A stretch of 64,000 bases of DNA, from NCBI GenBank assembly GCA_963789265.1, contig CAWBKB010000001.1:480001-544000 (forward strand), in the 5' to 3' direction. This document shows, one piece after another, positions 1-64,000 of this stretch. The stretch is from an uncultured delta proteobacterium (lineage in GTDB: Bacteria > Desulfobacterota > Desulfomonilia > Desulfomonilales > Desulfomonilaceae). Within the stretch, counting starts at the first letter, position 1. Each line of letters begins with the position of its first letter. A program made the position numbers and the translations under genes. Below the pieces are notes generated by a model. The model was not told the origin of the DNA. It did no database searches and worked only from the letters and a program-made list of their open reading frames with translations.

Positions 1-720
1 GAGAAAGTCGGGGCCGATATCGAAATGGTCCGGAGCGGCATAGGCGCAGACCCTCGTATCGGCCCTCAATTTCTCTTTGCGGGGATAGGATACGGCGGGT
101 CCTGCTTTCCCAAGGATGTAGAGGCCCTCACAAGGACAGGCATGGAGCATGAGGCCAGGTTGATGATTCTGGAAGCTGTCCAAGAAGCTGATAGAGCCCA
201 AAGAACCCATTTCTTGAACACGATAGTAAGTCATTACCAAGGGCAGTCTCTGGAGGGGAAACTTTTCGCGCTCTGGGGGTTGAGTTTCAAGCCTCGAACC
301 GACGATATCAGAGAGGCCCCGTCTCTCGAAGTGATTCGAATGTTGCTGGAGAGGGGCGCTCGCATCAGAGCTTTCGATCCGGTAGCGATGGAGAACTGCG
401 GGCGAGTTCTCGGGGATTCCATAGAATATGCGCCCGGCAATTACGAGTGTCTTGAAGGAGCTGATGGTCTAATCATAGTGACCGAGTGGAATGAATTTCG
501 TTACCCCAATTTTGAGAAGATCAAACATTTGATGTTGGAGCCCGTTATCTTTGATGGCAGGAACCTTTATGACCCGAAAAAGATGGCCGAACGAGGATTC
601 ACATATTACAGCATAGGAAGGCGCTCGGAACGAGCCACGAACAACCTTGTTGTCAGTCATGGTGCGCGAACATGCCACCGGATAGCAAAGTCTGCATCTC
701 CCGGTGGGGGAAGTCGTTAG
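1..720 (+). CDS. ugd: UDP-glucose/GDP-mannose dehydrogenase, 3' part (start lies before the window)
   Basis: Open from base 1. Motifs DPRIG, GYGGSCFPKD, WGLSFKPRTDDIREAPS, TEWNEF and DGRN. Confidence 0.92.
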   Translation, partial: EKVGADIEMVRSGIGADPRIGPQFLFAGIGYGGSCFPKDVEALTRTGMEHEARLMILEAVQEADRAQRTHFLNTIVSHYQGQSLEGKLFALWGLSFKPRTDDIREAPSLEVIRMLLERGARIRAFDPVAMENCGRVLGDSIEYAPGNYECLEGADGLIIVTEWNEFRYPNFEKIKHLMLEPVIFDGRNLYDPKKMAERGFTYYSIGRRSERATNNLVVSHGARTCHRIAKSASPGGGSR

Positions 721-744
721 TTACCCGCGTCAGCAAAATATGTA

Positions 745-2153
745 ATGGCAACACGAACAGTAAACGCTAAAGACATAGTTCAAGATATCAGAGCTCGTAT
801 GGATAGGGCTGCCCTGATAGAGAAGTATCATCTTTCCGCTAATGAACTGGTTCTGTTGCTGAAAAAGCTGGTGGAACTGCGCGTTTTGGCAGTGTCGGAG
901 GCACAAGAGGTTGTGTCCCGGGCTGGGACAAAACCTGCTCATGTCTTCGAGTGCCCCGAGTGTGGAACAACAGATGCTGCAGTTTGGACGAATGTCCCCA
1001 CTGCGGGGCCATAGTCGCGAAGATCGAAGCGGAAGTGTCCGGCGACGAAGTGATGGCTCCAATTCATCAGGTCGCTCGCCGATCGACCGGTCCCAGAGAG
1101 AAGCCGGATTCAGCGTCGGAAGGGATTGCCGCTCCCGCGCTTTTAAGAGGCGACTTGCAGCGGACGGGCTTCTACCAAGCCAAAGGGGTAGAAAGACTCA
1201 GAGAATTGAAGTGGAGATATAAAACTGGGGGTTGGGTTTCTTCCACGCCGGCCGTTGCCTACAACACGGTCTATTTCGGGAGTTGGGACGGGGGTCTTTA
1301 TGCTGTAGACCTGGAGACGGGGGCGGAAAAGTGGAGGTCCGCAACTGACGGCCCTGTGTCTTCTTCGCCTGGAGTAGCATTCGGTCGAGTCTATTTCGGG
1401 ACGTCCGGCGGTCGGTTATGCGTTTTGCACGCGGAATCCGGAAAGCTGATCTGGAATTTCAGTGTCGGTGGTCCTCTATCGTCATCTCCCGCCATTACTG
1501 ACACAATGATCTATTTTGGCGGATCCGACGCTAACCTTTTCGCTATCGCGGTCAAATCCGGGTCAACAAAATGGAAGTTCAAGACGGGCGGTCTGATCTC
1601 GTCTTCCCCGGCTGTAGCCGGCGGTCTGATATGTGTCGGCAGTTACGACGGGAGTCTTTATGCTGTCGAGAGCGTTTCGGGGGAGGCACGGTCGGTCTTT
1701 AAGACACCAGCCCCGGTGTCAGCCTCGCCGGCGATATCGGATGGCGTGGCCTACTTTGGTAGTTGGGACGGGAGTATCTACGCGGTGGACTTGGAGAGCG
1801 GCCAGGAACGTTGGAATTTCAAGTCGGGATCAAAGGTGAGCGGCTCAGTGGCCGTAGGGTACGGCAACATCTTCTTCGGAAACGCAGAGGCCAAAGTCTA
1901 CTGTGTAGAGGTCAGGACCGGTCAGGAGCGTTGGAAATCGGAGGTTGGAGGTCCGATCTCGTCCTCTCCCGCACTGGCGAATTCCAACCTGTATCTTGGG
2001 AGCGCTGACCGTTGTCTCCACGTGTTTGACGCAGAATCGGGCGACGAAAAATGGAAATTCAAGACCGAGGGTGCGGTGAATTCGTCGCCGGTAGTACATG
2101 GCGAAGCTATTTATTTTGGAAGCGATGACGGACACATGTACGCGGTGGCGTGA
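745..2153 (+). CDS. PQQ-like beta-propeller repeat protein with N-terminal helical domain and zinc ribbon; apparent frameshift at ~968-990
   Basis: Tandem SSPAV...YFGSxDG.LYAVD..TG..KW repeats. CPECG (ORF 745) and CPHCG (ORF 951) form one double-CxxC ribbon across a frame change. Confidence 0.75.
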
Positions 2154-2165
2154 CTTTAGGGCGGT

Positions 2166-2707
2166 CTATTCCGAATTCTCGGTCATGGGTTTGATGTCGG
2201 GCAGCGGAGGGAGTGACGCGAGGTCGTTCAGTCCAAACACCTCGAGAAAACGCGGAGAGGTCCATATAAAAGAGGACGCCCCGGCACGTCTTTGCGACCC
2301 ACCACGGCAATTAGTTCGCGTTCCAACAGATTTTTCAAGGTACCCGCGCTTTCTACTCCGCGAATTTGCTCAATTTGGCTCCTGGCGATGGGCTGGTTGT
2401 AGGCCACAATGCTGAGGATTTTCCAAGGCGGCTCGACTCAGCCGGGAAGGCGGCCGGGCTTGTTTCATCCCGCTTATCCAGGGTTGAAGGCTCGGCAATG
2501 TTCGGAATTGATAGCCGCCTGCGATCTTCTCAAGGATGAACCCCTCGAGACCTTTCTTGTACTCTTGCTCCAATTCATCTAATGCCGACTTGAGTTCCTG
2601 CGGTTTGGCTTCTCGTATTACGCTTGCCATGACCTCGAGGCTGAGAGGGATTCGGTCTGGGCGAAGATTATCCCCTCCACAATGGACTTCAGAGTTTGTC
2701 TATTCAA
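2166..2707 (-). CDS. scpB: SMC-Scp complex subunit ScpB, three apparent 1-nt frameshifts
   Basis: Joined frames read [11 protein letters not shown] / IAGGYQFRT / [29 protein letters not shown] / [13 protein letters not shown] / [14 protein letters not shown]. Confidence 0.85.
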
Positions 2708-2926
2708 TGTGTTCGACCTCGATACGAAGTTTCATCTTTTCACCCTAATAATAACCTACGGTGGTGGGACATGGATCCGATCACACCGGACGAATCCTTC
2801 ATACCACGACAGGAAGGTCGTATCAATTCGGAACGAGTCTGTATGCCTCGGAAACGGGCAGCAGTCGGCGGCGTGTATTCCAACAGTAATGCGCTATCAA
2901 ACAAGTAACAATCCTGGACAAGACAT

Positions 2927-3035
2927 GGTGGGGCAGGCATCCTGCCTGCCATTCGTCACCCCGGACTCCGATCCGGGGTCCAGCTTGGATGCCCGCGTCC
3001 GTGGGCATGACGACAGGCAGGATGCCTGTCCCACC
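2927..3035. repeat. Nested REP-like palindromes
   Basis: ggtggggcaggcatcctgcctgcc ... gacaggcaggatgcctgtcccacc enclosing an internal cgtcaccccgg...gggcatgacg hairpin. Confidence 0.7.
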
Positions 3036-3612
3036 AGAAACACCGTGTCACTCGCTCGAAGGCGAAATGTAAAACAAGATAGCCGAGCCAGTCATTGCGT
3101 AAGGTGCAATCGCTCGAATTACGAAAGGGGTAATCGTTCACTGCGGAGAGCGCAGAGACCGCGGAGAATTCTATTTTCTCCAACGCCTATGCGAATTGTG
3201 GACCCGGCAGGTTCCGGGTACGTGATCCCGCTATGCGCTGGGAGGACAATGCCGACCTGACTGTACGTGCGGTGATTGACGCGGAATTGAATAAACTATC
3301 CTTTATCTCTGCGGACTCTGCGGTGAATCTTGAGGCCCTCTGAACGGTTACCGGAAAAGTAATCTCATGGATGGAGCCGGCAACTGAAACTGTCCCGAGA
3401 TCGAGGTATGCGCAAAATTCGCGGGAGCGACGCCCCTTTTTGTCTTCCGCACCGAGTTCCGCGTAGACAACTTTCACTTTCCCACATAGAGACCGTCCGC
3501 GGCCTCGTTTGACGCACGGGCGAGTTGTGATAATATATATGATAGTGTATGAATTGTCGCGTTTTTCGGGCTTTGCAGGCGACTAGGATATTACCTAATG
3601 AAGGCCATTTCT

Positions 3613-4821
3613 ATGGAAGACAATCCGCATGGTATTACCCAGGCTTAATATTGCGGTGGGCATACCTTCCTACAATGAAGCTTCTTCGATATCTGTGCCA
3701 ACGCAGCAGGCTGACAAAGGTCTTTCCAAGTACTTCAGTGAACGTTCCGCCGTAATTATCAATTGTGATAATCATTCCCCCGACAATACTCGTCAAGCAT
3801 TCATGCAGACCGCCACCGACACACCCAAGATATATCTATCCACTGAAGAAGGAACCAGGGGAAGGGCAACAACCTCCGGAATTTATTTGGTAAAGCAGTA
3901 GAACTTTCTGCCAAGGCGGTCATAGTACTGGATGCGGACCTGCAGAGTGTCACTCCATTATGGATACGCAATTTAGGGGAGCCGCTCTTCGACGAATACC
4001 ATTTTGTCTCCCCGTTATATGTTCGTCACAAATACGACGGCACGATAACGAACAATGTAGCCTATCCACTAACTCGCGCCTTGTACGGCCGTCGAGTCCG
4101 GCAACCCATTGGCGGAGATTATGGGTTTTCGGGGGAACTCGCTCGCATTTATGCAGAAACCGAGTTTTGGAATGGAGCTATCGCGGATTTCGGGATCGAT
4201 ATATGGATGACAACTACAGCCCTGAGAAATCGAATGGCGGTCATTCAGTCCTTTATGGGAAGGCCCAAGATTCATAAGCCGAAAGATCTCGTGGCAGTCG
4301 TGGACAGTCTGTTTACCGATGTTGTCATTACCATATTTGAACTCATGTGTCGTTACGAGAACTTCTGGAAGGAGGTCAAATGGAGCCGGCCTACAGCCGT
4401 TTTCGGGTTCGCTTTAGGGGAACTGGAGGTACCTCCCCCGGTTGAGGCGGATATAAAAATTTTGTCCGGTAAATTCAGCAAAGGGCTTGCGGAGCACTGG
4501 GGTCTCTACAAGACTATTCTAACCGTAGAGAATATAAACAAGGTGGAAGAAGCGGCCAGCTTGCCGTCTGCCAGCTTCGAGTTTCCCACGGCGCTGTGGG
4601 CGAAGGTCCTGTACGACTTTGCCGTGGCTTATAAGACCCAGGAGGTGCCGCGGGAAGACCTGATTGCCGGGCTGGCGGCCCTCTATTACGGGAAGACACT
4701 ATCTTTTGTGCTGGAAACTCAGGCCATGAATACGCAACAGGTGGAGGAGTTCATCGAGGATCAGTGCGTCCAATTCGAGAAGACTAAATCCTATTTGCTG
4801 GAACGCTGGTTTTCCGGATGA
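3613..4821 (+). CDS. GT2/GT81-like glycosyltransferase (glucosylglycerate / glucosyl-3-phosphoglycerate synthase-like); two apparent frameshifts (~3645, ~3860)
   Basis: VGIPSYNEA, DNHSPDNT, GKGNNLRNLF, LDADL, YVRHKYDGTITN, RQPIGGDYG and DFGIDIWMT across the joined frames. Confidence 0.78.
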
Positions 4822-4860
4822 TGCGGCGCGAATTGCCGAACATCTCCAAAGGAGCCTGAA

Positions 4861-5232
4861 ATGGCGAAGATTCTAATAGTGGATGATGAAGAAGGAATCC
4901 GAATGCTCTATTCTATGGAATTGCAGGATGAGGGATACGAGGTCATAACTTTACCCGACGGGAAAGACCTGATGGAGGTCGTCGATACCGAAGACCCGGA
5001 CTGTATTGTGCTAGATATTAAGATGCGGGAATACAACGGCCTGGATCTGCTGCAGCAGATCAGAAGAAAGCACTACGATTTGCCTGTGATTCTGAATTCA
5101 GCGTATTCAAGCTTCAAAGTTGATCTAAAAGCTGTGGCCGCTGACTATTATGTTGTGAAGAGTTCGGACCTGGGCGAATTAAAAGAGAAGTTGAAGGTCG
5201 CCCTGGAAACCCGCATACCTCTGAAAGAATGA
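4861..5232 (+). CDS. Single-domain response regulator receiver
   Basis: ILIVDDE, LDIKM, YVVK motifs; RBS aaggag upstream. Confidence 0.92.
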   Translation: MAKILIVDDEEGIRMLYSMELQDEGYEVITLPDGKDLMEVVDTEDPDCIVLDIKMREYNGLDLLQQIRRKHYDLPVILNSAYSSFKVDLKAVAADYYVVKSSDLGELKEKLKVALETRIPLKE

Positions 5233-5245
5233 TATGCCTCGGATT

Positions 5246-5291
5246 AGTCGGACAATGAGCCGGGCCAAGCGCCCGGTTTTTTTGTCCGACT
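5246..5291 (+). terminator. Intrinsic terminator
   Basis: ccgggc-caagc-gcccgg followed by a T run, nested in the agtcggacaa/ttgtccgact inverted repeat. Confidence 0.65.
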
Positions 5292-5777
5292 GTCTTTTAA
5301 ATGCGGTCATTCGTTTGCCCGACGACGGAAACTCGAATTCTGAAAAGTACTCAAGGGAACGGTGGAGGTGAGATTCCCTGAAGATCTACAACCCGAGGCC
5401 CGAAAACCGCCGGCATCCCTGCCAATGCCTCGTCAAGGTATCGGACCTGGTGTCTCCGTCTTTGAGCCTAACACACGCTCATCCCGCGCCCATTTAAAAA
5501 ACGCGACTAATATTAGGGTCAGAAATAATAACAGTAATACTAGCGCGAAATTACCTGCCGCGCATTGTAAAATGTTTACGCGATCATCACAATAATTTCT
5601 TGACTCGCCGCGAACAGGATGATAGGAGCCCACCACGAGGGAGAGGGACTCTCTCACAAGTGCTGTTGACCCAGCGGAGCAAAGTGCTGCCGATCTGCTG
5701 GTAGTCGTTAAATGGCCGGTTTTTCTATTTCCCCCGATTGATATTTACAAAATTCCTGTGTGAAAAAGGAGTGGCAC

Positions 5778-6239
5778 ATGAATCAGAGTGCGTCTCACGC
5801 CTCCGCCGGGACTTTCCTGGATTCCTACGACTTCAATCAAAACTATGTCTATCTGAAGAAGCTCATCCAGGAACTGAAAGTGGAAAACAGCACCTCCGTA
5901 AGGAGGGAAATCTTCGGGGAGGATGAACGCGAATTTAACTTGACCAAGAAGCAGATGAAACAACTATTTCGCTTCCTGAGAAAAATTGAGCACCATTACG
6001 AAGAGTGCTGTTCGCCTCCGATTCCGGAAGAGCTGGAAAATTCCATAAGAAATCGAGACAGTTCCGAATGGCTGCCGTGGGAACTCGAGGCCATAGAAAA
6101 GGTCGAGGTGTGGCGTGAAGAGCTCGAAGAAAGGCGGCGGAATGCCAGACAAATGCTGCACAACGTCCTCGAAAAAGTTCGGAGAGGTGAGACAATTCCA
6201 GGCGATAGCCCCGCGAAAAAGGGAATGCGCTTAAGCTGA
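5778..6239 (+). CDS. Hypothetical protein (charged, helical)
   Basis: 153-aa ORF with RBS aaggag; no family recognised. Confidence 0.65.
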   Translation: MNQSASHASAGTFLDSYDFNQNYVYLKKLIQELKVENSTSVRREIFGEDEREFNLTKKQMKQLFRFLRKIEHHYEECCSPPIPEELENSIRNRDSSEWLPWELEAIEKVEVWREELEERRRNARQMLHNVLEKVRRGETIPGDSPAKKGMRLS

Positions 6240-6571
6240 GGCCGATGATGCGGCCGCGCGTGCGCGGCCCCAGCCTCGGTGGGACAAATGAACTTACTCC
6301 CGCTCAGTGCTGTTCTCGAGACACCTACCATCAACCTAACTCCTTGTAAATATTCCTGCCCCGGTCGAGCTAGATCGGGGTCTTTTTGTTTGGTCTCCCG
6401 GAAGGTGCAAAAATCTGGGAAAGCAAGAGACCTCGTCCGACCGGCCGCGGTGTGCCGAGTAATGAGGAATGTGGGTTATTGGCGGAAATTTTGATTTCCC
6501 TTCCCAACTGAGCTATAAAGTAACAGCCTAAACCGATACGCAGAAAATCAAACGGATTGTGCGGAGGCACG

Positions 6572-7627
6572 ATGGAGCAGTTCAGACCCCGGAACGACCA
6601 AAACCCGGTTCGCGATTTGCAGCGAGGAGTCGAGGATTTAAAGGACATTGTGGACCGGTTTTTCCAGGGGCGCGGAACCTGGCTTATTATTTTGGTCCTG
6701 ATAGCACTATATTTGTCGTCCGGTATTTACGTAGTAGGGCCGGGAGAAAAAGGGGTTGTCCTCTTGTTCGGCAAACTCAACTCTCTGACCGATCCTGGCC
6801 TTCGTTATCGGCTTCCCAGGCCCTTCATGACACACAGTATCGTAGACATCGCGGCCGTGAAGAGCGCGGAAATAGGCTACAGGTCGGACGGCACTCATGC
6901 GCGCGCGATACCCGCCGAATCAATGATGCTCACCGGGGATGAAAACATAGTCGATGTGCAGCTCTTCGTTCAATACATGGTGCAAAACCCCGTTAAGTAT
7001 CTTTATGGAGCCAAGGACCCTGTAAGTACTCTGAGGGCGTCGGCTGAGGTAGCATTGCGCGGGGTCGTGGGCGAAAAAGATATTGACTATACCATGGTCA
7101 CCGGGAGGACCGAGGTTCAGAATAAGGTTAAAGCCAATCTTCAGAAACTCCTCGATAATTACAATACCGGGTTGCTCGTTACCCAAGCCGGTTTACGAGA
7201 GGTTGATGCGCCCACCCAGGTCCGGGAGGCTTTTCACGACGTGCTCAGGGCGTGGGAAGATCGCGCTCGGCTTATCCAGGAGGCACAGGGAGTCAGAGCA
7301 GATGTGATCCCCAAGGCGAGGGGCCAGGCCCAGCAGAAAATTCTCGAGGCCGAAGCATATAAAGCTCAAAGAGTGATAAGGGCCCGCGGGGACGCGCAGC
7401 GCTTCACCGATATCCTGACGGAATACGCCAAATCTCCCAAGGTAACCCGGGAGCGACTTTACCTGGAAAGCGTGGAACAATTCCTGCCGGGTGCAAAGAA
7501 GGTCATAATGGAAGGCGGGAGCAACGCTGTGCTTCCATTCCTTCCCCTCGGCCCGCAGGAGGCGAACGCGGGCCAGAGCCCAGGGATTCAAGGGCCACGT
7601 TCGCGGACGGAAAAGAAAGGCCGGTAG
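6572..7627 (+). CDS. hflK: FtsH protease modulator HflK
   Basis: SPFH domain: MLTGDENIVDV, A.IPKARG, TRERLYLE; paired with hflC. Confidence 0.93.
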   Translation: MEQFRPRNDQNPVRDLQRGVEDLKDIVDRFFQGRGTWLIILVLIALYLSSGIYVVGPGEKGVVLLFGKLNSLTDPGLRYRLPRPFMTHSIVDIAAVKSAEIGYRSDGTHARAIPAESMMLTGDENIVDVQLFVQYMVQNPVKYLYGAKDPVSTLRASAEVALRGVVGEKDIDYTMVTGRTEVQNKVKANLQKLLDNYNTGLLVTQAGLREVDAPTQVREAFHDVLRAWEDRARLIQEAQGVRADVIPKARGQAQQKILEAEAYKAQRVIRARGDAQRFTDILTEYAKSPKVTRERLYLESVEQFLPGAKKVIMEGGSNAVLPFLPLGPQEANAGQSPGIQGPRSRTEKKGR

Positions 7628-7633
7628 GAAACA

Positions 7634-8491
7634 ATGGTTAAATTCGGCATTGTCGCGATCGTTATTCTTGTTTTGTTAGTCCAGGCCACTTTCACAATCC
7701 CCGAGGGCGGGCAGGGACTGGTTCTCCAATTCGGAAAGATTGAAAGGATCCTTAGGGAGCCCGGCCTTTACTTTAAGTACCCGTTCGTCCAGGAACTCAT
7801 CCGATTAGACAAAAGGATTCTAGGCGCAGAGTCTCTGCCGGCCGAATATATAACGCAAGATAAAAAACGCCTCACCGTGGACACGGTAGCGCGCTGGAGG
7901 ATCGAAGATCCCAAGGGTTTCTACAACGCGGTGGGAGATCCCCGAACCGCTGTCGCCCGCCTGAATGAAACGATATTTGCTGGGCTTCGCCAGGAAATCG
8001 CCAACCACGACTTCAACGATTTTATACGAGAGAAGCGGGAGTCAATCATGCAGCGGGTCACTCAATTGACCGCTCAGAAGGCCAAGGAATGGGGAGTACG
8101 CGTCGTAGATGTTCGAATCAAGAGAGTGGACTTGCCTGAGGAAGTTCAAGCCAGCGTTTTTGCCAGAATGAAAGCTGAACGAGAACGAATCGCCAAGGGA
8201 TACAGGGCTGAAGGGGACGAGCAGGCTCGTAAAATCAGGGCGGACGCCAACAAAGATGTAGAAATCATCCTCGCGGAGGCTTACCGTCAGTCCCAGACGT
8301 TGCGAGGGGAGGGGGACGCCCATGCCACCTCGGTCTATGCCGCAGCCTACGGAAAGGATGAGGATTTCTATTCTTTCATCAGACACCTGGATGTTTATAA
8401 GAAAGTATTTGCAACCGATACAACTTTGCTGCTCCGCCCCCAGTCGGATCTGCTCAAGTTCTTCGATTCTTTGACAGGACAAGCCAAGTAG
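7634..8491 (+). CDS. hflC: FtsH protease modulator HflC
   Basis: PGLYFKYPF, DVRIKRVDLP, RMKAERERIA, FYSFIR. Confidence 0.93.
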   Translation: MVKFGIVAIVILVLLVQATFTIPEGGQGLVLQFGKIERILREPGLYFKYPFVQELIRLDKRILGAESLPAEYITQDKKRLTVDTVARWRIEDPKGFYNAVGDPRTAVARLNETIFAGLRQEIANHDFNDFIREKRESIMQRVTQLTAQKAKEWGVRVVDVRIKRVDLPEEVQASVFARMKAERERIAKGYRAEGDEQARKIRADANKDVEIILAEAYRQSQTLRGEGDAHATSVYAAAYGKDEDFYSFIRHLDVYKKVFATDTTLLLRPQSDLLKFFDSLTGQAK

Positions 8492-8566
8492 GCGGGATCT
8501 ATCGGTTACCAATTCAGCCGCGGGCGCCGGTCGTGTCGACGGCCACGGAAGATCTTGAAGCCATTT

Positions 8567-9614
8567 CTACCAAAGGGAGTAGCGTGTCAGCGCAACAGGC
8601 ACGGAAACGGATCGTTGCGGTCGGACCAAAGTCTGTCTCTGCGGCAAGATGCCTTCCAAAAGCTCCATAAGAAGATCCTTCGCGTTCCCCTTGGCTTGAT
8701 GATCTGTGGCCTGAGCAGTCTGAATCCTCGGTCCTTTTCCCGGTGCGCTTTCTTCTCCGAACAGATAATCCGAGAGAGGAACTGAAACCAGTCCGCGCGA
8801 TTCCACAACATGAAGAATTGCACTCAGGTTCTTCATGGTTTTCGTCCGCTCATGCAGCAGAACCACATCCTTGGCCCTCGCAGCGTTCAGAGAATTTATG
8901 ACCGTAGACGCGGGACGCGGGAACCACGCCAGTTCCATGCGCCAATCGTTGGTATCTAGATTCCACCACGCCATATCATAGTTCAGCGAGGCGAGAACGT
9001 CCTGGCAAGCCTGGTAGTTCGAGCGAGAACCCGCGACGCCATAGGGAAATCTGAAGAAACGATTCTGCCGCTCGGGATCTACCCCTGCTTCATCCAGCAA
9101 CTCACCGAATAAGCGCGTGGGTAGACACAATCTCCTTCTCGGCCCGTTCAGCGGAAATTGTCGAGAAATCCGGGTGGTTGTACGAATGGTTTCCGATGTC
9201 GTGACCTTCAAGAAGGGCCCTGATTGCGAAGTCTCGCAAAGTGGGATTGGTGAGATTGCGACCGATCACGAAGAAGGTGGCTTTATGCCCGCGCAAGGCC
9301 AGGAGATCCAGGATGCCCCCCGAACAGTACGCGGGGCCGTCGTCGAACGTCAAAAACACCGACTTGGCATTCAGATCCGGGCTCCTGATATCCTCTTCCA
9401 ACCGTCTAAACGGGTAGTCGAAAGGAAGGGTCTCGCCGTGTTCGGGCTTCAGATATCCGCCGGGCGTGCTCCGGACAAGGGCGATTTCACAGGCCAGGGA
9501 AGGCCAAAGACTTCCTCCCAGCGCAAGCCCGGCACCCAGGTTGAGGAACTCCCTCCGGGATATTGCACCGGATGCCCCGCGCTCCAAGGACTTGCTGATT
9601 GATTTACTGGGCAA
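8567..9614 (-). CDS. Tat-exported polysaccharide deacetylase (CE4); apparent frameshift at ~9105
   Basis: SRREFL signal, LTFDDGP, ATFFVIG and GNHSYNHP, then FRFPYG, WNLDTNDW and VLLHE in the next frame. Confidence 0.85.
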
Positions 9615-9874
9615 TTTTCAAACAATAATTGTCGCCGGCGTTCCATCCCTCGCGTGCCGAAAAAGTCGACCCTATGCCGTTAATGCCTAGATTACAAGGC
9701 GCACCGAACACCAAAGTCTACCTCACAATCGCCCAAAATAGCAAGTATTAAATTCTATGGCTCGTAAGCATTCACTTCCGCGCGGGAAGAGATTGTCATT
9801 GCGAGTTCCGCTGGACGCGGGAAAGCGATCTTTTCCTTTAAACGCCGCTTAAATTGCCGGTTGAACGGGCATCT

Positions 9875-10083
9875 GAGAGTGTCTCAAAACTATTTTGATT
9901 AGCAGAATCGTGCCACGATTCAGGCTCATTCGTATAGTCGTCGCCCTCACCCCAACCCTCTCCCATAGGGAGAGGGAGCAGATCCAGGGCAGTTTTGCAC
10001 TTCCCTCGCCCTCTGGGAGAGGGACACAGGGTGAGGGATTCGTGCTACGATTCCGACCGCTTCATTGTTGTTGAGACAGTTTC
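9875..10083 (+). mobile_element. IS1182-related MITE, copy 1 (209 bp), TSD ATCT
   Basis: Ends gagagtgtctcaaaa / ttgagacagtttc; ATCT on both sides; near-identical to copies 2 and 3. Confidence 0.85.
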
Positions 10084-10217
10084 ATCTTGCCCGTCATCCC
10101 TAATAGACAGGCTGTCCCACGCCTCGCGGAAGTGTCTCACCATGCACTCCTCGCAAGACAAGGTGCGGAAGATCTCCTTCTCCGCTTTGCGGAGAAGCTT
10201 TCGGCAGGAAATACTTC

Positions 10218-10246
10218 TTGACAAATCATGCAACAAATTATATACA
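10218..10246 (+). promoter_or_regulatory. Sigma70-like promoter for the LysM gene
   Basis: TTGACA-17bp-TATACA in AT-rich DNA ~60 bp upstream of the start codon. Confidence 0.45.
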
Positions 10247-10308
10247 AAAATAGAGAGTTATTTGATTATGTTAAACTGTTTTATTAGGAATAGTCACGGA
10301 GGCCGTTA

Positions 10309-11388
10309 ATGTCAAAGAAAAATCGGTTATTCACAGTCTCGGCCGTTATACCGCTTGCCTTTGCCTGCCTCCTCCAAGGTGCCGCCGCGTTTGAGCTCTT
10401 CCCCAGGCCCGAAGGACAATACACGGTTCAGAGAGGCGATACACTCTACGATATCGCCGGCAACTACTACGGGAACCCGGCCCTTTGGCCGTTCTTGTGG
10501 AATCAAAATCCCGCGCTTCTCATTAAGGGGCCCAACCCGGGCAACCAATCGTTGACACCCGGCACAAGGGTAAATCTCTATGAAAAGAGATATCCGCATA
10601 CCTTGATGAACCAGAGCTACATGGCTCCTACAGGGTTACCGGAAGATGTGCGCTTTCTGATCGCCAAAGTTCCGTACCAGGGAATTCCTTACGACAAGAG
10701 ATATTTCAGGTTCAAGTTGACCTTGCGCCCAACTCAGCTTTGGGGCTACATTGTTAGTTCTCCGGACCGGGGCAAGGAGCATTTTCTCGAAAGAGATCTT
10801 GTTTACATTAGGTTCCGTCCCTCGAAGAAACAGGCTATCTTGGTAGGGGATCGTTTCGGTATCTACCGGGACAGGGGTCCCATAAATCATCCGCTGAATC
10901 CCGATCGCCCCATTGGCTTTGCCAGTGAAATAATTGGTGAGATTGAGATTACAAGCACAGGTCATAATCTTGCGACAGCTATCATACTGGACAGCTACGT
11001 GGAAATCTCAAGAGGTGACAAGATCTGCCCCTTCACTCCCAGGACCCGGGAAATCGTGCCTTCCAAGACGCACGAGATGCTGACTGGAACAATTCTGGCC
11101 AATGCAACCGGGGAGAATTTCCTCTACGAGCAAATCAGCCTCGAGAACGACATAGTGTTCATTGACAGGGGCGAATGCAATGGGATGAGGGAAGGGATGT
11201 TGGTCAACATATACCGGCCCACACATCCTGTGACAGACCCTTACTTTCATCGCTGGCTCCCGATCCCGGACAAATATATTGGAGAGGGAATGGTTCTGAA
11301 GGCCTTTGAGAAAAATTCCACACTCCTGATAACCAGGTCACACGAGGAAATTGAGCCCGGCGACATTATCAAGAGTGTGTCCGATTAG
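10309..11388 (+). CDS. LysM peptidoglycan-binding protein with signal peptide
   Basis: YTVQRGDTLYDIA..YYGNP.LWP.LW.QNP; the usual neighbour of dprA. Confidence 0.88.
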   Translation: MSKKNRLFTVSAVIPLAFACLLQGAAAFELFPRPEGQYTVQRGDTLYDIAGNYYGNPALWPFLWNQNPALLIKGPNPGNQSLTPGTRVNLYEKRYPHTLMNQSYMAPTGLPEDVRFLIAKVPYQGIPYDKRYFRFKLTLRPTQLWGYIVSSPDRGKEHFLERDLVYIRFRPSKKQAILVGDRFGIYRDRGPINHPLNPDRPIGFASEIIGEIEITSTGHNLATAIILDSYVEISRGDKICPFTPRTREIVPSKTHEMLTGTILANATGENFLYEQISLENDIVFIDRGECNGMREGMLVNIYRPTHPVTDPYFHRWLPIPDKYIGEGMVLKAFEKNSTLLITRSHEEIEPGDIIKSVSD

Positions 11389-11580
11389 TGCCTGTTGTTT
11401 GTAGGACGCGTATGTCATTCCCGGTGAGGACAACGCCCTGACAAGCAAAGTCCTTGACACTTCCGATTCTTGTGCTCTAACTTACTTCGGTTCAGTTACC
11501 CGTTTAAAAGCCTATTCCAGTAACGAGACCTCTCTCGATTCATCGTGGAGCCGGGTTATGGGCTCCAACGGCTAAATTGC

Positions 11581-12699
11581 ATGCCGATAGAAGACGCCTG
11601 CATATTAGACTGGTTGACCCTGGAGAGAATTCCCCGAGTCGGTCCGTTGACCATAGCTCGATTGTACGATGCTTTTGGCAGCCCTCGGGCGGCCCTGGAG
11701 GCGGACAGTCGTGAAATCCGGCACAGGTCCGGTTTAAGTGAGAAACTCGCGGATGCAATTGCCCGCTTTGAGCCACCTCGAGACGAGATTCTCCGGGACA
11801 TGGAGATCCTTCAGAAGCTGGGTGCTCGAGTGGTCTCGCGTTGGGATCCTGAATATCCTTCAAATCTGAAGGAGATTTATGATCCGCCCGCGCTGCTGTT
11901 CGTGAGAGGCGAGATTATGCCCGGGGACAGTCGGGCTGTGGCAGTGGTAGGCTCCAGGAACCCGACCCGCTACGGCTTGGACATGACTGAACAAATCAGC
12001 CGTGATCTCATCCGTGAGGGGATTACTCTTATCAGCGGTCTTGCCCGGGGAATCGACACCGCTTGTCACCGGGCTGCCCTCAAAGGAGGCGGCAGGACTG
12101 TCGGCGTGCTCGGATGTGGATTGGATGTGCATTATCCGAGGGAGAATAAAGATCTAATCGAGGAAATGACGACGACCGGCGCCGTAATTAGTGAATTTCG
12201 GCCGGGGATGGCGCCTCTTGCGACGAATTTTTATCGCCGAAACAGGATCGTGTCCGGCCTCGCTAAAGGAATCCTGGTTGTGGAAGCGACACTAAACAGC
12301 GGTTCGCTTATCACGGCTGCGCATGCTCTGGATCAGAATCGTGATGTGTTCGCGGTCCCGGGTAACGTGATGAACAAACGGTCGTCTGGTCCGCATCATC
12401 TATTAAAGCAGGGGGCCGGACTGGTGGAATCCGCGGATGACATCCTACAGGCGCTTTTCACGCCAATGGAGGCCAAGCCTCAGCCATCTCTCTTCGAAGC
12501 CGTCGAAGAGGGCGAAAACCTTTCCGATTCCGCTCGGGCAGTGCTTGAAGCCCTGGATCCGGATCCCGTTCCGATAGATCTCTTGTGCGAAACGTTGAAA
12601 ATTGACGCGGGCGTGCTGTCGGGAGCCCTGGTGGAATTGGAACTGAACGGATTAGTTCGCCAGCATCCGGGAAAAATGTTCGCCCGGGTTTTGCGTTGA
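11581..12699 (+). CDS. dprA: DNA-processing protein DprA
   Basis: YPSNLKEIYDPP, VAVVGSR, SGLARGID, RRNRIVSGL, SGSLITA, FAVPG. Confidence 0.95.
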   Translation: MPIEDACILDWLTLERIPRVGPLTIARLYDAFGSPRAALEADSREIRHRSGLSEKLADAIARFEPPRDEILRDMEILQKLGARVVSRWDPEYPSNLKEIYDPPALLFVRGEIMPGDSRAVAVVGSRNPTRYGLDMTEQISRDLIREGITLISGLARGIDTACHRAALKGGGRTVGVLGCGLDVHYPRENKDLIEEMTTTGAVISEFRPGMAPLATNFYRRNRIVSGLAKGILVVEATLNSGSLITAAHALDQNRDVFAVPGNVMNKRSSGPHHLLKQGAGLVESADDILQALFTPMEAKPQPSLFEAVEEGENLSDSARAVLEALDPDPVPIDLLCETLKIDAGVLSGALVELELNGLVRQHPGKMFARVLR

Positions 12700-12724
12700 G
12701 CTACCGGGGATTTTTCAATGTATG

Positions 12725-12836
12725 CATTCAGTTACAGCGGGGATTTGCGGGTGGCTTCGTGGGGTGGGCTTTCCAGCCCGCCATTGAACAGGGGTTTCCT
12801 CGGCAGGCTTTCCAACCTGCCCCACGAGACTGAATG
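12725..12836. repeat. 112-bp palindromic repeat element with cattcagt/actgaatg ends (empty homolog of 30580-30906)
   Basis: Its reverse complement aligns with the flanks of MITE copy 4. Confidence 0.75.
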
Positions 12837-13050
12837 GTTATTTTTCAATAACGCTCGTCCTTGACTTTTCTTGGATCTGTTTCAATTTAGAAGCAATCGC
12901 CCCACAAGGTGGAGGGAGTGCAATAGCATCATACGTTGCGAAAGGTCTTTTGGCTTAAGATGGCGGAAACGAACATCGACGGCTGCGGCCTTCTCAAAGC
13001 GTGAAGCAATATGCAATTCAAACTTCGAGGATCAGGAAGGAACACAGTTT

Positions 13051-15307
13051 ATGGATAAAACGCTGGTAGTGGTCGAATCACCGGCCAAAGCAAAAACCAT
13101 CAAGAAGTACCTGGGCGCGGGTTATGAGGTGAAAGCGTCAGTAGGGCATATAAAGGACCTCCCGCAAAAGGAACTGGGTGTCAGGGTGGATGAAGGATTC
13201 GCCCCGGAATATCAGATCATAACTGGAAAGGAGAAACTGATCAAGGAATTGAGCGCGGCCGCGCAAAAGGCTGCGAGAGTCTTCCTGGCCACAGACCCGG
13301 ATAGGGAAGGGGAAGCGATTGCCTGGCATCTTCGTGAGGAGCTGAAGAAGCCTGCTCAGAGCGTTTTCCGTGTTCTATTCAATGAGTTGACCGAGAAAAC
13401 GATCAAAGAGGCGATAGCTCATCCTTCAAGGCTTGACGAGAAACAAATACAACGCGCAACAGGCCCGTCGCATACTGGACAGAATCGTCGGGTATCAGAT
13501 CAGCCCTCTTTTGTGGGACAAAGTTCAGTACGGATTGAGCGCGGGACGGGTCCAATCCGTCGCACTCAGACTTATCGTCGATCGCCAAAAAGAGATCGAG
13601 ACGTTTGTCCCTCAAGAATACTGGACGATTACCGCCACTCTCTCCGCCGACTCTCCACCCGCATTCGAAGCCAAACTGATCGAGGATGACGGCGAGAAGA
13701 TCGAGATCTTGAACGCGACCGCAGCCGCTCGGTTGGCAGCCCGTGCGAGAGAGCACCCCTTTCAGGTTGTTGACGTAAAACACCGTGAGCGAAGTCGTAA
13801 GCCTGCGCCCCCGTTTATCACTTCCACCCTCCAGCAGGAAGGGTCTCGCAAGCTGAGAATGACAAGCAGCCGCACAATGCGGATCGCTCAGCAGCTCTAC
13901 GAGGGTATCGAGCTTGGCGACGCAGGCGCGGTGGGCCTTATAACCTACATGAGGACCGATTCTCCCAGGATTGCTCCGGAAGCCTTGACCGCAGTGAGAA
14001 GCTATATCCGGAGCAAGTACGGGCCCGAGTACCTTCCTGAACGGCCGCACACGTACAAAGGGAGAAAGACCGCCCAGGAAGCGCACGAGGCGATTCGTCC
14101 GACTTCGATGGATCTTCCGCCTGAAAAGGTCGCACGATTTCTGGACAAAGCCCAGATGGCTCTTTACACATTGATATGGAATCGATTCGTGGCAAGCCAA
14201 ACAGCCGCGGCCGTCTTCGACATGACTACGGCCAATATAAAGTCCGGTGAGCTTATCTTCCGGGTAACAGGATCCGTTATGAAGTTCGACGGATTCATAA
14301 AGATTTATTCGCAGGACAAGGATGAGGAAACGGCCCGGGATGACGGTGAAAAAGAGGATGCCGGTCGCCTGCTTCCTCCTTTGAAACCGGGAGACAATCT
14401 GGTGATGGAGAAACTCCTGCCGCGTCAGCACTTCACTCAGCCGCCGTCGGCCTTCAACGAAGCCTCACTTATCAAGGAGCTTGAAGAGCAGGGCATCGGC
14501 CGTCCTTCTACCTATGCGGAGACTGTCAGCACCATCCAAAAGCGAAAATACGTGGAACTGCAAGATAAGAAGTTTCGACCGACTCTTCTCGGCCGTATCA
14601 TAGCGGGTCTTCTAAAGGATAGTTTCCCCAAGCTGCTCAACACTCGTTTCACTGCTGAAATGGAGTCCTTTTTGGACTTGGTCGAAGAGGGAAAAGCATC
14701 CTGGACTGAGACCCTGCAAGATTTTTACGGGCCTTTTCAGTCAGCTTTGCAGAAGGCCAAGGAGAGCATGAAGAATGTCAAGCGTGAAGGGATTCCGACC
14801 CAGGCCGCGTGTCCGGAGTGCGGCTCACCACTCTTGGTCCGATCCGGGCGATACGGCTTGTTTATAGGTTGTTCCGCTTATCCGGCGTGCGCTTACACTC
14901 AAAAGATAGCTGAAGACACAGTGCCAAGTGCCGAACCCATCCCCACCGATCAAAAGTGTCCACAATGCGGTGCGCCCATGGTCATCCGCTCGGGTCGTAC
15001 GGGCCAGTTCCTGTCTTGTTCACGCTATCCCGAGTGCAGGGCCGCGGGCCCTTTGACAACTGGAGTGGCGTGTCCCAAATGCGGGATTGGAGAGCTTGCC
15101 CGGCGCCGAACAAAGAAAGGAAAAACGTTCTATTCGTGCAGCCGCTATCCCGAGTGCGATTACTCGCTATGGAACAAGCCGGTAAGCGTCGCTTGCCCTA
15201 ATCCCGAATGCGACTCCACGATCATGGAAGAACGTGCCGCAGAGAACCAACAAGTCTTTCTCCAGTGCCCGAAGTGCAAAACCAAACTCGCAAATGAGGC
15301 AGCTTAG
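13051..15307 (+). CDS. topA: DNA topoisomerase I with C-terminal zinc ribbons; one apparent frameshift at ~13440
   Basis: VVESPAKAKTI, ATDPDREGEAIAWH, SAGRVQS, ITYMRTDS, AHEAIRPT, GIGRPSTY and C-terminal CPxCG repeats. Confidence 0.95.
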
Positions 15308-15687
15308 ATTAAGGTGCATGCGGGCCTAACCCAGAAAAAAACCCCCAAAATCGTTAGGAGGATAATTGGGGGTATGTAGGGATATGCAACGGGTCGCCGA
15401 CTTCACATCGGCTTTCCCCTTCCCTTTACCCGGCAGCGATGAGCATGTGGCAATCAGCCAGTGTGTTAAGCTTCTGCCTGAAGCGTTCCCATTCATGTGA
15501 ATTTTTCCCCGCCAGAACCGAAAAGAGCCGGAGAGAATGAGAGCTCCCTTGTCTGCCGGAACGGACTCCGGAAGTTCTAGGCGAAGATTTCACCAAAACC
15601 CACCGCTTGATTTCAGATAGGGCTCCTGGTGACACGACGTCCCATCATGTATACTCGAGGAACGGAAAGCTTGTTGGTGTGACACTT

Positions 15688-17253
15688 ATGATCAATAAAG
15701 AGCAGAATGTCTTGATGAGCGGAAATGACGGGCCCAAAGGCCGGCCGACCAGTGGGTTGAAAGTTCTTTTGGTCGGGGATCGTGACTCGATGGAGGAAAG
15801 CGAGGACTTTCTGAATTCACTGACCGCCATCGGGCACCGGATCAGTGCATTGGATACAATTACCCTCTTCGACGGCAAGACTTCCCGCCGGAAGGGCACG
15901 AGTTCTGATGATGCTCTGTTTGAAGATGTAAGACAGCGCTTGGAGAACGATGCTCCGGACATTGTCATCCTGACGACCGACGACCAAAATCTGCGTAGCG
16001 GAATCATGAGCCTGGTTAAGCCTCAGACAAGATTTCTCGACCCATTTGTTCTGAAGATGACCAAGGGGCTCAAAGATGTCACCGGTCAACTGGCTTCGAC
16101 TCGTACGAGACTCCAGAGTGTTGAATTAATGAAAAAGGTGCTCATGTCCGGCCCGGAAACGAGCATAATGGTCGTGGACGAGGATCTGAAAATTGTCGAG
16201 ATCAACAATGCCATTTTGGAACGAACGAAAATGTCGGAGCAGGCTTGCGTCGGCAGACCATGCCACTGGGTAATAAGGAAGGAGATGGAACCCTGTTACA
16301 GCCGAGGGGAAAAATGTGTGGTCAGGGAGGTTTTAAAAACAGGGCGGGCTGTGCACACTGTCAGGGAAGAACGGCGACACGATGGATCGTTCAGATATTT
16401 CACGATCAGTTCATATCCCCTGCCGAAAGATGAGGAGGGGAAAAAGAATGTGATGATCGTTTGGAAGAATGTTTCCGAACAGATGGCGCCGGTACTCAGC
16501 CGGCAAGCGCGAAGTATTCGTCAGCGGTTTATTCATACGCTCCAGGAGGACAAGATGGCCGCTCTTGGAAAGCTCGCTTCCGCTGCGGTGCATGAGATCA
16601 ACAATCCTATTCAGGGAATCTTGACGTTTGCCAAGCTCATGAGACAATCCTTTGACAAGAAATCGTTGACTCCGGAGGAAATGAAGCGGTTCGGTTCCTA
16701 TTTGGACTTGATATCGGTCGAATCGAATCGATGCGGAAAGATTCTCCAGGGGCTGCTTGCCTTTTCACGCAAGAGGGACCTCAAGAAATCCGCAGTGGAC
16801 CTGACGAAGGTTTTTCAAGACCTGGTCCTACTCTTGCGAAATCAAATGAAACTTCACGGGATTAGTTTATGTATCGAAAAACCTGACATTATGCCGATAG
16901 TCTATTGTGACGGCGACTTGATAAAACAAGCTCTACTCAACCTCCTTCTTAACTCTGTAGAAGCTATCCCGGACGGAGGGCTCATAGTCATGTCAGCCGA
17001 TGCACATCCCGACGGGATGCGGCTGATAATAAGAATCCAAGATACAGGACCGGGAATCCCGAAGAACGTTCAAAGCAACATATTCGAGCCGTTTTTCACC
17101 ACCAAGAAAGATGGGAAGGGTACCGGCCTCGGCCTGAGCATCGTTTACGGCATTATGCTCCAGCACGATGGCGCAATCGGAGTGGAAAGCGAGGAAGGCG
17201 AGGGCACTACCTTTGTCGTTACCCTGCCGATCGGTCAAGAATCGAAAGAATGA
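15688..17253 (+). CDS. PAS-domain sensor histidine kinase (start uncertain)
   Basis: HEINNP H-box, NLLLNS, DTGPGIP, FEPFFTTK, GTGLGL. Confidence 0.9.
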   Translation: MINKEQNVLMSGNDGPKGRPTSGLKVLLVGDRDSMEESEDFLNSLTAIGHRISALDTITLFDGKTSRRKGTSSDDALFEDVRQRLENDAPDIVILTTDDQNLRSGIMSLVKPQTRFLDPFVLKMTKGLKDVTGQLASTRTRLQSVELMKKVLMSGPETSIMVVDEDLKIVEINNAILERTKMSEQACVGRPCHWVIRKEMEPCYSRGEKCVVREVLKTGRAVHTVREERRHDGSFRYFTISSYPLPKDEEGKKNVMIVWKNVSEQMAPVLSRQARSIRQRFIHTLQEDKMAALGKLASAAVHEINNPIQGILTFAKLMRQSFDKKSLTPEEMKRFGSYLDLISVESNRCGKILQGLLAFSRKRDLKKSAVDLTKVFQDLVLLLRNQMKLHGISLCIEKPDIMPIVYCDGDLIKQALLNLLLNSVEAIPDGGLIVMSADAHPDGMRLIIRIQDTGPGIPKNVQSNIFEPFFTTKKDGKGTGLGLSIVYGIMLQHDGAIGVESEEGEGTTFVVTLPIGQESKE

Positions 17254-19352
17254 GAGCCGCCGTGAACGCTTTCAAAACCTTACCTGGAATGCGCTATCCC
17301 ATGGGGGCGAGTTGGAGAGCGCAAGGAACTAACTTTTCAATCTTCAGTCGTTACGCGACTTCCGTTGAACTGCTGCTTTACGAGCACGCGGACAGCCCAA
17401 GCCCATTTCAAGCGATCGAGCTAGACCCATACGTGAATAGGACGTTCTTCTTTTGGCACTTGATGGTTGTTGAGCTGCCGCCGGGAACTCATTACACATG
17501 GAGAGTGGACGGGCCCAACGATCCACATGGCTCGGGCTTGATTTTCGACAGACGCCGAGAACTCCTCGACCCCTGGGCTCGCGCAGTGACAACAAGATTG
17601 TGGAATCGCCGAAGGGCGTGTCTCCGCGATGCCGACGAATGGCCAAGCATGCGTGCCATGGTTATCGACGAAGGGTACGACTGGCAGGGAGACCAACCTA
17701 TCAATCATCCTCTTGAGAACACGATAATTTACGAGCTGCATGTAGGAGGATTCACGAGGAGCCCTTCGGCCGGGGTGAGGTATCCGGGAACATTCGCCGG
17801 CGTCATCGAAAAGATCCCATATCTTAAGGCCCTCGGGGTAACCGATGTGGAGCTGCTGCCGGTAATGGCTTTCGACGAGCAAGATGTTCCGGAGAAGGTT
17901 GCTGACCTAGGTCTGACGAATTTTTGGGGATATAGTACACACAGCTTCTTTTGCCCCCATCCGGGATACTGCGTTTCCCCCGAGAAAGGCACGCATCTTA
18001 ATGAATTCCGTGACATGGTGAAAGCCCTCCACCGGGCGAACATCGGGGTCATTATGGATGTGGTGTTCAATCACACCGCAGAAGGCGGCGAATCCGGGCC
18101 CACGATCAATTTCAAAGGGATCGCCAATGGAACTTTCTATCACCTCGAACCTCAGGATCGAAGCGTCTACCGCGACTTTACCGGAACTGGAAACACCGTC
18201 AACTGCAACCATCCGCTTGCTACGGCATTCATACTGGAGTGTCTGGAGTTTTGGGTCCGGGAGATGCATGTTGATGGCTTCAGGTTTGACCTCGCAAGCG
18301 CATTGGCTCGAGGGGAGGACGGCAATCCCCTCTACCACGCGCCGCTTCTATGGCGCATCGAATTCTCGGATGAGCTGATTGAGGCGAAAGTAATTGCCGA
18401 AGCCTGGGACGCGGCGGGTCTTTACCAGGTAGGTGCTTTTCCCGGATTTCGATGGGCCGAGTGGAACGGTCACTACCGGGATGTGATACGGCGATTTGTC
18501 CGTGGGGACAGGGGGGTGGTTGGCGAAGTCGCGACTCGAATCAGCGGCAGCAGTGACCTGTACGAAGATGACGGACGATTGCCGAGCAACAGCATCAACT
18601 TTATCACGTGTCACGACGGTTTCACTTTGCACGATCTGGTTACCTACAGCCAAAAACATAACGAGGCGAACGGCGAGGACAACAAAGACGGCACAGATAA
18701 CGATTTGAGCTGGAACTGCGGGTTTGAAGGTGAAACCGAGGACGAACAAATCCTCGAACTGCGAAAGCGCCAGGCCAAGAATTTTATTGCTATCCTGTTG
18801 CTTAGCCAAGGAGTTCCCATGTTACTTGCCGGTGATGAGGTTTTAAGAACTCAACGCGGCAACAATAACGCGTATTGCCAAGACAAGTCAGTAGGGTGGT
18901 TCGATTGGACCCTGTTGGAAAGACACCGAGACATGTTCCGGTTTGTGAGCGGAATGATCGCGTTTCGGAAACGTCACCCGTGCCTTATGAGGGATAGGTT
19001 TCTTACCGGGGAAAAGACAGCCGATCGGAATATTCCGGACGTGATCTGGCACGGAGCAAAACTCAACCGGCCGCCGTGGAAAGATGGGGATACCCGAGTC
19101 CTCGGTTTCACTCTTGCGGCAGTTGCTCCCGGAGAAGAAGATGTTCACGTAATGATGAACATGTCCCCAGAGAACATATTAGTTGAACTGCCCAAGGTTG
19201 ACGGGCAAGGATGGTTCCTGGCCGTCGATACGGCAGTTCCGCCTCCGGCCGACGTTTCGGCACCATCAGAACAGTTGCCTGTCAAGAAGAGTGAATATCT
19301 CGTACGCGAACGAAGCGTCGTGGTATTCGAGGGGAGGCCTATTGTGAACTGA
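17250..19352 (+). CDS. glgX: Glycogen debranching enzyme (isoamylase)
   Basis: IYELHVGGFT, NFWGYST, DVVFNHT, DGFRFDLAS, AEAWD, HDGFTL, GNNNAYCQD. Confidence 0.95.
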   Translation: MRAAVNAFKTLPGMRYPMGASWRAQGTNFSIFSRYATSVELLLYEHADSPSPFQAIELDPYVNRTFFFWHLMVVELPPGTHYTWRVDGPNDPHGSGLIFDRRRELLDPWARAVTTRLWNRRRACLRDADEWPSMRAMVIDEGYDWQGDQPINHPLENTIIYELHVGGFTRSPSAGVRYPGTFAGVIEKIPYLKALGVTDVELLPVMAFDEQDVPEKVADLGLTNFWGYSTHSFFCPHPGYCVSPEKGTHLNEFRDMVKALHRANIGVIMDVVFNHTAEGGESGPTINFKGIANGTFYHLEPQDRSVYRDFTGTGNTVNCNHPLATAFILECLEFWVREMHVDGFRFDLASALARGEDGNPLYHAPLLWRIEFSDELIEAKVIAEAWDAAGLYQVGAFPGFRWAEWNGHYRDVIRRFVRGDRGVVGEVATRISGSSDLYEDDGRLPSNSINFITCHDGFTLHDLVTYSQKHNEANGEDNKDGTDNDLSWNCGFEGETEDEQILELRKRQAKNFIAILLLSQGVPMLLAGDEVLRTQRGNNNAYCQDKSVGWFDWTLLERHRDMFRFVSGMIAFRKRHPCLMRDRFLTGEKTADRNIPDVIWHGAKLNRPPWKDGDTRVLGFTLAAVAPGEEDVHVMMNMSPENILVELPKVDGQGWFLAVDTAVPPPADVSAPSEQLPVKKSEYLVRERSVVVFEGRPIVN

Positions 19353-19400
19353 AATGTCGTCGGCTGCATGGCGGCTTCCGCCGGCTTAGGGGAGGTTACA

Positions 19401-19685
19401 GTGAAACTGGGCTTCGAATGGGACGAAGAGAAAGCCACAGAGAACTATCATAAGCACAAGGTCAGTTTCGAAGAAGGTGTCACGGTTTTCAGCGACCCGC
19501 TTTCCTTAACCATGGAGGACCCGGACCATTCAAGAGACGAACAACGTTACTTAGACGTCGGAACTTCGGAGGAAGGTCACGTTCTGGTGGTAAGCTACAC
19601 TGAACGGGACGGGCACATACGGGTTATCAGTTGCCGTAAGGCTTCGCGAAAAGAACGGAGACACTATGAAGAAAGTAACAACTAA
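19401..19685 (+). CDS. BrnT family toxin
   Basis: FEWDEEKA..N..KHKVSFEE...VF.DP, RVISCRKA...ERR.Y; GTG start after ggggagg. Confidence 0.9.
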   Translation: MKLGFEWDEEKATENYHKHKVSFEEGVTVFSDPLSLTMEDPDHSRDEQRYLDVGTSEEGHVLVVSYTERDGHIRVISCRKASRKERRHYEESNN

Positions 19686-19974
19686 AACGAGCCGACGAAA
19701 TGACACCGGTATGCGGGCCGAATATGACTTCACTCGTGGAACGAGCGGCAAGCATTATCGAGCCATGCAAGCCGGTTATAAAATAACAATCCATCAGGCG
19801 GACGGCACGGCAATAGTGAAAGAAGTGCAACCCAAAGAGGGTGTCATAGTCTTGGCACCGGATGTGAGGAAGTACTTCCCGGATTCGGAATCCGTGAACG
19901 AAGCCTTACGTTCGTTGATCAAGCTCATTCCCGAGAAACGTCGTCCGACTACGAAAGAAGCGGAGGGAAATTAG
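19666..19974 (+). CDS. Probable antitoxin (BrnA/CopG-like)
   Basis: MRAEYDF..G..GK.Y and LAPDV.KYFPDSESVNEALR; overlaps the toxin gene. Confidence 0.8.
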   Translation: MKKVTTKTSRRNDTGMRAEYDFTRGTSGKHYRAMQAGYKITIHQADGTAIVKEVQPKEGVIVLAPDVRKYFPDSESVNEALRSLIKLIPEKRRPTTKEAEGN

Positions 19975-20254
19975 GCAACAGTTAGAATCGCACTTATCGG
20001 CCTGGATTGTCGAACAGCAAGGAGGCCACGGTCATCACGCTTCAAAATGCAACGACAACTCACTGTCCGTTAGTTCGTTGGTCAAGAGTCCAGATGAGAA
20101 CTCGACCATAAGTTGGAAAACGCTCGACGGGCTGCTCCAAAGGAGGAAAAGCCGGGGCAAGAGAAACCCAAGCGGGCAATTAAGCTGTAATAGTGAAGCA
20201 CAGAGTGCCCCCTGAACCTCATGTTTTGTCAGTCCATAGGTCCCCGTTCATAAA

Positions 20255-20662
20255 TCAGCGAGCCCTCTTTGCATGCGCTAAAGCAGGCGGTGCCGGAGGT
20301 ATGTCGGTCCAGCTAACCGATGCAAACGGATTAGGGGCTGTAGACGCAGTTGCCGGAGTCGTCGAGGAATGCACCTTCGGTTTGGGCTTATTGATGAAAT
20401 TGTAAACGTAGGACTCCGCTTTGTCGACGGGGTAAGTCAGCATTTTTCCAAGAATCCAGAACACATACATTTGTTCCCGCGGGGTGGGCGGAGGCGGCAT
20501 GGTCGGATCCACGACGGATTGGTCGTGCTGCGGGACATAAGTCGCCTGCTGATAGCCGGGCTTGACTGTGATGAGGTTCTTGTGGGCCTCGTCCGCTTGG
20601 GCCAAGCAGATAGGAACGATCAAGAGCAAACCTAAGAGAACAAGGGACAAAGTCGTGCGCAT
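20255..20662 (-). CDS. Hypothetical secreted proline-rich protein
   Basis: Hydrophobic N-terminal signal; RBS gaggagg. Confidence 0.7.
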   Translation of the reverse strand: MRTTLSLVLLGLLLIVPICLAQADEAHKNLITVKPGYQQATYVPQHDQSVVDPTMPPPPTPREQMYVFWILGKMLTYPVDKAESYVYNFINKPKPKVHSSTTPATASTAPNPFASVSWTDIPPAPPALAHAKRAR

Positions 20663-21013
20663 GGGACCTCCTCGACTTCCAAATTACGTGCCCCCTTTAT
20701 CACATCTTTTTGAAAAAACCAGATCTTTTTGGGGAATGAGGTAGAATTGTCGAGAACGGCCTAGAGGGAGGCTAGCTAATTCCATATCGCGTTCAACCAA
20801 GTGACCACTCTTTTTTTGGTAGGGGCAGGTTTCAAACCTGCCCCTACTTGCCGTAAAGCCGGCCTACACGAGCATCCAGCAGAACCGGCCTGCGCGCAGA
20901 ACACGGATCGTTCGCGAATCGCCGACCGTGACACCGGCAAATTGACACAACGGAGCATTGCGCATGGCTAGATCGGCACACCGAGGAACGATCCCACAGA
21001 CAAGGTGCCATGC

Positions 21014-24000
21014 TCACGTCCAGTTCATTGGCTTGGATTTCTTGTCTTTTTTGTTGTGAGGACCGCGATGGGGTTTGGGTTCGGGACTTTTGAACGGTCC
21101 TCGGATGGTCTTGTCCATCACGGAAACTCCGGGGGGGCCCGGCGACAACCTGATCGTGTATTGATAGCCGTCGCGTACGAAGACCACAATCGGTCTAATC
21201 TTTCCTTTCCTGGCCCTGGCTGTGAGAGCGAGAAATTTCTCTTCAGAGAGATTTCCGACACCGTTATATTCTATGATGACGTCTCCCCGGGCCATGCCTG
21301 CCTTTCTAGCATCGGACCTGGGGGAGAAGTCGAGGATCATCACCCCTTGGACGATCGTCTGCGGAGCCTCCTGGCTCGCGGTCTTGTCAGCCGTCTTATC
21401 CTCCCGGGGAAGGGCAGCCGACCGTCGTTCCTTCTCTTTGGCCACAGCGGCGATTACCGCCCTCTGATCGGGACTCGGCACCCACTCCTTTGTCAGAAAG
21501 TCGTTGGCAAAATGAAAAAACCGTTGAGCAGCATTCGTTTCGACAATGACACGAAAGCCGAAATTGTTTGTGGCGACGTCCGGCCTGGACCAACCCCTGA
21601 ATGCGCATCGGAGATTGATTGCGCCGAACGTCCACTCCCCGCCCTTCATGACGCGAAATTCCCCGTGGCCGGGTCCTTCAGGATCAACTTCAGGGGTGTA
21701 TTTGTAATAGTCTTCTCCATAATAATCCCTGACCCATTCCAAAACGTTGCCCGCCATATCGTAAAGTCCGTAGCCATTGGGTTCGTAACTACCCACCGGA
21801 GCGACAAACTTGTACCCGCAGTCCGCGTTGCGATCTCTCCAGGGGAAGTCTTTATTCTTGTCCGCGTAATTGGCCCTGCGGCCGTCGGGAAGATCGTCTC
21901 CCCAGGGAAATTGCGCCATTGGGTGACCTCCGCGCGCGGCATATTCCCATTGGGCCTCAGTTGGGAGCTTATAAGGAAGTTTTTCTCGGGCAGTTAGCCA
22001 TTCCACGAATGCCTGAGCATCATTATAAGAGATCATGGTCACCGGTTCGTCGTCCGTTACCTTCCAGCCAGGATTTCTCCATGAAGTACCTTCCTTTTTC
22101 TCGAATCGATCGGTTTTTGAGTTGAACTCCTGACCGCCTTTTTCGTCCTCTGCATCGGTAACGTAACCGGTTTCGTTAACGAATTTGCGAAATTGGCCGA
22201 CCGTAACTTCGGTAGCGGACATCAAGAACGGTCGAGAGATACGAACCTTATGGAAAGGATATTCATTTTCGAGAGATACCGGCTGCCCCTGGGCCAAAGT
22301 AGTCATGGCCCAGGCGATGTCGGCTTCGGAACTCCCCATGACAAAAGAGCCGGCCGGGATGCGAACCATAGACATGCCCAGGGAATTGGCAAAGGATTGA
22401 ATTGCCTTGTTGCGGGTCAGATCGACAAGATCCTCCAGGACGTCCTTGACAAAGAACCGCAAGTCCTCCGGAGATCCGTTTCCTTTACCAATGGATGAGA
22501 TGAACGCTTGGACGTGTTTACGGGCCTCGAGTCGGTGACCCCTCCGCACCATGTCCTTCACACGATCGAGAAGGCGGGTGATCTGCTCGTTGTCCAGGGA
22601 ATTTCCTCCAGCAGCGGGTTCGGGAATCGCATCATTCGGCGCGGGAACCGCCGCGACCCGAAATCCCGAAAGGTCGGTAGGGAGATTCGGCTCGAGGCCG
22701 AATCGAAAAGCGTTCCTGGCAATTCCCGCCCCGAAAGCCCAATTGCCTCCTCTCACGACTCTTTTCTTTCCTTTTCGGGGACCGGTGGGATCTGCGCTTT
22801 CCTTGGGTGCAGTTCCGGCGTAGGCCTTAGGGTCATAATAGTCCGAACAGAGCTGCCAGACATTGCCGACCATATCGTACAGCCAGAATCCATTGGGCTC
22901 ATAGGCACCTACCGGGGAGACCCTCGCATAGCCGTCGTCAATTGTCCGGTCCGCCCACGGAACAGGAGCTCGCCTGTCAGCAAGATTAGCCTTCTGGCCA
23001 TCAGGATACTCGTTGCCCCATGGGTACCACTTTTCAGCCTTCCTCCCTCGCGCTGCGAATTCCCACTGAGCTTCAGTGGGCAGATAATACCGGCGCCCGT
23101 CCTTCTCACTCAACCATTTACAGAAGGCCTCCGCGTCGGCATGACAGACAAGCACGACCGGATAATCGTTCACATCCTCATTTCCCGTGTTCTTCCAGGA
23201 TGCTCCACTTTTCTTTATCCAATGCTTTTTGGAGTCTTCATAAGCCCAGCCCCAACCTTGCCTTTCAGCAACAGTCCGGTACCCGGTTTCATTGACGAAC
23301 TGTTTGAATTGGCCTACCGTAACGTCATACTTCCCTAAAAGAAACGGATTGCTGATTCTTACTGTGTGAGCTGGCTCCTCCGGCTGAAGCATATTCTCTT
23401 GTACATTCCACTCGCTCTGGATTCGTCGTATATCGGCTGCGGAACTCCCCATAACGAATTTGCCGGGCCGCACGAGAACCATTCTCATCCCGGCCGCATT
23501 CACTATCTCCCCGTTGACGGGAGTTTTTCCCATCGCGGATCCTGAAGCTTTGGAGCGAGCCGAGCGGAGGTTAAGTTCCAATGTTTGCGCGTCGTTGGCA
23601 AGCCCGGAACGGGAGGCTAGCTTGATGGCTCTTTCTAGAGGGTGAACCGCAAGATCCCACTCTTGCCTTTGCATGCGTGTCTTCGCAAGGGTTTCTTCCC
23701 TTTGCAGGATTCTGAGATCTCGAGAAGCATCATGGGAGGGGGGATGTCTGAATTCTCGATGCTGTGATTTGGGAGCCGTTTTCTTTCCTTCCGAGGAACG
23801 TTGGCGGTGGAGGCTGTCCAGGTACCCGGAAATTGCTTCATAGAGCTTCGCCGGGCTGACTTCTTGCTTCTTTCCCGGGCTCCCGGCTGAAGAGCCTTCA
23901 GGGGAAGAGTAAGTTTGATCCGCCCACGAGAAGGTCGTGGAAGACACAAAGAAGAGGAGAGCCAAAATCAAAACAGCAGGCGACCACTTTTCAAGCTTGG

Positions 24001-24040
24001 TTCGGGCTGAATCGGAGATATGGTTCCAGGTCTCGATCAT
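21014..24040 (-). CDS. Secreted protein with two FGE-sulfatase (SUMF1/EgtB/PvdO-like) domains and a C-terminal PDZ-like domain
   Basis: Two copies of FVMGS..., VTVGQF, LPTEAQWE.AARG, PNG.GLYDM.GNV and GFRV; tail ARKAGMARGDVIIEYNG. Confidence 0.88.
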   Translation of the reverse strand: MIETWNHISDSARTKLEKWSPAVLILALLFFVSSTTFSWADQTYSSPEGSSAGSPGKKQEVSPAKLYEAISGYLDSLHRQRSSEGKKTAPKSQHREFRHPPSHDASRDLRILQREETLAKTRMQRQEWDLAVHPLERAIKLASRSGLANDAQTLELNLRSARSKASGSAMGKTPVNGEIVNAAGMRMVLVRPGKFVMGSSAADIRRIQSEWNVQENMLQPEEPAHTVRISNPFLLGKYDVTVGQFKQFVNETGYRTVAERQGWGWAYEDSKKHWIKKSGASWKNTGNEDVNDYPVVLVCHADAEAFCKWLSEKDGRRYYLPTEAQWEFAARGRKAEKWYPWGNEYPDGQKANLADRRAPVPWADRTIDDGYARVSPVGAYEPNGFWLYDMVGNVWQLCSDYYDPKAYAGTAPKESADPTGPRKGKKRVVRGGNWAFGAGIARNAFRFGLEPNLPTDLSGFRVAAVPAPNDAIPEPAAGGNSLDNEQITRLLDRVKDMVRRGHRLEARKHVQAFISSIGKGNGSPEDLRFFVKDVLEDLVDLTRNKAIQSFANSLGMSMVRIPAGSFVMGSSEADIAWAMTTLAQGQPVSLENEYPFHKVRISRPFLMSATEVTVGQFRKFVNETGYVTDAEDEKGGQEFNSKTDRFEKKEGTSWRNPGWKVTDDEPVTMISYNDAQAFVEWLTAREKLPYKLPTEAQWEYAARGGHPMAQFPWGDDLPDGRRANYADKNKDFPWRDRNADCGYKFVAPVGSYEPNGYGLYDMAGNVLEWVRDYYGEDYYKYTPEVDPEGPGHGEFRVMKGGEWTFGAINLRCAFRGWSRPDVATNNFGFRVIVETNAAQRFFHFANDFLTKEWVPSPDQRAVIAAVAKEKERRSAALPREDKTADKTASQEAPQTIVQGVMILDFSPRSDARKAGMARGDVIIEYNGVGNLSEEKFLALTARARKGKIRPIVVFVRDGYQYTIRLSPGPPGVSVMDKTIRGPFKSPEPKPHRGPHNKKDKKSKPMNWT

Positions 24041-24336
24041 GATTAATCTCCATGCTGTACCGGCCTGCGTTAAGCTCCGGCCCAACCGAATGATTCTCAG
24101 CATCGGACATTACTGTCGGCAATTGCCAAAATCTTTGTGCAAATCGCTCCACGTTAGCCGGAATGACAGGTAAACACCGCCGCAGTGATCTTCGACGGAC
24201 TCTGTGCATGGGTCGCCCCACGGGCCATCATTCCAGGCAACCGCTCCATACACCTATGAAACAGAAATTCAATGCCCGCGCGCGGTTGAAGTAAATGGCT
24301 ATATTCTTACCGGGGATTCCCCCCGATTATTCCTCG

Positions 24337-25182
24337 TTACTTAATTTCAACAGGAATGGTTTTCTTCAGTTGCTCCATGAGCTGTTTGCGCAGTTCGGTA
24401 ATCTTCTGATCTTGAAGCTTTCTGTAGATGGAGCCCCTCACCTGGACAAAAGCAGGCGGGTCAGGCTTCCGGCGATCCTCAACTTTCAGAATGTGCCATC
24501 CGAATTGCGTCTTGATAGGTCCCCCTATCTGGCCCTTGGGAATATTAAATAGGGACTCCTCGAAAGAATGTTCGAATGTTCCCCGGGGCAGCCACTCCCG
24601 ACCATCCGGCAATGTGAGTTTCCCACCCTGGGCTGCTGCTGGATCGATGGAATTCTTCTTTGCCAGTTCGGCAAAATCCTTGCCCGATTTGATCTCACCC
24701 AGGATTTTATTAGCTTGAGCTTCGGTCTTCACGAGAATGTGGCGGGCCTTTATCTCTTCGGGAGGTGTGAATTCAGATTTGTGTTCCTCGAAATAGGCCT
24801 GAAGATCTTTTTCGGACAAGGGAGGACTCTTTGCGAGCTGCCGCCGGAAGTACTCTCCAGCCAGATATTCAGTCTGAACATAATTCAGCCGCGTCTTGAC
24901 CGGTGCTTCTTTGTCAATTCCTTGCGCCTTGGCGGCCTCGGCGAACACCATTGAGGTGACAACTTCGTCCAGGATCTTTTTTCGACCGTCGGGGGTTAGG
25001 AACGGTACCCTGTTTTCCTCCGGGATTGTCTCTATGATGTTATCCAACATTTCTCGGGTAATCGGGTGATTTCCAATTTGGGCGAGAACATCCCCAGCTT
25101 GAGCTTTAGCTGACGGGTCGGTCGCGTAAGCATTGGAGGCTATGACGGCAATTAAAATCACAAGAGGCCCGATCCATTTCAT
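24337..25182 (-). CDS. PpiC-type peptidyl-prolyl isomerase (SurA/PrsA-like)
   Basis: ARHILVKT, FAELAKKNSID, PIKTQFGWHILK; signal peptide. Confidence 0.92.
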   Translation of the reverse strand: MKWIGPLVILIAVIASNAYATDPSAKAQAGDVLAQIGNHPITREMLDNIIETIPEENRVPFLTPDGRKKILDEVVTSMVFAEAAKAQGIDKEAPVKTRLNYVQTEYLAGEYFRRQLAKSPPLSEKDLQAYFEEHKSEFTPPEEIKARHILVKTEAQANKILGEIKSGKDFAELAKKNSIDPAAAQGGKLTLPDGREWLPRGTFEHSFEESLFNIPKGQIGGPIKTQFGWHILKVEDRRKPDPPAFVQVRGSIYRKLQDQKITELRKQLMEQLKKTIPVEIK

Positions 25183-25331
25183 TTTGTGCCCTTTCGTAGA
25201 TTCTCCACGAATTTTCTTGGCTATTGCCAAAGGTCTTGCCCAACTATAACGCACCGGATGATAGGACAATAGGCCGGGAAAAGCAAGCATAGGACTGAGA
25301 AAGCTTTGACAGCGGGAGAACCGGACGAGGA

Positions 25332-25580
25332 CTAGTCCGTGCTTTCCTCAGAAGGCTTATTCTCTTTTTCAACAGAGATTACATGCAGGTGAGGTTTGGT
25401 GCCGCGTGGAGGGAGATCGAAATTCAGACGTGCCTGGCCGATAAGCTCTGAAAACTTCAAGAAATCTGAAGCAACAAACTTGAGGCTACAGTGCGGGAGA
25501 TTAATATGCACCACACCTCCCGGGCAAACGGAGACGGTGCCGAAGTTCTCCTCGCTTGAGAGAATGATCTGGTCGTCCAA
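25332..25580 (-). CDS. Small hypothetical protein
   Basis: TTG start after RBS aaggag; 82 aa. Confidence 0.55.
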   Translation of the reverse strand: MDDQIILSSEENFGTVSVCPGGVVHINLPHCSLKFVASDFLKFSELIGQARLNFDLPPRGTKPHLHVISVEKENKPSEESTD

Positions 25581-25714
25581 GTAGTGCTCCTTAACCTTTT
25601 TTCATTATAGGATTCTGCCCATGTCTTTGCAACAGCAAGCTGGGAGGTCTCATACCAACTCCCATAGCTGGAAGGCTACAACGAAACATGAAAACGTCAG
25701 TAGGACGGGCATCT

Positions 25715-25923
25715 GAAACTGTCTCAAAAACAATGAAGCGGTCGGAATCGTGGCACGAATCCCTCACCCTGTGTCCCTCTCCCTGAGGGCGAGGGAAGTG
25801 CAAAACTGCCCTGGATCTACTCCCTCTCCCTATGGGAGAGGGTTGGGGTGAGGGCGACGACTATACGAATGAGCCTGAATCGTGGCACGATTCTGGTCAT
25901 CAAAATAGTTTTGAGACAGTTTC
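25715..25923 (-). mobile_element. IS1182-related MITE, copy 2 (209 bp, inverted), TSD ATCT
   Basis: Reverse complement of copy 1; ATCT on both sides. Confidence 0.85.
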
Positions 25924-26174
25924 ATCTTGCCGGTCAGTAGGACCGTCCCGCGCGAAACGCGGGATTGCCGGTCGGTAACAGGACGTTTTCATAGGAATGC
26001 ATTTTCAAGCCTGGAACAGGAGATCTGCAAGAGCGAACCCGCGTGTTCGCCCTGAAAGCCGGGCCGACACCCGGATCGGCCGCTACCGATTGCCGGCGAA
26101 TTTGCCGCTTGAAAACACATCGGGATCAAGGAGCTGTGAGACAGCCTTCGCCGAAGCCGTCAGAATTACACTGC

Positions 26175-28350
26175 TTATGGGAGCAGGCCGATAGTATAAG
26201 ACTTCAGATCCCTAATGGCAGCTAAATCCTGGCGTTGTTCGGCTTGACCGCTAGCCTGAGCGTAAACCTGCTCCAGCCTACCTCTCAACCGGTCGCTGCA
26301 CGGGTAACGTCTGACAGCCGCTGAAAGCCGCTTCAAGCCTTTCAACCAGTACTGCTTCTCCGTTGCCCAATTCCGTTTTGCTTCTTCATCTATCTTTGTT
26401 AACTCGGTATCGAGCGAGGCTTTATCTTTAGCCGGCTTATCTTGTAGCGCCTTTTCTTCGGTTTTCTTAGTGTCCTGTGCAGCGTCGGCCTTGCCGGTCG
26501 CGGGCTCTGCCGGGACAGTCTCTTCGAGCTTCTCTTTTTGAAGCCGAGCTATCCGGCGCTGTCTTTCTCGCTCAAACATGGCTGCTTGGGCGGGGAGATA
26601 TTCATATCTGGCGGCCTCTAACATCCACATGTCGATGAGATTCCGGAAGGAGTAATCAAACGGTGACAGCCCTCTGGCTGTTTTGACCAACTCCACATTC
26701 TTATCTACCTGTCTGATCATGTCCTCTCGAAATCTAGCGTCCTTCTCAGCCATACCATCAACCAGTTTTTGAAACATGGGCGAGCCGACGGGGATGCCGC
26801 TTAGGCCGTTCTCGGTCGGAATAACCAATTTTCCATAGCGGCGGCCCCAGTCGATGGCCTCAGTCTGGGCCATACTATCCAAGTGCAATTTACTCTTAAG
26901 GATTTGCCTGAAGAGCCTTTCATATTTGTTCAAAACCAGCTTGTTCGTGTCCATGATAGCGATGTTACTGAATTGACAGGCAACGAACTTCATTGGGTTC
27001 GAAATCGGGCCGTAGGTCTGAAAGGGGGTCTGGAAGAGCGCTCGATCTTGTTCGTGAGACTTCTTTGAAGCATCGGGCTTCCAATCAAATCCTTCCGGAC
27101 CCTGGCTCGTGGTCTCGATTCTTATTGGTCTTTCCTTTTCCATCACCGCGTAAGCGTGACCTGGCATCAGGAAGCCGTCAACATTCAGCTTGGCGTCACG
27201 TGCCAGAAGTGTGTACAGAATGGAACCACTCAAGCAAAGGTATTTGTGGTTTTCGACAACGTCTTTTGCCGAAATGCCGTTCATGGCGTGATAATCTTTC
27301 AGGACATTCCTCTTCAGCCAAACGAAGAGGCGCCGGGCTCTCTCTTCATCATTCGAGGTGTTACCACAAGCGGCCAGCGCTTTCTTTTTCAGATTCTTGA
27401 TTTCGGACAGAAACCTTTCGGCACTCCTGCGCTGTACCACCTGAAGCTTTTACGAATGCCACATAGGGATCGGAAAAAGGCTTTGAAGGTATTTCATCAG
27501 GGTTGCAAAAAAACAGCTTATACATCATGGTCGGCAATTCATGACGGTCAGGAATTTTCCCCTCCAATATCACGTGCTTTTCCAGCGCGGCCAGTATAAA
27601 TTTCCGCAACACCATGTTTACGAGAAAATCAGGCTTGTACACTTTCGCGATTTGGGGTTGGTGGACCAGAAACTCGGCGGCTGCGGTCCTTAGCTTTTCT
27701 ATTACTTGGCTGCTGTTGCCGACCATTAGCCGGATTACGGGCACAGCCCAGTCATAAGGAGGAGGAGCGAGCAGCGCGGATATATATAGTCTTTTCAAAA
27801 GGTAGGGATCGCCTGAAAGCCCCGAATTCCGTGACAACACTTGTGCTGCGTAGTCAAGCACGGCCGCGTAGTAGTTGCCGGTATCCTCGTAGCGCCATCC
27901 GGCAAGGCACACGGCAGCGGGAACGATGTTTTTGTTGAGGTTTCGGGACATTTTCAGGTACCGGTCCCCCTCAGTGATATAACCCATGCGATAGTTCAAC
28001 TTGGCCAGATACAAGTACACCTCCGGGCTACTGGGCCTGGCCAATGCGGCCCGTAGAAAGTAGTCGGTCGCATCCATCGCTTGCCGGCCTGTTATGACGC
28101 CGTTGTTGGGGTCTCCCATCTTCATCAGACCGAGCTTAATGAGGGCGTAATAGTTGTTAGGGTCAGCTTTAACCACCGCCTCGAATTTTTCGGCAACCTT
28201 GATGGAATCTCCGCCGAGCTTCTCGGCCTTGAACGCTTCTAGAAGAAGAGCGTCGGCACTCGTTTTTTCCGCGGCAGAAACGGTATGTGAACCGGTCATG
28301 GTCCAGAAGAGGACTAGAAAGCATGCCAAGAATAGGCTGTTTGCTCTCAT
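26175..28350 (-). CDS. Secreted TPR-like protein with a transglutaminase-like domain; apparent frameshift at ~27412
   Basis: Signal peptide and TPR-like helices, then YLCLSGSILY...PGHAYAV...IETT in the next frame. Confidence 0.65.
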
Positions 28351-28537
28351 CTCTTCCCCCTTTGTGAATGTTAGAATGGCTAAGTATACTGAAAATAATG
28401 AATAATGTCAATTTATCGCAGGGCCCGGTAGTGTCCCAATTAAGTGTACCGGCCATCATTCCGGCGAACGCCGAAATCCAGTAGGACCGGTCCCGCGAGA
28501 CGCGGGATGCCGGTAGTTTATGAGCCGGCGGCAGGGA

Positions 28538-28746
28538 GAAAGTGTCTCAAAACTATTTTGATGCCTGGAATCGTGCTACGATTCAAGCTCATTCGTATAG
28601 TCGTCGCCCTCACCCCAACCCTCTCCCAGGGGGAGAGGGAGCATATCCAGGGCAGTTTTGCACTTCCCTCGCCCTCTGGGAGAGGGACACGGGGTGAGGG
28701 AATCGTGCTACGATTCCGACCGCTTCATTGTTTTTGAGACAGTTTC
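28538..28746 (+). mobile_element. IS1182-related MITE, copy 3 (209 bp), TSD GGGA
   Basis: Ends gaaagtgtctcaaaa / ttttgagacagtttc; GGGA on both sides. Confidence 0.85.
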
Positions 28747-28913
28747 GGGACGCCGGCGCTACCCCCCGCATTGAGGTCTTGGGTGAGGAATTGTGAAAAT
28801 CACCGATGGTGTCCCAATTAAGTTTGTAGAGAGCGCTCAATGCGGCCCAAACCAGGACAGAACCCGGAGCCTCACACTGGTTGCCCCCGAGGTGAAGGAA
28901 CTACCAATAAATC

Positions 28914-28943
28914 TTGACATCTCGCCAATTTATCATGTATAGT
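28914..28943 (+). promoter_or_regulatory. Sigma70-like promoter
   Basis: TTGACA-18bp-TATAGT upstream of ORF 29018. Confidence 0.45.
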
Positions 28944-29017
28944 GTGATATAGTTCCGCCAAGTCATGTTGCAAAGTCTTGTGCAAAGACTCGCCCGCGGC
29001 AGCGGGGAGGGGAAAGT

Positions 29018-29776
29018 ATGATGAGCAAAAAAACCGGTTTTGTGGTCTGCACTCTCAGCTTCCTGACCATGATCTACCTGCCTGCCGATGTCGGGGCTCA
29101 ACAACAAACGGGAACGCAGGGAAAACCCCGGGAAGGGGTGTTTGAAGTCACTTTGAAGTCTGCGAAACCTCGCAAGATGATTGTGGACGAACTGGTCCGG
29201 GACAGGGACCTGGATCCCGGGGCCCTGTACAGGGTCAAAACCGGTGGGTATCTTGCATTTGATGAGGCTGAATGGGTAAAGAAGATCGAGTTCAAAGTCT
29301 TCGAGAAGCCCGTGACGGAACTCCCTCAATACAAAAGGTTCAGCGAACTTATTGTAGATATCAATACCAAGATAGGCGGCATCAAACGTGTCCTCGGGAG
29401 CTATGACCAACTCGCCTTACGCCTGATGAATATCTGCGACAAGAGCCGGTTCCCCACATTAAGTGCCATTGACGAGAATGTCGTTCAGCAGGTCGCTGTA
29501 TACCAGAAATTGGAGCTTTTGCGGCAACTCGTAGTTAACGCGCTGGATCGGTTCATAAGGGACCGCTCCTGCGTGGATAGATATGCCGAGTATTCAAAGA
29601 GCCTTGACCTGTATTCGAGGCGGCTGGGTGAACTAAGCCAGAATTACGATAGATTGAGCAGGAGTGCTATCCGGTTTGTGCAGGACCTGAAGTCAAGCGC
29701 CGGCCAACCGGCCGAGAGCGAAAAGACGGAGGAACAGCCGCCACCACCACCATCGCGCCCACCCAGCCGACGATAG
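29018..29776 (+). CDS. Hypothetical exported coiled-coil protein
   Basis: Signal-like N-terminus, RBS ggaggg, proline-rich tail. Confidence 0.7.
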   Translation: MMSKKTGFVVCTLSFLTMIYLPADVGAQQQTGTQGKPREGVFEVTLKSAKPRKMIVDELVRDRDLDPGALYRVKTGGYLAFDEAEWVKKIEFKVFEKPVTELPQYKRFSELIVDINTKIGGIKRVLGSYDQLALRLMNICDKSRFPTLSAIDENVVQQVAVYQKLELLRQLVVNALDRFIRDRSCVDRYAEYSKSLDLYSRRLGELSQNYDRLSRSAIRFVQDLKSSAGQPAESEKTEEQPPPPPSRPPSRR

Positions 29777-29931
29777 ATTCGAAACTATACTGCTGACGGG
29801 CCCATAACCGAAGGCGCGGGTCGTTGGCTGTCATAAGTGTGGTTTGCTGCCGAACGTTCAACGTGATCCAAACACGAGACAAGACCGAGAGTAAGGAAGA
29901 ACAAGCGCGCTTGAGGACCGGTGACGGTTCC

Positions 29932-30534
29932 GTGGCAGTCTCCGGCATTCTTCTGGCCGGAGGCGGGTCCAGGCGGATGGGAGGGAAAAGTAAAGCCCTT
30001 TTGGAAGTGGGAGGTCGCCGGATTGTCGAGAGGGCCGCTTCTGTCCTATGCAAAGTGTTTCGTGAAGTCCTTTTGATCACTAATTCACCTGAAGATTTCC
30101 GATTTCTCGGGCTCCCTATGTTGACGGACCTGCTGCCCGGCCGAGGGTCTCTCGGCGGCCTGTTTACAGGTTTAAGCGCTTGTGCGGGCAACTACGGATT
30201 CCTGGTCGCATGTGACATGCCTTTCCTCTCCGTGGAGGTCATCAAATACATGGTGGACATGATCGAGGGCTTCGACGTGGTACTGCCGCGGACTTCGGGC
30301 GGATTCGAACCTCTTCATGCGGCATATTCCAAAGAATGTCTCCCGCACATCCAAGGACTCTTGAAACGCGAAGATCTCAAGATCGCAAATTTTTTTGATA
30401 AAGTGAGAATGAGAGAAGTGCCGGAAGCTGATTTGATCCGCTTTGATCCCGAACTTCGCTTCATCATGAACGTCAATACTCCGCAAGATCTGGAGCAGGC
30501 CCGAATGTACTTCGGTCGGAAGAATTCGAAATAG
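29932..30534 (+). CDS. mobA: Molybdenum cofactor guanylyltransferase
   Basis: LLAGGGSRRMG, KA.L, LGGL.TGL, VACDMPF, EPLHAAY, NVNTPQDL. Confidence 0.92.
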   Translation: MAVSGILLAGGGSRRMGGKSKALLEVGGRRIVERAASVLCKVFREVLLITNSPEDFRFLGLPMLTDLLPGRGSLGGLFTGLSACAGNYGFLVACDMPFLSVEVIKYMVDMIEGFDVVLPRTSGGFEPLHAAYSKECLPHIQGLLKREDLKIANFFDKVRMREVPEADLIRFDPELRFIMNVNTPQDLEQARMYFGRKNSK

Positions 30535-30606
30535 AATTGCTTACTCCCGCATGACTGGGGAGTCACGGCAAAGGGCGATCATTCAGTTTTGTGGAGCAGG
30601 CTTTCC

Positions 30607-30816
30607 GAAACTGTCTCAAAATTGTTGAACTGGACACGATCGTACCACGAAATTCCCTCACCCTGACCCTCTCCCAAAGGGCGAGGGGACGTTAATAGAG
30701 ACCTTGGATCAGCTCACTCTCCCTCTGGGAGAGGGCTGGGGTGAGGGCACCGAAAATGCCCACCAGGCTTTATCGTGGCACGATTCTGGGCATCAAATTA
30801 GTTTTGAGACAGTTTG
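30607..30816 (-). mobile_element. IS1182-related MITE, copy 4 (210 bp, diverged), TSD TTCC
   Basis: Ends gaaactgtctcaaaa / ttttgagacagtttg; TTCC on both sides. Confidence 0.82.
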
Positions 30817-31047
30817 TTCCAGCCTGCCGGGGAAACCTCTGTTCAGTGGCGGGCTAGAAAGCCCACCCCCACGAAGCCATCCGCAACTTCCGGCTGTAAC
30901 TGAACGATTGCAGCAGGCGGCGAAATTTGGTTGATCCGAATTCGTCTCTTTGCTAAATTGTCTGGTTACGATTCTTCAAATCAGCCCCATTGCAACCGAC
31001 TGAATTTATAGAGAATCATCAGTTAGTCATCCGAGGAGGTTCGGTAG

Positions 31048-31911
31048 ATGTTTGAGATCCTTCAAAAAGAGCGGATCGGCCCCGGTGTGAACCGGGCTGT
31101 CATCTCCGCCCCAGAGATTGCCCGGGCACACAAGCCCGGCCAGTTCATTATCCTCAGGACAAATGAAGACGGCGAAAGAATACCATTGACCGTAGCCGAC
31201 AAGGACACGGACAAGGGGACGATAACCCTTGTCTGGCAAGAAGTAGGCGTCACCACGTATTACATGGCGAGCATGGCTGTTGGAGAGCGCCTCCACGACC
31301 TTTGCGGGCCGCTTGGAAAACCGACGCATATTGAAAAGTTCGGCACCGTGGTGGGTGTTGGAGGCGGAATCGGCGTGGCGCCGCTATTCCCCATAACAAA
31401 AGGCATGTACGAGGCGGGAAATCACGTCATTACGATTGTGGGGGCCAGGACGGAAGGCCTACTTATCATGACGGAGGACCTGAAGAAGGTGAGCCATGAG
31501 ACCCTGATTGCCACCGATGACGGCTCCTTCGGCATTCATGGCTTCGTTACACAGGTCCTGCAAGACCTTATCGACAAAGGCACAAAGCTTGACCTCTGCG
31601 TGGCCATCGGGCCGGTCCCCATGATGAAAGCAGTTGTCAATGTCACTCGAAAGGCCAACCTGCCGACGGTAGTCAGCCTCAACCCTATCATGGTTGACGG
31701 TACCGGGATGTGTGGGGCATGCCGAGTCGAGGTCGGCGGAAAGACCATGTTCGGGTGTGTGGACGGACCGGAGTTCGACGCCTTCCAGGTAGATTTTGAC
31801 CTGCTCATGAAAAGGCTGGCAATGTACAAGGGCCCGGAACTGATAGCACTCAACAGATTTAGAGAGACAGATAGAGGCTGCAAGTGCTCGTTTCCCGGAG
31901 GTGCAGCATGA
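31048..31911 (+). CDS. nfnA: NfnA-type FAD/NAD-binding [2Fe-2S] subunit of electron-bifurcating transhydrogenase
   Basis: PGQFIILR..GERIPLT, GGGIG.AP, MVDGTGMCGACRV, CVDGPEF. Confidence 0.85.
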   Translation: MFEILQKERIGPGVNRAVISAPEIARAHKPGQFIILRTNEDGERIPLTVADKDTDKGTITLVWQEVGVTTYYMASMAVGERLHDLCGPLGKPTHIEKFGTVVGVGGGIGVAPLFPITKGMYEAGNHVITIVGARTEGLLIMTEDLKKVSHETLIATDDGSFGIHGFVTQVLQDLIDKGTKLDLCVAIGPVPMMKAVVNVTRKANLPTVVSLNPIMVDGTGMCGACRVEVGGKTMFGCVDGPEFDAFQVDFDLLMKRLAMYKGPELIALNRFRETDRGCKCSFPGGAA

Positions 31912-33335
31912 GCGAACAAGAAAAGAAGGAGAAAAAACCCAAAGTTCCGCGCCAGAAGATGCCTGAGCAGGATCCCATAGAAAGGGCTAAGAACTTTTAT
32001 GAGGTGGCTCTAGGGTACGACAACGATCTCGCCCTTCTCGAAGCGAGTCGCTGCCTACATTGCAAGAAACCGTACTGTATGACCGGGTGCCCGGTGGAAG
32101 TGGACATTCCCGATTTTGTTGAGATGGTGAAGGCCGGTGACTATGTCGGCGCGTCCTGGAAGGTTAAGGAAAAGAACAGCCTGCCTCGAATCGCGGGCCG
32201 TGTTTGTCCGCAGGAGTCGCAGTGTGAATCAAAATGCGTTCTCAACAAGAGGGGCAAAGGCGAACCATGCGCTATCGGGAGGCTGGAGAGGTTTGTAGCG
32301 GACTATGCTGCAGTCCATGGAGAGGGGAAGCTGCCGGAACTGCCAAAGCCTACCGGCCTGAAGGTGGGGGTGGTAGGTTCGGGCCCGGCGGGCCTTACCT
32401 TGGCCGGCGCCCTGATAAAAAAAGGGATTGCCGTGACCGTCTTTGAAGCGCTACACGAACTCGGAGGCGTGCTTGTCTACGGCATCCCGGAGTTCCGGCT
32501 CCCTAAGGCCATTGTCCGGTCTGAGGTCGACGAGCTTAGAAAGCTCGGAGTCGAATTCAAGACCAACTGGATTATCGGTCGTATTGAGACTGTGGACGAC
32601 CTGCTGGAGAAGCGCAAGTACGATAGTGTTTTCATCGGCTCCGGCGCGGGCGCGCCCCTATTTCTCAAGATAGCGGGCGAAAACCTTAATGGCGTTTACT
32701 CGGCCAATGAATTCCTGACCAGGGCAAATCTTATGAAAGCCTATCTCTTCCCTCAAGCGGATACGCCGGTTGCGAAGGGGAGAAGGGTCGTGGTATTCGG
32801 CGGTGGGAACGTGGCTATGGACTCGGCTCGAACAGCTCTGCGACTTGGAGCAGACGAGGTGAACATTGTCTATCGAAGGACGATGGAGGAACTCCCTGCC
32901 AGGGCTGAAGAAGTGCACCACGCCGTGGAAGAGGGGGTCAAATTCAAGCTTTTGACTTCACCGGTGAAAATAGTCGGAAACGAGACCGGATGGGCCGTGG
33001 GTGTGACCTGCCAGAAGATGCAGCTTGGCGAGGCTGATGCTTCAGGGAGAAGGCGGCCCGTTCCTATCGAAGGAGATTATTTCGATATCGAATGCGACAC
33101 GATAATCGTGGCCATAGGTAACGCTGCAAACCCACTCGTTCCGAGCACTACCAAGAACTTGGAAACCAACAAGTGGGGCAACATAGTAGCAGACCTGGAT
33201 ACAGGCAAGACCTCGAAGGATCGAGTCTGGGCCGGAGGTGACATCGTTACCGGGGCTGCCACAGTGATATTGGCTATGGGAGCTGGGCGCAAGGCTGCCC
33301 TTTCGATGATGAATTCATTCGGGATTAGCGCCTGA
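31908..33335 (+). CDS. nfnB: NfnB-type (GltD-like) NADPH-dependent subunit
   Basis: EASRCLHC...C..GCP, GRVCPQE.QCE..C, GSGPAGL, YGIPEFRLPK, GGGNVAMD, GGDIVTGAATVI; coupled to nfnA. Confidence 0.85.
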   Translation: MSEQEKKEKKPKVPRQKMPEQDPIERAKNFYEVALGYDNDLALLEASRCLHCKKPYCMTGCPVEVDIPDFVEMVKAGDYVGASWKVKEKNSLPRIAGRVCPQESQCESKCVLNKRGKGEPCAIGRLERFVADYAAVHGEGKLPELPKPTGLKVGVVGSGPAGLTLAGALIKKGIAVTVFEALHELGGVLVYGIPEFRLPKAIVRSEVDELRKLGVEFKTNWIIGRIETVDDLLEKRKYDSVFIGSGAGAPLFLKIAGENLNGVYSANEFLTRANLMKAYLFPQADTPVAKGRRVVVFGGGNVAMDSARTALRLGADEVNIVYRRTMEELPARAEEVHHAVEEGVKFKLLTSPVKIVGNETGWAVGVTCQKMQLGEADASGRRRPVPIEGDYFDIECDTIIVAIGNAANPLVPSTTKNLETNKWGNIVADLDTGKTSKDRVWAGGDIVTGAATVILAMGAGRKAALSMMNSFGISA

Positions 33336-33853
33336 TCGCCGTCCAGGTGAAGTGAAAAAGACTAATACGGATTCGCTTTCACGCGAGTGACATCGTGTTT
33401 TGGGTAGGGGCAGGTTTGAAACCTGCCCTTTGTATGTTTACCGAAGGTATCGTCATTCCTTCGTACAACGCGATCCGGTCCTGTGGGGCGGACTTTCTAG
33501 TCCGCCATTTGGACGCTGGATCGGAGTTCCATATACGTAAACCTAATGCAATTTTGCAGCTTTTGAGGACCATGTGGCATCAAAGTCCTCCTGTACAAAT
33601 GGGGTGAACCTCGCGTGCTGCGGGGTAAGTTAGCGCCCACGGCATTGGATTGCGGCGTTACGGTCACCTTTCCCCAGATCGGACAAGAATTTTTATCAAC
33701 TGCTCTAACGTTCCGTTCCGACTTTCTCCCTGCATGCCTTGAGAAAACGGTGCTGAGGCTTTACAATTATTTCAGGCAATCTCGTGGAATTCCCGCTTGC
33801 GGGTGCCCAGGCAACTATCAATATTCGGGGCTACCTCTAGTCTAAAGGGACTG

Positions 33854-34195
33854 ATGCGTTCTCGAGCATTAATATTTATCTTTGCGGCAATCCTTGCCGG
33901 TCTGGCACAATCTACGGCTGCAGCCCCCATTCAGAAAATTCAAGGGGTCATCGTCGAGCTGGAGGAAGGTTACCTGTGGTTGAAGCCTGACGGGAAGCAA
34001 ACGCCCCGCAAATTCATGCTCCGCTGGAAAGCGCGGTTCGATCCTCCGAAGCTTCCACTGAAAGGTGACCGGGCTCTGATTCTTTACAAAGATAAGGAAG
34101 CAGGATCCGTGATCTACGGAGTGGAATATCTAAAGACCGCTCCAGAGCCGTCTCATTCTTCCCAAGGCCCGGCTAAGGGCAAGAGAAAGCAATAA
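33854..34195 (+). CDS. Small exported hypothetical protein (possibly OB-fold-like)
   Basis: Signal peptide; IQGVIVEL...LKGDRALILY pattern. Confidence 0.65.
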   Translation: MRSRALIFIFAAILAGLAQSTAAAPIQKIQGVIVELEEGYLWLKPDGKQTPRKFMLRWKARFDPPKLPLKGDRALILYKDKEAGSVIYGVEYLKTAPEPSHSSQGPAKGKRKQ

Positions 34196-34277
34196 GCGCT
34201 TCACAGCATAGGCGTTGAAATAAGTTCTAAACTCTCTTCGTCCCGGCGGGACGGCATGATAGTAGCCCGGCACTAAA

Positions 34278-35953
34278 GAAACTGTCTCAAAAGTCGATTT
34301 TGGGCTCGCGATTCTCAACCGATTCTACTAATGAGATGTGAAAAGAGAATCGGAGAGGGAAAGGATTATGCCGCAAATCAGAGCCGACTACAAGCAGGTG
34401 TTTCTGCTTCCGCCCGCTATAGATGACTGGATAGGGCCTGATCATCCAGCGCGCTTCATAGGAGACTTTGTGGATTCCTTGGATTTGGAGGTGCTGGGTT
34501 TTCGAGTTCCGAATGGCGAAACGGGCCGTCCTCCCTATAGTACCGATCTTTTGTTGAAGGCATGGCTCTACGGCTATTTCAGCAGAATCAGGTCATCGCG
34601 CAAGCTTGAGAAGGCATGCATGGAGAACATGGGATTGATTTGGCTGACGGGTATGAATGCAGCGGATCATAATACCCTGTGGCGATTCTGGAGGGACAAC
34701 AAGAAGGTTTTCAAGGGAATATTCAAACAATCGGTTCAAGTGGCAGTCAAAGCCGAGTTGATAGGTATGGCGGTTCATGCATTGGATGGAACCAAGATCC
34801 CTGTCGGATCATCTCGGGAGAAGTTCAAGAACCAAGATCAGTTGGAGCGGATGCTTGAGAATTTGGACAAGTGCGTTGCCGACGTCATGACGGAGACAGA
34901 GAGGTGCGAGCAAGAGGAGGGCGGCGAATGGCGTCTTCCCGAAGCCCTTCAGGACGAGTTGAAACGCAAGGAGCGGATACAGAAGGCCTTGCAGGAATTG
35001 GATAAGACTGACAAGAAGGTCGTCCATCCCTGCGAGCCGGATGCCCGGTACATGAAGAACCGGCGGTCTACTGAGCCCTCTTACAATGCTCAAGCGGTGG
35101 CAGACCAACAAAGCGGCATGATTGTGGCTGAGGAAGTGGTCGACGAAGGCAATGACAATGGGCAGCTTGTTCCCATGCTGGATCGAGTTCAGGAAAATTT
35201 GGGCGCAACCGCAGAGGAAACCGTGGCGGACGCAGGATACTTCGCATCGGCTCAAATCGCGTTGGCCGAAGAGAAGGAGTACGAGGTCTTGGTCGCCAAG
35301 TCGTCGGGAGAGTCCGCTGCGGAAAAAGGCGCTCAATGGGACCCTTATCACGCTTCCCAGTTCGTCTACGACCAAGAGCGAGACGTCTGTATTTGTCCGC
35401 AAGGCGCATCGCTGAACTTTCTTCAGAAGAAAGTCACAGGAAAAAACGGAAACGAGATCCGGCGGTATCGATGCCGGGACTACTTGACGTGTCCTGAACG
35501 GTGGAAGTGCAGCAAGAGCAAGAATGGCCGTCTCATAGACATTAACATCTATCGTGACGCAGTTGAGCGCCACCGCAAGAAACGGGAGGTCCCGGAAAGC
35601 AAGACGCTACTCCGAGCCCGCAAGGTGATCATTGAGCCGGTCTTTGCATGGATAAAGAGCCACTTGGACTTTAGACGGTGGACCGTGTCCGGATTATCCA
35701 ATGCGAGGGCTCAATGGTCTTTGATGTGCGCCACCTTGAATCTCAAGAAGCTCTACAGCCATTGGCTGACGGGGCGTCTGGTGCTAACCGCGGCCTAAGA
35801 CATCAGGACGGAGAGTGACTCATGGCTGCCTGAGGCATACTCATAGCCGGCCCCGGCTCGTCGGAGACAAGGGAGGCCAAGGTGCGAGATTAACCGCACC
35901 CTACCACCCCGAGAGTCGTCATCGTGCCACTACAACCGTTTTGAGACACTCTC
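34278..35953 (+). mobile_element. IS1182-family insertion sequence
   Basis: TIRs gaaactgtctcaaaa / ttttgagacactctc around an intact transposase. Confidence 0.9.
34368..35798 (+). CDS. IS1182-family DDE transposase
   Basis: LLPP..DDWI..DHPAR, GRPPY, LYGY..RIRSSRKLE, DHNTL.RF, LDGTKI, YNAQ, ADAGY, IEPVF..IK. Confidence 0.93.
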   Translation: MPQIRADYKQVFLLPPAIDDWIGPDHPARFIGDFVDSLDLEVLGFRVPNGETGRPPYSTDLLLKAWLYGYFSRIRSSRKLEKACMENMGLIWLTGMNAADHNTLWRFWRDNKKVFKGIFKQSVQVAVKAELIGMAVHALDGTKIPVGSSREKFKNQDQLERMLENLDKCVADVMTETERCEQEEGGEWRLPEALQDELKRKERIQKALQELDKTDKKVVHPCEPDARYMKNRRSTEPSYNAQAVADQQSGMIVAEEVVDEGNDNGQLVPMLDRVQENLGATAEETVADAGYFASAQIALAEEKEYEVLVAKSSGESAAEKGAQWDPYHASQFVYDQERDVCICPQGASLNFLQKKVTGKNGNEIRRYRCRDYLTCPERWKCSKSKNGRLIDINIYRDAVERHRKKREVPESKTLLRARKVIIEPVFAWIKSHLDFRRWTVSGLSNARAQWSLMCATLNLKKLYSHWLTGRLVLTAA

Positions 35954-36001
35954 TTCAGCCCCGGGCTAGACCAATGCCAAAGATCTTAAAGCCGACACAT
36001 T

Positions 36002-36889
36002 TCACCCAGTGTCGGAGATTAACCGATTGTCTGCCAGAAAACCGAGGATTGTCCGCGCAGTATCGTCAGGGCGCTCCATGGGGACAAAATGGCTGGTTTC
36101 CTCAAAACGCTTGAGAACCGCGTGGGGAGCCTTGCGTTTGAATTTTCTTGCGGCAGAAGATACGAAGACGTCCGATTTCGATCCGTAGAGGAGCAGGGTG
36201 GGCACTCGCAAACTGGGAATAGACCGCCAGATGCCGGCAGGGCACACAGCAAAACTACGGGCTTCCCAGGCCGGCTCACAGCATAGCGCAATCGTTCCGG
36301 TCTCCGTCTCTTCGGTACAGTGTCCGACATATCCCTCAAGGAACCCGTCTTTCCAGGCAGAGAATGAGGGTTTGTTCCGATAAACATTCAGAATAGTCTG
36401 ACGGTCGGGCCAAACACCTTGTCTGTGGGCTGCGCCGTACACTATCGGGATGAGTCCGGTAAGTCCGGTCGCTTGAGTCAAGGCCAAAAGCATAGACAAG
36501 GAGGTCGAGAGGATAGTCGGGTCAATAAGAATCAAGGCACGGACCAGATCCGGACGTTTAATAGCGAGCATCATGCTGCTGACAGCGCCTCGGGAATGCC
36601 CCATAGCGATCACGGGTTCGTTCAGATGCTCGAAAAAGCGTTCCAGGTCCTTTGCAAAAGCGTCCCAACTTTTCAGTTTCCAGGGATCCGCGGGAGCCGT
36701 GGTTTTGCCATGCCCCCGGTCGTCCATACCCACGACTCGCAGATGCGGCGCCAGCCTTTCTGCCAAAGGTGCGTACATTCCCGCACAGAAGCCGGTAGCA
36801 TGAGATATATGCGCCAGTGGTCCTGAACCACCCCAATTTACGTAGTGGAATGCGCCGTCCGACGCCATGAAGGTGTTTTCTTGTTGCAT
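36002..36889 (-). CDS. Alpha/beta hydrolase
   Basis: HATGF, DDRGHG, GHSRG nucleophile elbow, HFVPME. Confidence 0.9.
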   Translation of the reverse strand: MQQENTFMASDGAFHYVNWGGSGPLAHISHATGFCAGMYAPLAERLAPHLRVVGMDDRGHGKTTAPADPWKLKSWDAFAKDLERFFEHLNEPVIAMGHSRGAVSSMMLAIKRPDLVRALILIDPTILSTSLSMLLALTQATGLTGLIPIVYGAAHRQGVWPDRQTILNVYRNKPSFSAWKDGFLEGYVGHCTEETETGTIALCCEPAWEARSFAVCPAGIWRSIPSLRVPTLLLYGSKSDVFVSSAARKFKRKAPHAVLKRFEETSHFVPMERPDDTARTILGFLADNRLISDTG

Positions 36890-37394
36890 TTCTCACTTAC
36901 AACCCAACGGACATGACGTGTCCGAGGATAGGCCGACCCGCAGCAACTCCGGTGCGGACGATAAGCCAATCAATTAATAGCGTGTGCGCGATGGCAGTAG
37001 CCGTGGCTACAATCCTCGCCACAAACCGCCTAAGTACTCTATTTCCTAAATACGGTAATGTTAAGAACCGGGACCGGAAGAAGATTGCTTCGCTGCGCTC
37101 GCAATGACAGGTAGTGGAATGTCATTGCGAGGAGTGAAACGACGAAGCAATCTCCATCGTGAAAATCCGCGACCGTACTTACGAAAAGCAGTACGAAGTA
37201 TTACATAATTCCTTTCTTCATCCCTAATGATATGTGCTCGTTGATGTGGCTGCGGCTTTGCAGACCGCCAAACTCGTGTTTGATCTTCGCGGCGGCATGG
37301 CATATGGTATAAATTCCACAATACGCCCTGTATAGCAGTCTCTTTTCAACGACTCTCAAGGCAGGATCTCGGAAAAGTCTGGAGGAATCGAAGG

Positions 37395-38930
37395 ATGAAC
37401 CTTGCGAGGAAGCTGTCCGATGTGGCGAGGCAACATGGCGACAAGCCGGCGATAATCTTCGAGAACACCGTCTACACATATAGCGACGTGGAAAAGCAGG
37501 TTGAGCGATACGCGGCGATGATGGCGCGGCTGGACGTGAAGCTTGGCGATAGAGTGGCCTTCCAGTTACCGAAACAAATGGAATTCATTTTCTTGGAACT
37601 CGCGGTTCTGTCCGTTGGCGCAATAGTGATCCCGCTCAATCCTGATTACAAGGCTCAGGAGATCGAGTATTATTTAACGGATTCCGGCAGCTCACTCTAT
37701 TTCACTGACTATGAGCGCTTCTCTCGGGTCCATGCGGAACTTGAGAAGCTCGATAATCTACAAACCGTTCTGGTGGACCATCCTGAAGAGGCCAAGGTTC
37801 TCTTTTTGTCGCGAGAACTTGAAGCCGCTGCGCCCGATTATGTGAGGCCGTATCCGACCGGGGGGGACGATGTTGCGGTGATCTGCTACACATCAGGTAC
37901 CACGGGAAGATCCAAAGGCGCGATGATCACCCACAGGAATTTGATTTCAAACATGACGGCCTTGCATGAAGTCTGGGAATGGAGCGACAAGGACGCGCTT
38001 CTTCATGTGCTCCCTCTGTTTCATGTGCATGGTCTCTTTGTGGCACTGCATGGGGGCCTGAACGCAGGCGCGACGGTGATCATGCACGAAAAGTTCGATC
38101 CCGGCCGAACATGGGAAACCATAGAGCAAAAGAAATGCACAATGTTTATGGGGGTCCCCACGATCTACCAGCGGCTGTTGAATCATTGGGAGCGCATAGA
38201 CAGAAAACCGAATTTAAAGAGCATGAGGGTGTTCATCTCGGGATCGGCTCCTCTGTTGGAAACCCAGTTCAATCGTTTTGAAAAAGAAACCGGGTTCAGA
38301 ATTCTCGAACGCTATGGCATGACCGAGACCGGAATGATCGCATCAAACCCCTTCGACGCAAGCCGTCGAAAGCCCGGCAGCGTGGGATATCCGCTCCCCT
38401 GCTTGGAGATCAGGATTGTTTCTCCGAGCGGTGATGATGTACGATCGAGTGAGGTCGGGGAAGTGTGGATACGTGGTGAAAGCGTATTCAAAGGGTACCG
38501 AGGAATGCCGGAGAAGACTCGGGAATCTTTTCAGGACGGATGGTTCAAGAGCGGTGACCTCGGCTACCAGGATCTGGAAGACAAAGCGAGGTTATATCTC
38601 GTGGGGCGAGTCAAGGAGCTTATCATTACCGGTGGCTATAATGTTTACCCCAAAGAAATCGAAGATGTTCTTGCGAGCCACACAGCGATAAGAGAGGCAG
38701 CGGTTATAGGTTTGCCGGACAATGACCTCGGAGAGAAGGTCGCGGCGATAGTGGTTATCGAGGACGGCAGTTCACAGCCGTCGCCGGATCAGATCATCAG
38801 CCATTGCAAACACTGTCTGGCCGGCTACAAGTGTCCCAAAGCCGTCTTCTTTGTGGATGGGTTGCCGCGAAACGCTATGGGCAAGATCCAGAAGAACGAA
38901 CTGTGTAATCGGTTCCGGAGCGAGGCATGA
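37395..38930 (+). CDS. AMP-forming acyl-CoA synthetase (malonyl-CoA synthetase-like)
   Basis: YTSGTTGRSKG, LPLFHVHGL, SGSAPL, ERYGMTET, NAMGKIQK. Confidence 0.9.
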   Translation: MNLARKLSDVARQHGDKPAIIFENTVYTYSDVEKQVERYAAMMARLDVKLGDRVAFQLPKQMEFIFLELAVLSVGAIVIPLNPDYKAQEIEYYLTDSGSSLYFTDYERFSRVHAELEKLDNLQTVLVDHPEEAKVLFLSRELEAAAPDYVRPYPTGGDDVAVICYTSGTTGRSKGAMITHRNLISNMTALHEVWEWSDKDALLHVLPLFHVHGLFVALHGGLNAGATVIMHEKFDPGRTWETIEQKKCTMFMGVPTIYQRLLNHWERIDRKPNLKSMRVFISGSAPLLETQFNRFEKETGFRILERYGMTETGMIASNPFDASRRKPGSVGYPLPCLEIRIVSPSGDDVRSSEVGEVWIRGESVFKGYRGMPEKTRESFQDGWFKSGDLGYQDLEDKARLYLVGRVKELIITGGYNVYPKEIEDVLASHTAIREAAVIGLPDNDLGEKVAAIVVIEDGSSQPSPDQIISHCKHCLAGYKCPKAVFFVDGLPRNAMGKIQKNELCNRFRSEA

Positions 38931-38967
38931 CGCGATATCTCAGAACAAACAAGATTTCGGAGGCAAA

Positions 38968-39687
38968 GTGAAACAAGAAGAAAGGTATTTCACAGTATCG
39001 GATCAAGTATTCGAGAGATTCCCCGGGTATGTCCGAGGAGTTGTAATAGGCTACGGGCTTACGAACGGAGAATCTTCACCGGAACTCATCTCGTTGCTTC
39101 GCTCGGCCGAGGATTCCGTTCGCAAAGAGCTGAATCTGGAAACATTGATTGAACATCCCAGAATCGCGGCCTGGAGAGAGGCTTACCGATCCTTCGGCGC
39201 CAAGCCGAGCAAGTTTCGGCCGTCAATTGAAGCCATGGTTCGACGTCTTCTGAGAAACGAACAGCTTACGTCGACAAACGCACTGGTTGATATTGGAAAT
39301 GCTGTATCTTTGCGTCATTTGGTTCCCGCCGGTGGGCACGCTATTGATGTGCTCGTGAACGACATGGAGCTGAGGTTGGCCACAGGGGATGAACTCTTTA
39401 CGCCGTTAGATTCGGAGAAGGTTGAGAACCCTTTGGCAGGAGAGGTGGTTTTCGTGGACGGTAAGACAGTTTTGACAAGACGCTGGACGTGGCGTCAGGG
39501 CAGACACACGTTGGTCCAGCATGGCACGACCGCGGTTGAGTTTAACGTTGACGGTTTGCCGCCGGTCTCGGTTACCGAAGTTGAGGACGCCTGCCGAGAG
39601 ACCGCTGAATTGATAGAAAGATTTTGCGGAGGCAGCACACGTTTCGAAATTGTGACCAGGGCAAATCCCAAGATAAGGCTATCGTGA
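38968..39687 (+). CDS. B3/B4 domain protein (free-standing PheRS beta editing-like)
   Basis: WREAYRSFGAKPSKFRPSIEAM.RR, N.LVDI.N.VS, RRWTWRQ. Confidence 0.85.
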   Translation: MKQEERYFTVSDQVFERFPGYVRGVVIGYGLTNGESSPELISLLRSAEDSVRKELNLETLIEHPRIAAWREAYRSFGAKPSKFRPSIEAMVRRLLRNEQLTSTNALVDIGNAVSLRHLVPAGGHAIDVLVNDMELRLATGDELFTPLDSEKVENPLAGEVVFVDGKTVLTRRWTWRQGRHTLVQHGTTAVEFNVDGLPPVSVTEVEDACRETAELIERFCGGSTRFEIVTRANPKIRLS

Positions 39688-39728
39688 TTCGTGCTGCAAT
39701 TTTTCCTCACCGGTCTCCCGGAATAAAA

Positions 39729-39937
39729 GAGACTGACGCAAAATCAAGTATGAGGTCAAAATCATAGCACGATCAGGCTTGGTGTGTATTTCGTTGCCCT
39801 CACCCCAGCCCTCTCCCCGAGGGAGAGGGAGTCGTGGTGAAGCTGCTATTTGAGTCCCCTCGCCCTTTGGGAGAGGGCTAGGGTGAGGGGATTTCGTGAC
39901 ACGATTACTTGGATCAAAATGGTTTTGAGACAGTTTC
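39729..39937 (+). mobile_element. IS1182-related MITE, copy 5 (degenerate left end, no TSD)
   Basis: gagactgacgcaaaa ... ttttgagacagtttc; same length and internal hairpins. Confidence 0.7.
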
Positions 39938-40069
39938 TGTAGGCCCGGTCTTCTGGATCCTTCTCCATCGCTTCGTTGCCCTTTTCTTCGGTCCTTTTCT
40001 ATGGTATTATCATTGCATTACCCATGCCATTTAACAACCTCGGATTCCATCCTGCAATCGAGGGCACCC

Positions 40070-43000
40070 ATGAAACACGACGAGACCGGTCCGTGGCCGG
40101 CTAACGATGCGCCGAATCATTCCGATTTGCCGAATGGAGAGCTGGAAAGCCTGAAAAGTCGACTCCACTGGGCCCAGGAGAGCCAAGAAATGGCCGTGAA
40201 AATCCTGACCTTACTCAACGGCCAACTTGTGGGTCCGGACGTGATCCGGCGCGTCCTTGGAATGATGAAAGAATTCACCGGATTCGAGGCTGTCGGCATT
40301 CGCTTGCGCGATGGTGAAGATTTTCCCTACTTTGCAACCCAAGGTTTTCCCGATCATTTTGTCGAATGTGAAAGTTATCTGTGCGAACGCACTGCTGCCG
40401 GCGAAATCGTGCGGGATTCGTCTGGAAACCCGATCCTGGAATGCATGTGCGGAAATATAATACGCGGGCGAACGGACCCTTCGCTGCCTTTTTTCACCCA
40501 AGGTGGTAGTTTTTGGACGAACAGCACAACGGACCTTCTCGCCACGACATCTGAAGAAGAGCGTCAGGGTCGTACCCGAAATCGGTGCAACGGGGAGGGC
40601 TACGAATCGGTCGCCCTCATACCCCTGCGTTCAGAGCGCGAAATCATTGGCCTTCTGCAACTCAACGATTCTCGGAAAAATTGCTTCACACCCGACACGA
40701 TAAGTTTTTTTGAAGCGATAGGAGCCAGTATCGGTATTGTTCTTAAGCGCATGAGTGTGGAACAGGAACGGGATCGCTTGTTCAACTTGTCCATTGATAT
40801 GTTGTGCGTCGCCGGGTTTGACGGTCGCTTTAAACAGGTCAACCCCGCGGTCACGGAGATCCTCGGATGGACATCACAAGAGTTCTTGAGCAAGCCGTGG
40901 ACCGAGTTGGTGCATCCGGATGACCATGAAAAGACTAGAGCGGCAGGCAGGCGGCTGCTTTCCGGCGTCCCGTTGTACTCCTACGAAAATCGATATCTGC
41001 ACAAGGACGGCACGTATCGGTGGATTTCGTGGAACTGCTTTCCGATACCCGATGAAAGAACGACCTTTGCGGTAGCTCGCGATGTCACCGAGCCCAAGCG
41101 GTCCGAAGATGCACTGCGGAGAGCTAAGAATGAGCTTAAGTCCAGGGTGAAGAAGCGAACCGTACAACTGATGGCTACCATAGATCGCCTGCAAAAAGAA
41201 GTGACTGCACGCGAGCAGGCACAGGACGCACTGCGGCAGAGCGGAGAACGCTATCGAGCTCTCGTGGAAAATGTCCATGTGGGTATCTCGTTGATAGATT
41301 CGGATCACAATATAGTTGTATCGAATTCCGTCATTGGGAAATGGTTTAAGAAACCCGTCTCCGAGTTCAGCGGCAAGAAATGCTTCCGGGAATTTGAAAG
41401 ACGTGATGCTGTTTGCCCGCATTGTCCGGGAGTGCGAGCCATGGCCACCGGGCTGGCCGCGGAGGTGGAAACAGAGGGCGTGCTGGTCGATGGCACCCGC
41501 ATCGTTGCACGCGTACGAGCTTTTCCAATGTTCAGCCCGGATAATGTGCCCATCGGATTTACAGAGATTGTCGAGGACGTCAGGGAGCGCAAGCGATTGG
41601 AAGAGGCACTCCTGGAGAGCGAGCAACGCTACAGAAACCTCGTGGAGGAATCGCGAGACGGGATTTATTGGGCCGCTTGGGATGGCGCGCTGATTGAGGC
41701 TAATCAAGGGTTTCTGGAAGTGTTCGGCCTTACAACGGACGAGTCCAAGATTTGGAGTCTTATCCAGGCGTATCGTGATCCAGTCGACCGCATACGGTTC
41801 AAACAGACCATCGAAAGAAACGGATCTGTAGCGGACTATGAACTCAAGCTTAAGAAGAAGGATGGCACCGCGATCGATTGCATGCTCAGCGCAACGTTGC
41901 GTTTGGACGAAGAAGGCAAAAGTATCGGATACCAGGGTATCATCCGTGACATGACAGAACGCAAAAGACTCGAGCAGCAACTCCTGCGGGCACAAAAAAT
42001 GGAAGCCATCGGCACTCTCGCCGGAGGCATTGCTCACGATTTCAACAACCTTTTAACAGTGATACTCGGGTACTGTGAACTGATAATATCTGAGAAGAAC
42101 GAAGGGGATCGGGATTACGAAGACCTGAATAAGGTTATGCAGGCCGGTCGAACCGCGGCCGATATGGTTCAGCAAATTCTGGCTTTTAGTCGTAAGGCCG
42201 AAACCAAGGTCTGGCCAATTAACATCAATAAGCAGATTCCGCAGCTCAGGAAGATGCTTTCCAGACTGATTCCCAGGACCATAAAAGTCAGAATAAATCT
42301 GGCTCCCGAACTTCCCACGGTCAATGCCGACTCCGCCCAGATTGACCAGGTTCTGATGAATCTTGCAGTAAATGCGAGGGATGCGATGCCCGATGGCGGC
42401 AGACTGACAATCGAAACCAGGGCGGTAGTGTTGGACGAGGAGTATTGCAGCTCCCATATTGAAGCTTCCCAAGGGCTGCACGTGCTTCTTAATGTAAGTG
42501 ATACGGGGCTCGGAATTGATAAGGGGCTATTGGATCGGATATTCGAACCATTTTATACAACGAAAGAACCGGGTGAGGGGACCGGATTGGGCCTCGCTAT
42601 GGTTTACGGCATAGTCAAAGCCCACGGCGGGCATGTCACTGTCTACAGTGAGCCCGGCACGGGGACTGTCTTTAACATATACCTGCCGGCGCACCAGTTT
42701 GAGGTGGAACAGGATATTGCGACGTCCGGCGAATTTGCGGCATTAGGGTCCGGAACAATACTTTTGGCCGACGACGAGGATTCTGTGAGGTCCCTTGGGC
42801 AAAGAATCCTGGAAAAGTCCGGATACCACGTTCTTTCCGCAAAGAACGGGCGGGAAGCTGTTGCAATTTACCAACAGGAGAAAGACGAGATCTCGTTGGT
42901 TATCCTTGACCTTATCATGCCTGAAATGGACGGCAAACAGTGTCTGGAGGAAATTCTCAAAATAGACCCGGATGCGAAGGTGTTGTTGGCCAGCGGATAT

Positions 43001-43117
43001 TCTCCGGACGGGGAGACGAATCTCGCATTAGAGAGTAGAGCAAAGGGTTTTGTCCGAAAACCCTATAGCGTAAGGCACCTCCTTGAAGCGGTAAGAGACG
43101 TTTTGAAGAAGAAGTGA
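40070..43117 (+). CDS. Hybrid sensor histidine kinase (GAF, three PAS, HK, receiver)
   Basis: AGGIAHDFNN, NARDAMP, GTGLGL, LDLIMP receiver. Confidence 0.93.
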   Translation: MKHDETGPWPANDAPNHSDLPNGELESLKSRLHWAQESQEMAVKILTLLNGQLVGPDVIRRVLGMMKEFTGFEAVGIRLRDGEDFPYFATQGFPDHFVECESYLCERTAAGEIVRDSSGNPILECMCGNIIRGRTDPSLPFFTQGGSFWTNSTTDLLATTSEEERQGRTRNRCNGEGYESVALIPLRSEREIIGLLQLNDSRKNCFTPDTISFFEAIGASIGIVLKRMSVEQERDRLFNLSIDMLCVAGFDGRFKQVNPAVTEILGWTSQEFLSKPWTELVHPDDHEKTRAAGRRLLSGVPLYSYENRYLHKDGTYRWISWNCFPIPDERTTFAVARDVTEPKRSEDALRRAKNELKSRVKKRTVQLMATIDRLQKEVTAREQAQDALRQSGERYRALVENVHVGISLIDSDHNIVVSNSVIGKWFKKPVSEFSGKKCFREFERRDAVCPHCPGVRAMATGLAAEVETEGVLVDGTRIVARVRAFPMFSPDNVPIGFTEIVEDVRERKRLEEALLESEQRYRNLVEESRDGIYWAAWDGALIEANQGFLEVFGLTTDESKIWSLIQAYRDPVDRIRFKQTIERNGSVADYELKLKKKDGTAIDCMLSATLRLDEEGKSIGYQGIIRDMTERKRLEQQLLRAQKMEAIGTLAGGIAHDFNNLLTVILGYCELIISEKNEGDRDYEDLNKVMQAGRTAADMVQQILAFSRKAETKVWPININKQIPQLRKMLSRLIPRTIKVRINLAPELPTVNADSAQIDQVLMNLAVNARDAMPDGGRLTIETRAVVLDEEYCSSHIEASQGLHVLLNVSDTGLGIDKGLLDRIFEPFYTTKEPGEGTGLGLAMVYGIVKAHGGHVTVYSEPGTGTVFNIYLPAHQFEVEQDIATSGEFAALGSGTILLADDEDSVRSLGQRILEKSGYHVLSAKNGREAVAIYQQEKDEISLVILDLIMPEMDGKQCLEEILKIDPDAKVLLASGYSPDGETNLALESRAKGFVRKPYSVRHLLEAVRDVLKKK

Positions 43118-43118
43118 A

Positions 43119-43411
43119 GGCTCCACCGCCTGAAGGCGGTGGCGTCGGCGGTACTTTCTTGCACCGGATGAATCAGGTGGTCGCGGCCGCCAAAGGACCG
43201 GAGTCGATATCGGCGTAGGATGCTGGTGAGCCCGCGCTCTGCGCGGGAGAACCGCATCAATCTGGAAAAAACACGAACGATGCGGTTCGCAGCGCTCACC
43301 AGCATCCTACCGGCATCTTTGCATCTGGTGCCGCGCATATACACTGGGTACGCACTGAAGTCTTCGCCTAAAGGCGAGGGTTTTTCTCGCATTCCCCGAG
43401 GGGGACAATAA
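43119..43411. mobile_element. Possible non-autonomous IS200/IS605-type remnant
   Basis: Sub-terminal hairpins ccaccgcctgaaggcggtgg and cttcgcctaaaggcgagg with no intact transposase between them. Confidence 0.4.
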
Positions 43412-43465
43412 TACAGCGAAGCGTATCCTTTCAGTTATCCGGGGTCATTGATCTGTTCCGACCGG

Positions 43466-43588
43466 TGTCATTGCGAGTCCTGCGTTCCGCGGGACGAAGC
43501 AATCTCTTCCTTTAACCCCCCTCAAATTGCCAGTGGGACGGGCATCCTGCCCGTCATCCATAATAGACAGGCAGGATGCCCGTCCCAC
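43466..43588. repeat. Compound REP-like repeat (empty homolog of the MITE copy 1 site)
   Basis: Aligns with 9794-9874 joined to 10088-10120. Confidence 0.75.
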
Positions 43589-43660
43589 TATTTGCTCCTC
43601 CCAATCCCAATCCCGTTCGCAAGTGAATGGTTAGTGCAAAGCCTCGATTTTGGACCACTT

Positions 43661-44152
43661 TCACCTGGTCTGTCTCTTTTTTTTCTTTGTCTCGATTTCT
43701 TCGCGGATCGAGGCCGGGTCACCGAAATAAATGCAGTGAGCCAGGCATACATTGTCCGCGCAGGCAGGAATAAGTCCCTGATCGACACGATGATGGCAGA
43801 GGTTGCACTTCAGCGCCTTTTGGCTGTTGTCGTCGAAGCCTATGGCATTGTACGGGCAGGCGTCAACGCAGCTTTGGCATCCCGTGCATGCGGCCTCGTC
43901 GAGTACCACGATTCCGTCTTCCCTCTTCGTGATCGCTCCCTCAGGGCAGGCATCGGCGCAGGGCGGATCGTCGCAGTGGCGGCAAACATTGACCCGATAC
44001 ATGTAATCAGTCATGCCGTCACCCAACGAAGGGCCTTCTTCAGTAGCCAGCAGGAACTTGGCCTTGAATTCAAATTCCTGGCTGCAGGCGGCCTCGCACG
44101 TCCGACAGCCCCAACATGCCTCGTCATCTATAATCAGCCCGTATTTGCTCAC
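43661..44152 (-). CDS. 4Fe-4S dicluster electron-transfer subunit (DmsB-like)
   Basis: CWGCRTCEAAC, CRHCDDPPC..ACP, CTGCQSC..ACPY, KCNLC. Confidence 0.92.
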   Translation of the reverse strand: MSKYGLIIDDEACWGCRTCEAACSQEFEFKAKFLLATEEGPSLGDGMTDYMYRVNVCRHCDDPPCADACPEGAITKREDGIVVLDEAACTGCQSCVDACPYNAIGFDDNSQKALKCNLCHHRVDQGLIPACADNVCLAHCIYFGDPASIREEIETKKKKRQTR

Positions 44153-46314
44153 TTGTCTGACCTCCCTTCAGGCGACTCCGGATAAATCTTGCAGAGAAAT
44201 GTTCTGATGGCGGTTCCGCCCATCGCAGGATCGCAGTTCTCGTAACTGTTGTCTGTTAGCATGTTTATGTTGGACTCCTGCCATGAACGTTGAAGATCTT
44301 TGTACTCCGGAAACCACCAACCGTGCTGCGCGAAGATGACTCGGGGGTCCATCCCGGCGAACAACTTGGCACGCTGTCGGATCTTGCCCTTTGGGGATTC
44401 AATAGTGACCCAGTCTCCGTCCTTTATGCCTTCTTTCTGCGCAGTTTCCGGGTGAATCTCAACAGTCGGGTCCTTGTGAAGCTCTCGAAGTACCGGAATT
44501 TGACGACCTTCGGAACAGAAAAATCCTGGTATTCGCCGCCCGGACACCATTATGTAGGGATATTCCTCGTAAAGTTCGGGAGCGCTGTACGGGCTGCCGG
44601 GCGCTTCATGATACTGGGGCACCGGATCGTATCCCATTTTATCCAAAACAGTGGAGTAAAGCTCCAGCTTCCTCGTCGGCGTGGAAAAACCCTCAGTTCG
44701 GTACTTTCGGTGTTTCACTTCTCCACGGATGTAATCCATTTCCTTGAACTGCTTCCACGTTATGCCCATAGGTTCGAGTATGTAATCAAGACCTTGTTCG
44801 AAATCGGGCCACCAGTATTCTCCAATTCCGACCCGGTTTGCCAGATCGTTGAGCATGTCATGATCGGATCGGCACTCTCCTACCTGGATGGCCTTACGCC
44901 TCGGCACAATGTATCCGTGACGTTTCCAGAAGTCCGCGATGTAATCCATTTCGAGCCACGTGGCTGCCGGGAGGACGATGTCCGCCAGAGCCGCGGTCGG
45001 GGTTATGAAGAAGTCGGAGACCGCCATGAAATCAACTGCTTTAAGTGCCTTATACACTTCCGCTGAATCAGCCCTGGTCAAGATTGGATTAGTGCTCAGG
45101 AGGAACAGCATCTTTACCGGATAAGGCTTTTCCTGAAGGATCGAGTCCCAAATCTTTTTGGGATTGAGTATTGCAAAGCGAGACCCTAACCTGAATTGGT
45201 CACCTCCGAGACGCTTTGTGAAATCTTCCCTGGCAAGCATCCCATGAGCACCGAATGATCCCACATTCCTTACATTGGGAGTCTGGAACAACATCTGCCC
45301 GCCAGGGACGTCCAGGTTGCCCGTGATAGCCATCAATGCAATCAGGCTGCGATCGTTATTCGTGAGATTGGCTTGAATCTCTACGCCGACCCCCCACTGG
45401 ATAGCCGCGGGCTTGGTCGTGGCAAACAAACGGGCCGCTTCTGCAATCTTTTCCTTGGGGACCCATGTGATCTGCTCTACCCGGTCCAGGGGCCATTCCT
45501 TGGTTCGCTGCACAAATTGCTCCCACCCGTGCGCGTAATTCTCGACAAATTCTTTGTCATAGAGCCCTTCCTCTATGATTACGTTGCACATTCCCAACGC
45601 CAAAGCGGCATCGGTGGTGGGCCTCAAACGAAGCCAAATGTTGGCTCGGGCAGCAATTCTGGTAAGCCTCGGGTCTATGGCGATCAGCTTGGCGCCTTCA
45701 TCCAGAGCCACTGAGAAGGGCTCGCCCTTGTATGAGTCGGGATTGCTGAAGACCAGATTGTTCCCCCACACCATGATGCATCTGGGCTTGTTTTCATAGT
45801 CCACGATCGGGTTGGAGCCGCACGTACTGATGGTTGTGGCAAGTCTTGGGCCGTAGCAGAAGTGGCCCGCTGTCAGCACATTTGGGCTGCCAAGCGTGTT
45901 GGCGAACCGATAGATAACGGCCTCATTGTCTCTGCCCGTGCCATAACCCATTACAATGGATTCAGCACCGTGACTTTCTTTGTAACGAAGTATTCTCTCA
46001 GCGATTGTGTTCAGAGCCTCATCCCATGAGATGCGCTCCCAGTTGCCGCCTCCCTTTGGCCCTATTCGCTTCACGGGGTAGGTCAGACGATCCGGATGAT
46101 GCGCCAATTGAATCGAGCCGATCCCCTTTGCGCACAACGTGCCGTGGTTTATGGGGCAATCCGGGTCACCGGCTATTTTCTTGGCCTTGCCGTCTTTGAC
46201 GTAAACCAGCACCCCACAGCCACCGTGACACATTCTGCAAGCACTTTTGACGACCGAGTCGTAGCCGTAGACCTCCATCTCACGAGCAACGTTCGAATAC
46301 TTAAATTCTGCCAC
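44149..46314 (-). CDS. Bis-MGD molybdo/tungsto-oxidoreductase, acetylene-hydratase-like clade
   Basis: CRMCHGGC...LCAKG, HPDRL.YP, ISWDEAL, LPAATWLE, HGWWFPE; no Tat signal. Confidence 0.88.
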   Translation of the reverse strand: MAEFKYSNVAREMEVYGYDSVVKSACRMCHGGCGVLVYVKDGKAKKIAGDPDCPINHGTLCAKGIGSIQLAHHPDRLTYPVKRIGPKGGGNWERISWDEALNTIAERILRYKESHGAESIVMGYGTGRDNEAVIYRFANTLGSPNVLTAGHFCYGPRLATTISTCGSNPIVDYENKPRCIMVWGNNLVFSNPDSYKGEPFSVALDEGAKLIAIDPRLTRIAARANIWLRLRPTTDAALALGMCNVIIEEGLYDKEFVENYAHGWEQFVQRTKEWPLDRVEQITWVPKEKIAEAARLFATTKPAAIQWGVGVEIQANLTNNDRSLIALMAITGNLDVPGGQMLFQTPNVRNVGSFGAHGMLAREDFTKRLGGDQFRLGSRFAILNPKKIWDSILQEKPYPVKMLFLLSTNPILTRADSAEVYKALKAVDFMAVSDFFITPTAALADIVLPAATWLEMDYIADFWKRHGYIVPRRKAIQVGECRSDHDMLNDLANRVGIGEYWWPDFEQGLDYILEPMGITWKQFKEMDYIRGEVKHRKYRTEGFSTPTRKLELYSTVLDKMGYDPVPQYHEAPGSPYSAPELYEEYPYIMVSGRRIPGFFCSEGRQIPVLRELHKDPTVEIHPETAQKEGIKDGDWVTIESPKGKIRQRAKLFAGMDPRVIFAQHGWWFPEYKDLQRSWQESNINMLTDNSYENCDPAMGGTAIRTFLCKIYPESPEGRSDK

Positions 46315-46316
46315 GT

Positions 46317-47183
46317 TTAATCCTCCTGTTGTGCAGCCGGCTCCTGCGACGTCCGGAACATTGACGTATTTGCGTGTCCCGCGCCTACGTGCGGGGCGCC
46401 TCCAATCAATTCGGAAAATCTCTTTGCCGCGGCCGCGATATCGGCGCCGAATTCCTTCGCGAAATCCTGCGGAAAAGTTCCTACAATCGCCATCGATCCC
46501 ATGAGCCGTCCCCCGGGACCGAACACCGGCGAAGCCACCGCATTAATGCCGATTTTCATTTCGCCCAGATCCAAAGCAAACCCGGTTCTTCGGCATTGGT
46601 CCAATTCCTGCTCAAGGCGATGCAGATCAAACCTGGAGGGACCGCCGTGGAAATAGGGCTTCGAACTGCCAAGGACCTTTTTTCGTTCGGTATCGGGCAG
46701 GAAGGCTACTATCGCCTTTCCATGAGCGCCCCAAGCAATGGGGAATCTGTGCCCGAGTCTGATGGTCAATCCGATTTCCTGCGTACCTTCGTCTCTGGCG
46801 ACAACGAACACGTGATTTTCTGAGACCACCCCCAAGAAAGCAGTGCTGTTCGTTTTGCATGAAAGCTCTTGAAGAAAAGGGGCCGCAACCTCTCGTATGT
46901 CGAGACCGGTCAAGACTCTGTTGGCCAAGAAAAGCAGACCGAGTCCCAGAGAATAAGTCTTGTCATTGGGGGATTTTTGGACAAATGCGAACTGTTGCAA
47001 GGTGTTCAGGATAGAATATCCCTTGCTCTTGTGAATGCCCACTTCGTTGCAAATCTCGGTCAAACTCATCTTTGCAACGGGGGCTTGAGCGAGCGCGAGC
47101 AAAATGCGTGAAGCCTGCTCCACCGCAGGGACAACCGAGGAATATTGGGGTTTGGCTGGAGCAGACTCTCTCTTCGATGCCAT
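46317..47183 (-). CDS. IclR family transcriptional regulator
   Basis: VPAVEQA.RIL, SLTEI...GIHKS, AHGKA, VASPV. Confidence 0.92.
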   Translation of the reverse strand: MASKRESAPAKPQYSSVVPAVEQASRILLALAQAPVAKMSLTEICNEVGIHKSKGYSILNTLQQFAFVQKSPNDKTYSLGLGLLFLANRVLTGLDIREVAAPFLQELSCKTNSTAFLGVVSENHVFVVARDEGTQEIGLTIRLGHRFPIAWGAHGKAIVAFLPDTERKKVLGSSKPYFHGGPSRFDLHRLEQELDQCRRTGFALDLGEMKIGINAVASPVFGPGGRLMGSMAIVGTFPQDFAKEFGADIAAAAKRFSELIGGAPHVGAGHANTSMFRTSQEPAAQQED

Positions 47184-47199
47184 TCGGAATCCGTTAAGG

Positions 47200-47259
47200 T
47201 TCGTTGTACAGAATACGATTCTTTATAGAGAACCTAGCAGACGCACTTGCGCTTGTCAA
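47200..47259 (-). promoter_or_regulatory. Sigma70 promoter with two candidate IclR operators
   Basis: Minus strand TTGACA-17bp-TAGGTT; two 14-bp TTC-N8-GAA boxes at 47200-47213 and 47219-47232. Confidence 0.5.
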
Positions 47260-47428
47260 CACAATCCCTGACCCATAATCCCCCAACAAATGAGATGGTG
47301 AATTATGGTTTTATGATCATATCGCAGACCGTACCGTCATGGGTTACCTCTGGCAGTTCTTGAACCGATGTGTGGAATGGAGCGGGAACTATTAGCAGTT
47401 CCCGAAAGTACTCGCGGATTGACATAAT

Positions 47429-47528
47429 GGGTGCCACTGCTGGCTTGACCAGCAGTGCTTCTTATGGCGATTTTCACAAGTTTGCTCTGAAGGGAGTCGC
47501 ACTGCTGGTCGAGCCAGCAGTGGCACCC
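47429..47528. repeat. REP-like inverted doublet
   Basis: gggtgccactgctggcttgaccagcagtgc ... gcactgctggtcgagccagcagtggcaccc. Confidence 0.8.
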
Positions 47529-47539
47529 GCGGTGGTATT

Positions 47540-47878
47540 ATGGACGACATCCTCATCCTTGCCCCGGCACAATGGAAACTCAAGAAGACCATACGGGTGT
47601 TGAACCAGACATTCAATGAGCTGAAGTTGGAAAAACACCCCGACAAAACCGCTATGGGGCGAATCGAGAAGGGATTCGATTTCCTCGGGTATCACTTCAG
47701 TCCGCAAGGACTGTCTCTCGCACAGAAGACCATCGACAACTTCGTCGAAAAAGCTCTCCGGCTTTATGAGCAAGAGCCGCCCCATCGAAGGATGAAGCGG
47801 CTCGGAGAGTACAGCCATAGGTGGGTTGGCTTGCAGCGTTGGTTTAGGCGTTCTCACCTTATGATGTTATGGGAATGA
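47540..47878 (+). pseudogene. 5'-truncated reverse transcriptase (palm end and thumb only)
   Basis: MDDILIL (YxDD remnant), HPDKT and GFDFLGY; RT motifs upstream of YxDD are absent. Confidence 0.8.
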
Positions 47879-47951
47879 GACCGAGACACCTCCCCCCGGC
47901 CCGAATGTTAGTGGGGGTGGGACAAAACCGTTGACCAGGAAGATGCCGTTA

Positions 47952-49229
47952 CTAATATGTGCTCTCGCCTCCAGAAACAAGCGGGCCGGTTATACAGCCG
48001 CTGCGGGCGCTGATGTCGGTGAGCACTTCCAGACGGAAGTTCGGCTCAGTGGCTCCTGATGATATTAGGACGGAATCAAGGAAGCCTCCGGAGAGGAGAT
48101 TGCACCAACAAAATGTTGCAGTCGATGTCGTTACGGGCGGGATCGGATCTGTTAGCGGAGGGTTAGGATATAAATGCTCAAACGCGATTGTCGGGGCGAT
48201 GAGAACGCTTCCCTTAAGGTTAGGGCATACTGCAGGATTCGTACGTGCGAGCACAACCGCTTCCGGCTGATGCCAATACCGCTTGACCTTCAACCCCAAC
48301 AACCTTCTCAAGTCTCGGGGGCTCCTGAACACCGGCTCAGGCATGGTGAATGGGCTCTCGAAACTCAGCAGATTCTCCAACTGGAAGCCTACGTTCACGA
48401 ATCCGCCCACCGTATTGTAATAGCCGTCGATCCGGTCGTGCCCGTATTCGTATCTCAAAGTAAAGACGCCGTCTCTCGTAGTGAGGTCCGCGCCGCCCCG
48501 CCAGCCGTACACCGCGGTCCCGATATCAAACTGGTACCCGATGAGCTTGAGCCGCAAATCCAGAGACCGATTGAACAATGCATGTGAATAGCCGGCCTCA
48601 ACGTCAAAGCTATTCCCCTTGTTCCTGAAGGCATTGATGAGGACATCTCTATTGAAGAGGTTCCCGTACCAGTTGAAGTTCAGGTCAATGGCATCGTCTC
48701 CGGCAACGTTCGCTGCCATTTCCAGCCCGACTCCTCCGGATGAATACCACGTGTTGAACAGACGGGAAGAATCGTAGAAGCCGTTCACTCCCAGAAAGGT
48801 GTTCGTGCCCAGCATCGTGCGGTAACCGCCGCCGAAAGACAAATCGACCCTATTGTTCGTTCCCCCGGAAGATCTCTTCCAGAAATTCCAGCCTTCCGCA
48901 TGAGCCTCTCCGAACAGCACGGAATCACGGCTCACGCTAAAAGGGAGAACATAATCCGCAGTGAATCGCCCGGTACTCACCCTGTTGCCGAAATAGTCCA
49001 GGAAACCGAGTTCCAGGTTAGGGATTTTGGGGAGAAAAGGCGCAAGCATGCCACTGGACAGGGGTATGGCATCGCTCTCCCGAGAACATCCGCAATCGTT
49101 CGATGGATTGCTCTGACCGGGAAGTTCCGGGAGACCTTGTGCGTCCACAAAGGTGGAGAGAGTGCAGGCGAAAAGAAATAGGAAAGGCAGGACGAGCAGA
49201 ATCCACGCGGAAGGACGCGATTCCTCCAT
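47952..49229 (-). CDS. Inverse-autotransporter-type beta-barrel domain protein with short C-terminal region
   Basis: Signal peptide; SFGGGYR, LGVNGFYD, GVGLE, N.Y and G.D beta-strand motifs of the invasin/intimin barrel type. Confidence 0.7.
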   Translation of the reverse strand: MEESRPSAWILLVLPFLFLFACTLSTFVDAQGLPELPGQSNPSNDCGCSRESDAIPLSSGMLAPFLPKIPNLELGFLDYFGNRVSTGRFTADYVLPFSVSRDSVLFGEAHAEGWNFWKRSSGGTNNRVDLSFGGGYRTMLGTNTFLGVNGFYDSSRLFNTWYSSGGVGLEMAANVAGDDAIDLNFNWYGNLFNRDVLINAFRNKGNSFDVEAGYSHALFNRSLDLRLKLIGYQFDIGTAVYGWRGGADLTTRDGVFTLRYEYGHDRIDGYYNTVGGFVNVGFQLENLLSFESPFTMPEPVFRSPRDLRRLLGLKVKRYWHQPEAVVLARTNPAVCPNLKGSVLIAPTIAFEHLYPNPPLTDPIPPVTTSTATFCWCNLLSGGFLDSVLISSGATEPNFRLEVLTDISARSGCITGPLVSGGESTY

Positions 49230-49711
49230 GACATACCTCCTTTACCTCAAAGCCCTTGAAGCACAAGACTCGGCAGCACATCCCCAAACGTCAATCAGGG
49301 GGAGTCTCAAGAGCCAATAATGCAGAAATCACAAGAAATTCAGTGGAATACTACCTGAAAGCTGCGGCAGGAGTCAAGAGAATTCAGGGGTTCGGCCGGA
49401 AGTATGCACTTACGAGGGGGCGAGAGCTTGCGAAGCATGTCATTGCGAGGGCGACAGCCCGTGGCAACTTCACAAACACCGCCACTGGAGAGTGCTTTCC
49501 CGCGGGACGCGGGATTGCACTCCTCGCAATGACAGTTTCTCGCGAATGTCCGTTCCCCCGCGTGAGTGAATGCTTACACTTCGGACTGAAGACTGCTCAC
49601 AATTCGTGAGGAGGCATGTCACACGGAGAGTTCAGAACCGTATAAAATGGTTATCCCCGATAGCTGTGACATCCCGAATCTTGTGTCCCGCCGAACGTTT
49701 ACCGACAACGA

Positions 49712-50080
49712 TCATAGAGCCGATCTCACAGCCACTTGGAATATCTTTTTGTGATAGCTCACGGTGGCCCGTATTCTTAATTCTTTCGGATGGGCGTTTT
49801 GCCACCGCACTATCCTGGCATACTGGGCCCTGGCTCTTGACAGCAGCATCTCAAATCGGCCGGAGAAACGAGGCTTGGGCCGAATTTTTTCAGTAGGCCG
49901 TATCTGCTTTTTCCTCTGTTGCTCCAATTCTTGTGCAGCTTCCTTCAATGCCTGATCGAAGATAACCGCCTCCAGAGACTCCTCAGAGGCCAAGGCCGCG
50001 GCTTGAGAGACGCTTGCACCGTACAGGAATAGGCACAACACAATTAGCCACCTTGCAATTATGTGCTTCGAGGATCCCAT
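49712..50080 (-). CDS. Hypothetical exported protein
   Basis: Signal-like N-terminus, RBS ggag. Confidence 0.55.
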   Translation of the reverse strand: MGSSKHIIARWLIVLCLFLYGASVSQAAALASEESLEAVIFDQALKEAAQELEQQRKKQIRPTEKIRPKPRFSGRFEMLLSRARAQYARIVRWQNAHPKELRIRATVSYHKKIFQVAVRSAL

Positions 50081-50163
50081 AACCCCACTCCCACTCACTA
50101 ATTATGCTCTCTAAGATTCGTGAAAGTCAAAAAAGATTCAGAGTATTTTCGAGAGGTAATGAT

Positions 50164-50562
50164 TCACCGCGGAGATCGCAGAGACCGCGGAGAATTCAGT
50201 TCTGCTGCGAGTCTATCTGCCGGAACACTGCAAGTACTCGTTTGAGGCAATGAGGGAAATTAGGGCCTGACTTTACTCGTGCGCGCCTCACGTTGCCCAA
50301 ACTAATTCCCATTCGCGTTCAAGAAGGTGACACGGTATTTCCGGTAGGGGCGGGTTTCAAACCCGCCCTTACAGGTCGTCACGCCCGTGTACGCGGGAAT
50401 CTGTAGGGCCGCCCTACCCCCGTCCGGATCGGCGTCCGGGGTGACGAATGGGATCAAGATACTGACCCCGCTTGGCTCTATTTCGGAGTACCACTCGTTT
50501 GAAGGGGCATTGGTATATGCTACCCTTTTCTTCTCCGCGGTCTCCGCGTTCTCTGCGGTGAA
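50164..50562. repeat. REP-rich interval bounded by inverted tcaccgcggaga..gcagagaccgcggaga units
   Basis: The same unit occurs at ~3139, ~3305 and ~58250; internal gtaggggcgggtttcaaacccgccct also occurs at ~20819 and ~33404. Confidence 0.65.
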
Positions 50563-50598
50563 CTATTGCCTTGGATAATTACGGGCAGGCTTTATTAT

Positions 50599-52674
50599 TC
50601 ACAAACGCCGCTCGACAAGGATGACGGAAATCTCTCCCTCTCCGTACTGTTCCAGGTAGCGGCGATCCACTCCCACACAATGATCTATGTAGCAGCATCG
50701 GGCTTTAAGACATGCTTTCGGCGTCTCATTGTGCCCCATGTTGTCGGCATTGCTCACCATGTCATCGGCTTCTCGCCTCTTGATGCGCACTTCGTTCCGG
50801 CAGTTCCCAATATGTGGCAGGTGAGGAGCAATACAATAAGGCACGTTGTCAAGAATTGTCAGCGGATATTCCTGCGAGTTTATAGTGGACAATTTTTCTT
50901 TTAGAGAAGAGAGTCGGCACATGCGGCCTCTGTTGACATAAGCATTTCCATCCCATTCGGGCAGACACAGGCAATGGGCAGTAGTGCCGGCGAATCCCAG
51001 AATTTTATCCATGAGCCATTCTATCTCAGGCAGATTAAGTTCGTTAAGGCATGTGTTGACGCTAAGCCGTTCGGGTGAAACGTCATTTATCAGGCTGACA
51101 GCTCTGTACGCTTCCACAAAGCTGCCTTTCCGCCTGACGATTCGGTCGTGTGTTTCTCCGACCCCGTGCAGGGAAACCCAGAAATTCTTCATTCCCGCAT
51201 TTGTAAGTGAGAAAACCAGCTCTTCGGTTATTCCGAACCCATTGGTAAACATGAACAAGTTGTCGATTCCGTGTTCTTTTGCGAAACGAACGTAGTTCAC
51301 AAGCGAGGGGTTCAGAGTGGGTTCACCCGCGCCTGTAAAGAAAAGGGTCTTGATCCCTGCGCGGCTGGACTCCTCAATGAAATCGAATACTTCTTGATCC
51401 AAGTTAGGCGGGTTCTTACTCCTATCGTATGCCGGTGCGCAAAAGATGCAGTTGTTGGTGCACTCGAAACTTGAAAATACTACCGCCCCGGGTTCAGGCC
51501 ATCCCCAGACCAATGATCGCGATTTATCTGCACGGGTCGCGGTCCAGCCCTGCCATTTTTTCGGGTTGGTGAGAACCCGGTCTTCAACGAACGCGAATAC
51601 CTTTTTGTAAGTTTCACAGTACGGATCGGGGTGATCAGGGCTGCCTTCAGCGCTCATTGCTCTTACCGGACAGCCGCCATTGCAAAGTGGCAAATATTTG
51701 CAATCAAGGCATTCTGAGTTGCCGATCAAATTGGCCGTCCGCTCGGCGAGTTTCATTCTCATCGGCGATGTCAACAGCATGCCGAGATCATCGGATTCGA
51801 GAAGATTGCCAAAATTCCGGTCAGGATAGGAGCCCATCCACGCATCGCATTGACTCACTTCACCGCCGGGCCCGACGCAGAAAAAGCCATTTACGCAGTT
51901 TGGGCAGAAGAAGCACGGAATCTTTGCCGCAGCATCCCCCAATGTTATCCGTTCTACGATTCCCTCGTAAGGATCCAAGCGAACTCCGTCATCCCCGGAG
52001 AAGTAAACATCAAGCAGACCGACTAAGAAATCGCCCAGCATCGATGGGTCCAGGAACAATTGATCCGCCAGATGGGAAGCCGGTCCCGAGGCGAAGGGGG
52101 TATTCAATTGAATGCTCTTTAAGCCCAATTCATCTACGTAATACCGGTAAAAGTCCGAAGGGGACACTGAGAGAGTCTGTTTGTTGGGGACCGATATCAC
52201 GGACGCAGACAGGCCTCTGGAGCGAGCAATTCTGTACCTGTCAGCCCAGTGCTCATTATATGAATCGCCCGACAGGCCGCGGAATCTCCGGTGTACATTG
52301 GGATAATCCAGGGACGACCCGACGGTTCCGTCAAAAAGTTCCCATATCACCGGGTCCCAAACGGGATCGTAATCCATGAGGTTGGTCTGCAAATAAAGTT
52401 TAATTTTCAGATTGTGATTTGACATGAACGATCTTATCATACGGCCCGCTGTCAGACACCACTCGGGAGATAGAACCGTAATTTCTCCACCTTGCCAGTA
52501 CACGTCGACACTCTTAACTCCGGAGCGCGAAAGATACGAAGATATGCGGCTGAAAACAGTTTCCAAGTCTTCGAGGGACATGCTTTCCCGAGTTCTTGGT
52601 TCGAAACAGTACGCACAATTACAATTGCAATGGAAAGTAGGCACAAATATTATACTTACTTGAGGGCCGAACAT
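50599..52674 (-). CDS. Tandem radical SAM fusion: N-terminal rSAM/SPASM plus C-terminal HxsC-like rSAM
   Basis: CNCNCAYC, WQGGE, QTNL and SPASM CLDCKYLPLCNGGCP; then CTNNCIFC, GAGEPTL, FTNG, SLHG, NVPYC. Confidence 0.9.
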   Translation of the reverse strand: MFGPQVSIIFVPTFHCNCNCAYCFEPRTRESMSLEDLETVFSRISSYLSRSGVKSVDVYWQGGEITVLSPEWCLTAGRMIRSFMSNHNLKIKLYLQTNLMDYDPVWDPVIWELFDGTVGSSLDYPNVHRRFRGLSGDSYNEHWADRYRIARSRGLSASVISVPNKQTLSVSPSDFYRYYVDELGLKSIQLNTPFASGPASHLADQLFLDPSMLGDFLVGLLDVYFSGDDGVRLDPYEGIVERITLGDAAAKIPCFFCPNCVNGFFCVGPGGEVSQCDAWMGSYPDRNFGNLLESDDLGMLLTSPMRMKLAERTANLIGNSECLDCKYLPLCNGGCPVRAMSAEGSPDHPDPYCETYKKVFAFVEDRVLTNPKKWQGWTATRADKSRSLVWGWPEPGAVVFSSFECTNNCIFCAPAYDRSKNPPNLDQEVFDFIEESSRAGIKTLFFTGAGEPTLNPSLVNYVRFAKEHGIDNLFMFTNGFGITEELVFSLTNAGMKNFWVSLHGVGETHDRIVRRKGSFVEAYRAVSLINDVSPERLSVNTCLNELNLPEIEWLMDKILGFAGTTAHCLCLPEWDGNAYVNRGRMCRLSSLKEKLSTINSQEYPLTILDNVPYCIAPHLPHIGNCRNEVRIKRREADDMVSNADNMGHNETPKACLKARCCYIDHCVGVDRRYLEQYGEGEISVILVERRL

Positions 52675-52677
52675 AAT

Positions 52678-53520
52678 CTACTCCGCGACCTCTTCCGCTT
52701 TAGCAAGGTCATCGGCGATTTCCTTCGCGTTCACTTTGATCGCATTAAAAACTTCGAGAAAAGGTCCGCAGTCGAAGTCAGTGTCAACAAAACGAAGGTA
52801 GCCTTCACATAAATCGAACCTCTCGCAAGAAACGCATTTGGAACCGGACAAGACAAGGTCCTTTTTGCGGTTTATCAATTGCTTGTAAAGATCGGATTCT
52901 TCATCAATTTGCAGACCACCGGAAACCTCACCCAAGAACTTCCCGGCGCGGGCAAGTCTGGCAGAAGCCGTAACTCTTCCCAATTCGTCGACATAGAGGA
53001 ATTCCGACGGAGATTCAGGATAAAGTTTCGGGAGCGCCAACACGTTTCCTCTCAAACAGGCGCTGATCATGGAATGGAAAAAATCAACCGGAACCTGCAC
53101 ATGAGTGTCGTGCAAATAATAATTCAGTACGGACAACAGTTCACTTGTATCTGACAGCTCTTCAAGGTCCATCGTGACAGGGACCATAGCCGAGGCCGCG
53201 ATCTTCACACCTTGCAGGAGCCCTTTGTCCACATTAATAAGAGCTTCGAGTGAGAACCGATCGACGAGCCAGGTATTTGTGTAGAGCTGAGGAGCGCACT
53301 TTGGATGCAATTTGAGCCGAATCGGAAGCTGCAGCGGAAGAGCCGACAAACTATGCAGGTTCTCACTCGGATATTCCAACTCCACTCCCTTTACTCGATC
53401 GCCCAGCGTTTTATATGTGTTCACGATATCTCCGCAATTCCCTGAACGCAGGACGATATCATGAGAGTCGACTTCAGCAGCCAATCTCGGAGGAATACTT
53501 ATCAATGCTGAATTATGCAT
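52678..53520 (-). CDS. Degenerate rSAM/SPASM-like protein lacking CxxxCxxC
   Basis: Coupled to both neighbours; C-terminal CVSCERFDLCEG...C. Confidence 0.65.
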   Translation of the reverse strand: MHNSALISIPPRLAAEVDSHDIVLRSGNCGDIVNTYKTLGDRVKGVELEYPSENLHSLSALPLQLPIRLKLHPKCAPQLYTNTWLVDRFSLEALINVDKGLLQGVKIAASAMVPVTMDLEELSDTSELLSVLNYYLHDTHVQVPVDFFHSMISACLRGNVLALPKLYPESPSEFLYVDELGRVTASARLARAGKFLGEVSGGLQIDEESDLYKQLINRKKDLVLSGSKCVSCERFDLCEGYLRFVDTDFDCGPFLEVFNAIKVNAKEIADDLAKAEEVAE

Positions 53521-54601
53521 CAACTGCCTCGAAAAATTCCTTGTACCCTTCACACCAGATAGTCTTTCGCAGCCGCCCGGAAGCTGCCGCGCAGCCCCCG
53601 GCGCAATATTTCCACCAATTACAGGAACCGCACTCGTTTTGCGTGATCAACTTTCTCCTTTGGGAACGCCAAAACGCGTCGGGGTGAGATAGTAACTTGT
53701 CAAGCGGCTCAGAGGTTATGTTGCCGATTTTACCGGACGCGATGTCGAGGAGTCTCACGCACGGATAAACGTCACCTTCCGGCGAGATAGCCAAAGTAGG
53801 CTCGCAACAGTTCAGAGACTCAGAGTACGTCCGAGTGGAATCAGAGTCAACTGACGAAATTTCTTCCCAATTTACGAACGGTTCGACGGGCAACGAACTA
53901 TCGTCCCCTTTCCATGCGCGGTGAACTTCTCTGAGAAAAAGCCCCCAGGATCGCGGGTCCAGACGGGCACCTTCGAACGTATTCGCGGGCTCTTCAAGAG
54001 GTATAAGAGTTAGGCTATCCACTCCCAGGTTCTTGAAATAGTAATAGATTTCCTTGCCACGGTCTATTGATCGACCGTGCACAACATACACCATTCCAAC
54101 GTGAAATCCGCGACTTCTGACAATCTCGAAGCCCTCATACCAACGTTTCAGATAAGAGTCCCCGTTCTTGAGCCTCCTATAGTCCTGGAACGGATCAAGA
54201 GAAGTCCCGATCCCGCCTCCATTCAGAAGCTCGGCCAGAGTGTCTGCAAGCCCTTCTGTTGCCAACGTCAAATTGGACTGCATTATGTGCATCGGGCTGT
54301 TCTTGAGGATCGTTCGGTTTAGCTCCAAGACCTTCTTGTAAAAGGGCTCGCCCATCAGCATGGGTTCTCCCCCATGCCATAGGATTGTCATGTGACAGCC
54401 CGGATTTCCTTCCATGTAATTCGCGAGATTTCGGAACGTGCATTCAACGAGGGCGGGATCGGCGATTTTCGGCCTTTCTGCGACATTGCAGTAAGCGCAC
54501 TTCCCGTTGCATTGGAGAGTCGGTTTGATAACAACTTCAATGCACTTGGGCGCTTCACAGTTATTTTCAGAGGTATATGCCATAGTCAGTGGAGCCGCCA
54601 A
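53513..54601 (-). CDS. Radical SAM/SPASM peptide maturase
   Basis: KPTLQCNGKCAYC, WHGGEP, QSNL, SLD, ISPEGDVYPC, CGSCNWWKYCAGGC...C. Confidence 0.92.
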   Translation of the reverse strand: MAAPLTMAYTSENNCEAPKCIEVVIKPTLQCNGKCAYCNVAERPKIADPALVECTFRNLANYMEGNPGCHMTILWHGGEPMLMGEPFYKKVLELNRTILKNSPMHIMQSNLTLATEGLADTLAELLNGGGIGTSLDPFQDYRRLKNGDSYLKRWYEGFEIVRSRGFHVGMVYVVHGRSIDRGKEIYYYFKNLGVDSLTLIPLEEPANTFEGARLDPRSWGLFLREVHRAWKGDDSSLPVEPFVNWEEISSVDSDSTRTYSESLNCCEPTLAISPEGDVYPCVRLLDIASGKIGNITSEPLDKLLSHPDAFWRSQRRKLITQNECGSCNWWKYCAGGCAAASGRLRKTIWCEGYKEFFEAVDA

Positions 54602-54758
54602 TTTGACGCTATTTCCTCAACGGGGCCGGCGGCGGAGATGATCGGCATGAGGTCGGTGCAGTACAATCCTTATAGACTGAACCCTGCCCTGGTTACCTGG
54701 GCACAGGGCAAACAAGAAAGGGATGGACCGGCCCGAGGGCCACTAGCGCAATTTCCGC

Positions 54759-54792
54759 TCCTCTCCTGATTCGCGGGCAAATCAGGAGAGGA
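54759..54792 (-). terminator. 13-bp stem-loop between precursor and maturase genes
   Basis: tcctctcctgatt-cgcgggca-aatcaggagagga; no U tract. Confidence 0.55.
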
Positions 54793-54833
54793 AGCATGCT
54801 GTCGCTGGTCGTGAGCCTGCAACCCCCACCAGA

Positions 54834-55187
54834 CTACCAATTACCCCACACACGGCGGTGCCGCCGCCGCCAGGGCCTGTTGCCCCACACACGGCAGCCG
54901 CCGTTACCCCACACGCGGCATCCATACCACCGCCTACCGCCGTTACCCCACACTCGGCAGCGCAAGAACTGAGATTCCATGGACTCGTCGTTTGTCCCCT
55001 CCTGGTCTGGGAGACCTTCGCGGGTCGCACCCGGTTCCAACGATTCCCTCGGTCCTTCGTCGGAGCCGGATGCTTCGGAAATCCCCAGGACAGCAGTGGC
55101 CACCACTATCGACGACCATTTGCCGAGACTCGTGAGAAATGATCTCCTGCTTAGAGTCTCGTCGTCTTTCTTGTTCTTGTCGTCCAT
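54834..55187 (-). CDS. Putative RiPP precursor (twin-arginine leader; core with CRVWGN x3 and RRVWGNW)
   Basis: Strong RBS ggagga; SRRSFL followed by a hydrophobic stretch; acidic spacer; Arg/Gly/Trp core; directly upstream of the rSAM genes. Confidence 0.88.
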   Translation of the reverse strand: MDDKNKKDDETLSRRSFLTSLGKWSSIVVATAVLGISEASGSDEGPRESLEPGATREGLPDQEGTNDESMESQFLRCRVWGNGGRRWYGCRVWGNGGCRVWGNRPWRRRHRRVWGNW

Positions 55188-55348
55188 TTTATCTCCTCCA
55201 AACGAAACCAAAACAATCGGTTAATCTGAATGAATTTTCCTGTGCGCACATCGGCCGGTCCTGGAAACACCCGGCCCACTCAATCACTAATTCTCCAACC
55301 CAAGAGCAACTTCGTGCAAGGCCGTTCACCCTTAAAAGAAGCCCCTGG

Positions 55349-55834
55349 CTATTTCCCCGGTGGAGGCGGTTGCTCGGGGAACGAGAAATGGGACTGAATC
55401 AGGAGCCATTTGCCGTCCTTCTTCTCAAGCACTCCCGACCATAGACCCATTTGCTGAAACTTGTCTTCCCCGGTATCGACGTCGAACAACACCTCGGTGG
55501 CAAACCACCCCACGTCATCCTTAGACCCGACCGACGTCCATTTGTACTGTCCCTTTACCGATTTTACTTCCTTTAGACTGCCCTCATAAGCCGCTCTGAC
55601 CTGGTCCGTGCCTACGTAGCGCCCTTTTTCGTCGGCTTCAAAGAAAACCACGTTAGCTTCTGGCGCAATCATCTTCATTATTGCGTTCACGTCCTTCTTC
55701 GAATAGGCCGCTTGAAATTGAGCGAGGAAGTTTTTGATCTCTTGGTCGGTCTTGGAATCTGCCGTTGCGACTGTCGTCGCCCCGATTGTAATTGCCGTCG
55801 CGATACTCAGCACCAGTAGAATTGCACTTCGCAT
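55349..55834 (-). CDS. Exported NTF2/SnoaL-like protein
   Basis: Signal peptide; AYSKKDV.AI, VLEKKDGKWLLIQSHFSFP. Confidence 0.82.
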   Translation of the reverse strand: MRSAILLVLSIATAITIGATTVATADSKTDQEIKNFLAQFQAAYSKKDVNAIMKMIAPEANVVFFEADEKGRYVGTDQVRAAYEGSLKEVKSVKGQYKWTSVGSKDDVGWFATEVLFDVDTGEDKFQQMGLWSGVLEKKDGKWLLIQSHFSFPEQPPPPGK

Positions 55835-56208
55835 AATTGCCTGCCCCTTAATTTCGTGAAACGCAGCGAAAAACTTCTATCATTATGCAGAACAACCATA
55901 CTAGTTCTTTTGTAGATTGCCGGGAAGGTATCTGTCAAGAAGAATCAGTCCGTGAGTGTGACGGGAGCCGGCAGGAGCAGCTCATGGCAGGACGTGTCCT
56001 CTCCCGACAATTTCGAGTTCCGCGCGGGGCCGGACTACTATCGAACGTCCCTCCGGGAGGCTTGGTATGTAAGCCCCATGGAGGCGATTGAAAAATGGCC
56101 GGTGCCTCAGCGCCGGCTGACACCCTTGAATCCTTCGGCACGTGGCCGCATCTAATTTAAATGCAATGACAAATTGAGCTTTAAGAGATTTGATCTGGAG
56201 AATGAAGC

Positions 56209-56856
56209 ATGGAAATTAATCGAAAACTGAGCATATTATTGGTCCTGGTGGCCGTATCATTCGCCGTGACCACAGTATCGGTTTTGCCTGCGTGGGCGGC
56301 CACCGGCAAGTCCAAACAGGCCTCTGTAAAGGCCAAGAAACGGCATTTGTCCTACAGGGCGAGGCGGATAAAAAAAGTCAACGGCTCCTATATTCCGCAA
56401 GCGCAGCCGCGAACCGTTGCGAGTGCTCCTGCCACGGTCTGTTATGGAAGTTGGCAGCAATCCTTGTATGGGCCGGTCTATACATCATGGTGCCAAGCAG
56501 CAACCGCTTCCAGTCAAGGCTCCGGACAGGCTGAAGGCTGGGCCGCACCGGCACGATCGTCCGGGAGACAAAGCGGGGCAGCACCCCCGGCCGGTGGATA
56601 CGCTCCCCCACCCCAGCAGGTAAATGTCATTAGCCCGCCAGCAAGCGTCTGTTACAGCGGTTGCGTTCCTTATTGGACCGGTCAGGTTTACTCATCGTGG
56701 TGTCAGCCGGCCACCGCCTACAACGCTAACTCCGAACAAACAACTAACTGGGCAGTCCCGGCTCAAACGTACAGAACTCAGAGCTATGCGGCCCCTCAGG
56801 CCGGTCAACCCGGTACTGTCTGCAATGTTGGCAGTTGGCTGCCTTGTTGGTGGTAG
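56209..56856 (+). CDS. Secreted Cys/Trp repeat protein
   Basis: RBS ggag, signal peptide, duplicated VCY...VY.SWCQ.ATA...WA.PA unit. Confidence 0.72.
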   Translation: MEINRKLSILLVLVAVSFAVTTVSVLPAWAATGKSKQASVKAKKRHLSYRARRIKKVNGSYIPQAQPRTVASAPATVCYGSWQQSLYGPVYTSWCQAATASSQGSGQAEGWAAPARSSGRQSGAAPPAGGYAPPPQQVNVISPPASVCYSGCVPYWTGQVYSSWCQPATAYNANSEQTTNWAVPAQTYRTQSYAAPQAGQPGTVCNVGSWLPCWW

Positions 56857-57160
56857 ACATTGCGGTCAGGTCTTGATTCTTGACCTCGTCTTTTCGCGCT
56901 GCACTGACTTGCTCACTGTTGAGTAGAGGAGTTGAACCTGCGCGGCGACCTCCGTGAGGCAAAATGCAAGACTTGTCCCCAGCCGAAACTCGTTGGTCTA
57001 GATCGTGGAGGCCACGAAGTCCGGAAGCTGATCGACGCGCTTTGACCAGGGTTTTACAGTCTGTAGGGACCGCGAAAGGTTGATTGGGAAGAATATGACA
57101 TGTCGTTGATATGAACGATTTCCCTGGATTATAGAAGAAGCGGGAACTTCTTATGCCCAA

Positions 57161-57373
57161 TCAGTTCCCCTCTTTCTTGTCTTCCTTGTCTTTGCTTACA
57201 AGAGCGACAACAGCCCCAACCGCTACAGCTGCAACTGTTAAAGGTACAGCTACCGTTGCAGCAGCAGCAGCCACAGCAGACCCCGCAGCCGCTAAGCCCG
57301 CCGTAGCGGCACCTGAAACAATAGCCCATCCTCCCATATGACGTGCGAAGCGTCCCAGCCCCTTGAGTCCCAT
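57161..57373 (-). CDS. Small Gly/Ala-rich hydrophobic peptide
   Basis: RBS ggaggg; 70 aa; long uncharged core between a basic N-terminus and a charged tail. Confidence 0.65.
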   Translation of the reverse strand: MGLKGLGRFARHMGGWAIVSGAATAGLAAAGSAVAAAAATVAVPLTVAAVAVGAVVALVSKDKEDKKEGN

Positions 57374-57648
57374 GGTTTCCCCCTCCAATGAAACTTTGTG
57401 GTCAAATAAGCCCTATTATTCAATTATACTATTTGCCTCCGTGCCATGTCATTATGTTTCTTCTCTACCAAAACTATACGATTTCTTCTGAAAACTGAGC
57501 AGTGCATGGGGTCAGACCTTGTTTCTTGACATCTTCTTTTCGCGCCGCCCAACCTACTCCCCGTGGGGCAACGGAGTCCAAGCTGCGCGGCAATCTTTCT
57601 GCTGCAACAAGCAATCTGACCCCATCTGTTTAGGTGTGGTTGCCGCTT

Positions 57649-58116
57649 CTAGTCGATTTGTTCCACCAAATAGTTTTGGATTCCCATTTGTGAGATCTGG
57701 TCCTGTTGAGCTTCAAGCCAGTCGATATGGCCTTCCTCTTCTTGCAGAATGTGCTCGAGCAATTCCTTTGTACCGCCGTCTGCGAGCTCGGCCGAAAGCT
57801 TGATCCCGTCGTTGTATGACTGAATGGCATCATATTCGGACTGCCAATCGTTCTTGTGCTGTGTTTCAACTTCTGCACCGATATGTATTTCTTTTAGTTT
57901 ACTGACAACAGGGCGTCCTTCAAGAAAAAGGATGCGTGCGATCAGCTTTTCCGCGTGTTTCATCTCGTCGATTGCACGTTTTTCGTCTGCCTTGTGGAGG
58001 CGTTCGTATTGCCAATTGTCACACATCTCAGCATGAACCATGTACTGATTGATTGCCGTCAATTCGTCCGCGAGTAGATCGTTGAGCTTTTCGATAATTC
58101 TTTCATTCCCTTTCAT
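57649..58116 (-). CDS. bfr: Bacterioferritin
   Basis: MKG...LN.LLADELTAINQY..H, DEMKHA..LI.RILFLEG, EEGHIDWLE, G.QNYL. Confidence 0.95.
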   Translation of the reverse strand: MKGNERIIEKLNDLLADELTAINQYMVHAEMCDNWQYERLHKADEKRAIDEMKHAEKLIARILFLEGRPVVSKLKEIHIGAEVETQHKNDWQSEYDAIQSYNDGIKLSAELADGGTKELLEHILQEEEGHIDWLEAQQDQISQMGIQNYLVEQID

Positions 58117-58671
58117 TTCGGCCCCTTTCTGTAATTTTAGTTGGGCTTGCTCCCCCGAAAATTGAGTTTTTCGCCCCGATCTCAGGCTACCTCACCGTAG
58201 TGCCGCCAGTCAATGATCTTTGGCTATTGCCCTTGAGATAGTATTTCAACGCGGAGAATGCGGAGAACGCGGAGAATTCTCCTTTTTGCGGACGCCTGCC
58301 GATCCGGCACGGCGCATTCCGGTCTGTCTCAGTGACGGCAAGACCGAGCCGACTGAATCCGCCGGTTACTCATATAAAGCTCGAACGAGTTGGCTTTCGT
58401 CTCTGCGTTCTCCGCTCCCTCAGCGGTAGATCCTGATCGGCCGCTGAACGGATGCGTTCCGTCCGAAACTTTTGTGGGAACATCTCCGGCATTCGGGTTT
58501 CTTACATTGCTAAATGCACGGACCCGTTGATTGATACGATGGTGAAAAAAGAAAGGGCGTTCCGAACCAATACACTTGGGAATGTCCGATATCGCGACAC
58601 TCACTTGAACGTGCACCGGCATCAAAGTGGATCCACGGCTCCGGAATAAATTACGCCGCGGAGGAAAGACT

Positions 58672-58992
58672 ATGAGAGGAACAGGAGAATTGATAATGCA
58701 GCCGCAAAGGGGAAGCTCTGATATGTCTACTTTTCGAAGGTCCAGCGCAGACTATGAACAGAGATTGAGCCAGTGGGGATGCCCGAATTGTGATTTCTTC
58801 GAGCAAAGGATTTTCAGAAGGCGCCGGTCTTCGCGTGAAAGCGACGCTTACGCGATTTGTCGGTGTTCCGGGGAGCCGGTCGACCTAATTTGGGAAGCTA
58901 CCGTGTGCCCTAAGAGCGCCGATTCCGAAAGAAGTGGACATCGTAGCCGATTCAGCCGCGTCCGACGGCGAGACCGCAGAGACGCAGCCTGA
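58672..58992 (+). CDS. Small Cys/Arg-rich hypothetical protein (start uncertain)
   Basis: CPNC...CRC...CP; RBS ggagg. Confidence 0.45.
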   Translation: MRGTGELIMQPQRGSSDMSTFRRSSADYEQRLSQWGCPNCDFFEQRIFRRRRSSRESDAYAICRCSGEPVDLIWEATVCPKSADSERSGHRSRFSRVRRRDRRDAA

Positions 58993-59037
58993 CACGCGAC
59001 GGTGAGGCTTGGAGCCTGCACAAGGAGGCTGAACCCC

Positions 59038-59280
59038 CTATAAGGAGCCCGGCTCGGTCCATCGGAACACGACTAGTCCTTCTTTGTCTCTAAAGGACCC
59101 GATTATGATGAGGATCAGGTCGATAAGTGCCCAGATCGTAAATCCTCCGAAAGTTACAAGCATCAAAATTCCGGTTCCGATTTTACCTACGTAGAATCTG
59201 TGAACCCCAAATACTCCGAAGAGCAGGCACAGTATCATGGCCACGAGCCTGGACTTGGGCGAAATGACTGAGTTATCCAT
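59038..59280 (-). CDS. TM2 domain membrane protein
   Basis: KSRLVA.ILC..FG.FGVHRFYVGKIGTG.L.L.T.GG..IW..IDL. Confidence 0.92.
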   Translation of the reverse strand: MDNSVISPKSRLVAMILCLLFGVFGVHRFYVGKIGTGILMLVTFGGFTIWALIDLILIIIGSFRDKEGLVVFRWTEPGSL

Positions 59281-59690
59281 GTTTCCGACCTCTTTTCTTT
59301 GACTATTCCCCATATGGGCAACTCTTAACCTATAAAGCGTTCACGGGGTCTTAGGCTTGGCGGTCAGGGACACCAGCCTGAGGAGCATAGGCTTCAGTGG
59401 AGCGGTCCCGCGCTGAACGTGGGATTGTCCGCCATCTGAGGGACACCAGCCCCACCGGGATCATAGCACAGGTCCCGCGCGATACGGCATGGCGGTCACT
59501 CACTATGTACGCTTCTCAATTCCGAAGATCAGTTGTTGATAACCTTCTCTCAAGAGCCAATCTAACGATTATTTAATCCTCTGTTAATGTAAATCCAACC
59601 GGACAACCATAAACTGCATCGGACCACTTTGCGCGTCAAAAGCCGAGACGACAAGATAAAGTGGCGTTGTTGAGGCAATGCGGAGGAACA

Positions 59691-61955
59691 ATGTGCGGTC
59701 TAAGGCGACCCTTCGGGCTAGAGTTTGCAACCCCTATGAAAGTTCTGACCCTGGCATTGGTATTGGGTCTAGCCATACTGCCGGTGCTGGGCTCCATTGT
59801 ATGGAGCATGTATGATTCTATGTCAAGAATGGGGACCGAAGAACTCCATCTTCAACGGCTTGCCGGAACGATCGCCCACCTTAATGAAGCCCTCACCATG
59901 TATGCAAGACTGGCAGCCGCCACCGGAGATCCAAAATGGGAGAAGCATTATCGGGCTGTGGAACCCGAACTCGACGATGCCATTGTGCAAGTGGCCATGC
60001 GTGCACGCCGGCAGTATGAGAAGACTTACGTTGCCCAGACAAAGCTCGCATATACAAAATTGATAGAAATGGAATCCGTGGCCTTGGCCCTTGTCCGCCG
60101 AGGCCGGCACCAAGAAGCTTCAGAACTCCTTTTTAGCCCGCAATATGACCGGCAGAAAGCACTGTATTCTCAAGGGATCAAGAAGATGACCGAAGCGGTC
60201 CGCAAACGGATTGCAAAAGAAATTGCATCGTTCCGTAAACGCATCTGGCTGATGGGTTTGCTGGGAGCCGCCCTTCTTATAGGTCTCCTTGCAGCTTGGC
60301 TGGGCGCTTACCTGGTTGTTAACAGGCACCTTGCATCGCGCAGACAATCCGAAGACGCATTAGCCGCAGAGAAGGAGCGTCTCGCCGTCACATTACGTTC
60401 GATCGGCGAAGGAGTGATTACCACAGATACCGCAGGGCGAGTTACCTTAATGAATCGTGTGGCGGAAGAACTCACCGGTTGGCATCAGGAGGCGGCTACA
60501 GGCAAAGCATTAGATGAGGTATTCGTGACGCTGGACCCCAAGACAGGAGAGCGGATCCAAAATCCTGTGAAAGACGTCCTCAAACAAGGCTCAGCCTGCG
60601 AACTCCCCAACGAGGCCCGCCTGACTTCCAAAGACGGCGTCGAACGGACGGTAGCCTGTAGTGGGGCGCCTATACGGGATAAACAGAGCGCGGTCGTTGG
60701 TGTCGTTATTGTTTTTAGGGACACCACCGAACAGCAATACATGCTCAAAGAAGCATTGAAGGCAGAAAAGCTGGAATCCGTTGGGATATTGGCCGGCGGA
60801 ATAGCCCACGACTTCAACAACATTTTGACCGCGGTTCTGGGCAATCTTTCTCTAGCCAAAGAGCAGGTAGATCCGCGGAGCGAGGTGTTTCAGAGATTGT
60901 CTCATGCCGAAAAGGCCTCCATGAAGGCCAAGGGCCTCACCCACCAACTCCTGGCCTTTTCCAAAGGGGGGGCTCCGATCAAGAAGGCCGCTTCTATTCG
61001 TGAACTCCTGATGGAGTGGTCGAGTTTCGCGTTGAAGGGTTCAAACGTGACATGTGAGTTCAGCATTCAAGACGATCTTTGGCACACGAAAATAGACGAG
61101 GGCCAGGTCGGCCAAGTCATTCACAATCTTGTCATCAACGCCGATCAGGCAATGCCCGACGGAGGAACCATCCGGATATCGGCTGAAAACATCATGTTGA
61201 GTCCTGGCGAGAGCCTTCCGCTCAATCCGGGACAATATATAAAAATATCTGTCGCAGACCAAGGTGTTGGAGTGGAGCCGGAGCATCTACAGAAGATATT
61301 TGATCCTTATTTCACAACGAAGCGGGAGGGGAGCGGCCTCGGCCTCGCCACCTCTTATGCCATAATAAAGGGACATGAAGGCCATATTACAGTAGATTCA
61401 AGCCCGGGTCTCGGTACGACGTTCAGCATATTCCTGCCCGCATCCGAAAGTCATACATTGGCGAGAGTCGAATGCGCCGGTTCTTTTCAAAAAGGCCAAG
61501 GAAAAGTGCTCGTTATGGACGACGAACAGGTAATTCGACAGCTCACAAGTGAGATGCTTACTAACCTGGGGTACCAGGTCTGCATCGCAAAGGACGGCTC
61601 TGAGGCCCTGAGCGTCTTCGAGCGCTTCAAGAAACGTGGCGATCCGTTTGACGCGGTAATCATGGACTTGACCATTCGTGGGGGCATGGGAGGCAAAGAA
61701 GCAATAACGAAATTGCTTGACCTGGATCCTGAAGTCAAAGCGATAGTTTCCAGCGGTTACTCCAATGATCCCATCATGTCGGACTTCAGAAGATACGGCT
61801 TTGCTGGAGTGCTTGCCAAACCGTATACCGCCACTGAGATGAGCAGAGTGCTGTATACGCTCATAAGCGAGAAGAATAGCAGGCATCGTGGCAGCCCGGA
61901 TGGGTCCGTGAGCGGGACCTATAGGAGCCTATCGGTAATGGCAAAGAAGATGTGA
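59691..61955 (+). CDS. Membrane-bound hybrid sensor histidine kinase (periplasmic sensor, PAS, HK, receiver)
   Basis: Two TM segments, TLRSIGEGVITTD, AGGIAHDFNN, GSGLGL, MDLTI.GG. Confidence 0.93.
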   Translation: MCGLRRPFGLEFATPMKVLTLALVLGLAILPVLGSIVWSMYDSMSRMGTEELHLQRLAGTIAHLNEALTMYARLAAATGDPKWEKHYRAVEPELDDAIVQVAMRARRQYEKTYVAQTKLAYTKLIEMESVALALVRRGRHQEASELLFSPQYDRQKALYSQGIKKMTEAVRKRIAKEIASFRKRIWLMGLLGAALLIGLLAAWLGAYLVVNRHLASRRQSEDALAAEKERLAVTLRSIGEGVITTDTAGRVTLMNRVAEELTGWHQEAATGKALDEVFVTLDPKTGERIQNPVKDVLKQGSACELPNEARLTSKDGVERTVACSGAPIRDKQSAVVGVVIVFRDTTEQQYMLKEALKAEKLESVGILAGGIAHDFNNILTAVLGNLSLAKEQVDPRSEVFQRLSHAEKASMKAKGLTHQLLAFSKGGAPIKKAASIRELLMEWSSFALKGSNVTCEFSIQDDLWHTKIDEGQVGQVIHNLVINADQAMPDGGTIRISAENIMLSPGESLPLNPGQYIKISVADQGVGVEPEHLQKIFDPYFTTKREGSGLGLATSYAIIKGHEGHITVDSSPGLGTTFSIFLPASESHTLARVECAGSFQKGQGKVLVMDDEQVIRQLTSEMLTNLGYQVCIAKDGSEALSVFERFKKRGDPFDAVIMDLTIRGGMGGKEAITKLLDLDPEVKAIVSSGYSNDPIMSDFRRYGFAGVLAKPYTATEMSRVLYTLISEKNSRHRGSPDGSVSGTYRSLSVMAKKM

Positions 61956-62310
61956 CATGCACCACGCCGACGCGAATACCATTAGAGGAAGACTTACCAA
62001 AGAGTGCGCCGAGAACACGGAGAAAAAAGATAGTTTATCCAGCGTCATGTGAGACAGCGGCGCGTATGTTCACGTTGGAATTGGCTCCACAGTCACATAC
62101 TGGAATTTGCTTTGCTCCATCGGCCGTGCCTGCACCGAAAACAGACTTGTCAGCGATCTCTGTGTTCTTCGTGGTGGATTGTTGCCATTTAGGTGATTGC
62201 TGTACACGCGGTCTGAGAGGATTTGTCGGCTTTCATAGGCATTCACGTTCAGACTTATAAGAAAATCCCCTCTATAGCCGTTGCCAAGAGTAATGACCTG
62301 TTCACCACCC

Positions 62311-62393
62311 GTCACCCCGGCGAAGGCCGGGGTCCAGTCCCGCGAGGAACGCGGGATTGAAAAGACTGGATTCCGGCCTCCGCCGGAATGACG
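62311..62393. repeat. REP-like inverted doublet
   Basis: gtcaccccggcgaaggccggggtccagtc ... gactggattccggcctccgccggaatgac. Confidence 0.7.
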
Positions 62394-62619
62394 GTGTCAG
62401 GCTACTTCTAATCGGACAAAACTTTTGGCAATGGGTATAAGCTCCTTCCTTGATAAAGATAGTGATAGGGGGATTTCAGATACGAATTAGCGTTAGCCGC
62501 TTCCGCAGTGATGGAAAAACCTTGATCAAGGAGCCCAAGGCCACTAAGATGAGACTGTAGCCGCAAATTATGGGGGATTTTGTGTAATTTAACTACCACA
62601 CATCCTGAGGAGGACAATC

Positions 62620-63201
62620 ATGGGAGCCAAGAAGATTTTGATGCTCGTCGGGGATTACGTCGAGGATTACGAGGTCATGGTGCCGTTTCAGGCCTTACTA
62701 ATGGTGGGGCATACGGTTCACGCAGTTTGCCCTGACAAAAAAGCCGGCGATGCCGTGCGAACCGCAATTCACGATTTTGAAGGGGACCAGACTTACAGCG
62801 AGAAGCGAGGTCACAATTTCGCCTTGAATGCGACTTTCTCGGAAATAAAGGCCGAGGATTACGATGCCCTGGTGATTCCGGGCGGTCGAGCCCCGGAATA
62901 CATCAGATTGAACGAAGCGGTGCTCGAGGCAGTTCGCCATTTTGCCGAGAAAAACAAACCTATAGCTGCCATCTGCCACGGCGCCCAGGTTCTGGCCGCG
63001 GCCGGCGCGGTAGGGGGTAAATCTTGCTCGGCCTATCCGGCGGTAGGTCCCGACGTAAATAGCGCGGGCGGGAAATGGGTTAATATTCCAATGGATAAGG
63101 CATACGTGGATGGAAACCTCGTGAGTGCGCCTGCCTGGCCGGCACACCCGGATTGGCTGGCCAAGTTTCTCCAGGTGCTTGGGACGAAGATTGAGCCGTA
63201 G
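62620..63201 (+). CDS. DJ-1/PfpI family protein
   Basis: [38 protein letters not shown]. Confidence 0.93.
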
Positions 63202-63340
63202 CAGAGGTCAGCGGACCGCCCGGCAATCAAGCCCGCGGGTCTGTGGGGGATCACCGTCCCGCGAGCCGTGGGACCGCCCTGGGCGAAGGCCATCCGCCCC
63301 TACATACCGTCAATTGGCCAACTTGACGGACCGGTCATCC

Positions 63341-63527
63341 GAAGGTGTCTCAAAACACGAAATCCTCCCACCCTATCCCTCGCCCTTTGGGAGAGGGGAG
63401 ACTCTGATAGCTGCTTTGGTACAGCTCCTTCTCCCTATGGGAGAGGGTTGGGGGGAGGGCAAGAACTTACGAATCAGGCCCAAGCGTGGCACGATTTTAG
63501 TCATCAAAATAGTTTTGAGACGGTTTC
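63341..63527 (-). mobile_element. IS1182-related MITE, copy 6 (187 bp, no TSD)
   Basis: gaaggtgtctcaaaa ... ttttgagacggtttc with the same internal hairpins. Confidence 0.72.
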
Positions 63528-63664
63528 TGTTCGGCTGTCTTCACCTGTAAACCATTATCTTGCCGTCTATCCGACCTTGGGGGCACCGCAGCCGGCGCCC
63601 CCTAAGAAAAGCAGTTTTCTGGTTAGTTAGTTTTTTTGTCGTGTCTTACGCACAAACCAGGCTA

Positions 63665-64000
63665 TTACTTGTGTGTCGACTGATCGGTTTGTTTCCAGAT
63701 CGGGTCCCCACCTTTTGCCATTATCCGTTTTGCCCAATCCGATTCGATCAGATTGTATACGTTGACGGGGATCGGCACGTAATGGAGTTCAGAGGCCATT
63801 GGAGTCCCGTGCTTATAGCACCAGTCGAAATACTTCAACATGGCTAAAGCTTTCGCCTTGTCCGGCTGTTCCTTGTACAGGAGAATGTATGACGCACCGG
63901 TGATAGGCCAGCTCTTTTCACCAGGCTGATCGGTAAGCACCATGTAAAATCCCGGGGCATTCTTCCAATCCGCGCTAGCGGCCGCAGCCTGGAACGCCTC
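63665..64000 (-). CDS. pstS: Phosphate ABC transporter substrate-binding protein, 3' part
   Basis: FQAAAASADW...GFY.VLTDQPG..SWPITGASYIL...FDW.YKHG...L.YVP.P. Confidence 0.9.
   Translation of the reverse strand, partial: EAFQAAAASADWKNAPGFYMVLTDQPGEKSWPITGASYILLYKEQPDKAKALAMLKYFDWCYKHGTPMASELHYVPIPVNVYNLIESDWAKRIMAKGGDPIWKQTDQSTHK

Follow-up and report, generated by a model that had tools for sequence, protein, structure and literature searches.

What kind of peptide would be produced by a gene cluster that combines a (C/R)RVWGN-repeat precursor with three radical SAM (rSAM) domains and a SAM-less partner, and which enzyme would act on which part of the repeat? The cluster lies at 50599..55187 on the minus strand of the window, the 64,000-nt stretch of DNA that was analysed, and the positions reported for it in the earlier note all hold there. 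The cluster is real and conserved, occurs in a relative of the sulfate reducers, and no description of it was found in the literature searched. The claimed arrangement of four same-strand genes with coupled maturase genes was borne out by the open reading frames: read 5' to 3' on the minus strand, the order is precursor, rS1, partner and a 691-aa protein (dblN plus dblC), with genes that overlap or nearly abut. The features are the following.

55349..55834, minus strand: SnoaL_3/DUF4440-like protein carrying an N-terminal signal sequence, encoded immediately upstream of the precursor gene (Pfam SnoaL_3, 8.7e-17)
54834..55187, minus strand: precursor gene, 117 aa plus stop (open reading frame, related database clusters, second genomic copy)
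55071..55187, minus strand: residues 1-39 of the precursor, putative twin-arginine-type signal/leader (alignment, sub-threshold NCBIfam matches, NCBI name)
54972..55070, minus strand: residues 40-72, acidic spacer, propeptide-like (net charge in related precursors)
54837..54971, minus strand: residues 73-117, cationic core QFLRCRVWGNGGRRWYGCRVWGNGGCRVWGNRPWRRRHRRVWGNW with four (C/R)RVWGN units (sequence, repeat search)
54942-54959, 54903-54920, 54879-54896 and 54840-54857, minus strand: 18-bp repeat units, encoding CRVWGN three times and RRVWGN once
54757..54795, minus strand: stable stem-loop of ~14-15 bp without T-run, just 3' of the precursor stop
53513..54583, minus strand: rS1, 356-aa radical SAM/SPASM enzyme, anSME-like, without RRE domain (Pfam, NCBIfam)
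52678..53520, minus strand: partner, 280-aa protein modelled as a rSAM/SPASM fold without SAM cluster (alignment, AF2 model, structure matches)
51520..52674, minus strand: dblN, N-terminal rSAM/SPASM half of the 691-aa protein, residues 1-385 (NCBIfam alignments, anSME similarity)
50599..51519, minus strand: dblC, C-terminal third radical SAM domain, residues 386-691 (PF04055 at 404-556, conserved Cys)

The precursor ATG (55187) is preceded by GGAGGAG and the stop lies at 54834-54836. Two other starts were revised. For rS1 the ATG at 54583 is most likely the start instead of the TTG at 54601, giving the 356 aa seen in orthologues, and the partner start was corrected to ATG 53520, giving 280 aa as in database proteins. 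The partner ATG thereby overlaps the rS1 stop (53513-53515) by 8 nt, and 3 nt separate the partner stop (52678-52680) from the ATG of the 691-aa gene (52674). The stem-loop lies in the 250-nt spacer between the precursor stop and the first enzyme gene, rS1. The RNA fold of 54600-54836 had a z of -2.19 and an Rfam search of the region returned no family; comparable, non-homologous hairpins occur 3' of precursor genes at other loci, as seen without shuffle control.

Of the three CX3CX2C motifs, two belong to the 691-aa protein (CNCNCAYC and CTNNCIFC) and one to rS1 (CNGKCAYC), with none in the partner, in agreement with the three radical SAM domains and SAM-less partner described before. The Radical_SAM model PF04055 scored above its cut-off of 29.5 in both proteins, with 41.1 bits for rS1 and 85.4 bits, in two stretches, for the 691-aa protein, and by motif and Pfam gathering threshold both belong to the Radical SAM superfamily. 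A SPASM domain, the C-terminal auxiliary-cluster domain that contains CX2CX5CX3C, was recognized in rS1 by PF13186 (27.4 versus a cut-off of 21.5) and TIGR04085 (50.8 bits versus 27). The best named NCBIfam families of rS1 were DynA, TIGR04083 and anSME, all far under their cut-offs, and alignments to these same three span residues 8-368 of dblN. The latter gave no Pfam SPASM match, yet CLDCKYLPLCNGGC is present in its sequence. Within the dblC alignment C20, C24 and C27 are invariant, together with the additional C157, C201, C229, C270, C275 and C281; structure comparison, from a model with a pLDDT of 68.7, matched only generic rSAM folds.

The partner gave neither a Pfam nor an NCBIfam match. 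Its AF2 model (pLDDT 92.3) was compared using Foldseek and VIA-align, and the best structural match was the triceptide synthase ChlB (VIA-align Z 15.1, residues 3-272, 260 of 280 residues aligned), with anSME near the top as well (Z 14.5). The partner thus models as a full-length rSAM/SPASM fold that has lost its SAM cluster. Four cysteines in a CxxCx5Cx12C arrangement (C229, C232, C238 and C251) are invariant in the family alignment, and the protein is probably a catalytically dead paralogue that keeps one auxiliary Fe-S site. In 8 of the 11 fused forms examined, the partner was joined to a Radical_SAM domain.

The window cluster represents a single subtype within a far broader Desulfobacterota family that is marked by the partner and the leader. 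Among 1.84 billion sequences, partner homologues numbered 657 representatives at E<=1e-3, 393 at 1e-10 and 165 at 1e-30. The partner family was present in 19 of 61 relatives, in 28 of 70 Desulfomonilaceae genomes (13 of the 26 genera of that family) and, across the phylum, in 19 of the 401 genomes that were sampled. A second, smaller cluster occurs on contig 7 of the host genome itself and contains only a precursor, a partner and a stand-alone dblN-type enzyme of 373 aa. Because it has just these, the three together would constitute the minimal set. The contig-7 precursor carries three CRVWGN units and has no rS1 or dblC gene beside it, and would therefore need the enzymes of the window in trans.

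The 18-bp units of the window precursor had been said to differ mainly at synonymous sites, and they do (Arg cga/cgc/cgt/cgt, Gly ggt/ggt/ggc/ggt, Asn aac/aac/aac/aat); a repeat search recovered the same four-copy family. A search of the protein database for homologous precursors, as proposed at the time, yielded 50 related clusters with 149 units, of which 137 were CRVWGN, 8 CRVWGH, 3 RRVWGN and 1 SRVWGN. Given this near-uniformity the repeat is not a product of chance. Net charge was compared in 48 of the 50 related precursors, with a median of -5.5 for the spacer (-10 to -2) and +7 for the core (+3 to +12).

To connect enzymes and cores, 42 partner loci were compared, with a precursor found in 36 and none in 6. 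The partner is the component common to every locus, as follows from the loci having been located through it. All 9 complete loci with rS1 only had Arg/Cys repeat cores (RC, RGC, RRC, GPRC; 5-22 Cys) and no W-x-N, while 8 of the 11 loci with dblN only had 5-16 W-x-N and one had 13 W-x-N/H, with the reservation that related loci in this set are not independent samples. The 11 CRVWGN loci combined rS1, dblN and dblC, and locus L034, with a WVHWG plus CGRG core, combined rS1 and dblN. The exceptions were L035 (11 tandem precursors) and L053, which are dblN-only yet without W-x-N, L058, which has rS1 and a core with a single Cys, and the contig-7 cluster, whose CRVWGN units stand without an adjacent rS1 or dblC gene. 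The two enzyme types form separate clades in the tree (dblN 24/24 monophyletic, split support 1.0; rS1 22/22, support 0.949, L043 left out). Thus, the dblN type tracks Trp-x-Asn/His cores and the rS1 type Arg/Cys cores, and both are present where the core has both. This lends indirect support to the idea of Trp-x-Asn cyclophanes combined with a Cys-directed modification by an extra enzyme, and the earlier proposal that precursor and maturases form a peptide-modifying cluster of the rSAM/SPASM type is supported.

From the gene anatomy, conservation, folds, co-variation, fusions and Tat genes we infer a pathway in which Trp-Asn cyclophanes and a Cys-directed modification would be installed in the cytoplasm, organised by the dead partner and followed by Tat export, a reading to which we assign a probability of around 0.6. 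The precursor would be made with a twin-arginine-type signal that doubles as the common leader of the family. DblN would link the Trp of each W-G-N to its Asn and so make three-residue cyclophanes of the triceptide type. The Arg-adjacent Cys of each unit would be the target of rS1, with a thioether as the most likely product, and dblC would add a further modification. The most likely task of the partner would be to assist the active enzyme or enzymes of a locus, either as a scaffold or by binding the leader. Once finished, the peptide would pass to the general Tat system and be cut by signal peptidase, and the acidic spacer, as long as it is still attached, may mask the cationic core.

The chemistry at Cys could be different. 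The nearest solved sequence to rS1 is anSME (E 5e-19), and its score against TIGR03942 (135.4 bits) is on par with that against DynA. The enzyme anSME modifies a Cys of proteins that bear an export signal, before their export. Accordingly, rS1 may convert Cys to formylglycine, or perform another non-cross-linking oxidation, instead of forming a thioether. We consider this very unlikely, as the score stays under the anSME cut-off of 349, most core subtypes lack the sulfatase C/S-x-P/A-x-R context, and many-Cys repeat cores are typical of thioether systems such as CrpC/CrpA in the available text of that report (PMC13692751).

The export step depends on the nature of the leader, which shows S13-R-R-S-F-L(-T), L21-G-K-W-S, an h-region SIVVATAVLGI and S-E-A followed by S-G as possible signal-peptidase site. 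R14, R15, F17, K23, W24, S25 and G35 are invariant in an alignment of 20 precursors, a conservation that is partly by construction because precursors were in part located by the leader pattern. The RR...KWS-hydrophobic segment might instead be an enzyme-recognition leader, as RiPP leaders normally are, or an uncleaved membrane anchor, with the peptide remaining cytoplasmic or tethered, or being freed by an unlinked protease and transporter. The conserved L-G-K-W-S indeed exceeds the general Tat consensus of S/T-R-R-x-F-L-K, a moderately hydrophobic h-region and a small-x-small cleavage site, and none of the curated Tat-signal models came above threshold on the 8 precursors tested. Nevertheless, such a leader seems unlikely: S-R-R-x-F-L is followed by a hydrophobic stretch of 12-18 residues and small-x-small sites, the weak NCBIfam matches are all to Tat-substrate families (TIGR02811 E 0.0013-0.25, sub-threshold), and NCBI names one orthologue (P0217) a 'twin-arginine translocation signal domain-containing protein'. 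Moreover, the 134 flanking ORFs of 20 loci contained no recurrent ABC transporter or leader peptidase. The host genome gave one TatC match and four TatA/B/E matches, and thus possesses the Tat pathway. Tat export with signal peptidase cleavage would also explain why the window cluster encodes no dedicated protease or transporter. The SnoaL-like neighbour is a possible accessory component; 13 of the 42 partner loci, distant ones included, have a homologue of it at a distance of 9-162 nt from the precursor gene.

A more speculative elaboration, which we put forward tentatively, is that the dead partner acts as a dedicated Tat-leader chaperone, comparable to the chaperones that proofread redox enzymes destined for Tat export, that holds the precursor for the active rSAM modules of a locus, be they Trp-directed, Cys-directed or the third domain, and releases it to Tat only once cross-linked. 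The result would be a modular route of modification followed by Tat export, and its cationic polycyclic products would have their site of action in the periplasm or on the cell surface and would not be classical secreted antibiotics. If true, this would be a ribosomal peptide route that needs no private protease or transporter, with roles such as phage barrier or metal or mineral binding.

New antibiotics and new enzyme chemistry are currently being drawn from rSAM cross-linked peptides such as darobactin, dynobactin and the triceptides. The proposed pathway of cyclophane formation, Cys modification and Tat export is of interest in this respect on several accounts. The family would offer a table, set by nature, in which two enzyme clades pair with two core chemistries, and thereby testable substrate rules (W-x-N/H versus Arg-Cys). 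A dead paralogue as constant subunit would bear on leader recognition by RRE-less SPASM enzymes. If leader removal and export are left to the general Tat route, such pathways would become portable and need no more than 3-4 genes. With all six positions of CRVWGN conserved and three rSAM domains available, the product could be an unusually dense polycyclic cationic scaffold. Candidate roles are those of an antibiotic, an HXS-like periplasmic effector or a metal binder.

The view that no system with such an enzyme set had been described agrees with the family searches and with the literature found. None of the cluster proteins reached the curated threshold of a named NCBIfam family, and hence the cross-link chemistry is proposed by analogy. 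The top named matches of both SPASM enzymes were peptide cross-linkers (DynA, DarE/DarW, AmcB, YhhB, GrrM/OscB), TIGR04083 and anSME. Their scores fell well short of membership for DynA (NF041298; 117.6 and 138.8 bits versus 450), DarE (NF038005; 80.5 and 68.3 versus 650), YhhB (NF041707; 55.4 and 55.7 versus 445) and the anaerobic sulfatase maturases (TIGR03942; 104.9 and 135.4 versus 349.45), as did those for FxsB (TIGR04269; 44.3 versus 370) and AmcB (NF041718; 79.7 versus 425). The Grr/Osc system was rejected as well: rS1 scored 58.6 versus 310 for GrrM/OscB (TIGR04261), which was not among the best 25 matches of the 691-aa protein, and the precursor 8.1 bits (E 3.9) versus 31 for GrrA/OscA1 (TIGR04260). 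The pseudo-SAM/SPASM proteins of haloarchaea (TIGR04347) are a precedent for a SPASM family without functional SAM cluster, and this model matched dblC (78.5 bits, cut-off 525) and not the partner. Known anti-phage systems in PADLOC-DB v2 gave only weak generic pVip (viperin) rSAM matches (52.2 and 19.3 bits). The partner and the precursor had no match, and of the four neighbours only the SnoaL-like one had any, a single marginal match (CARF7--CARF_DUF2103, E 0.007, 13.6 bits).

Among known systems, the solved relative nearest to either SPASM enzyme is anSME (E 8.5e-13 for dblN), although its substrate is a sulfatase and not a short repeat peptide. Cys-repeat thioether systems (ranthipeptides; CrpC/CrpA) resemble the family in having a leader followed by a repeated Cys motif and a SPASM rSAM enzyme, and offer an analogy for rS1-type enzymes with RC, RGC or GPRC cores; in the text available, CrpC has an RRE domain and a C-X-X-Q/D acceptor motif, and we saw no sequence-level family match to the window enzymes (PMC13692751).

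In HXS, two rSAM enzymes and a small accessory protein mature a signal-bearing basic repeat protein in the cytoplasm, and the exported product stays periplasmic, binds DNA and blocks phage DNA entry (PMC13128918, available text). Maturation might thus proceed as proposed here and still yield an HXS-like periplasmic effector instead of a diffusible antibiotic. The shared logic of a basic repeat substrate, here predicted to be exported, and an accessory protein without rSAM activity speaks for this, as do the strongly cationic core, the putative export signal, a cluster without transporter or immunity gene, and the presence of HxsC4 among the dblC matches (74.8 bits versus 500). We nonetheless regard such an outcome as rather improbable. 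The Hxs cut-offs were not reached (HxsB, TIGR03978, 57.1 and 46.4 versus 370), the core lacks HxS repeats, the flanks contain no defence island, and the partner, with its rSAM/SPASM fold, has no HxsD match, HxsD being described as a small unrelated protein. HxsA, in the same text, has 214 residues and a peptidoglycan-binding domain, whereas the window peptide is much smaller and has no such domain. Of HXS, 99.7% is from Pseudomonadota (PMC13128918). A periplasmic product that acts like HxsA would extend the newly found rSAM-matured defence effectors beyond that phylum.

For the proposed cyclophanes, parallels are offered by known cyclophane peptides. DynA is the top NCBIfam match of both SPASM enzymes. 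Dynobactin carries a Trp-to-Asn carbon-carbon link. Dynobactin and darobactin, however, each depend on a single enzyme, have short cores in single copy and use ABC export, without partner or Tat signal. The sequence of dynobactin is given as WNSNVHSYRF in PMC10125368. Triceptides are formed by rSAM/SPASM enzymes that make three-residue cyclophanes, XncB, OscB/GrrM, ChlB, YhhB, HaaB and HtkB in the available text, and share with the window cluster a Gly-rich core with repeated aromatic-X-X motifs and a maturase that is anSME-like, of the rSAM/SPASM type and without RRE (PMC11499958). Aromatic-X-X motifs beside such an enzyme are one mark of the class, and the window core has four W-G-N. Going by the same text, the window cluster differs from the triceptides in its putative Tat-type signal as opposed to a plain leader, in a dead-enzyme partner as constant subunit, in a Cys-Arg per unit with a second SPASM enzyme plus a third rSAM domain, and in its host range, the family being found in Desulfobacterota and the triceptides in cyanobacteria or Proteobacteria.

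The four genes of the cluster, all on the minus strand, were found at the places that the earlier note had assigned to them, and the same holds for its four 18-bp repeat units, which vary chiefly at synonymous sites. Two gene starts, those of rS1 and of the partner, had to be corrected. The arrangement is as follows.

ATG 55187 to stop 54834-54836, minus strand: precursor, 117 aa
most likely from ATG 54583, minus strand: rS1, radical SAM (rSAM)/SPASM enzyme, 356 aa
from ATG 53520, minus strand: partner, 280 aa, in agreement with database entries
from 3 nt past the partner stop, minus strand: 691-aa protein, with an rSAM/SPASM half (dblN) and a C-terminal rSAM domain (dblC)

The partner start and the stop of the upstream rS1 gene overlap by 8 nt. 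The presence of three rSAM domains was corroborated by three CX3CX2C motifs and above-threshold matches to Pfam Radical_SAM, and the partner, encoded between the rSAM proteins, indeed lacks both the motif and a Radical_SAM match. No Rfam family was matched within 50000-56500, and a simple promoter/terminator scan near the precursor yielded nothing exceeding shuffles. A strong stem-loop is located 3' of the precursor stop (54757-54795, minus strand), which may serve to stabilise or attenuate the transcript. Of 20 loci that were compared, most have a hairpin at this position; those of the other loci are non-homologous, with energies between -15 and -31 kcal/mol for each 50 nt (raw values, calculated without shuffle control).

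The C-terminal end of the precursor, QFLRCRVWGNGGRRWYGCRVWGNGGCRVWGNRPWRRRHRRVWGNW, belongs to the repeat core that the earlier note described correctly; what that description missed is the Tat-type signal and the acidic spacer. Residues 13-25 read S-R-R-S-F-L-T-S-L-G-K-W-S and are followed by a hydrophobic stretch (SIVVATAVLGI) and by S-E-A|S-G, so that in sequence terms the segment is laid out like a twin-arginine signal peptide. Invariant among 20 aligned precursors are R14, R15, F17, K23, W24, S25 and G35. The precursor gave sub-threshold family matches only, of which those on the N-terminal leader segment were all to Tat substrates (among them formate_TAT and DmsA), and one orthologue carries the NCBI name 'twin-arginine translocation signal domain-containing protein'. 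After the leader come a spacer of around 33 residues and the cationic core, with median net charges of -5.5 and +7, respectively (values for 48 of the 50 precursor clusters that are related). The 149 units within these 50 clusters comprise 137 CRVWGN, 8 CRVWGH, 3 RRVWGN and 1 SRVWGN; three units per precursor is the commonest number (range 0-6), and they are connected by variable linkers of 1 to 3 residues. Given these tallies and the variable linkers, it is the hexapeptide itself that is conserved and not an N-x-x-C spacing.

The genome encodes TatC and gave four TatA/B/E matches, and no recurrent ABC transporter or leader peptidase was present among the 134 ORFs that flank 20 loci, a set from which 4 long ORFs were left out for size. 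The Tat system carries folded cargo, which fits a peptide that would be cross-linked in the cytoplasm and would then take the Tat route outward.

The partner showed no match in Pfam or NCBIfam. An alignment of 19 sequences revealed as invariants R25 and four Cys arranged as CxxCx5Cx12C, a pattern that corresponds to the auxiliary cluster II ligands of the anSME structure. Its confident AlphaFold model (pLDDT 92.3) was compared with known structures by alignment and also by Foldseek. Over residues 3-272 it matched the triceptide synthase ChlB (Z 15.1, rmsd 3.4, 260 residues), anSME (Z 14.5) and CteB (Z 13.8), well over the values for unrelated TIM barrels (Z around 6-8). Taken together with the lack of a SAM motif, the modelled structure indicates that the partner is a whole rSAM/SPASM-type enzyme fold that lost the SAM-binding cluster. 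Physical cooperation with active enzymes is supported by its fusions: among 11 fused forms that were inspected, 8 combine the partner with a Radical_SAM domain, and the other 3 combine it with methyltransferase and/or DUF483 domains. The ChlB structure entries are, by their titles, complexes with the precursor leader region, which implies that a ChlB-like fold can bind a leader without an RRE; by analogy, we infer that the partner may bind the precursor leader. When the partner was modelled in complex with residues 1-50 of the precursor, the score was 0.02 (mark 0.32), a result that is neutral as to binding.

The third rSAM domain, dblC, has the SAM motif and six further invariant Cys. It almost never occurs alone, as a search for stand-alone homologues recovered 4 fragments only, on short contigs. 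Its model is of mediocre quality (pLDDT 68.7), and the Foldseek matches were generic rSAM cores (viperin, PqqE, MoaA, SkfB, EpeE; TMq <= 0.5).

To describe the spread of the partner family, genomes of the window's own phylum were surveyed. The family was recovered in 19 of 61 relatives, including 6/6 genomes of the genus, in 28 Desulfomonilaceae genomes out of 70 (13 genera out of 26), and in 19 of 401 genomes sampled over the phylum. The organism itself is assigned to the Desulfomonilaceae by the source names of close homologues in the database. A profile search of 1.84 billion representatives gave 657, 393 and 165 proteins at E <= 1e-3, 1e-10 and 1e-30, respectively. Fifty loci were fetched, of which 8 (L036, L044-L050) fall in a more distant partner-like subfamily and were set aside, leaving 42 including the window. 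The proteins of this subfamily (around 290 aa) always adjoin an rSAM/SPASM protein of 368-969 aa (around 710 aa in four cases); no precursor with the family leader was found at these loci, which may represent a sister system. Within the 42 loci the leader pattern identified precursors in 36, missing L032, L033, L039, L043, L059 and L063; L064 and L038 are truncated at contig ends.

In a tree of the SPASM enzymes (MAFFT and FastTree; 54 of 56 sequences, the mis-trimmed L018_dblN_5998 and L019_dblN_9432 being dropped) two clades can be discerned, a dblN type (24/24 monophyletic, split support 1.0) and an rS1 type (22/22, support 0.949, with L043 left out). The enzyme sets and the accompanying cores are listed below.

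Enzyme set, loci and core type
rS1 only; 9 complete loci (L026, L029, L030, L052, L055, L056, L060, L061, L062); Arg/Cys repeats (WRCG, RCRC, CRGC, RRC, GPRC), 5-22 Cys, zero W-x-N
dblN only (11 loci); L004, L025, L031, L037, L040, L041, L042, L057; Gly-rich repeats (GGWHN, AWANR, GGGGWSNKS), 5-16 W-x-N
dblN only; L028; 13 W-x-N/H
dblN only, exceptions; L035 (11 tandem precursors), L053; other core types
rS1 and dblN; L034; WVHWG plus CGRG
rS1 and dblN, exception; L058; GGWHK with one Cys only
rS1, dblN and dblC; 11 loci of the CRVWGN type including the window; CRVWGN repeats
partner-dblC fusion and dblN; L027; APWNKWGKW, zero Cys

Related loci in this comparison are not independent, yet the pairing pattern reappears in no fewer than six rS1 sublineages that differ in their cores, and in about seven dblN sublineages. 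This pairing of enzyme and core is the main support for a division of labour in which dblN would act on the Trp-x-Asn motif and rS1 on the Cys/Arg part of CRVWGN. The precursor genes of L035 (genome G006, contig 14, 473000-490000; array at 6551-16914) share the leader RR(E/Q)FFNGLGKWS, and have varied non-W-x-N cores. Encoded next to them are an enzyme of the dblN type and a 1226-aa protein in which rSAM, partner, DUF483 and methyltransferase domains are fused.

The window's own assembly holds a second, minimal paralogous cluster.

contig 7, 316441-319119 (L004, 7441-10119): paralogous precursor, partner and one enzyme

The leader of its precursor reads RREFL...LGKWS; a long spacer rich in His and Lys (HPKKQHKAEQKKGHEHKKEH...) and a core of six A/G-W-x-N units and three CRVWGNGG units come next. 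Only two cluster genes follow, one for a partner with 45% identity and one for a 373-aa enzyme that stands alone and shares 57% identity with dblN, from which a minimal set of precursor, partner and one SPASM enzyme can be deduced. Just downstream are an amidohydrolase-like ORF and transposase-like ORFs.

Two signal-bearing proteins are encoded next to the window cluster.

55349-55834, minus strand: SnoaL_3/DUF4440-like protein with signal sequence, directly upstream of the precursor
56209-56856, plus strand: 215-aa protein, divergently oriented, with an internal duplication (...SVCY.G...Y.SWCQ.AT... twice) and no Pfam match

Homologues of the former (25-29% identity) occur 9-162 nt from the precursor at distant loci of both enzyme types (13/42 loci), and the protein may serve in the periplasm as an accessory or immunity component. 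The latter is kept beside the cluster in four relatives from the genus (L017, L019, L021, L022). Two of the genus relatives have a CRVWGN-type cluster that seems to be damaged, unless the assembly is at fault: in L019 (G006) the precursor is out of frame past the second unit and the 691-aa gene is split into ORFs of 205 and 562 aa, and in L018 (G002) this gene is split into ORFs of 66 and 671 aa. Proteins of 565-685 aa with the Pfam CXCXC repeat recur just upstream of GGWHN-type precursors (L025 3355-5055, L042 4522-6573, L057 4588-6552). Also recurrent near the clusters are TPR + GDSL-lipase proteins (L034, L060, L061) and ankyrin-repeat proteins (L034, L057, L058). Some loci, namely L028 (10057-12459) and L060 (9002-10849), have extra rSAM genes close by, for an rSAM-PrmA-like methyltransferase fusion and for a B12-binding rSAM.

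Both SPASM enzymes matched the NCBIfam entries for DynA, TIGR04083, anSME, DarE/DarW and YhhB, and rS1 also AmcB, GrrM/OscB and FxsB. All named-family scores were 44-139 bits versus curated cut-offs of 300-650, and membership in GrrM/OscB, FxsB, DynA/DarE, anSME and Hxs was rejected on this ground. The two probably act in the manner of these enzymes, being members of none of the families. PADLOC returned generic viperin-type matches only, and one marginal CARF match on the SnoaL-like neighbour. The defining trait of triceptides is the aromatic-X-X cyclophane, and around 3,900 putative pathways are reported (PMC11499958); both enzymes may lie within an uncharacterised cluster of that paper's network. 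Our literature search brought up no account of rSAM-modified peptides with a Tat-type leader, nor of the partner protein. The cluster is a real, conserved and undescribed variant of the rSAM repeat-peptide theme, set apart by the Tat-type leader, the dead-enzyme subunit and the modular pairing of enzyme and core; its cross-links, its route of export and the role that the peptide plays are all putative. The closest systems-level analogue, and not a relative, is the HXS antiphage system (PMC13128918), in which a signal-bearing basic repeat effector is matured by two rSAM enzymes and an accessory protein and is then periplasmic.

Follow-up and report, generated by a model that had tools for sequence, protein, structure and literature searches.

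A conserved fusion of two radical SAM enzymes encoded beside a Trp-Gly-Asn repeat precursor, and the four-module maturation pathway to which it likely belongs

Why should one polypeptide carry two radical SAM (rSAM) enzymes, and on what substrate might they act? The question is raised by a gene in the window, the 64,000-nucleotide stretch of DNA analysed here, in which an earlier note had described a single 691-aa frame with two CxxxCxxC motifs, a SPASM Cys set behind the first, an NVPYC...C....CC...C.G pattern behind the second and a junction at about 51480-51570. All four descriptions are borne out on the minus strand (the plus-strand translation of 50599..52674 contains many stops), and the junction agrees with a linker between an N-terminal half, N, and a C-terminal half, T:

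50599..52674, minus strand: N-T fusion gene, ATG start, 691 aa plus stop
51571..52674, minus strand: N domain, residues 1-368, a complete anSME/DynA-like enzyme of predicted rSAM-SPASM type
52606-52629, minus strand: SAM-cluster motif of N, CNCNCAYC, residues 16-23
51616-51915, minus strand: SPASM cysteines of N (Cys pattern), residues 254-353
51475..51570, minus strand: linker, residues 369-400, variable but for an invariant L-x-W-G-W-x-x-P core
50602..51474, minus strand: T domain, residues 401-691, a second complete rSAM enzyme
51439-51462, minus strand: SAM-cluster motif of T, CTNNCIFC, residues 405-412
minus strand: GAGEP of T, residues 448-452
50671-50835, minus strand: C-terminal Cys 614, 655, 660 and 666 of T, invariant family-wide

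Behind the first CX3CX2C motif come Cys 254, 257, 260, 266 and 276, then the SPASM core CX2CX5CX3C at 322-335 and Cys 353, while the second is followed by NVPYC (Cys 614) and by C655-x4-C660-C661-x4-C666-x-G668. The Pfam Radical_SAM model (PF04055) matches the fusion in two stretches with 85.4 bits against a cut-off of 29.5, the best being residues 404-556, and each half combines a CX3CX2C motif with a PF04055 core above the gathering score, the marks of the radical SAM superfamily. The Pfam SPASM model reported no match to the fusion at E<=0.01, and N is predicted to carry a SPASM domain from its Cys pattern and its end-to-end anSME alignment only. In an 18-row alignment of the fusion the second motif, the SPASM cysteines and Cys 614, 655, 660 and 666 are invariant, the first CX3CX2C is kept in every row that reaches the N-terminus (15/15), and the linker core VWGWPEPG (51487-51510) contributes the invariant columns L388, W390, G391, W392 and P395. 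The motif pattern of the fusion exceeds chance, and each half retains all residue classes expected of an active rSAM enzyme.

It is important to consider whether an indel or an assembly mis-join merged two adjacent genes into one frame, an outcome that the earlier note had itself foreseen as fatal to its reading. The window's source reads are inspectable only in part: two public DNA runs contain 0.38 and 0.22 of the sampled words and are assembled there as short contigs, none of which spans the whole gene. A contig with 100% identity covers 51497-51647, which is most of the linker, but none crosses 51475-51496 and 51371-51496 is present at marginal depth only. No RNA runs were among the three runs found, all of one study. 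Set against this, 17 relatives of the fusion (638-697 aa, 56-82% identity) from JGI, NCBI, ENA and Logan assemblies share the continuous frame and the conserved linker motif; of 10 genome loci, 8 have the frame uninterrupted over 683-698 aa, and in the other two (L011 and L017) it is broken inside N, away from the junction; and 8 further N-T loci are found in metagenomes. Since the same frame recurs in independent assemblies and in 8 of 10 genome loci, the fusion is not an assembly artefact. The artefact reading is close to refuted, and the fusion is a real conserved gene that encodes two complete radical-SAM enzymes in one protein.

The N half had been proposed to be HxsB-like, which does not hold in any specific sense. 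The HxsB model (TIGR03978) reaches 57.1 bits against a cut-off of 370 and covers residues 9-143 only, whereas DynA (NF041298), TIGR04083 and anSME (TIGR03942) match N end to end with 117.6 bits (residues 10-368, profile 5-354 of 356; cut-off 450), 113.7 bits (cut-off 300) and 104.9 bits (cut-off 349.45). N also aligns with anSMEcpe 4k37 across residues 4-367, and the same genome encodes a stand-alone paralog of N (373 aa, 57% identical). All scores against curated families are far below the cut-offs.

The fusion is the last of four genes, which are arranged in the order precursor, S, P and N-T fusion:

54834..55187, minus strand: precursor gene, 117 aa, with a Tat-like N-terminal leader, SRRSFLTSLGKWSSIVVATAVLG; GGAGGAG lies 5 nt ahead of the ATG at 55187
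53513..54601, minus strand: S, a separate rSAM-SPASM enzyme of 362 aa as counted from the listed TTG, though translation may truly begin a few codons further on
52678..53520, minus strand: P, 280 aa, rSAM-SPASM fold without CX3CX2C

S and P share 8 nt, the start of P lying within the end of S, and 3 nt separate the stop of P from the fusion ATG; neither a peptidase nor an exporter gene is present in the operon, and a promoter and terminator scan gave nothing above shuffled expectation. A Trp-Gly-Asn substrate had been anticipated by the earlier note, and it is encoded at the operon head: in the precursor core W-G-N recurs at residues 80, 93, 101 and 114, as three CRVWGN units and a final RVWGNW at the C-terminus. 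Homologous precursors with 2-5 CRVWG[NH] units occur in 9 of the 10 genome loci and also in L052, L053 and L055, and the window precursor gives no match to the GrrA/OscA1 model (TIGR04260, cut-off 31 bits). The twin-arginine consensus consists of S/T-R-R-x-F-L-K, a hydrophobic stretch and an A-x-A-type cleavage site. The precursor leader, in which the motif was read by eye, has SRRSFL followed by WSSIVVATAVLGISEA and is conserved in relatives, and the precursor would be exported by means of this Tat-like leader.

S is matched by both Pfam Radical_SAM and Pfam SPASM, scores 138.8 bits with DynA, 137.5 with TIGR04083 and 135.4 with anSME, all below cut-off, and 58.6 bits with GrrM (cut-off 310), aligns with anSMEcpe 4k37 over residues 22-358, and keeps its place upstream of P in related loci. 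P retains CX2CX5CXG and one more Cys, and its family is matched by no Pfam or NCBIfam model, with the ESM Atlas clusters all named “hypothetical protein”. We considered P as a degenerate copy of T and dropped the idea because a profile-profile comparison aligns the two families over nothing but the C-terminal Cys motif (33 columns, probability 17%) and fold searches give the anSME/ChlB type for P.

The distribution of the four modules S, P, N and T gives the context in which the fusion can be read. P is found in 15 of 80 metagenome loci, and N and T accompany it in all 15, S in 11. T is fused in 14 of these 15 loci, which are organised as S, P and N-T (n=8), as P-T and N (n=4) or as T-S, P and N (n=2), with all four separate in the remaining one (L062); one 950-aa P-T-N protein was also found. 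The search for fused and split homologs that the earlier note had proposed thus returned both, fused ones in independent assemblies and the fully separate set of L062. T belongs to the pathway because the same four modules recur in several orders or all separate. In a FastTree tree of T domains (104 rows, with all T-T, T-T-T and T-T-T-T rows left out and stand-alone T represented by the 35 best-scoring of 159 rows), P-, N- or S-linked T forms one clade (73 rows, support 99), and the window-type N-T clade (22 rows, support 99) adjoins four P-T rows. The second rSAM-SPASM gene, the cluster-less rSAM-fold protein and the place of the fusion as one of several permutations were all absent from the earlier note.

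Simpler systems are also present. Three-gene systems of precursor, P and an N-type enzyme (L026-L030) carry 6-13 Gly-rich W-x-N units, and the precursor of one of them (L027) scores 20.7 bits with the GrrA/OscA1 cyclophane RiPP model, below 31. On contig C7 a paralogous cluster combines nine W-x-N units with P and N only; its precursor bears CRVWGN units, and S and T are absent beside it. In other clusters with S and T the precursors lack Cys and bear Tyr/His-x-Asp/Asn units. The Cys of CRVWGN was considered as the reason for S and T and rejected, the precursors of the S/T-bearing loci L056, L062 and L065 being without Cys. Among the small ORFs of the loci with P-T and N (L058-L060) no precursors were recognised, and the contributions of S and T are, as far as sequence comparison goes, not readable from the precursors.

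What kind of enzyme is T? The C-terminal half had been called HxsC-like, and this stands as a distant relationship. HxsC4 (NF038332) is the best-scoring NCBIfam family on T, with 77.8 bits against a cut-off of 500 and over the rSAM core only (profile 24-175 of 335), and HxsC (TIGR03977) gives 35.1 bits against 267.9 (profile 32-217 of 292), a model on which T is outscored by nine further rSAM genes of its own genome. T is the top HxsC4 scorer in its own genome (68.3 vs. 53.5), all 30 members of the T family alignment match HxsC4 and HxsC, some over the full length, and distant members reach up to 216 bits on HxsC4, full-length and still short of the cut-off. The scans of each half with profile models, also suggested in the earlier note, therefore place N near DynA and anSME and T nearest to HxsC4 and HxsC, far under their cut-offs. 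Four extra cysteines are invariant across the T family and by fold the twitch enzymes SkfB, BlsE and MoaA come out best; we predict that T is a twitch-type rSAM enzyme with one auxiliary cluster, which is feasible because the four cysteines suffice for one. In fold and sequence T is matched best by SkfB and BlsE, each with one auxiliary cluster; however, identity is only 17-20%, the N-terminal region of SkfB is missing from T, and the C-terminal Cys spacing of T (P-x-C ... CX2-4CX5CXG) is its own.

The nearest solved folds of T include non-peptide enzymes (BlsE, MoaA and viperin). T might then act on a small molecule or cofactor, with the fusion serving co-regulation only: by sequence, the PDB entry that T matches best is BlsE, a sugar-nucleotide decarboxylase (E 2.6e-31), and MoaA, viperin and GDGT-MAS rank high by fold. 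We regard this as very improbable, since the top fold match is SkfB, a peptide maturase, and since the fusion of T to three different peptide-pathway modules, depending on lineage, together with the constant company of P and N, is hard to understand without a shared substrate or complex. Because SkfB is the nearest fold, our best guess for the step of T is a further cross-link or a thioether, and we offer it tentatively, with more doubt than conviction.

With these observations in mind, we consider it likely that N-T is a bifunctional maturase in a four-module pathway (S, P, N and T) that modifies the (C)RVWGN units of the precursor at the operon head; the four-part enzyme set most likely cross-links an exported peptide of repeated Trp-Gly-Asn units. 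All reaction assignments are inferred from sequences. N is probably the core synthase of a three-residue Trp-to-Asn cyclophane because the simpler systems of precursor, P and N carry Gly-rich W-x-N repeats. It would abstract hydrogen from the Asn beta-carbon of each W-x-N unit and join this carbon to the Trp ring, so that a three-residue cyclophane of the triceptide kind results. P would be a paralog devoid of catalytic activity, serving to hold the conserved leader (RRxFL...KWS) and to present the repeats. T, tethered here to N and elsewhere to P or S, would draw on one auxiliary cluster besides its own SAM cluster and carry out a second hydrogen abstraction, different from the first, on the units that N also modifies. 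S would add another cross-link, and the Tat-like leader would carry the product to the periplasm.

Cyclophane systems are among the known ones closest to the window operon. DynA of dynobactin forms a Trp1-Asn3 carbon-carbon link. The triceptide synthases ChlB, XyeB, GrrM/OscB and YhhB, together with DynA, are like S and, as predicted from its Cys pattern and alignments, N anSME-type rSAM-SPASM enzymes without an N-terminal recognition domain. Triceptides are defined, in the excerpt of PMC11499958, by an aromatic-to-C-beta link on aromatic-X-X motifs, and the window substrate has repeated aromatic-X-X units, here W-G-N, with the related three-gene systems carrying Gly-rich W-x-N repeats as in GrrA/OscA1. 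The genes of a triceptide pathway are present in that the rSAM-SPASM maturase S and the predicted one N share an operon with a precursor of four W-G-N units. The window differs in that no curated model reaches its cut-off (DynA 117.6 vs. 450 for N; GrrM 58.6 vs. 310 for S), in the addition of the cluster-less P and the non-SPASM rSAM enzyme T, in the fusion of N to T and in a leader that resembles a twin-arginine signal. Within a limited literature collection, no papers joined radical SAM, cyclophane and twin-arginine.

Two radical generators on one chain could also serve a single transformation, as in the FO synthase FbiC, where two 5'-deoxyadenosyl radicals yield one product. FbiC joins CofG and CofH, two rSAM domains on one polypeptide that also occur split, according to the excerpt of PMC11917521, and the likeness extends to N-T in that two complete radical-SAM domains stand in one chain and the same pair is also found as two genes; T is moreover tethered to a partner module nearly always (14/15 loci). 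FbiC, however, makes a cofactor from small molecules, and neither of its halves is of a family related to N or T. The three-gene systems and the C7 paralog have N-type enzymes but no T, and T is fused to P or S as often as to N, so we hold a single shared transformation to be unlikely and prefer separate steps by N and T. The limited collection contained no paper on an rSAM-rSAM fusion among peptide maturases, only FbiC and rSAM-HExxH fusions.

The earlier note had seen in the gene a fused HxsB/HxsC-like pair acting on Trp-Gly-Asn. The union of a predicted SPASM enzyme with a distant HxsC relative survives; the Hxs system does not. The HxsA and HxsD (TIGR03976) models found no match among the six neighbouring ORFs scanned, where only weak rSAM-core Hxs matches appeared, and the precursor has no HxS repeats, its repeats being W-G-N, so the window operon is, by these models and repeats, not an Hxs system. 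As described in the excerpt of a 2026 paper (PMC13128918), HXS is an antiphage defence in which HxsB, a SPASM rSAM, and HxsC, a rSAM without SPASM that is complexed with its small partner HxsD, act with an exported effector of three-residue His-x-Ser repeats; in vitro reconstitution of the enzymes was not achieved there, and a +8 Da change is reported whose mechanism is said to need further study. The window operon likewise pairs a SPASM with a non-SPASM rSAM enzyme and encodes an exported-type substrate with three-residue repeats. Among curated families the T family comes closest to HxsC4 and HxsC, and as HxsC works with the non-catalytic HxsD, so T may work with P. Here, however, the enzymes are fused, all Hxs cut-offs are widely missed, the repeats are W-G-N rather than H-x-S, and P is a 280-aa rSAM-fold protein as opposed to the small HxsD.

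These likenesses raise the alternative that the cassette is a functional analogue of HXS, in which paired rSAMs would mature a periplasmic repeat protein as a defence effector and not a diffusible product. By analogy, the distant HxsC relative T may be tied to P as HxsC is to HxsD, and the substrate combines an export-type leader with three-residue aromatic-x-Asn repeats in an operon lacking peptidase and exporter genes. No Hxs model reaches its cut-off, however, PADLOC gave only generic pVip (viperin) rSAM-core matches, no phage or defence genes were noticed adjoining the operon, and HXS is reported as 99.7% Pseudomonadota (PMC13128918, excerpt) whereas the window taxon is Desulfomonilaceae-like. 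We therefore give a defence role little credence beside the four-module maturation pathway.

New cross-link chemistry comes in large part from radical-SAM peptide maturases, and in most known cyclophane pathways each precursor is served by one enzyme. In this pathway three radical enzymes would work jointly with a dead paralog, and the at least four natural fusion orders would amount to a map of their partnerships. It is conceivable, though we doubt it more than we believe it, that S, P, N and T make up a multi-rSAM assembly line of a class not described so far, in which the dead P holds the substrate and T, as a tethered second radical engine, brings to Tat-exported repeats of the W-x-N, Y-x-D and H-x-N kinds a chemistry unseen in cyclophane RiPPs. 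If so, the fusion could finally show what HxsC-type enzymes do, since T would be kept soluble and stoichiometric by it; naturally fused, stoichiometric and with a short repetitive substrate, N-T would offer a more tractable entry to such enzymes than HXS. The limited literature collection contained nothing on pseudo-rSAM partners, and the P family would be a new example of a pseudo-enzyme as a RiPP partner. The P family is itself widespread.

The frame of the fusion gene is continuous, as the earlier note had read it. It lies on the minus strand, where an ATG-initiated open reading frame of 691 residues occupies 50599..52674, the plus-strand translation of the same interval having many stops. 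A scripted search recovers both of the radical SAM (rSAM) CX3CX2C motifs claimed there, CNCNCAYC (residues 16-23) and CTNNCIFC (residues 405-412), and the cysteines said to follow each of them are also in place, with a SPASM-type set after the first (Cys 254, 257, 260, 266 and 276, CX2CX5CX3C at 322-335, and Cys 353) and NVPYC (Cys 614) plus C655-x4-C660-C661-x4-C666-x-G after the second. Three further genes lie upstream on the same strand, and the features discussed with the N-terminal half (N) and C-terminal half (T) of the fusion are as follows.

54834-55187, minus strand: precursor, 117 aa, with GGAGGAG ahead of its ATG
53513-54601, minus strand: S, a separate rSAM-SPASM enzyme of the anSME/DynA type
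52678-53520, minus strand: P, 280 aa, in no Pfam or NCBIfam family
51475-51570, minus strand: linker of the fusion (residues 369-400), coinciding with the junction placed by the earlier note

The N-T fusion is genuine. Searching 5.8 billion proteins with a word index turned up 17 relatives, 638-697 aa long (56-82% identity over 92-100% of the query), from JGI, NCBI, ENA and Logan assemblies, 2 of them named as Desulfomonilaceae or Deltaproteobacteria MAG proteins. In the 18-row alignment of these with the window protein (3 relatives being N-terminally truncated), no variation is seen in the second CX3CX2C, in the cysteines of the SPASM set or in Cys 614/655/660/666; 15/15 rows that extend to the N-terminus have the first CX3CX2C, and the linker is unbroken with an invariant core of L-x-W-G-W-x-x-P. 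Scanning prokaryotes at one genome per species also gave 10 loci with fusion homologs, and the frame is uninterrupted (683-698 aa) in 8 of the 10; the shorter frames of L011 (638 aa) and L017 (559 aa) are broken within the N-half, away from the junction. The gene is covered in part by public contigs from soil metagenomes that are identical to the window, none of which spans all of it; one (51497-51647) covers most of the linker. Since the linker is continuous in the relatives, most genome loci are intact and a contig runs over most of the linker, an indel artefact at the junction is ruled out for practical purposes.

The gene order precursor, S, P, fusion recurs in the 10 genome loci, where S and P were called from position, length and end sequences, and a precursor with at least 2 WGN units is present at 9 of them. 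In the window precursor the leader (SRRSFLTSLGKWSSIVVATAVLG) is twin-arginine-like and W-G-N occurs four times, the first three as CRVWGN and the last as RVWGNW at the C-terminus. P begins within S, overlapping its end by 8 nt, and stops 3 nt ahead of the fusion ATG. None of the operon proteins reaches a curated family cut-off, and P falls in the ESM Atlas only in clusters named "hypothetical protein". P is predicted to look like a catalytically dead rSAM-SPASM paralog, because its confident structural model (pLDDT 93.5) gives ChlB as the top Foldseek match and it is without CX3CX2C, retaining only CX2CX5CXG and one more Cys. At L015 (3120-3855) there are two tandem precursor genes, the second with three CRVWGH and then two CRVWGN units, which means that His can stand for Asn at the third position.

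N appears to be an intact rSAM-SPASM enzyme of the anSME/cyclophane-synthase type that belongs to no curated family, since residues 4-367 align end to end with anSMEcpe and there are matches, all far under their cut-offs, to NCBIfam DynA (117.6 bits, with residues 10-368 falling on profile positions 5-354 of 356), TIGR04083 (113.7 bits) and the anaerobic sulfatase maturase model (104.9 bits). Its association with W-x-N repeats extends beyond the fusion. P is found in 17/401 sampled genomes of the phylum, the window's own genome counted, and at loci L026-L030 the layout is precursor, P, rSAM/SPASM, with precursors having the same leader type as the window precursor and 6-13 Gly-rich W-x-N units (the model of GrrA/OscA1 cyclophane RiPPs is weakly matched by one of them, 20.7 bits vs. 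31). The rSAM/SPASM enzyme is of the N type wherever the locus has one, at 376-410 bits with the N model vs. 109-117 with the S model. The window's own genome has a paralogous cluster on another contig (C7, 8441-11119, minus strand). Its precursor, 204-223 aa long, contains a spacer rich in Lys and His along with six [AG]W[STGA]N and three CRVWGN units; the P homolog there is 45% identical, and the N homolog, of 373 aa and 57% identity, is a stand-alone protein that ends where the fusion linker would begin. This cluster is without S or T and is followed by an amidohydrolase-like and a transposase-like gene. Because both sets of loci pair W-x-N precursors with P and the N type, N is the constant partner of the repeats, and by analogy with triceptide synthases, as defined in PMC11499958, its likely product would be a Trp-to-Asn-C-beta three-residue cyclophane.

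True full-length T orthologs are rare, occurring in 2/401 genomes of the phylum sample, and 9 others match the rSAM core only. Scanned alone, T has HxsC4 as its top NCBIfam match (77.8 bits, confined to the rSAM core, vs. a cut-off of 500), followed at around 50 bits by NirJ1, MoaA and other models, with HxsC at 35.1 vs. 267.9. Within its own genome the C-half ranks first on the HxsC4 model (68.3 vs. 53.5 bits) and tenth on that of HxsC. When 1.84 billion cluster representatives were searched exhaustively with HMMER, 7994 relatives passed E<=0.001, of which 46 passed E<=1e-30. Every one of the 30 sequences in the T-family alignment matches both HxsC4 and HxsC, and for distant stand-alone members the match extends along the whole HxsC4 model, at up to 216 bits. 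The earlier note had taken the C-half to be HxsC-like, and what survives is a distant relationship to the HxsC4/HxsC group, given the family-wide matches, yet not membership, as no score of T with the Hxs models comes near a cut-off; its interpretation as a whole, a fused HxsB/HxsC-like pair, is supported in part. A defence role like that of HXS, to which this kinship and the pairing of rSAM enzymes would point, we consider improbable. The AlphaFold2 model of T is confident (pLDDT 90.7), and BlsE is the top-ranked PDB sequence by profile search (E 2.6e-31). Alignment with stand-alone relatives of ~300 aa leaves the SAM-cluster triad and Cys 614, 655, 660 and 666 invariant family-wide, the latter four being enough for one putative auxiliary cluster. 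The HxsC4-like outgroup of the family forms arrays in which one locus can have as many as 7-8 T genes (metagenome loci L083, L088 and L112) and also polypeptides of ~600-1400 aa with 2, 3 or 4 CX3CX2C domains (P0175, P0180 and P0268), none of which reaches an NCBIfam cut-off.

Both fused and split homologs exist. When the frames of 80 metagenome loci were typed with HMMs made in this analysis for S, P, N and T, P was present in 15, with N and T in 15/15 of these and S in 11/15. The window arrangement accounts for 8 (L051 is cut within P, and L053/L054 are apparent duplicates), a P-T fusion with separate N for 4 (one with S), and a T-S fusion with separate P and N for 2; in L062 all four genes are separate. 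Over all proteins collected there are 28 N-T, 27 P-T, 17 T-S, 3 T-P and 1 P-T-N architectures, counts that are biased by the way the set was gathered. The last, P0177 (950 aa), is the most complete fusion seen; its two CX3CX2C motifs lie at residues 292 and 584, and its SPASM core at 887. In a FastTree phylogeny of 104 T domains (midpoint root, SH-like support), those linked to P, N or S form a single clade of 73 rows (support 99), within which the window-type N-T rows form a clade of their own (22 rows, one a fragment; support 99) that joins four P-T rows in a clade of 26 (support 100). Another N-T protein, P0153, is placed apart from these among P-T rows, its linker lacking VWGW, and the N-T fusion therefore arose at least twice. 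T is nearly always joined to some partner module, and this, with the split and fused forms and the repeated fusion, is the strongest evidence for placing T in one pathway with N, P and S, and probably in one complex with them.

The linker motif VWGWPEPG (51487-51510, residues 389-396), missing in the independently arisen P0153, is found in 18/18 aligned N-T proteins, the remaining linker being variable. It is similar to the substrate unit RVWGN(W) and could act as a plug at the domain interface or as a pseudo-substrate.

In our proposal T, held beside N or P, would abstract hydrogen a second time from the same precursor units, in a step of a different kind. That this step is a further cross-link or thioether is our best guess, a tentative one. 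An FbiC-like case, in which two radical domains serve one product, has a precedent in two-rSAM polypeptides and seems to us distinctly less probable. The Cys of CRVWGN was considered as the reason for S and T and rejected, because other S/T-bearing clusters have Cys-free precursors, with W-R-N/W-H-N units in L056, Y-S-D/H-T-N/W-G-N in L062 and Y-S-D/W-S-N/W-T-N in L065.

The system shares features with rSAM-SPASM cyclophane RiPP pathways, paired rSAM systems (HXS) and two-rSAM polypeptides (FbiC). What is new is the combination of three radical enzymes with an apparently dead paralog, the promiscuous fusion of an HxsC-like module, and the Tat-like leader together with (C)RVWGN units; a search of a limited collection of literature gave no description of such a system. 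The fusion is relevant to workers on RiPP and radical-SAM enzymes.

Another three-gene set around P occurs at L031-L036 (genomes G173, G203, G124, G054, G303 and G321), in the order non-SPASM rSAM (332-345 aa, CX3CX2C at residue 10), P homolog and S-like rSAM-SPASM enzyme (367-465 aa), with no precursor identified at these loci. Downstream of the fusion in the window are two minus-strand genes with signal-peptide-like N-termini, 49712-50098 (128 aa) and 47952-49229 (425 aa). Between these and an IclR-type regulator gene lies a 112-aa frame (47540-47878, plus strand) that by eye resembles the C-terminal part of a group II intron/retron-type reverse transcriptase, starting at ...DDILIL..., an apparent fragment. 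The gap from the fusion to the IclR-like gene is ~1.8 kb shorter in L009, so at least one of the two downstream genes does not belong to the conserved cassette.
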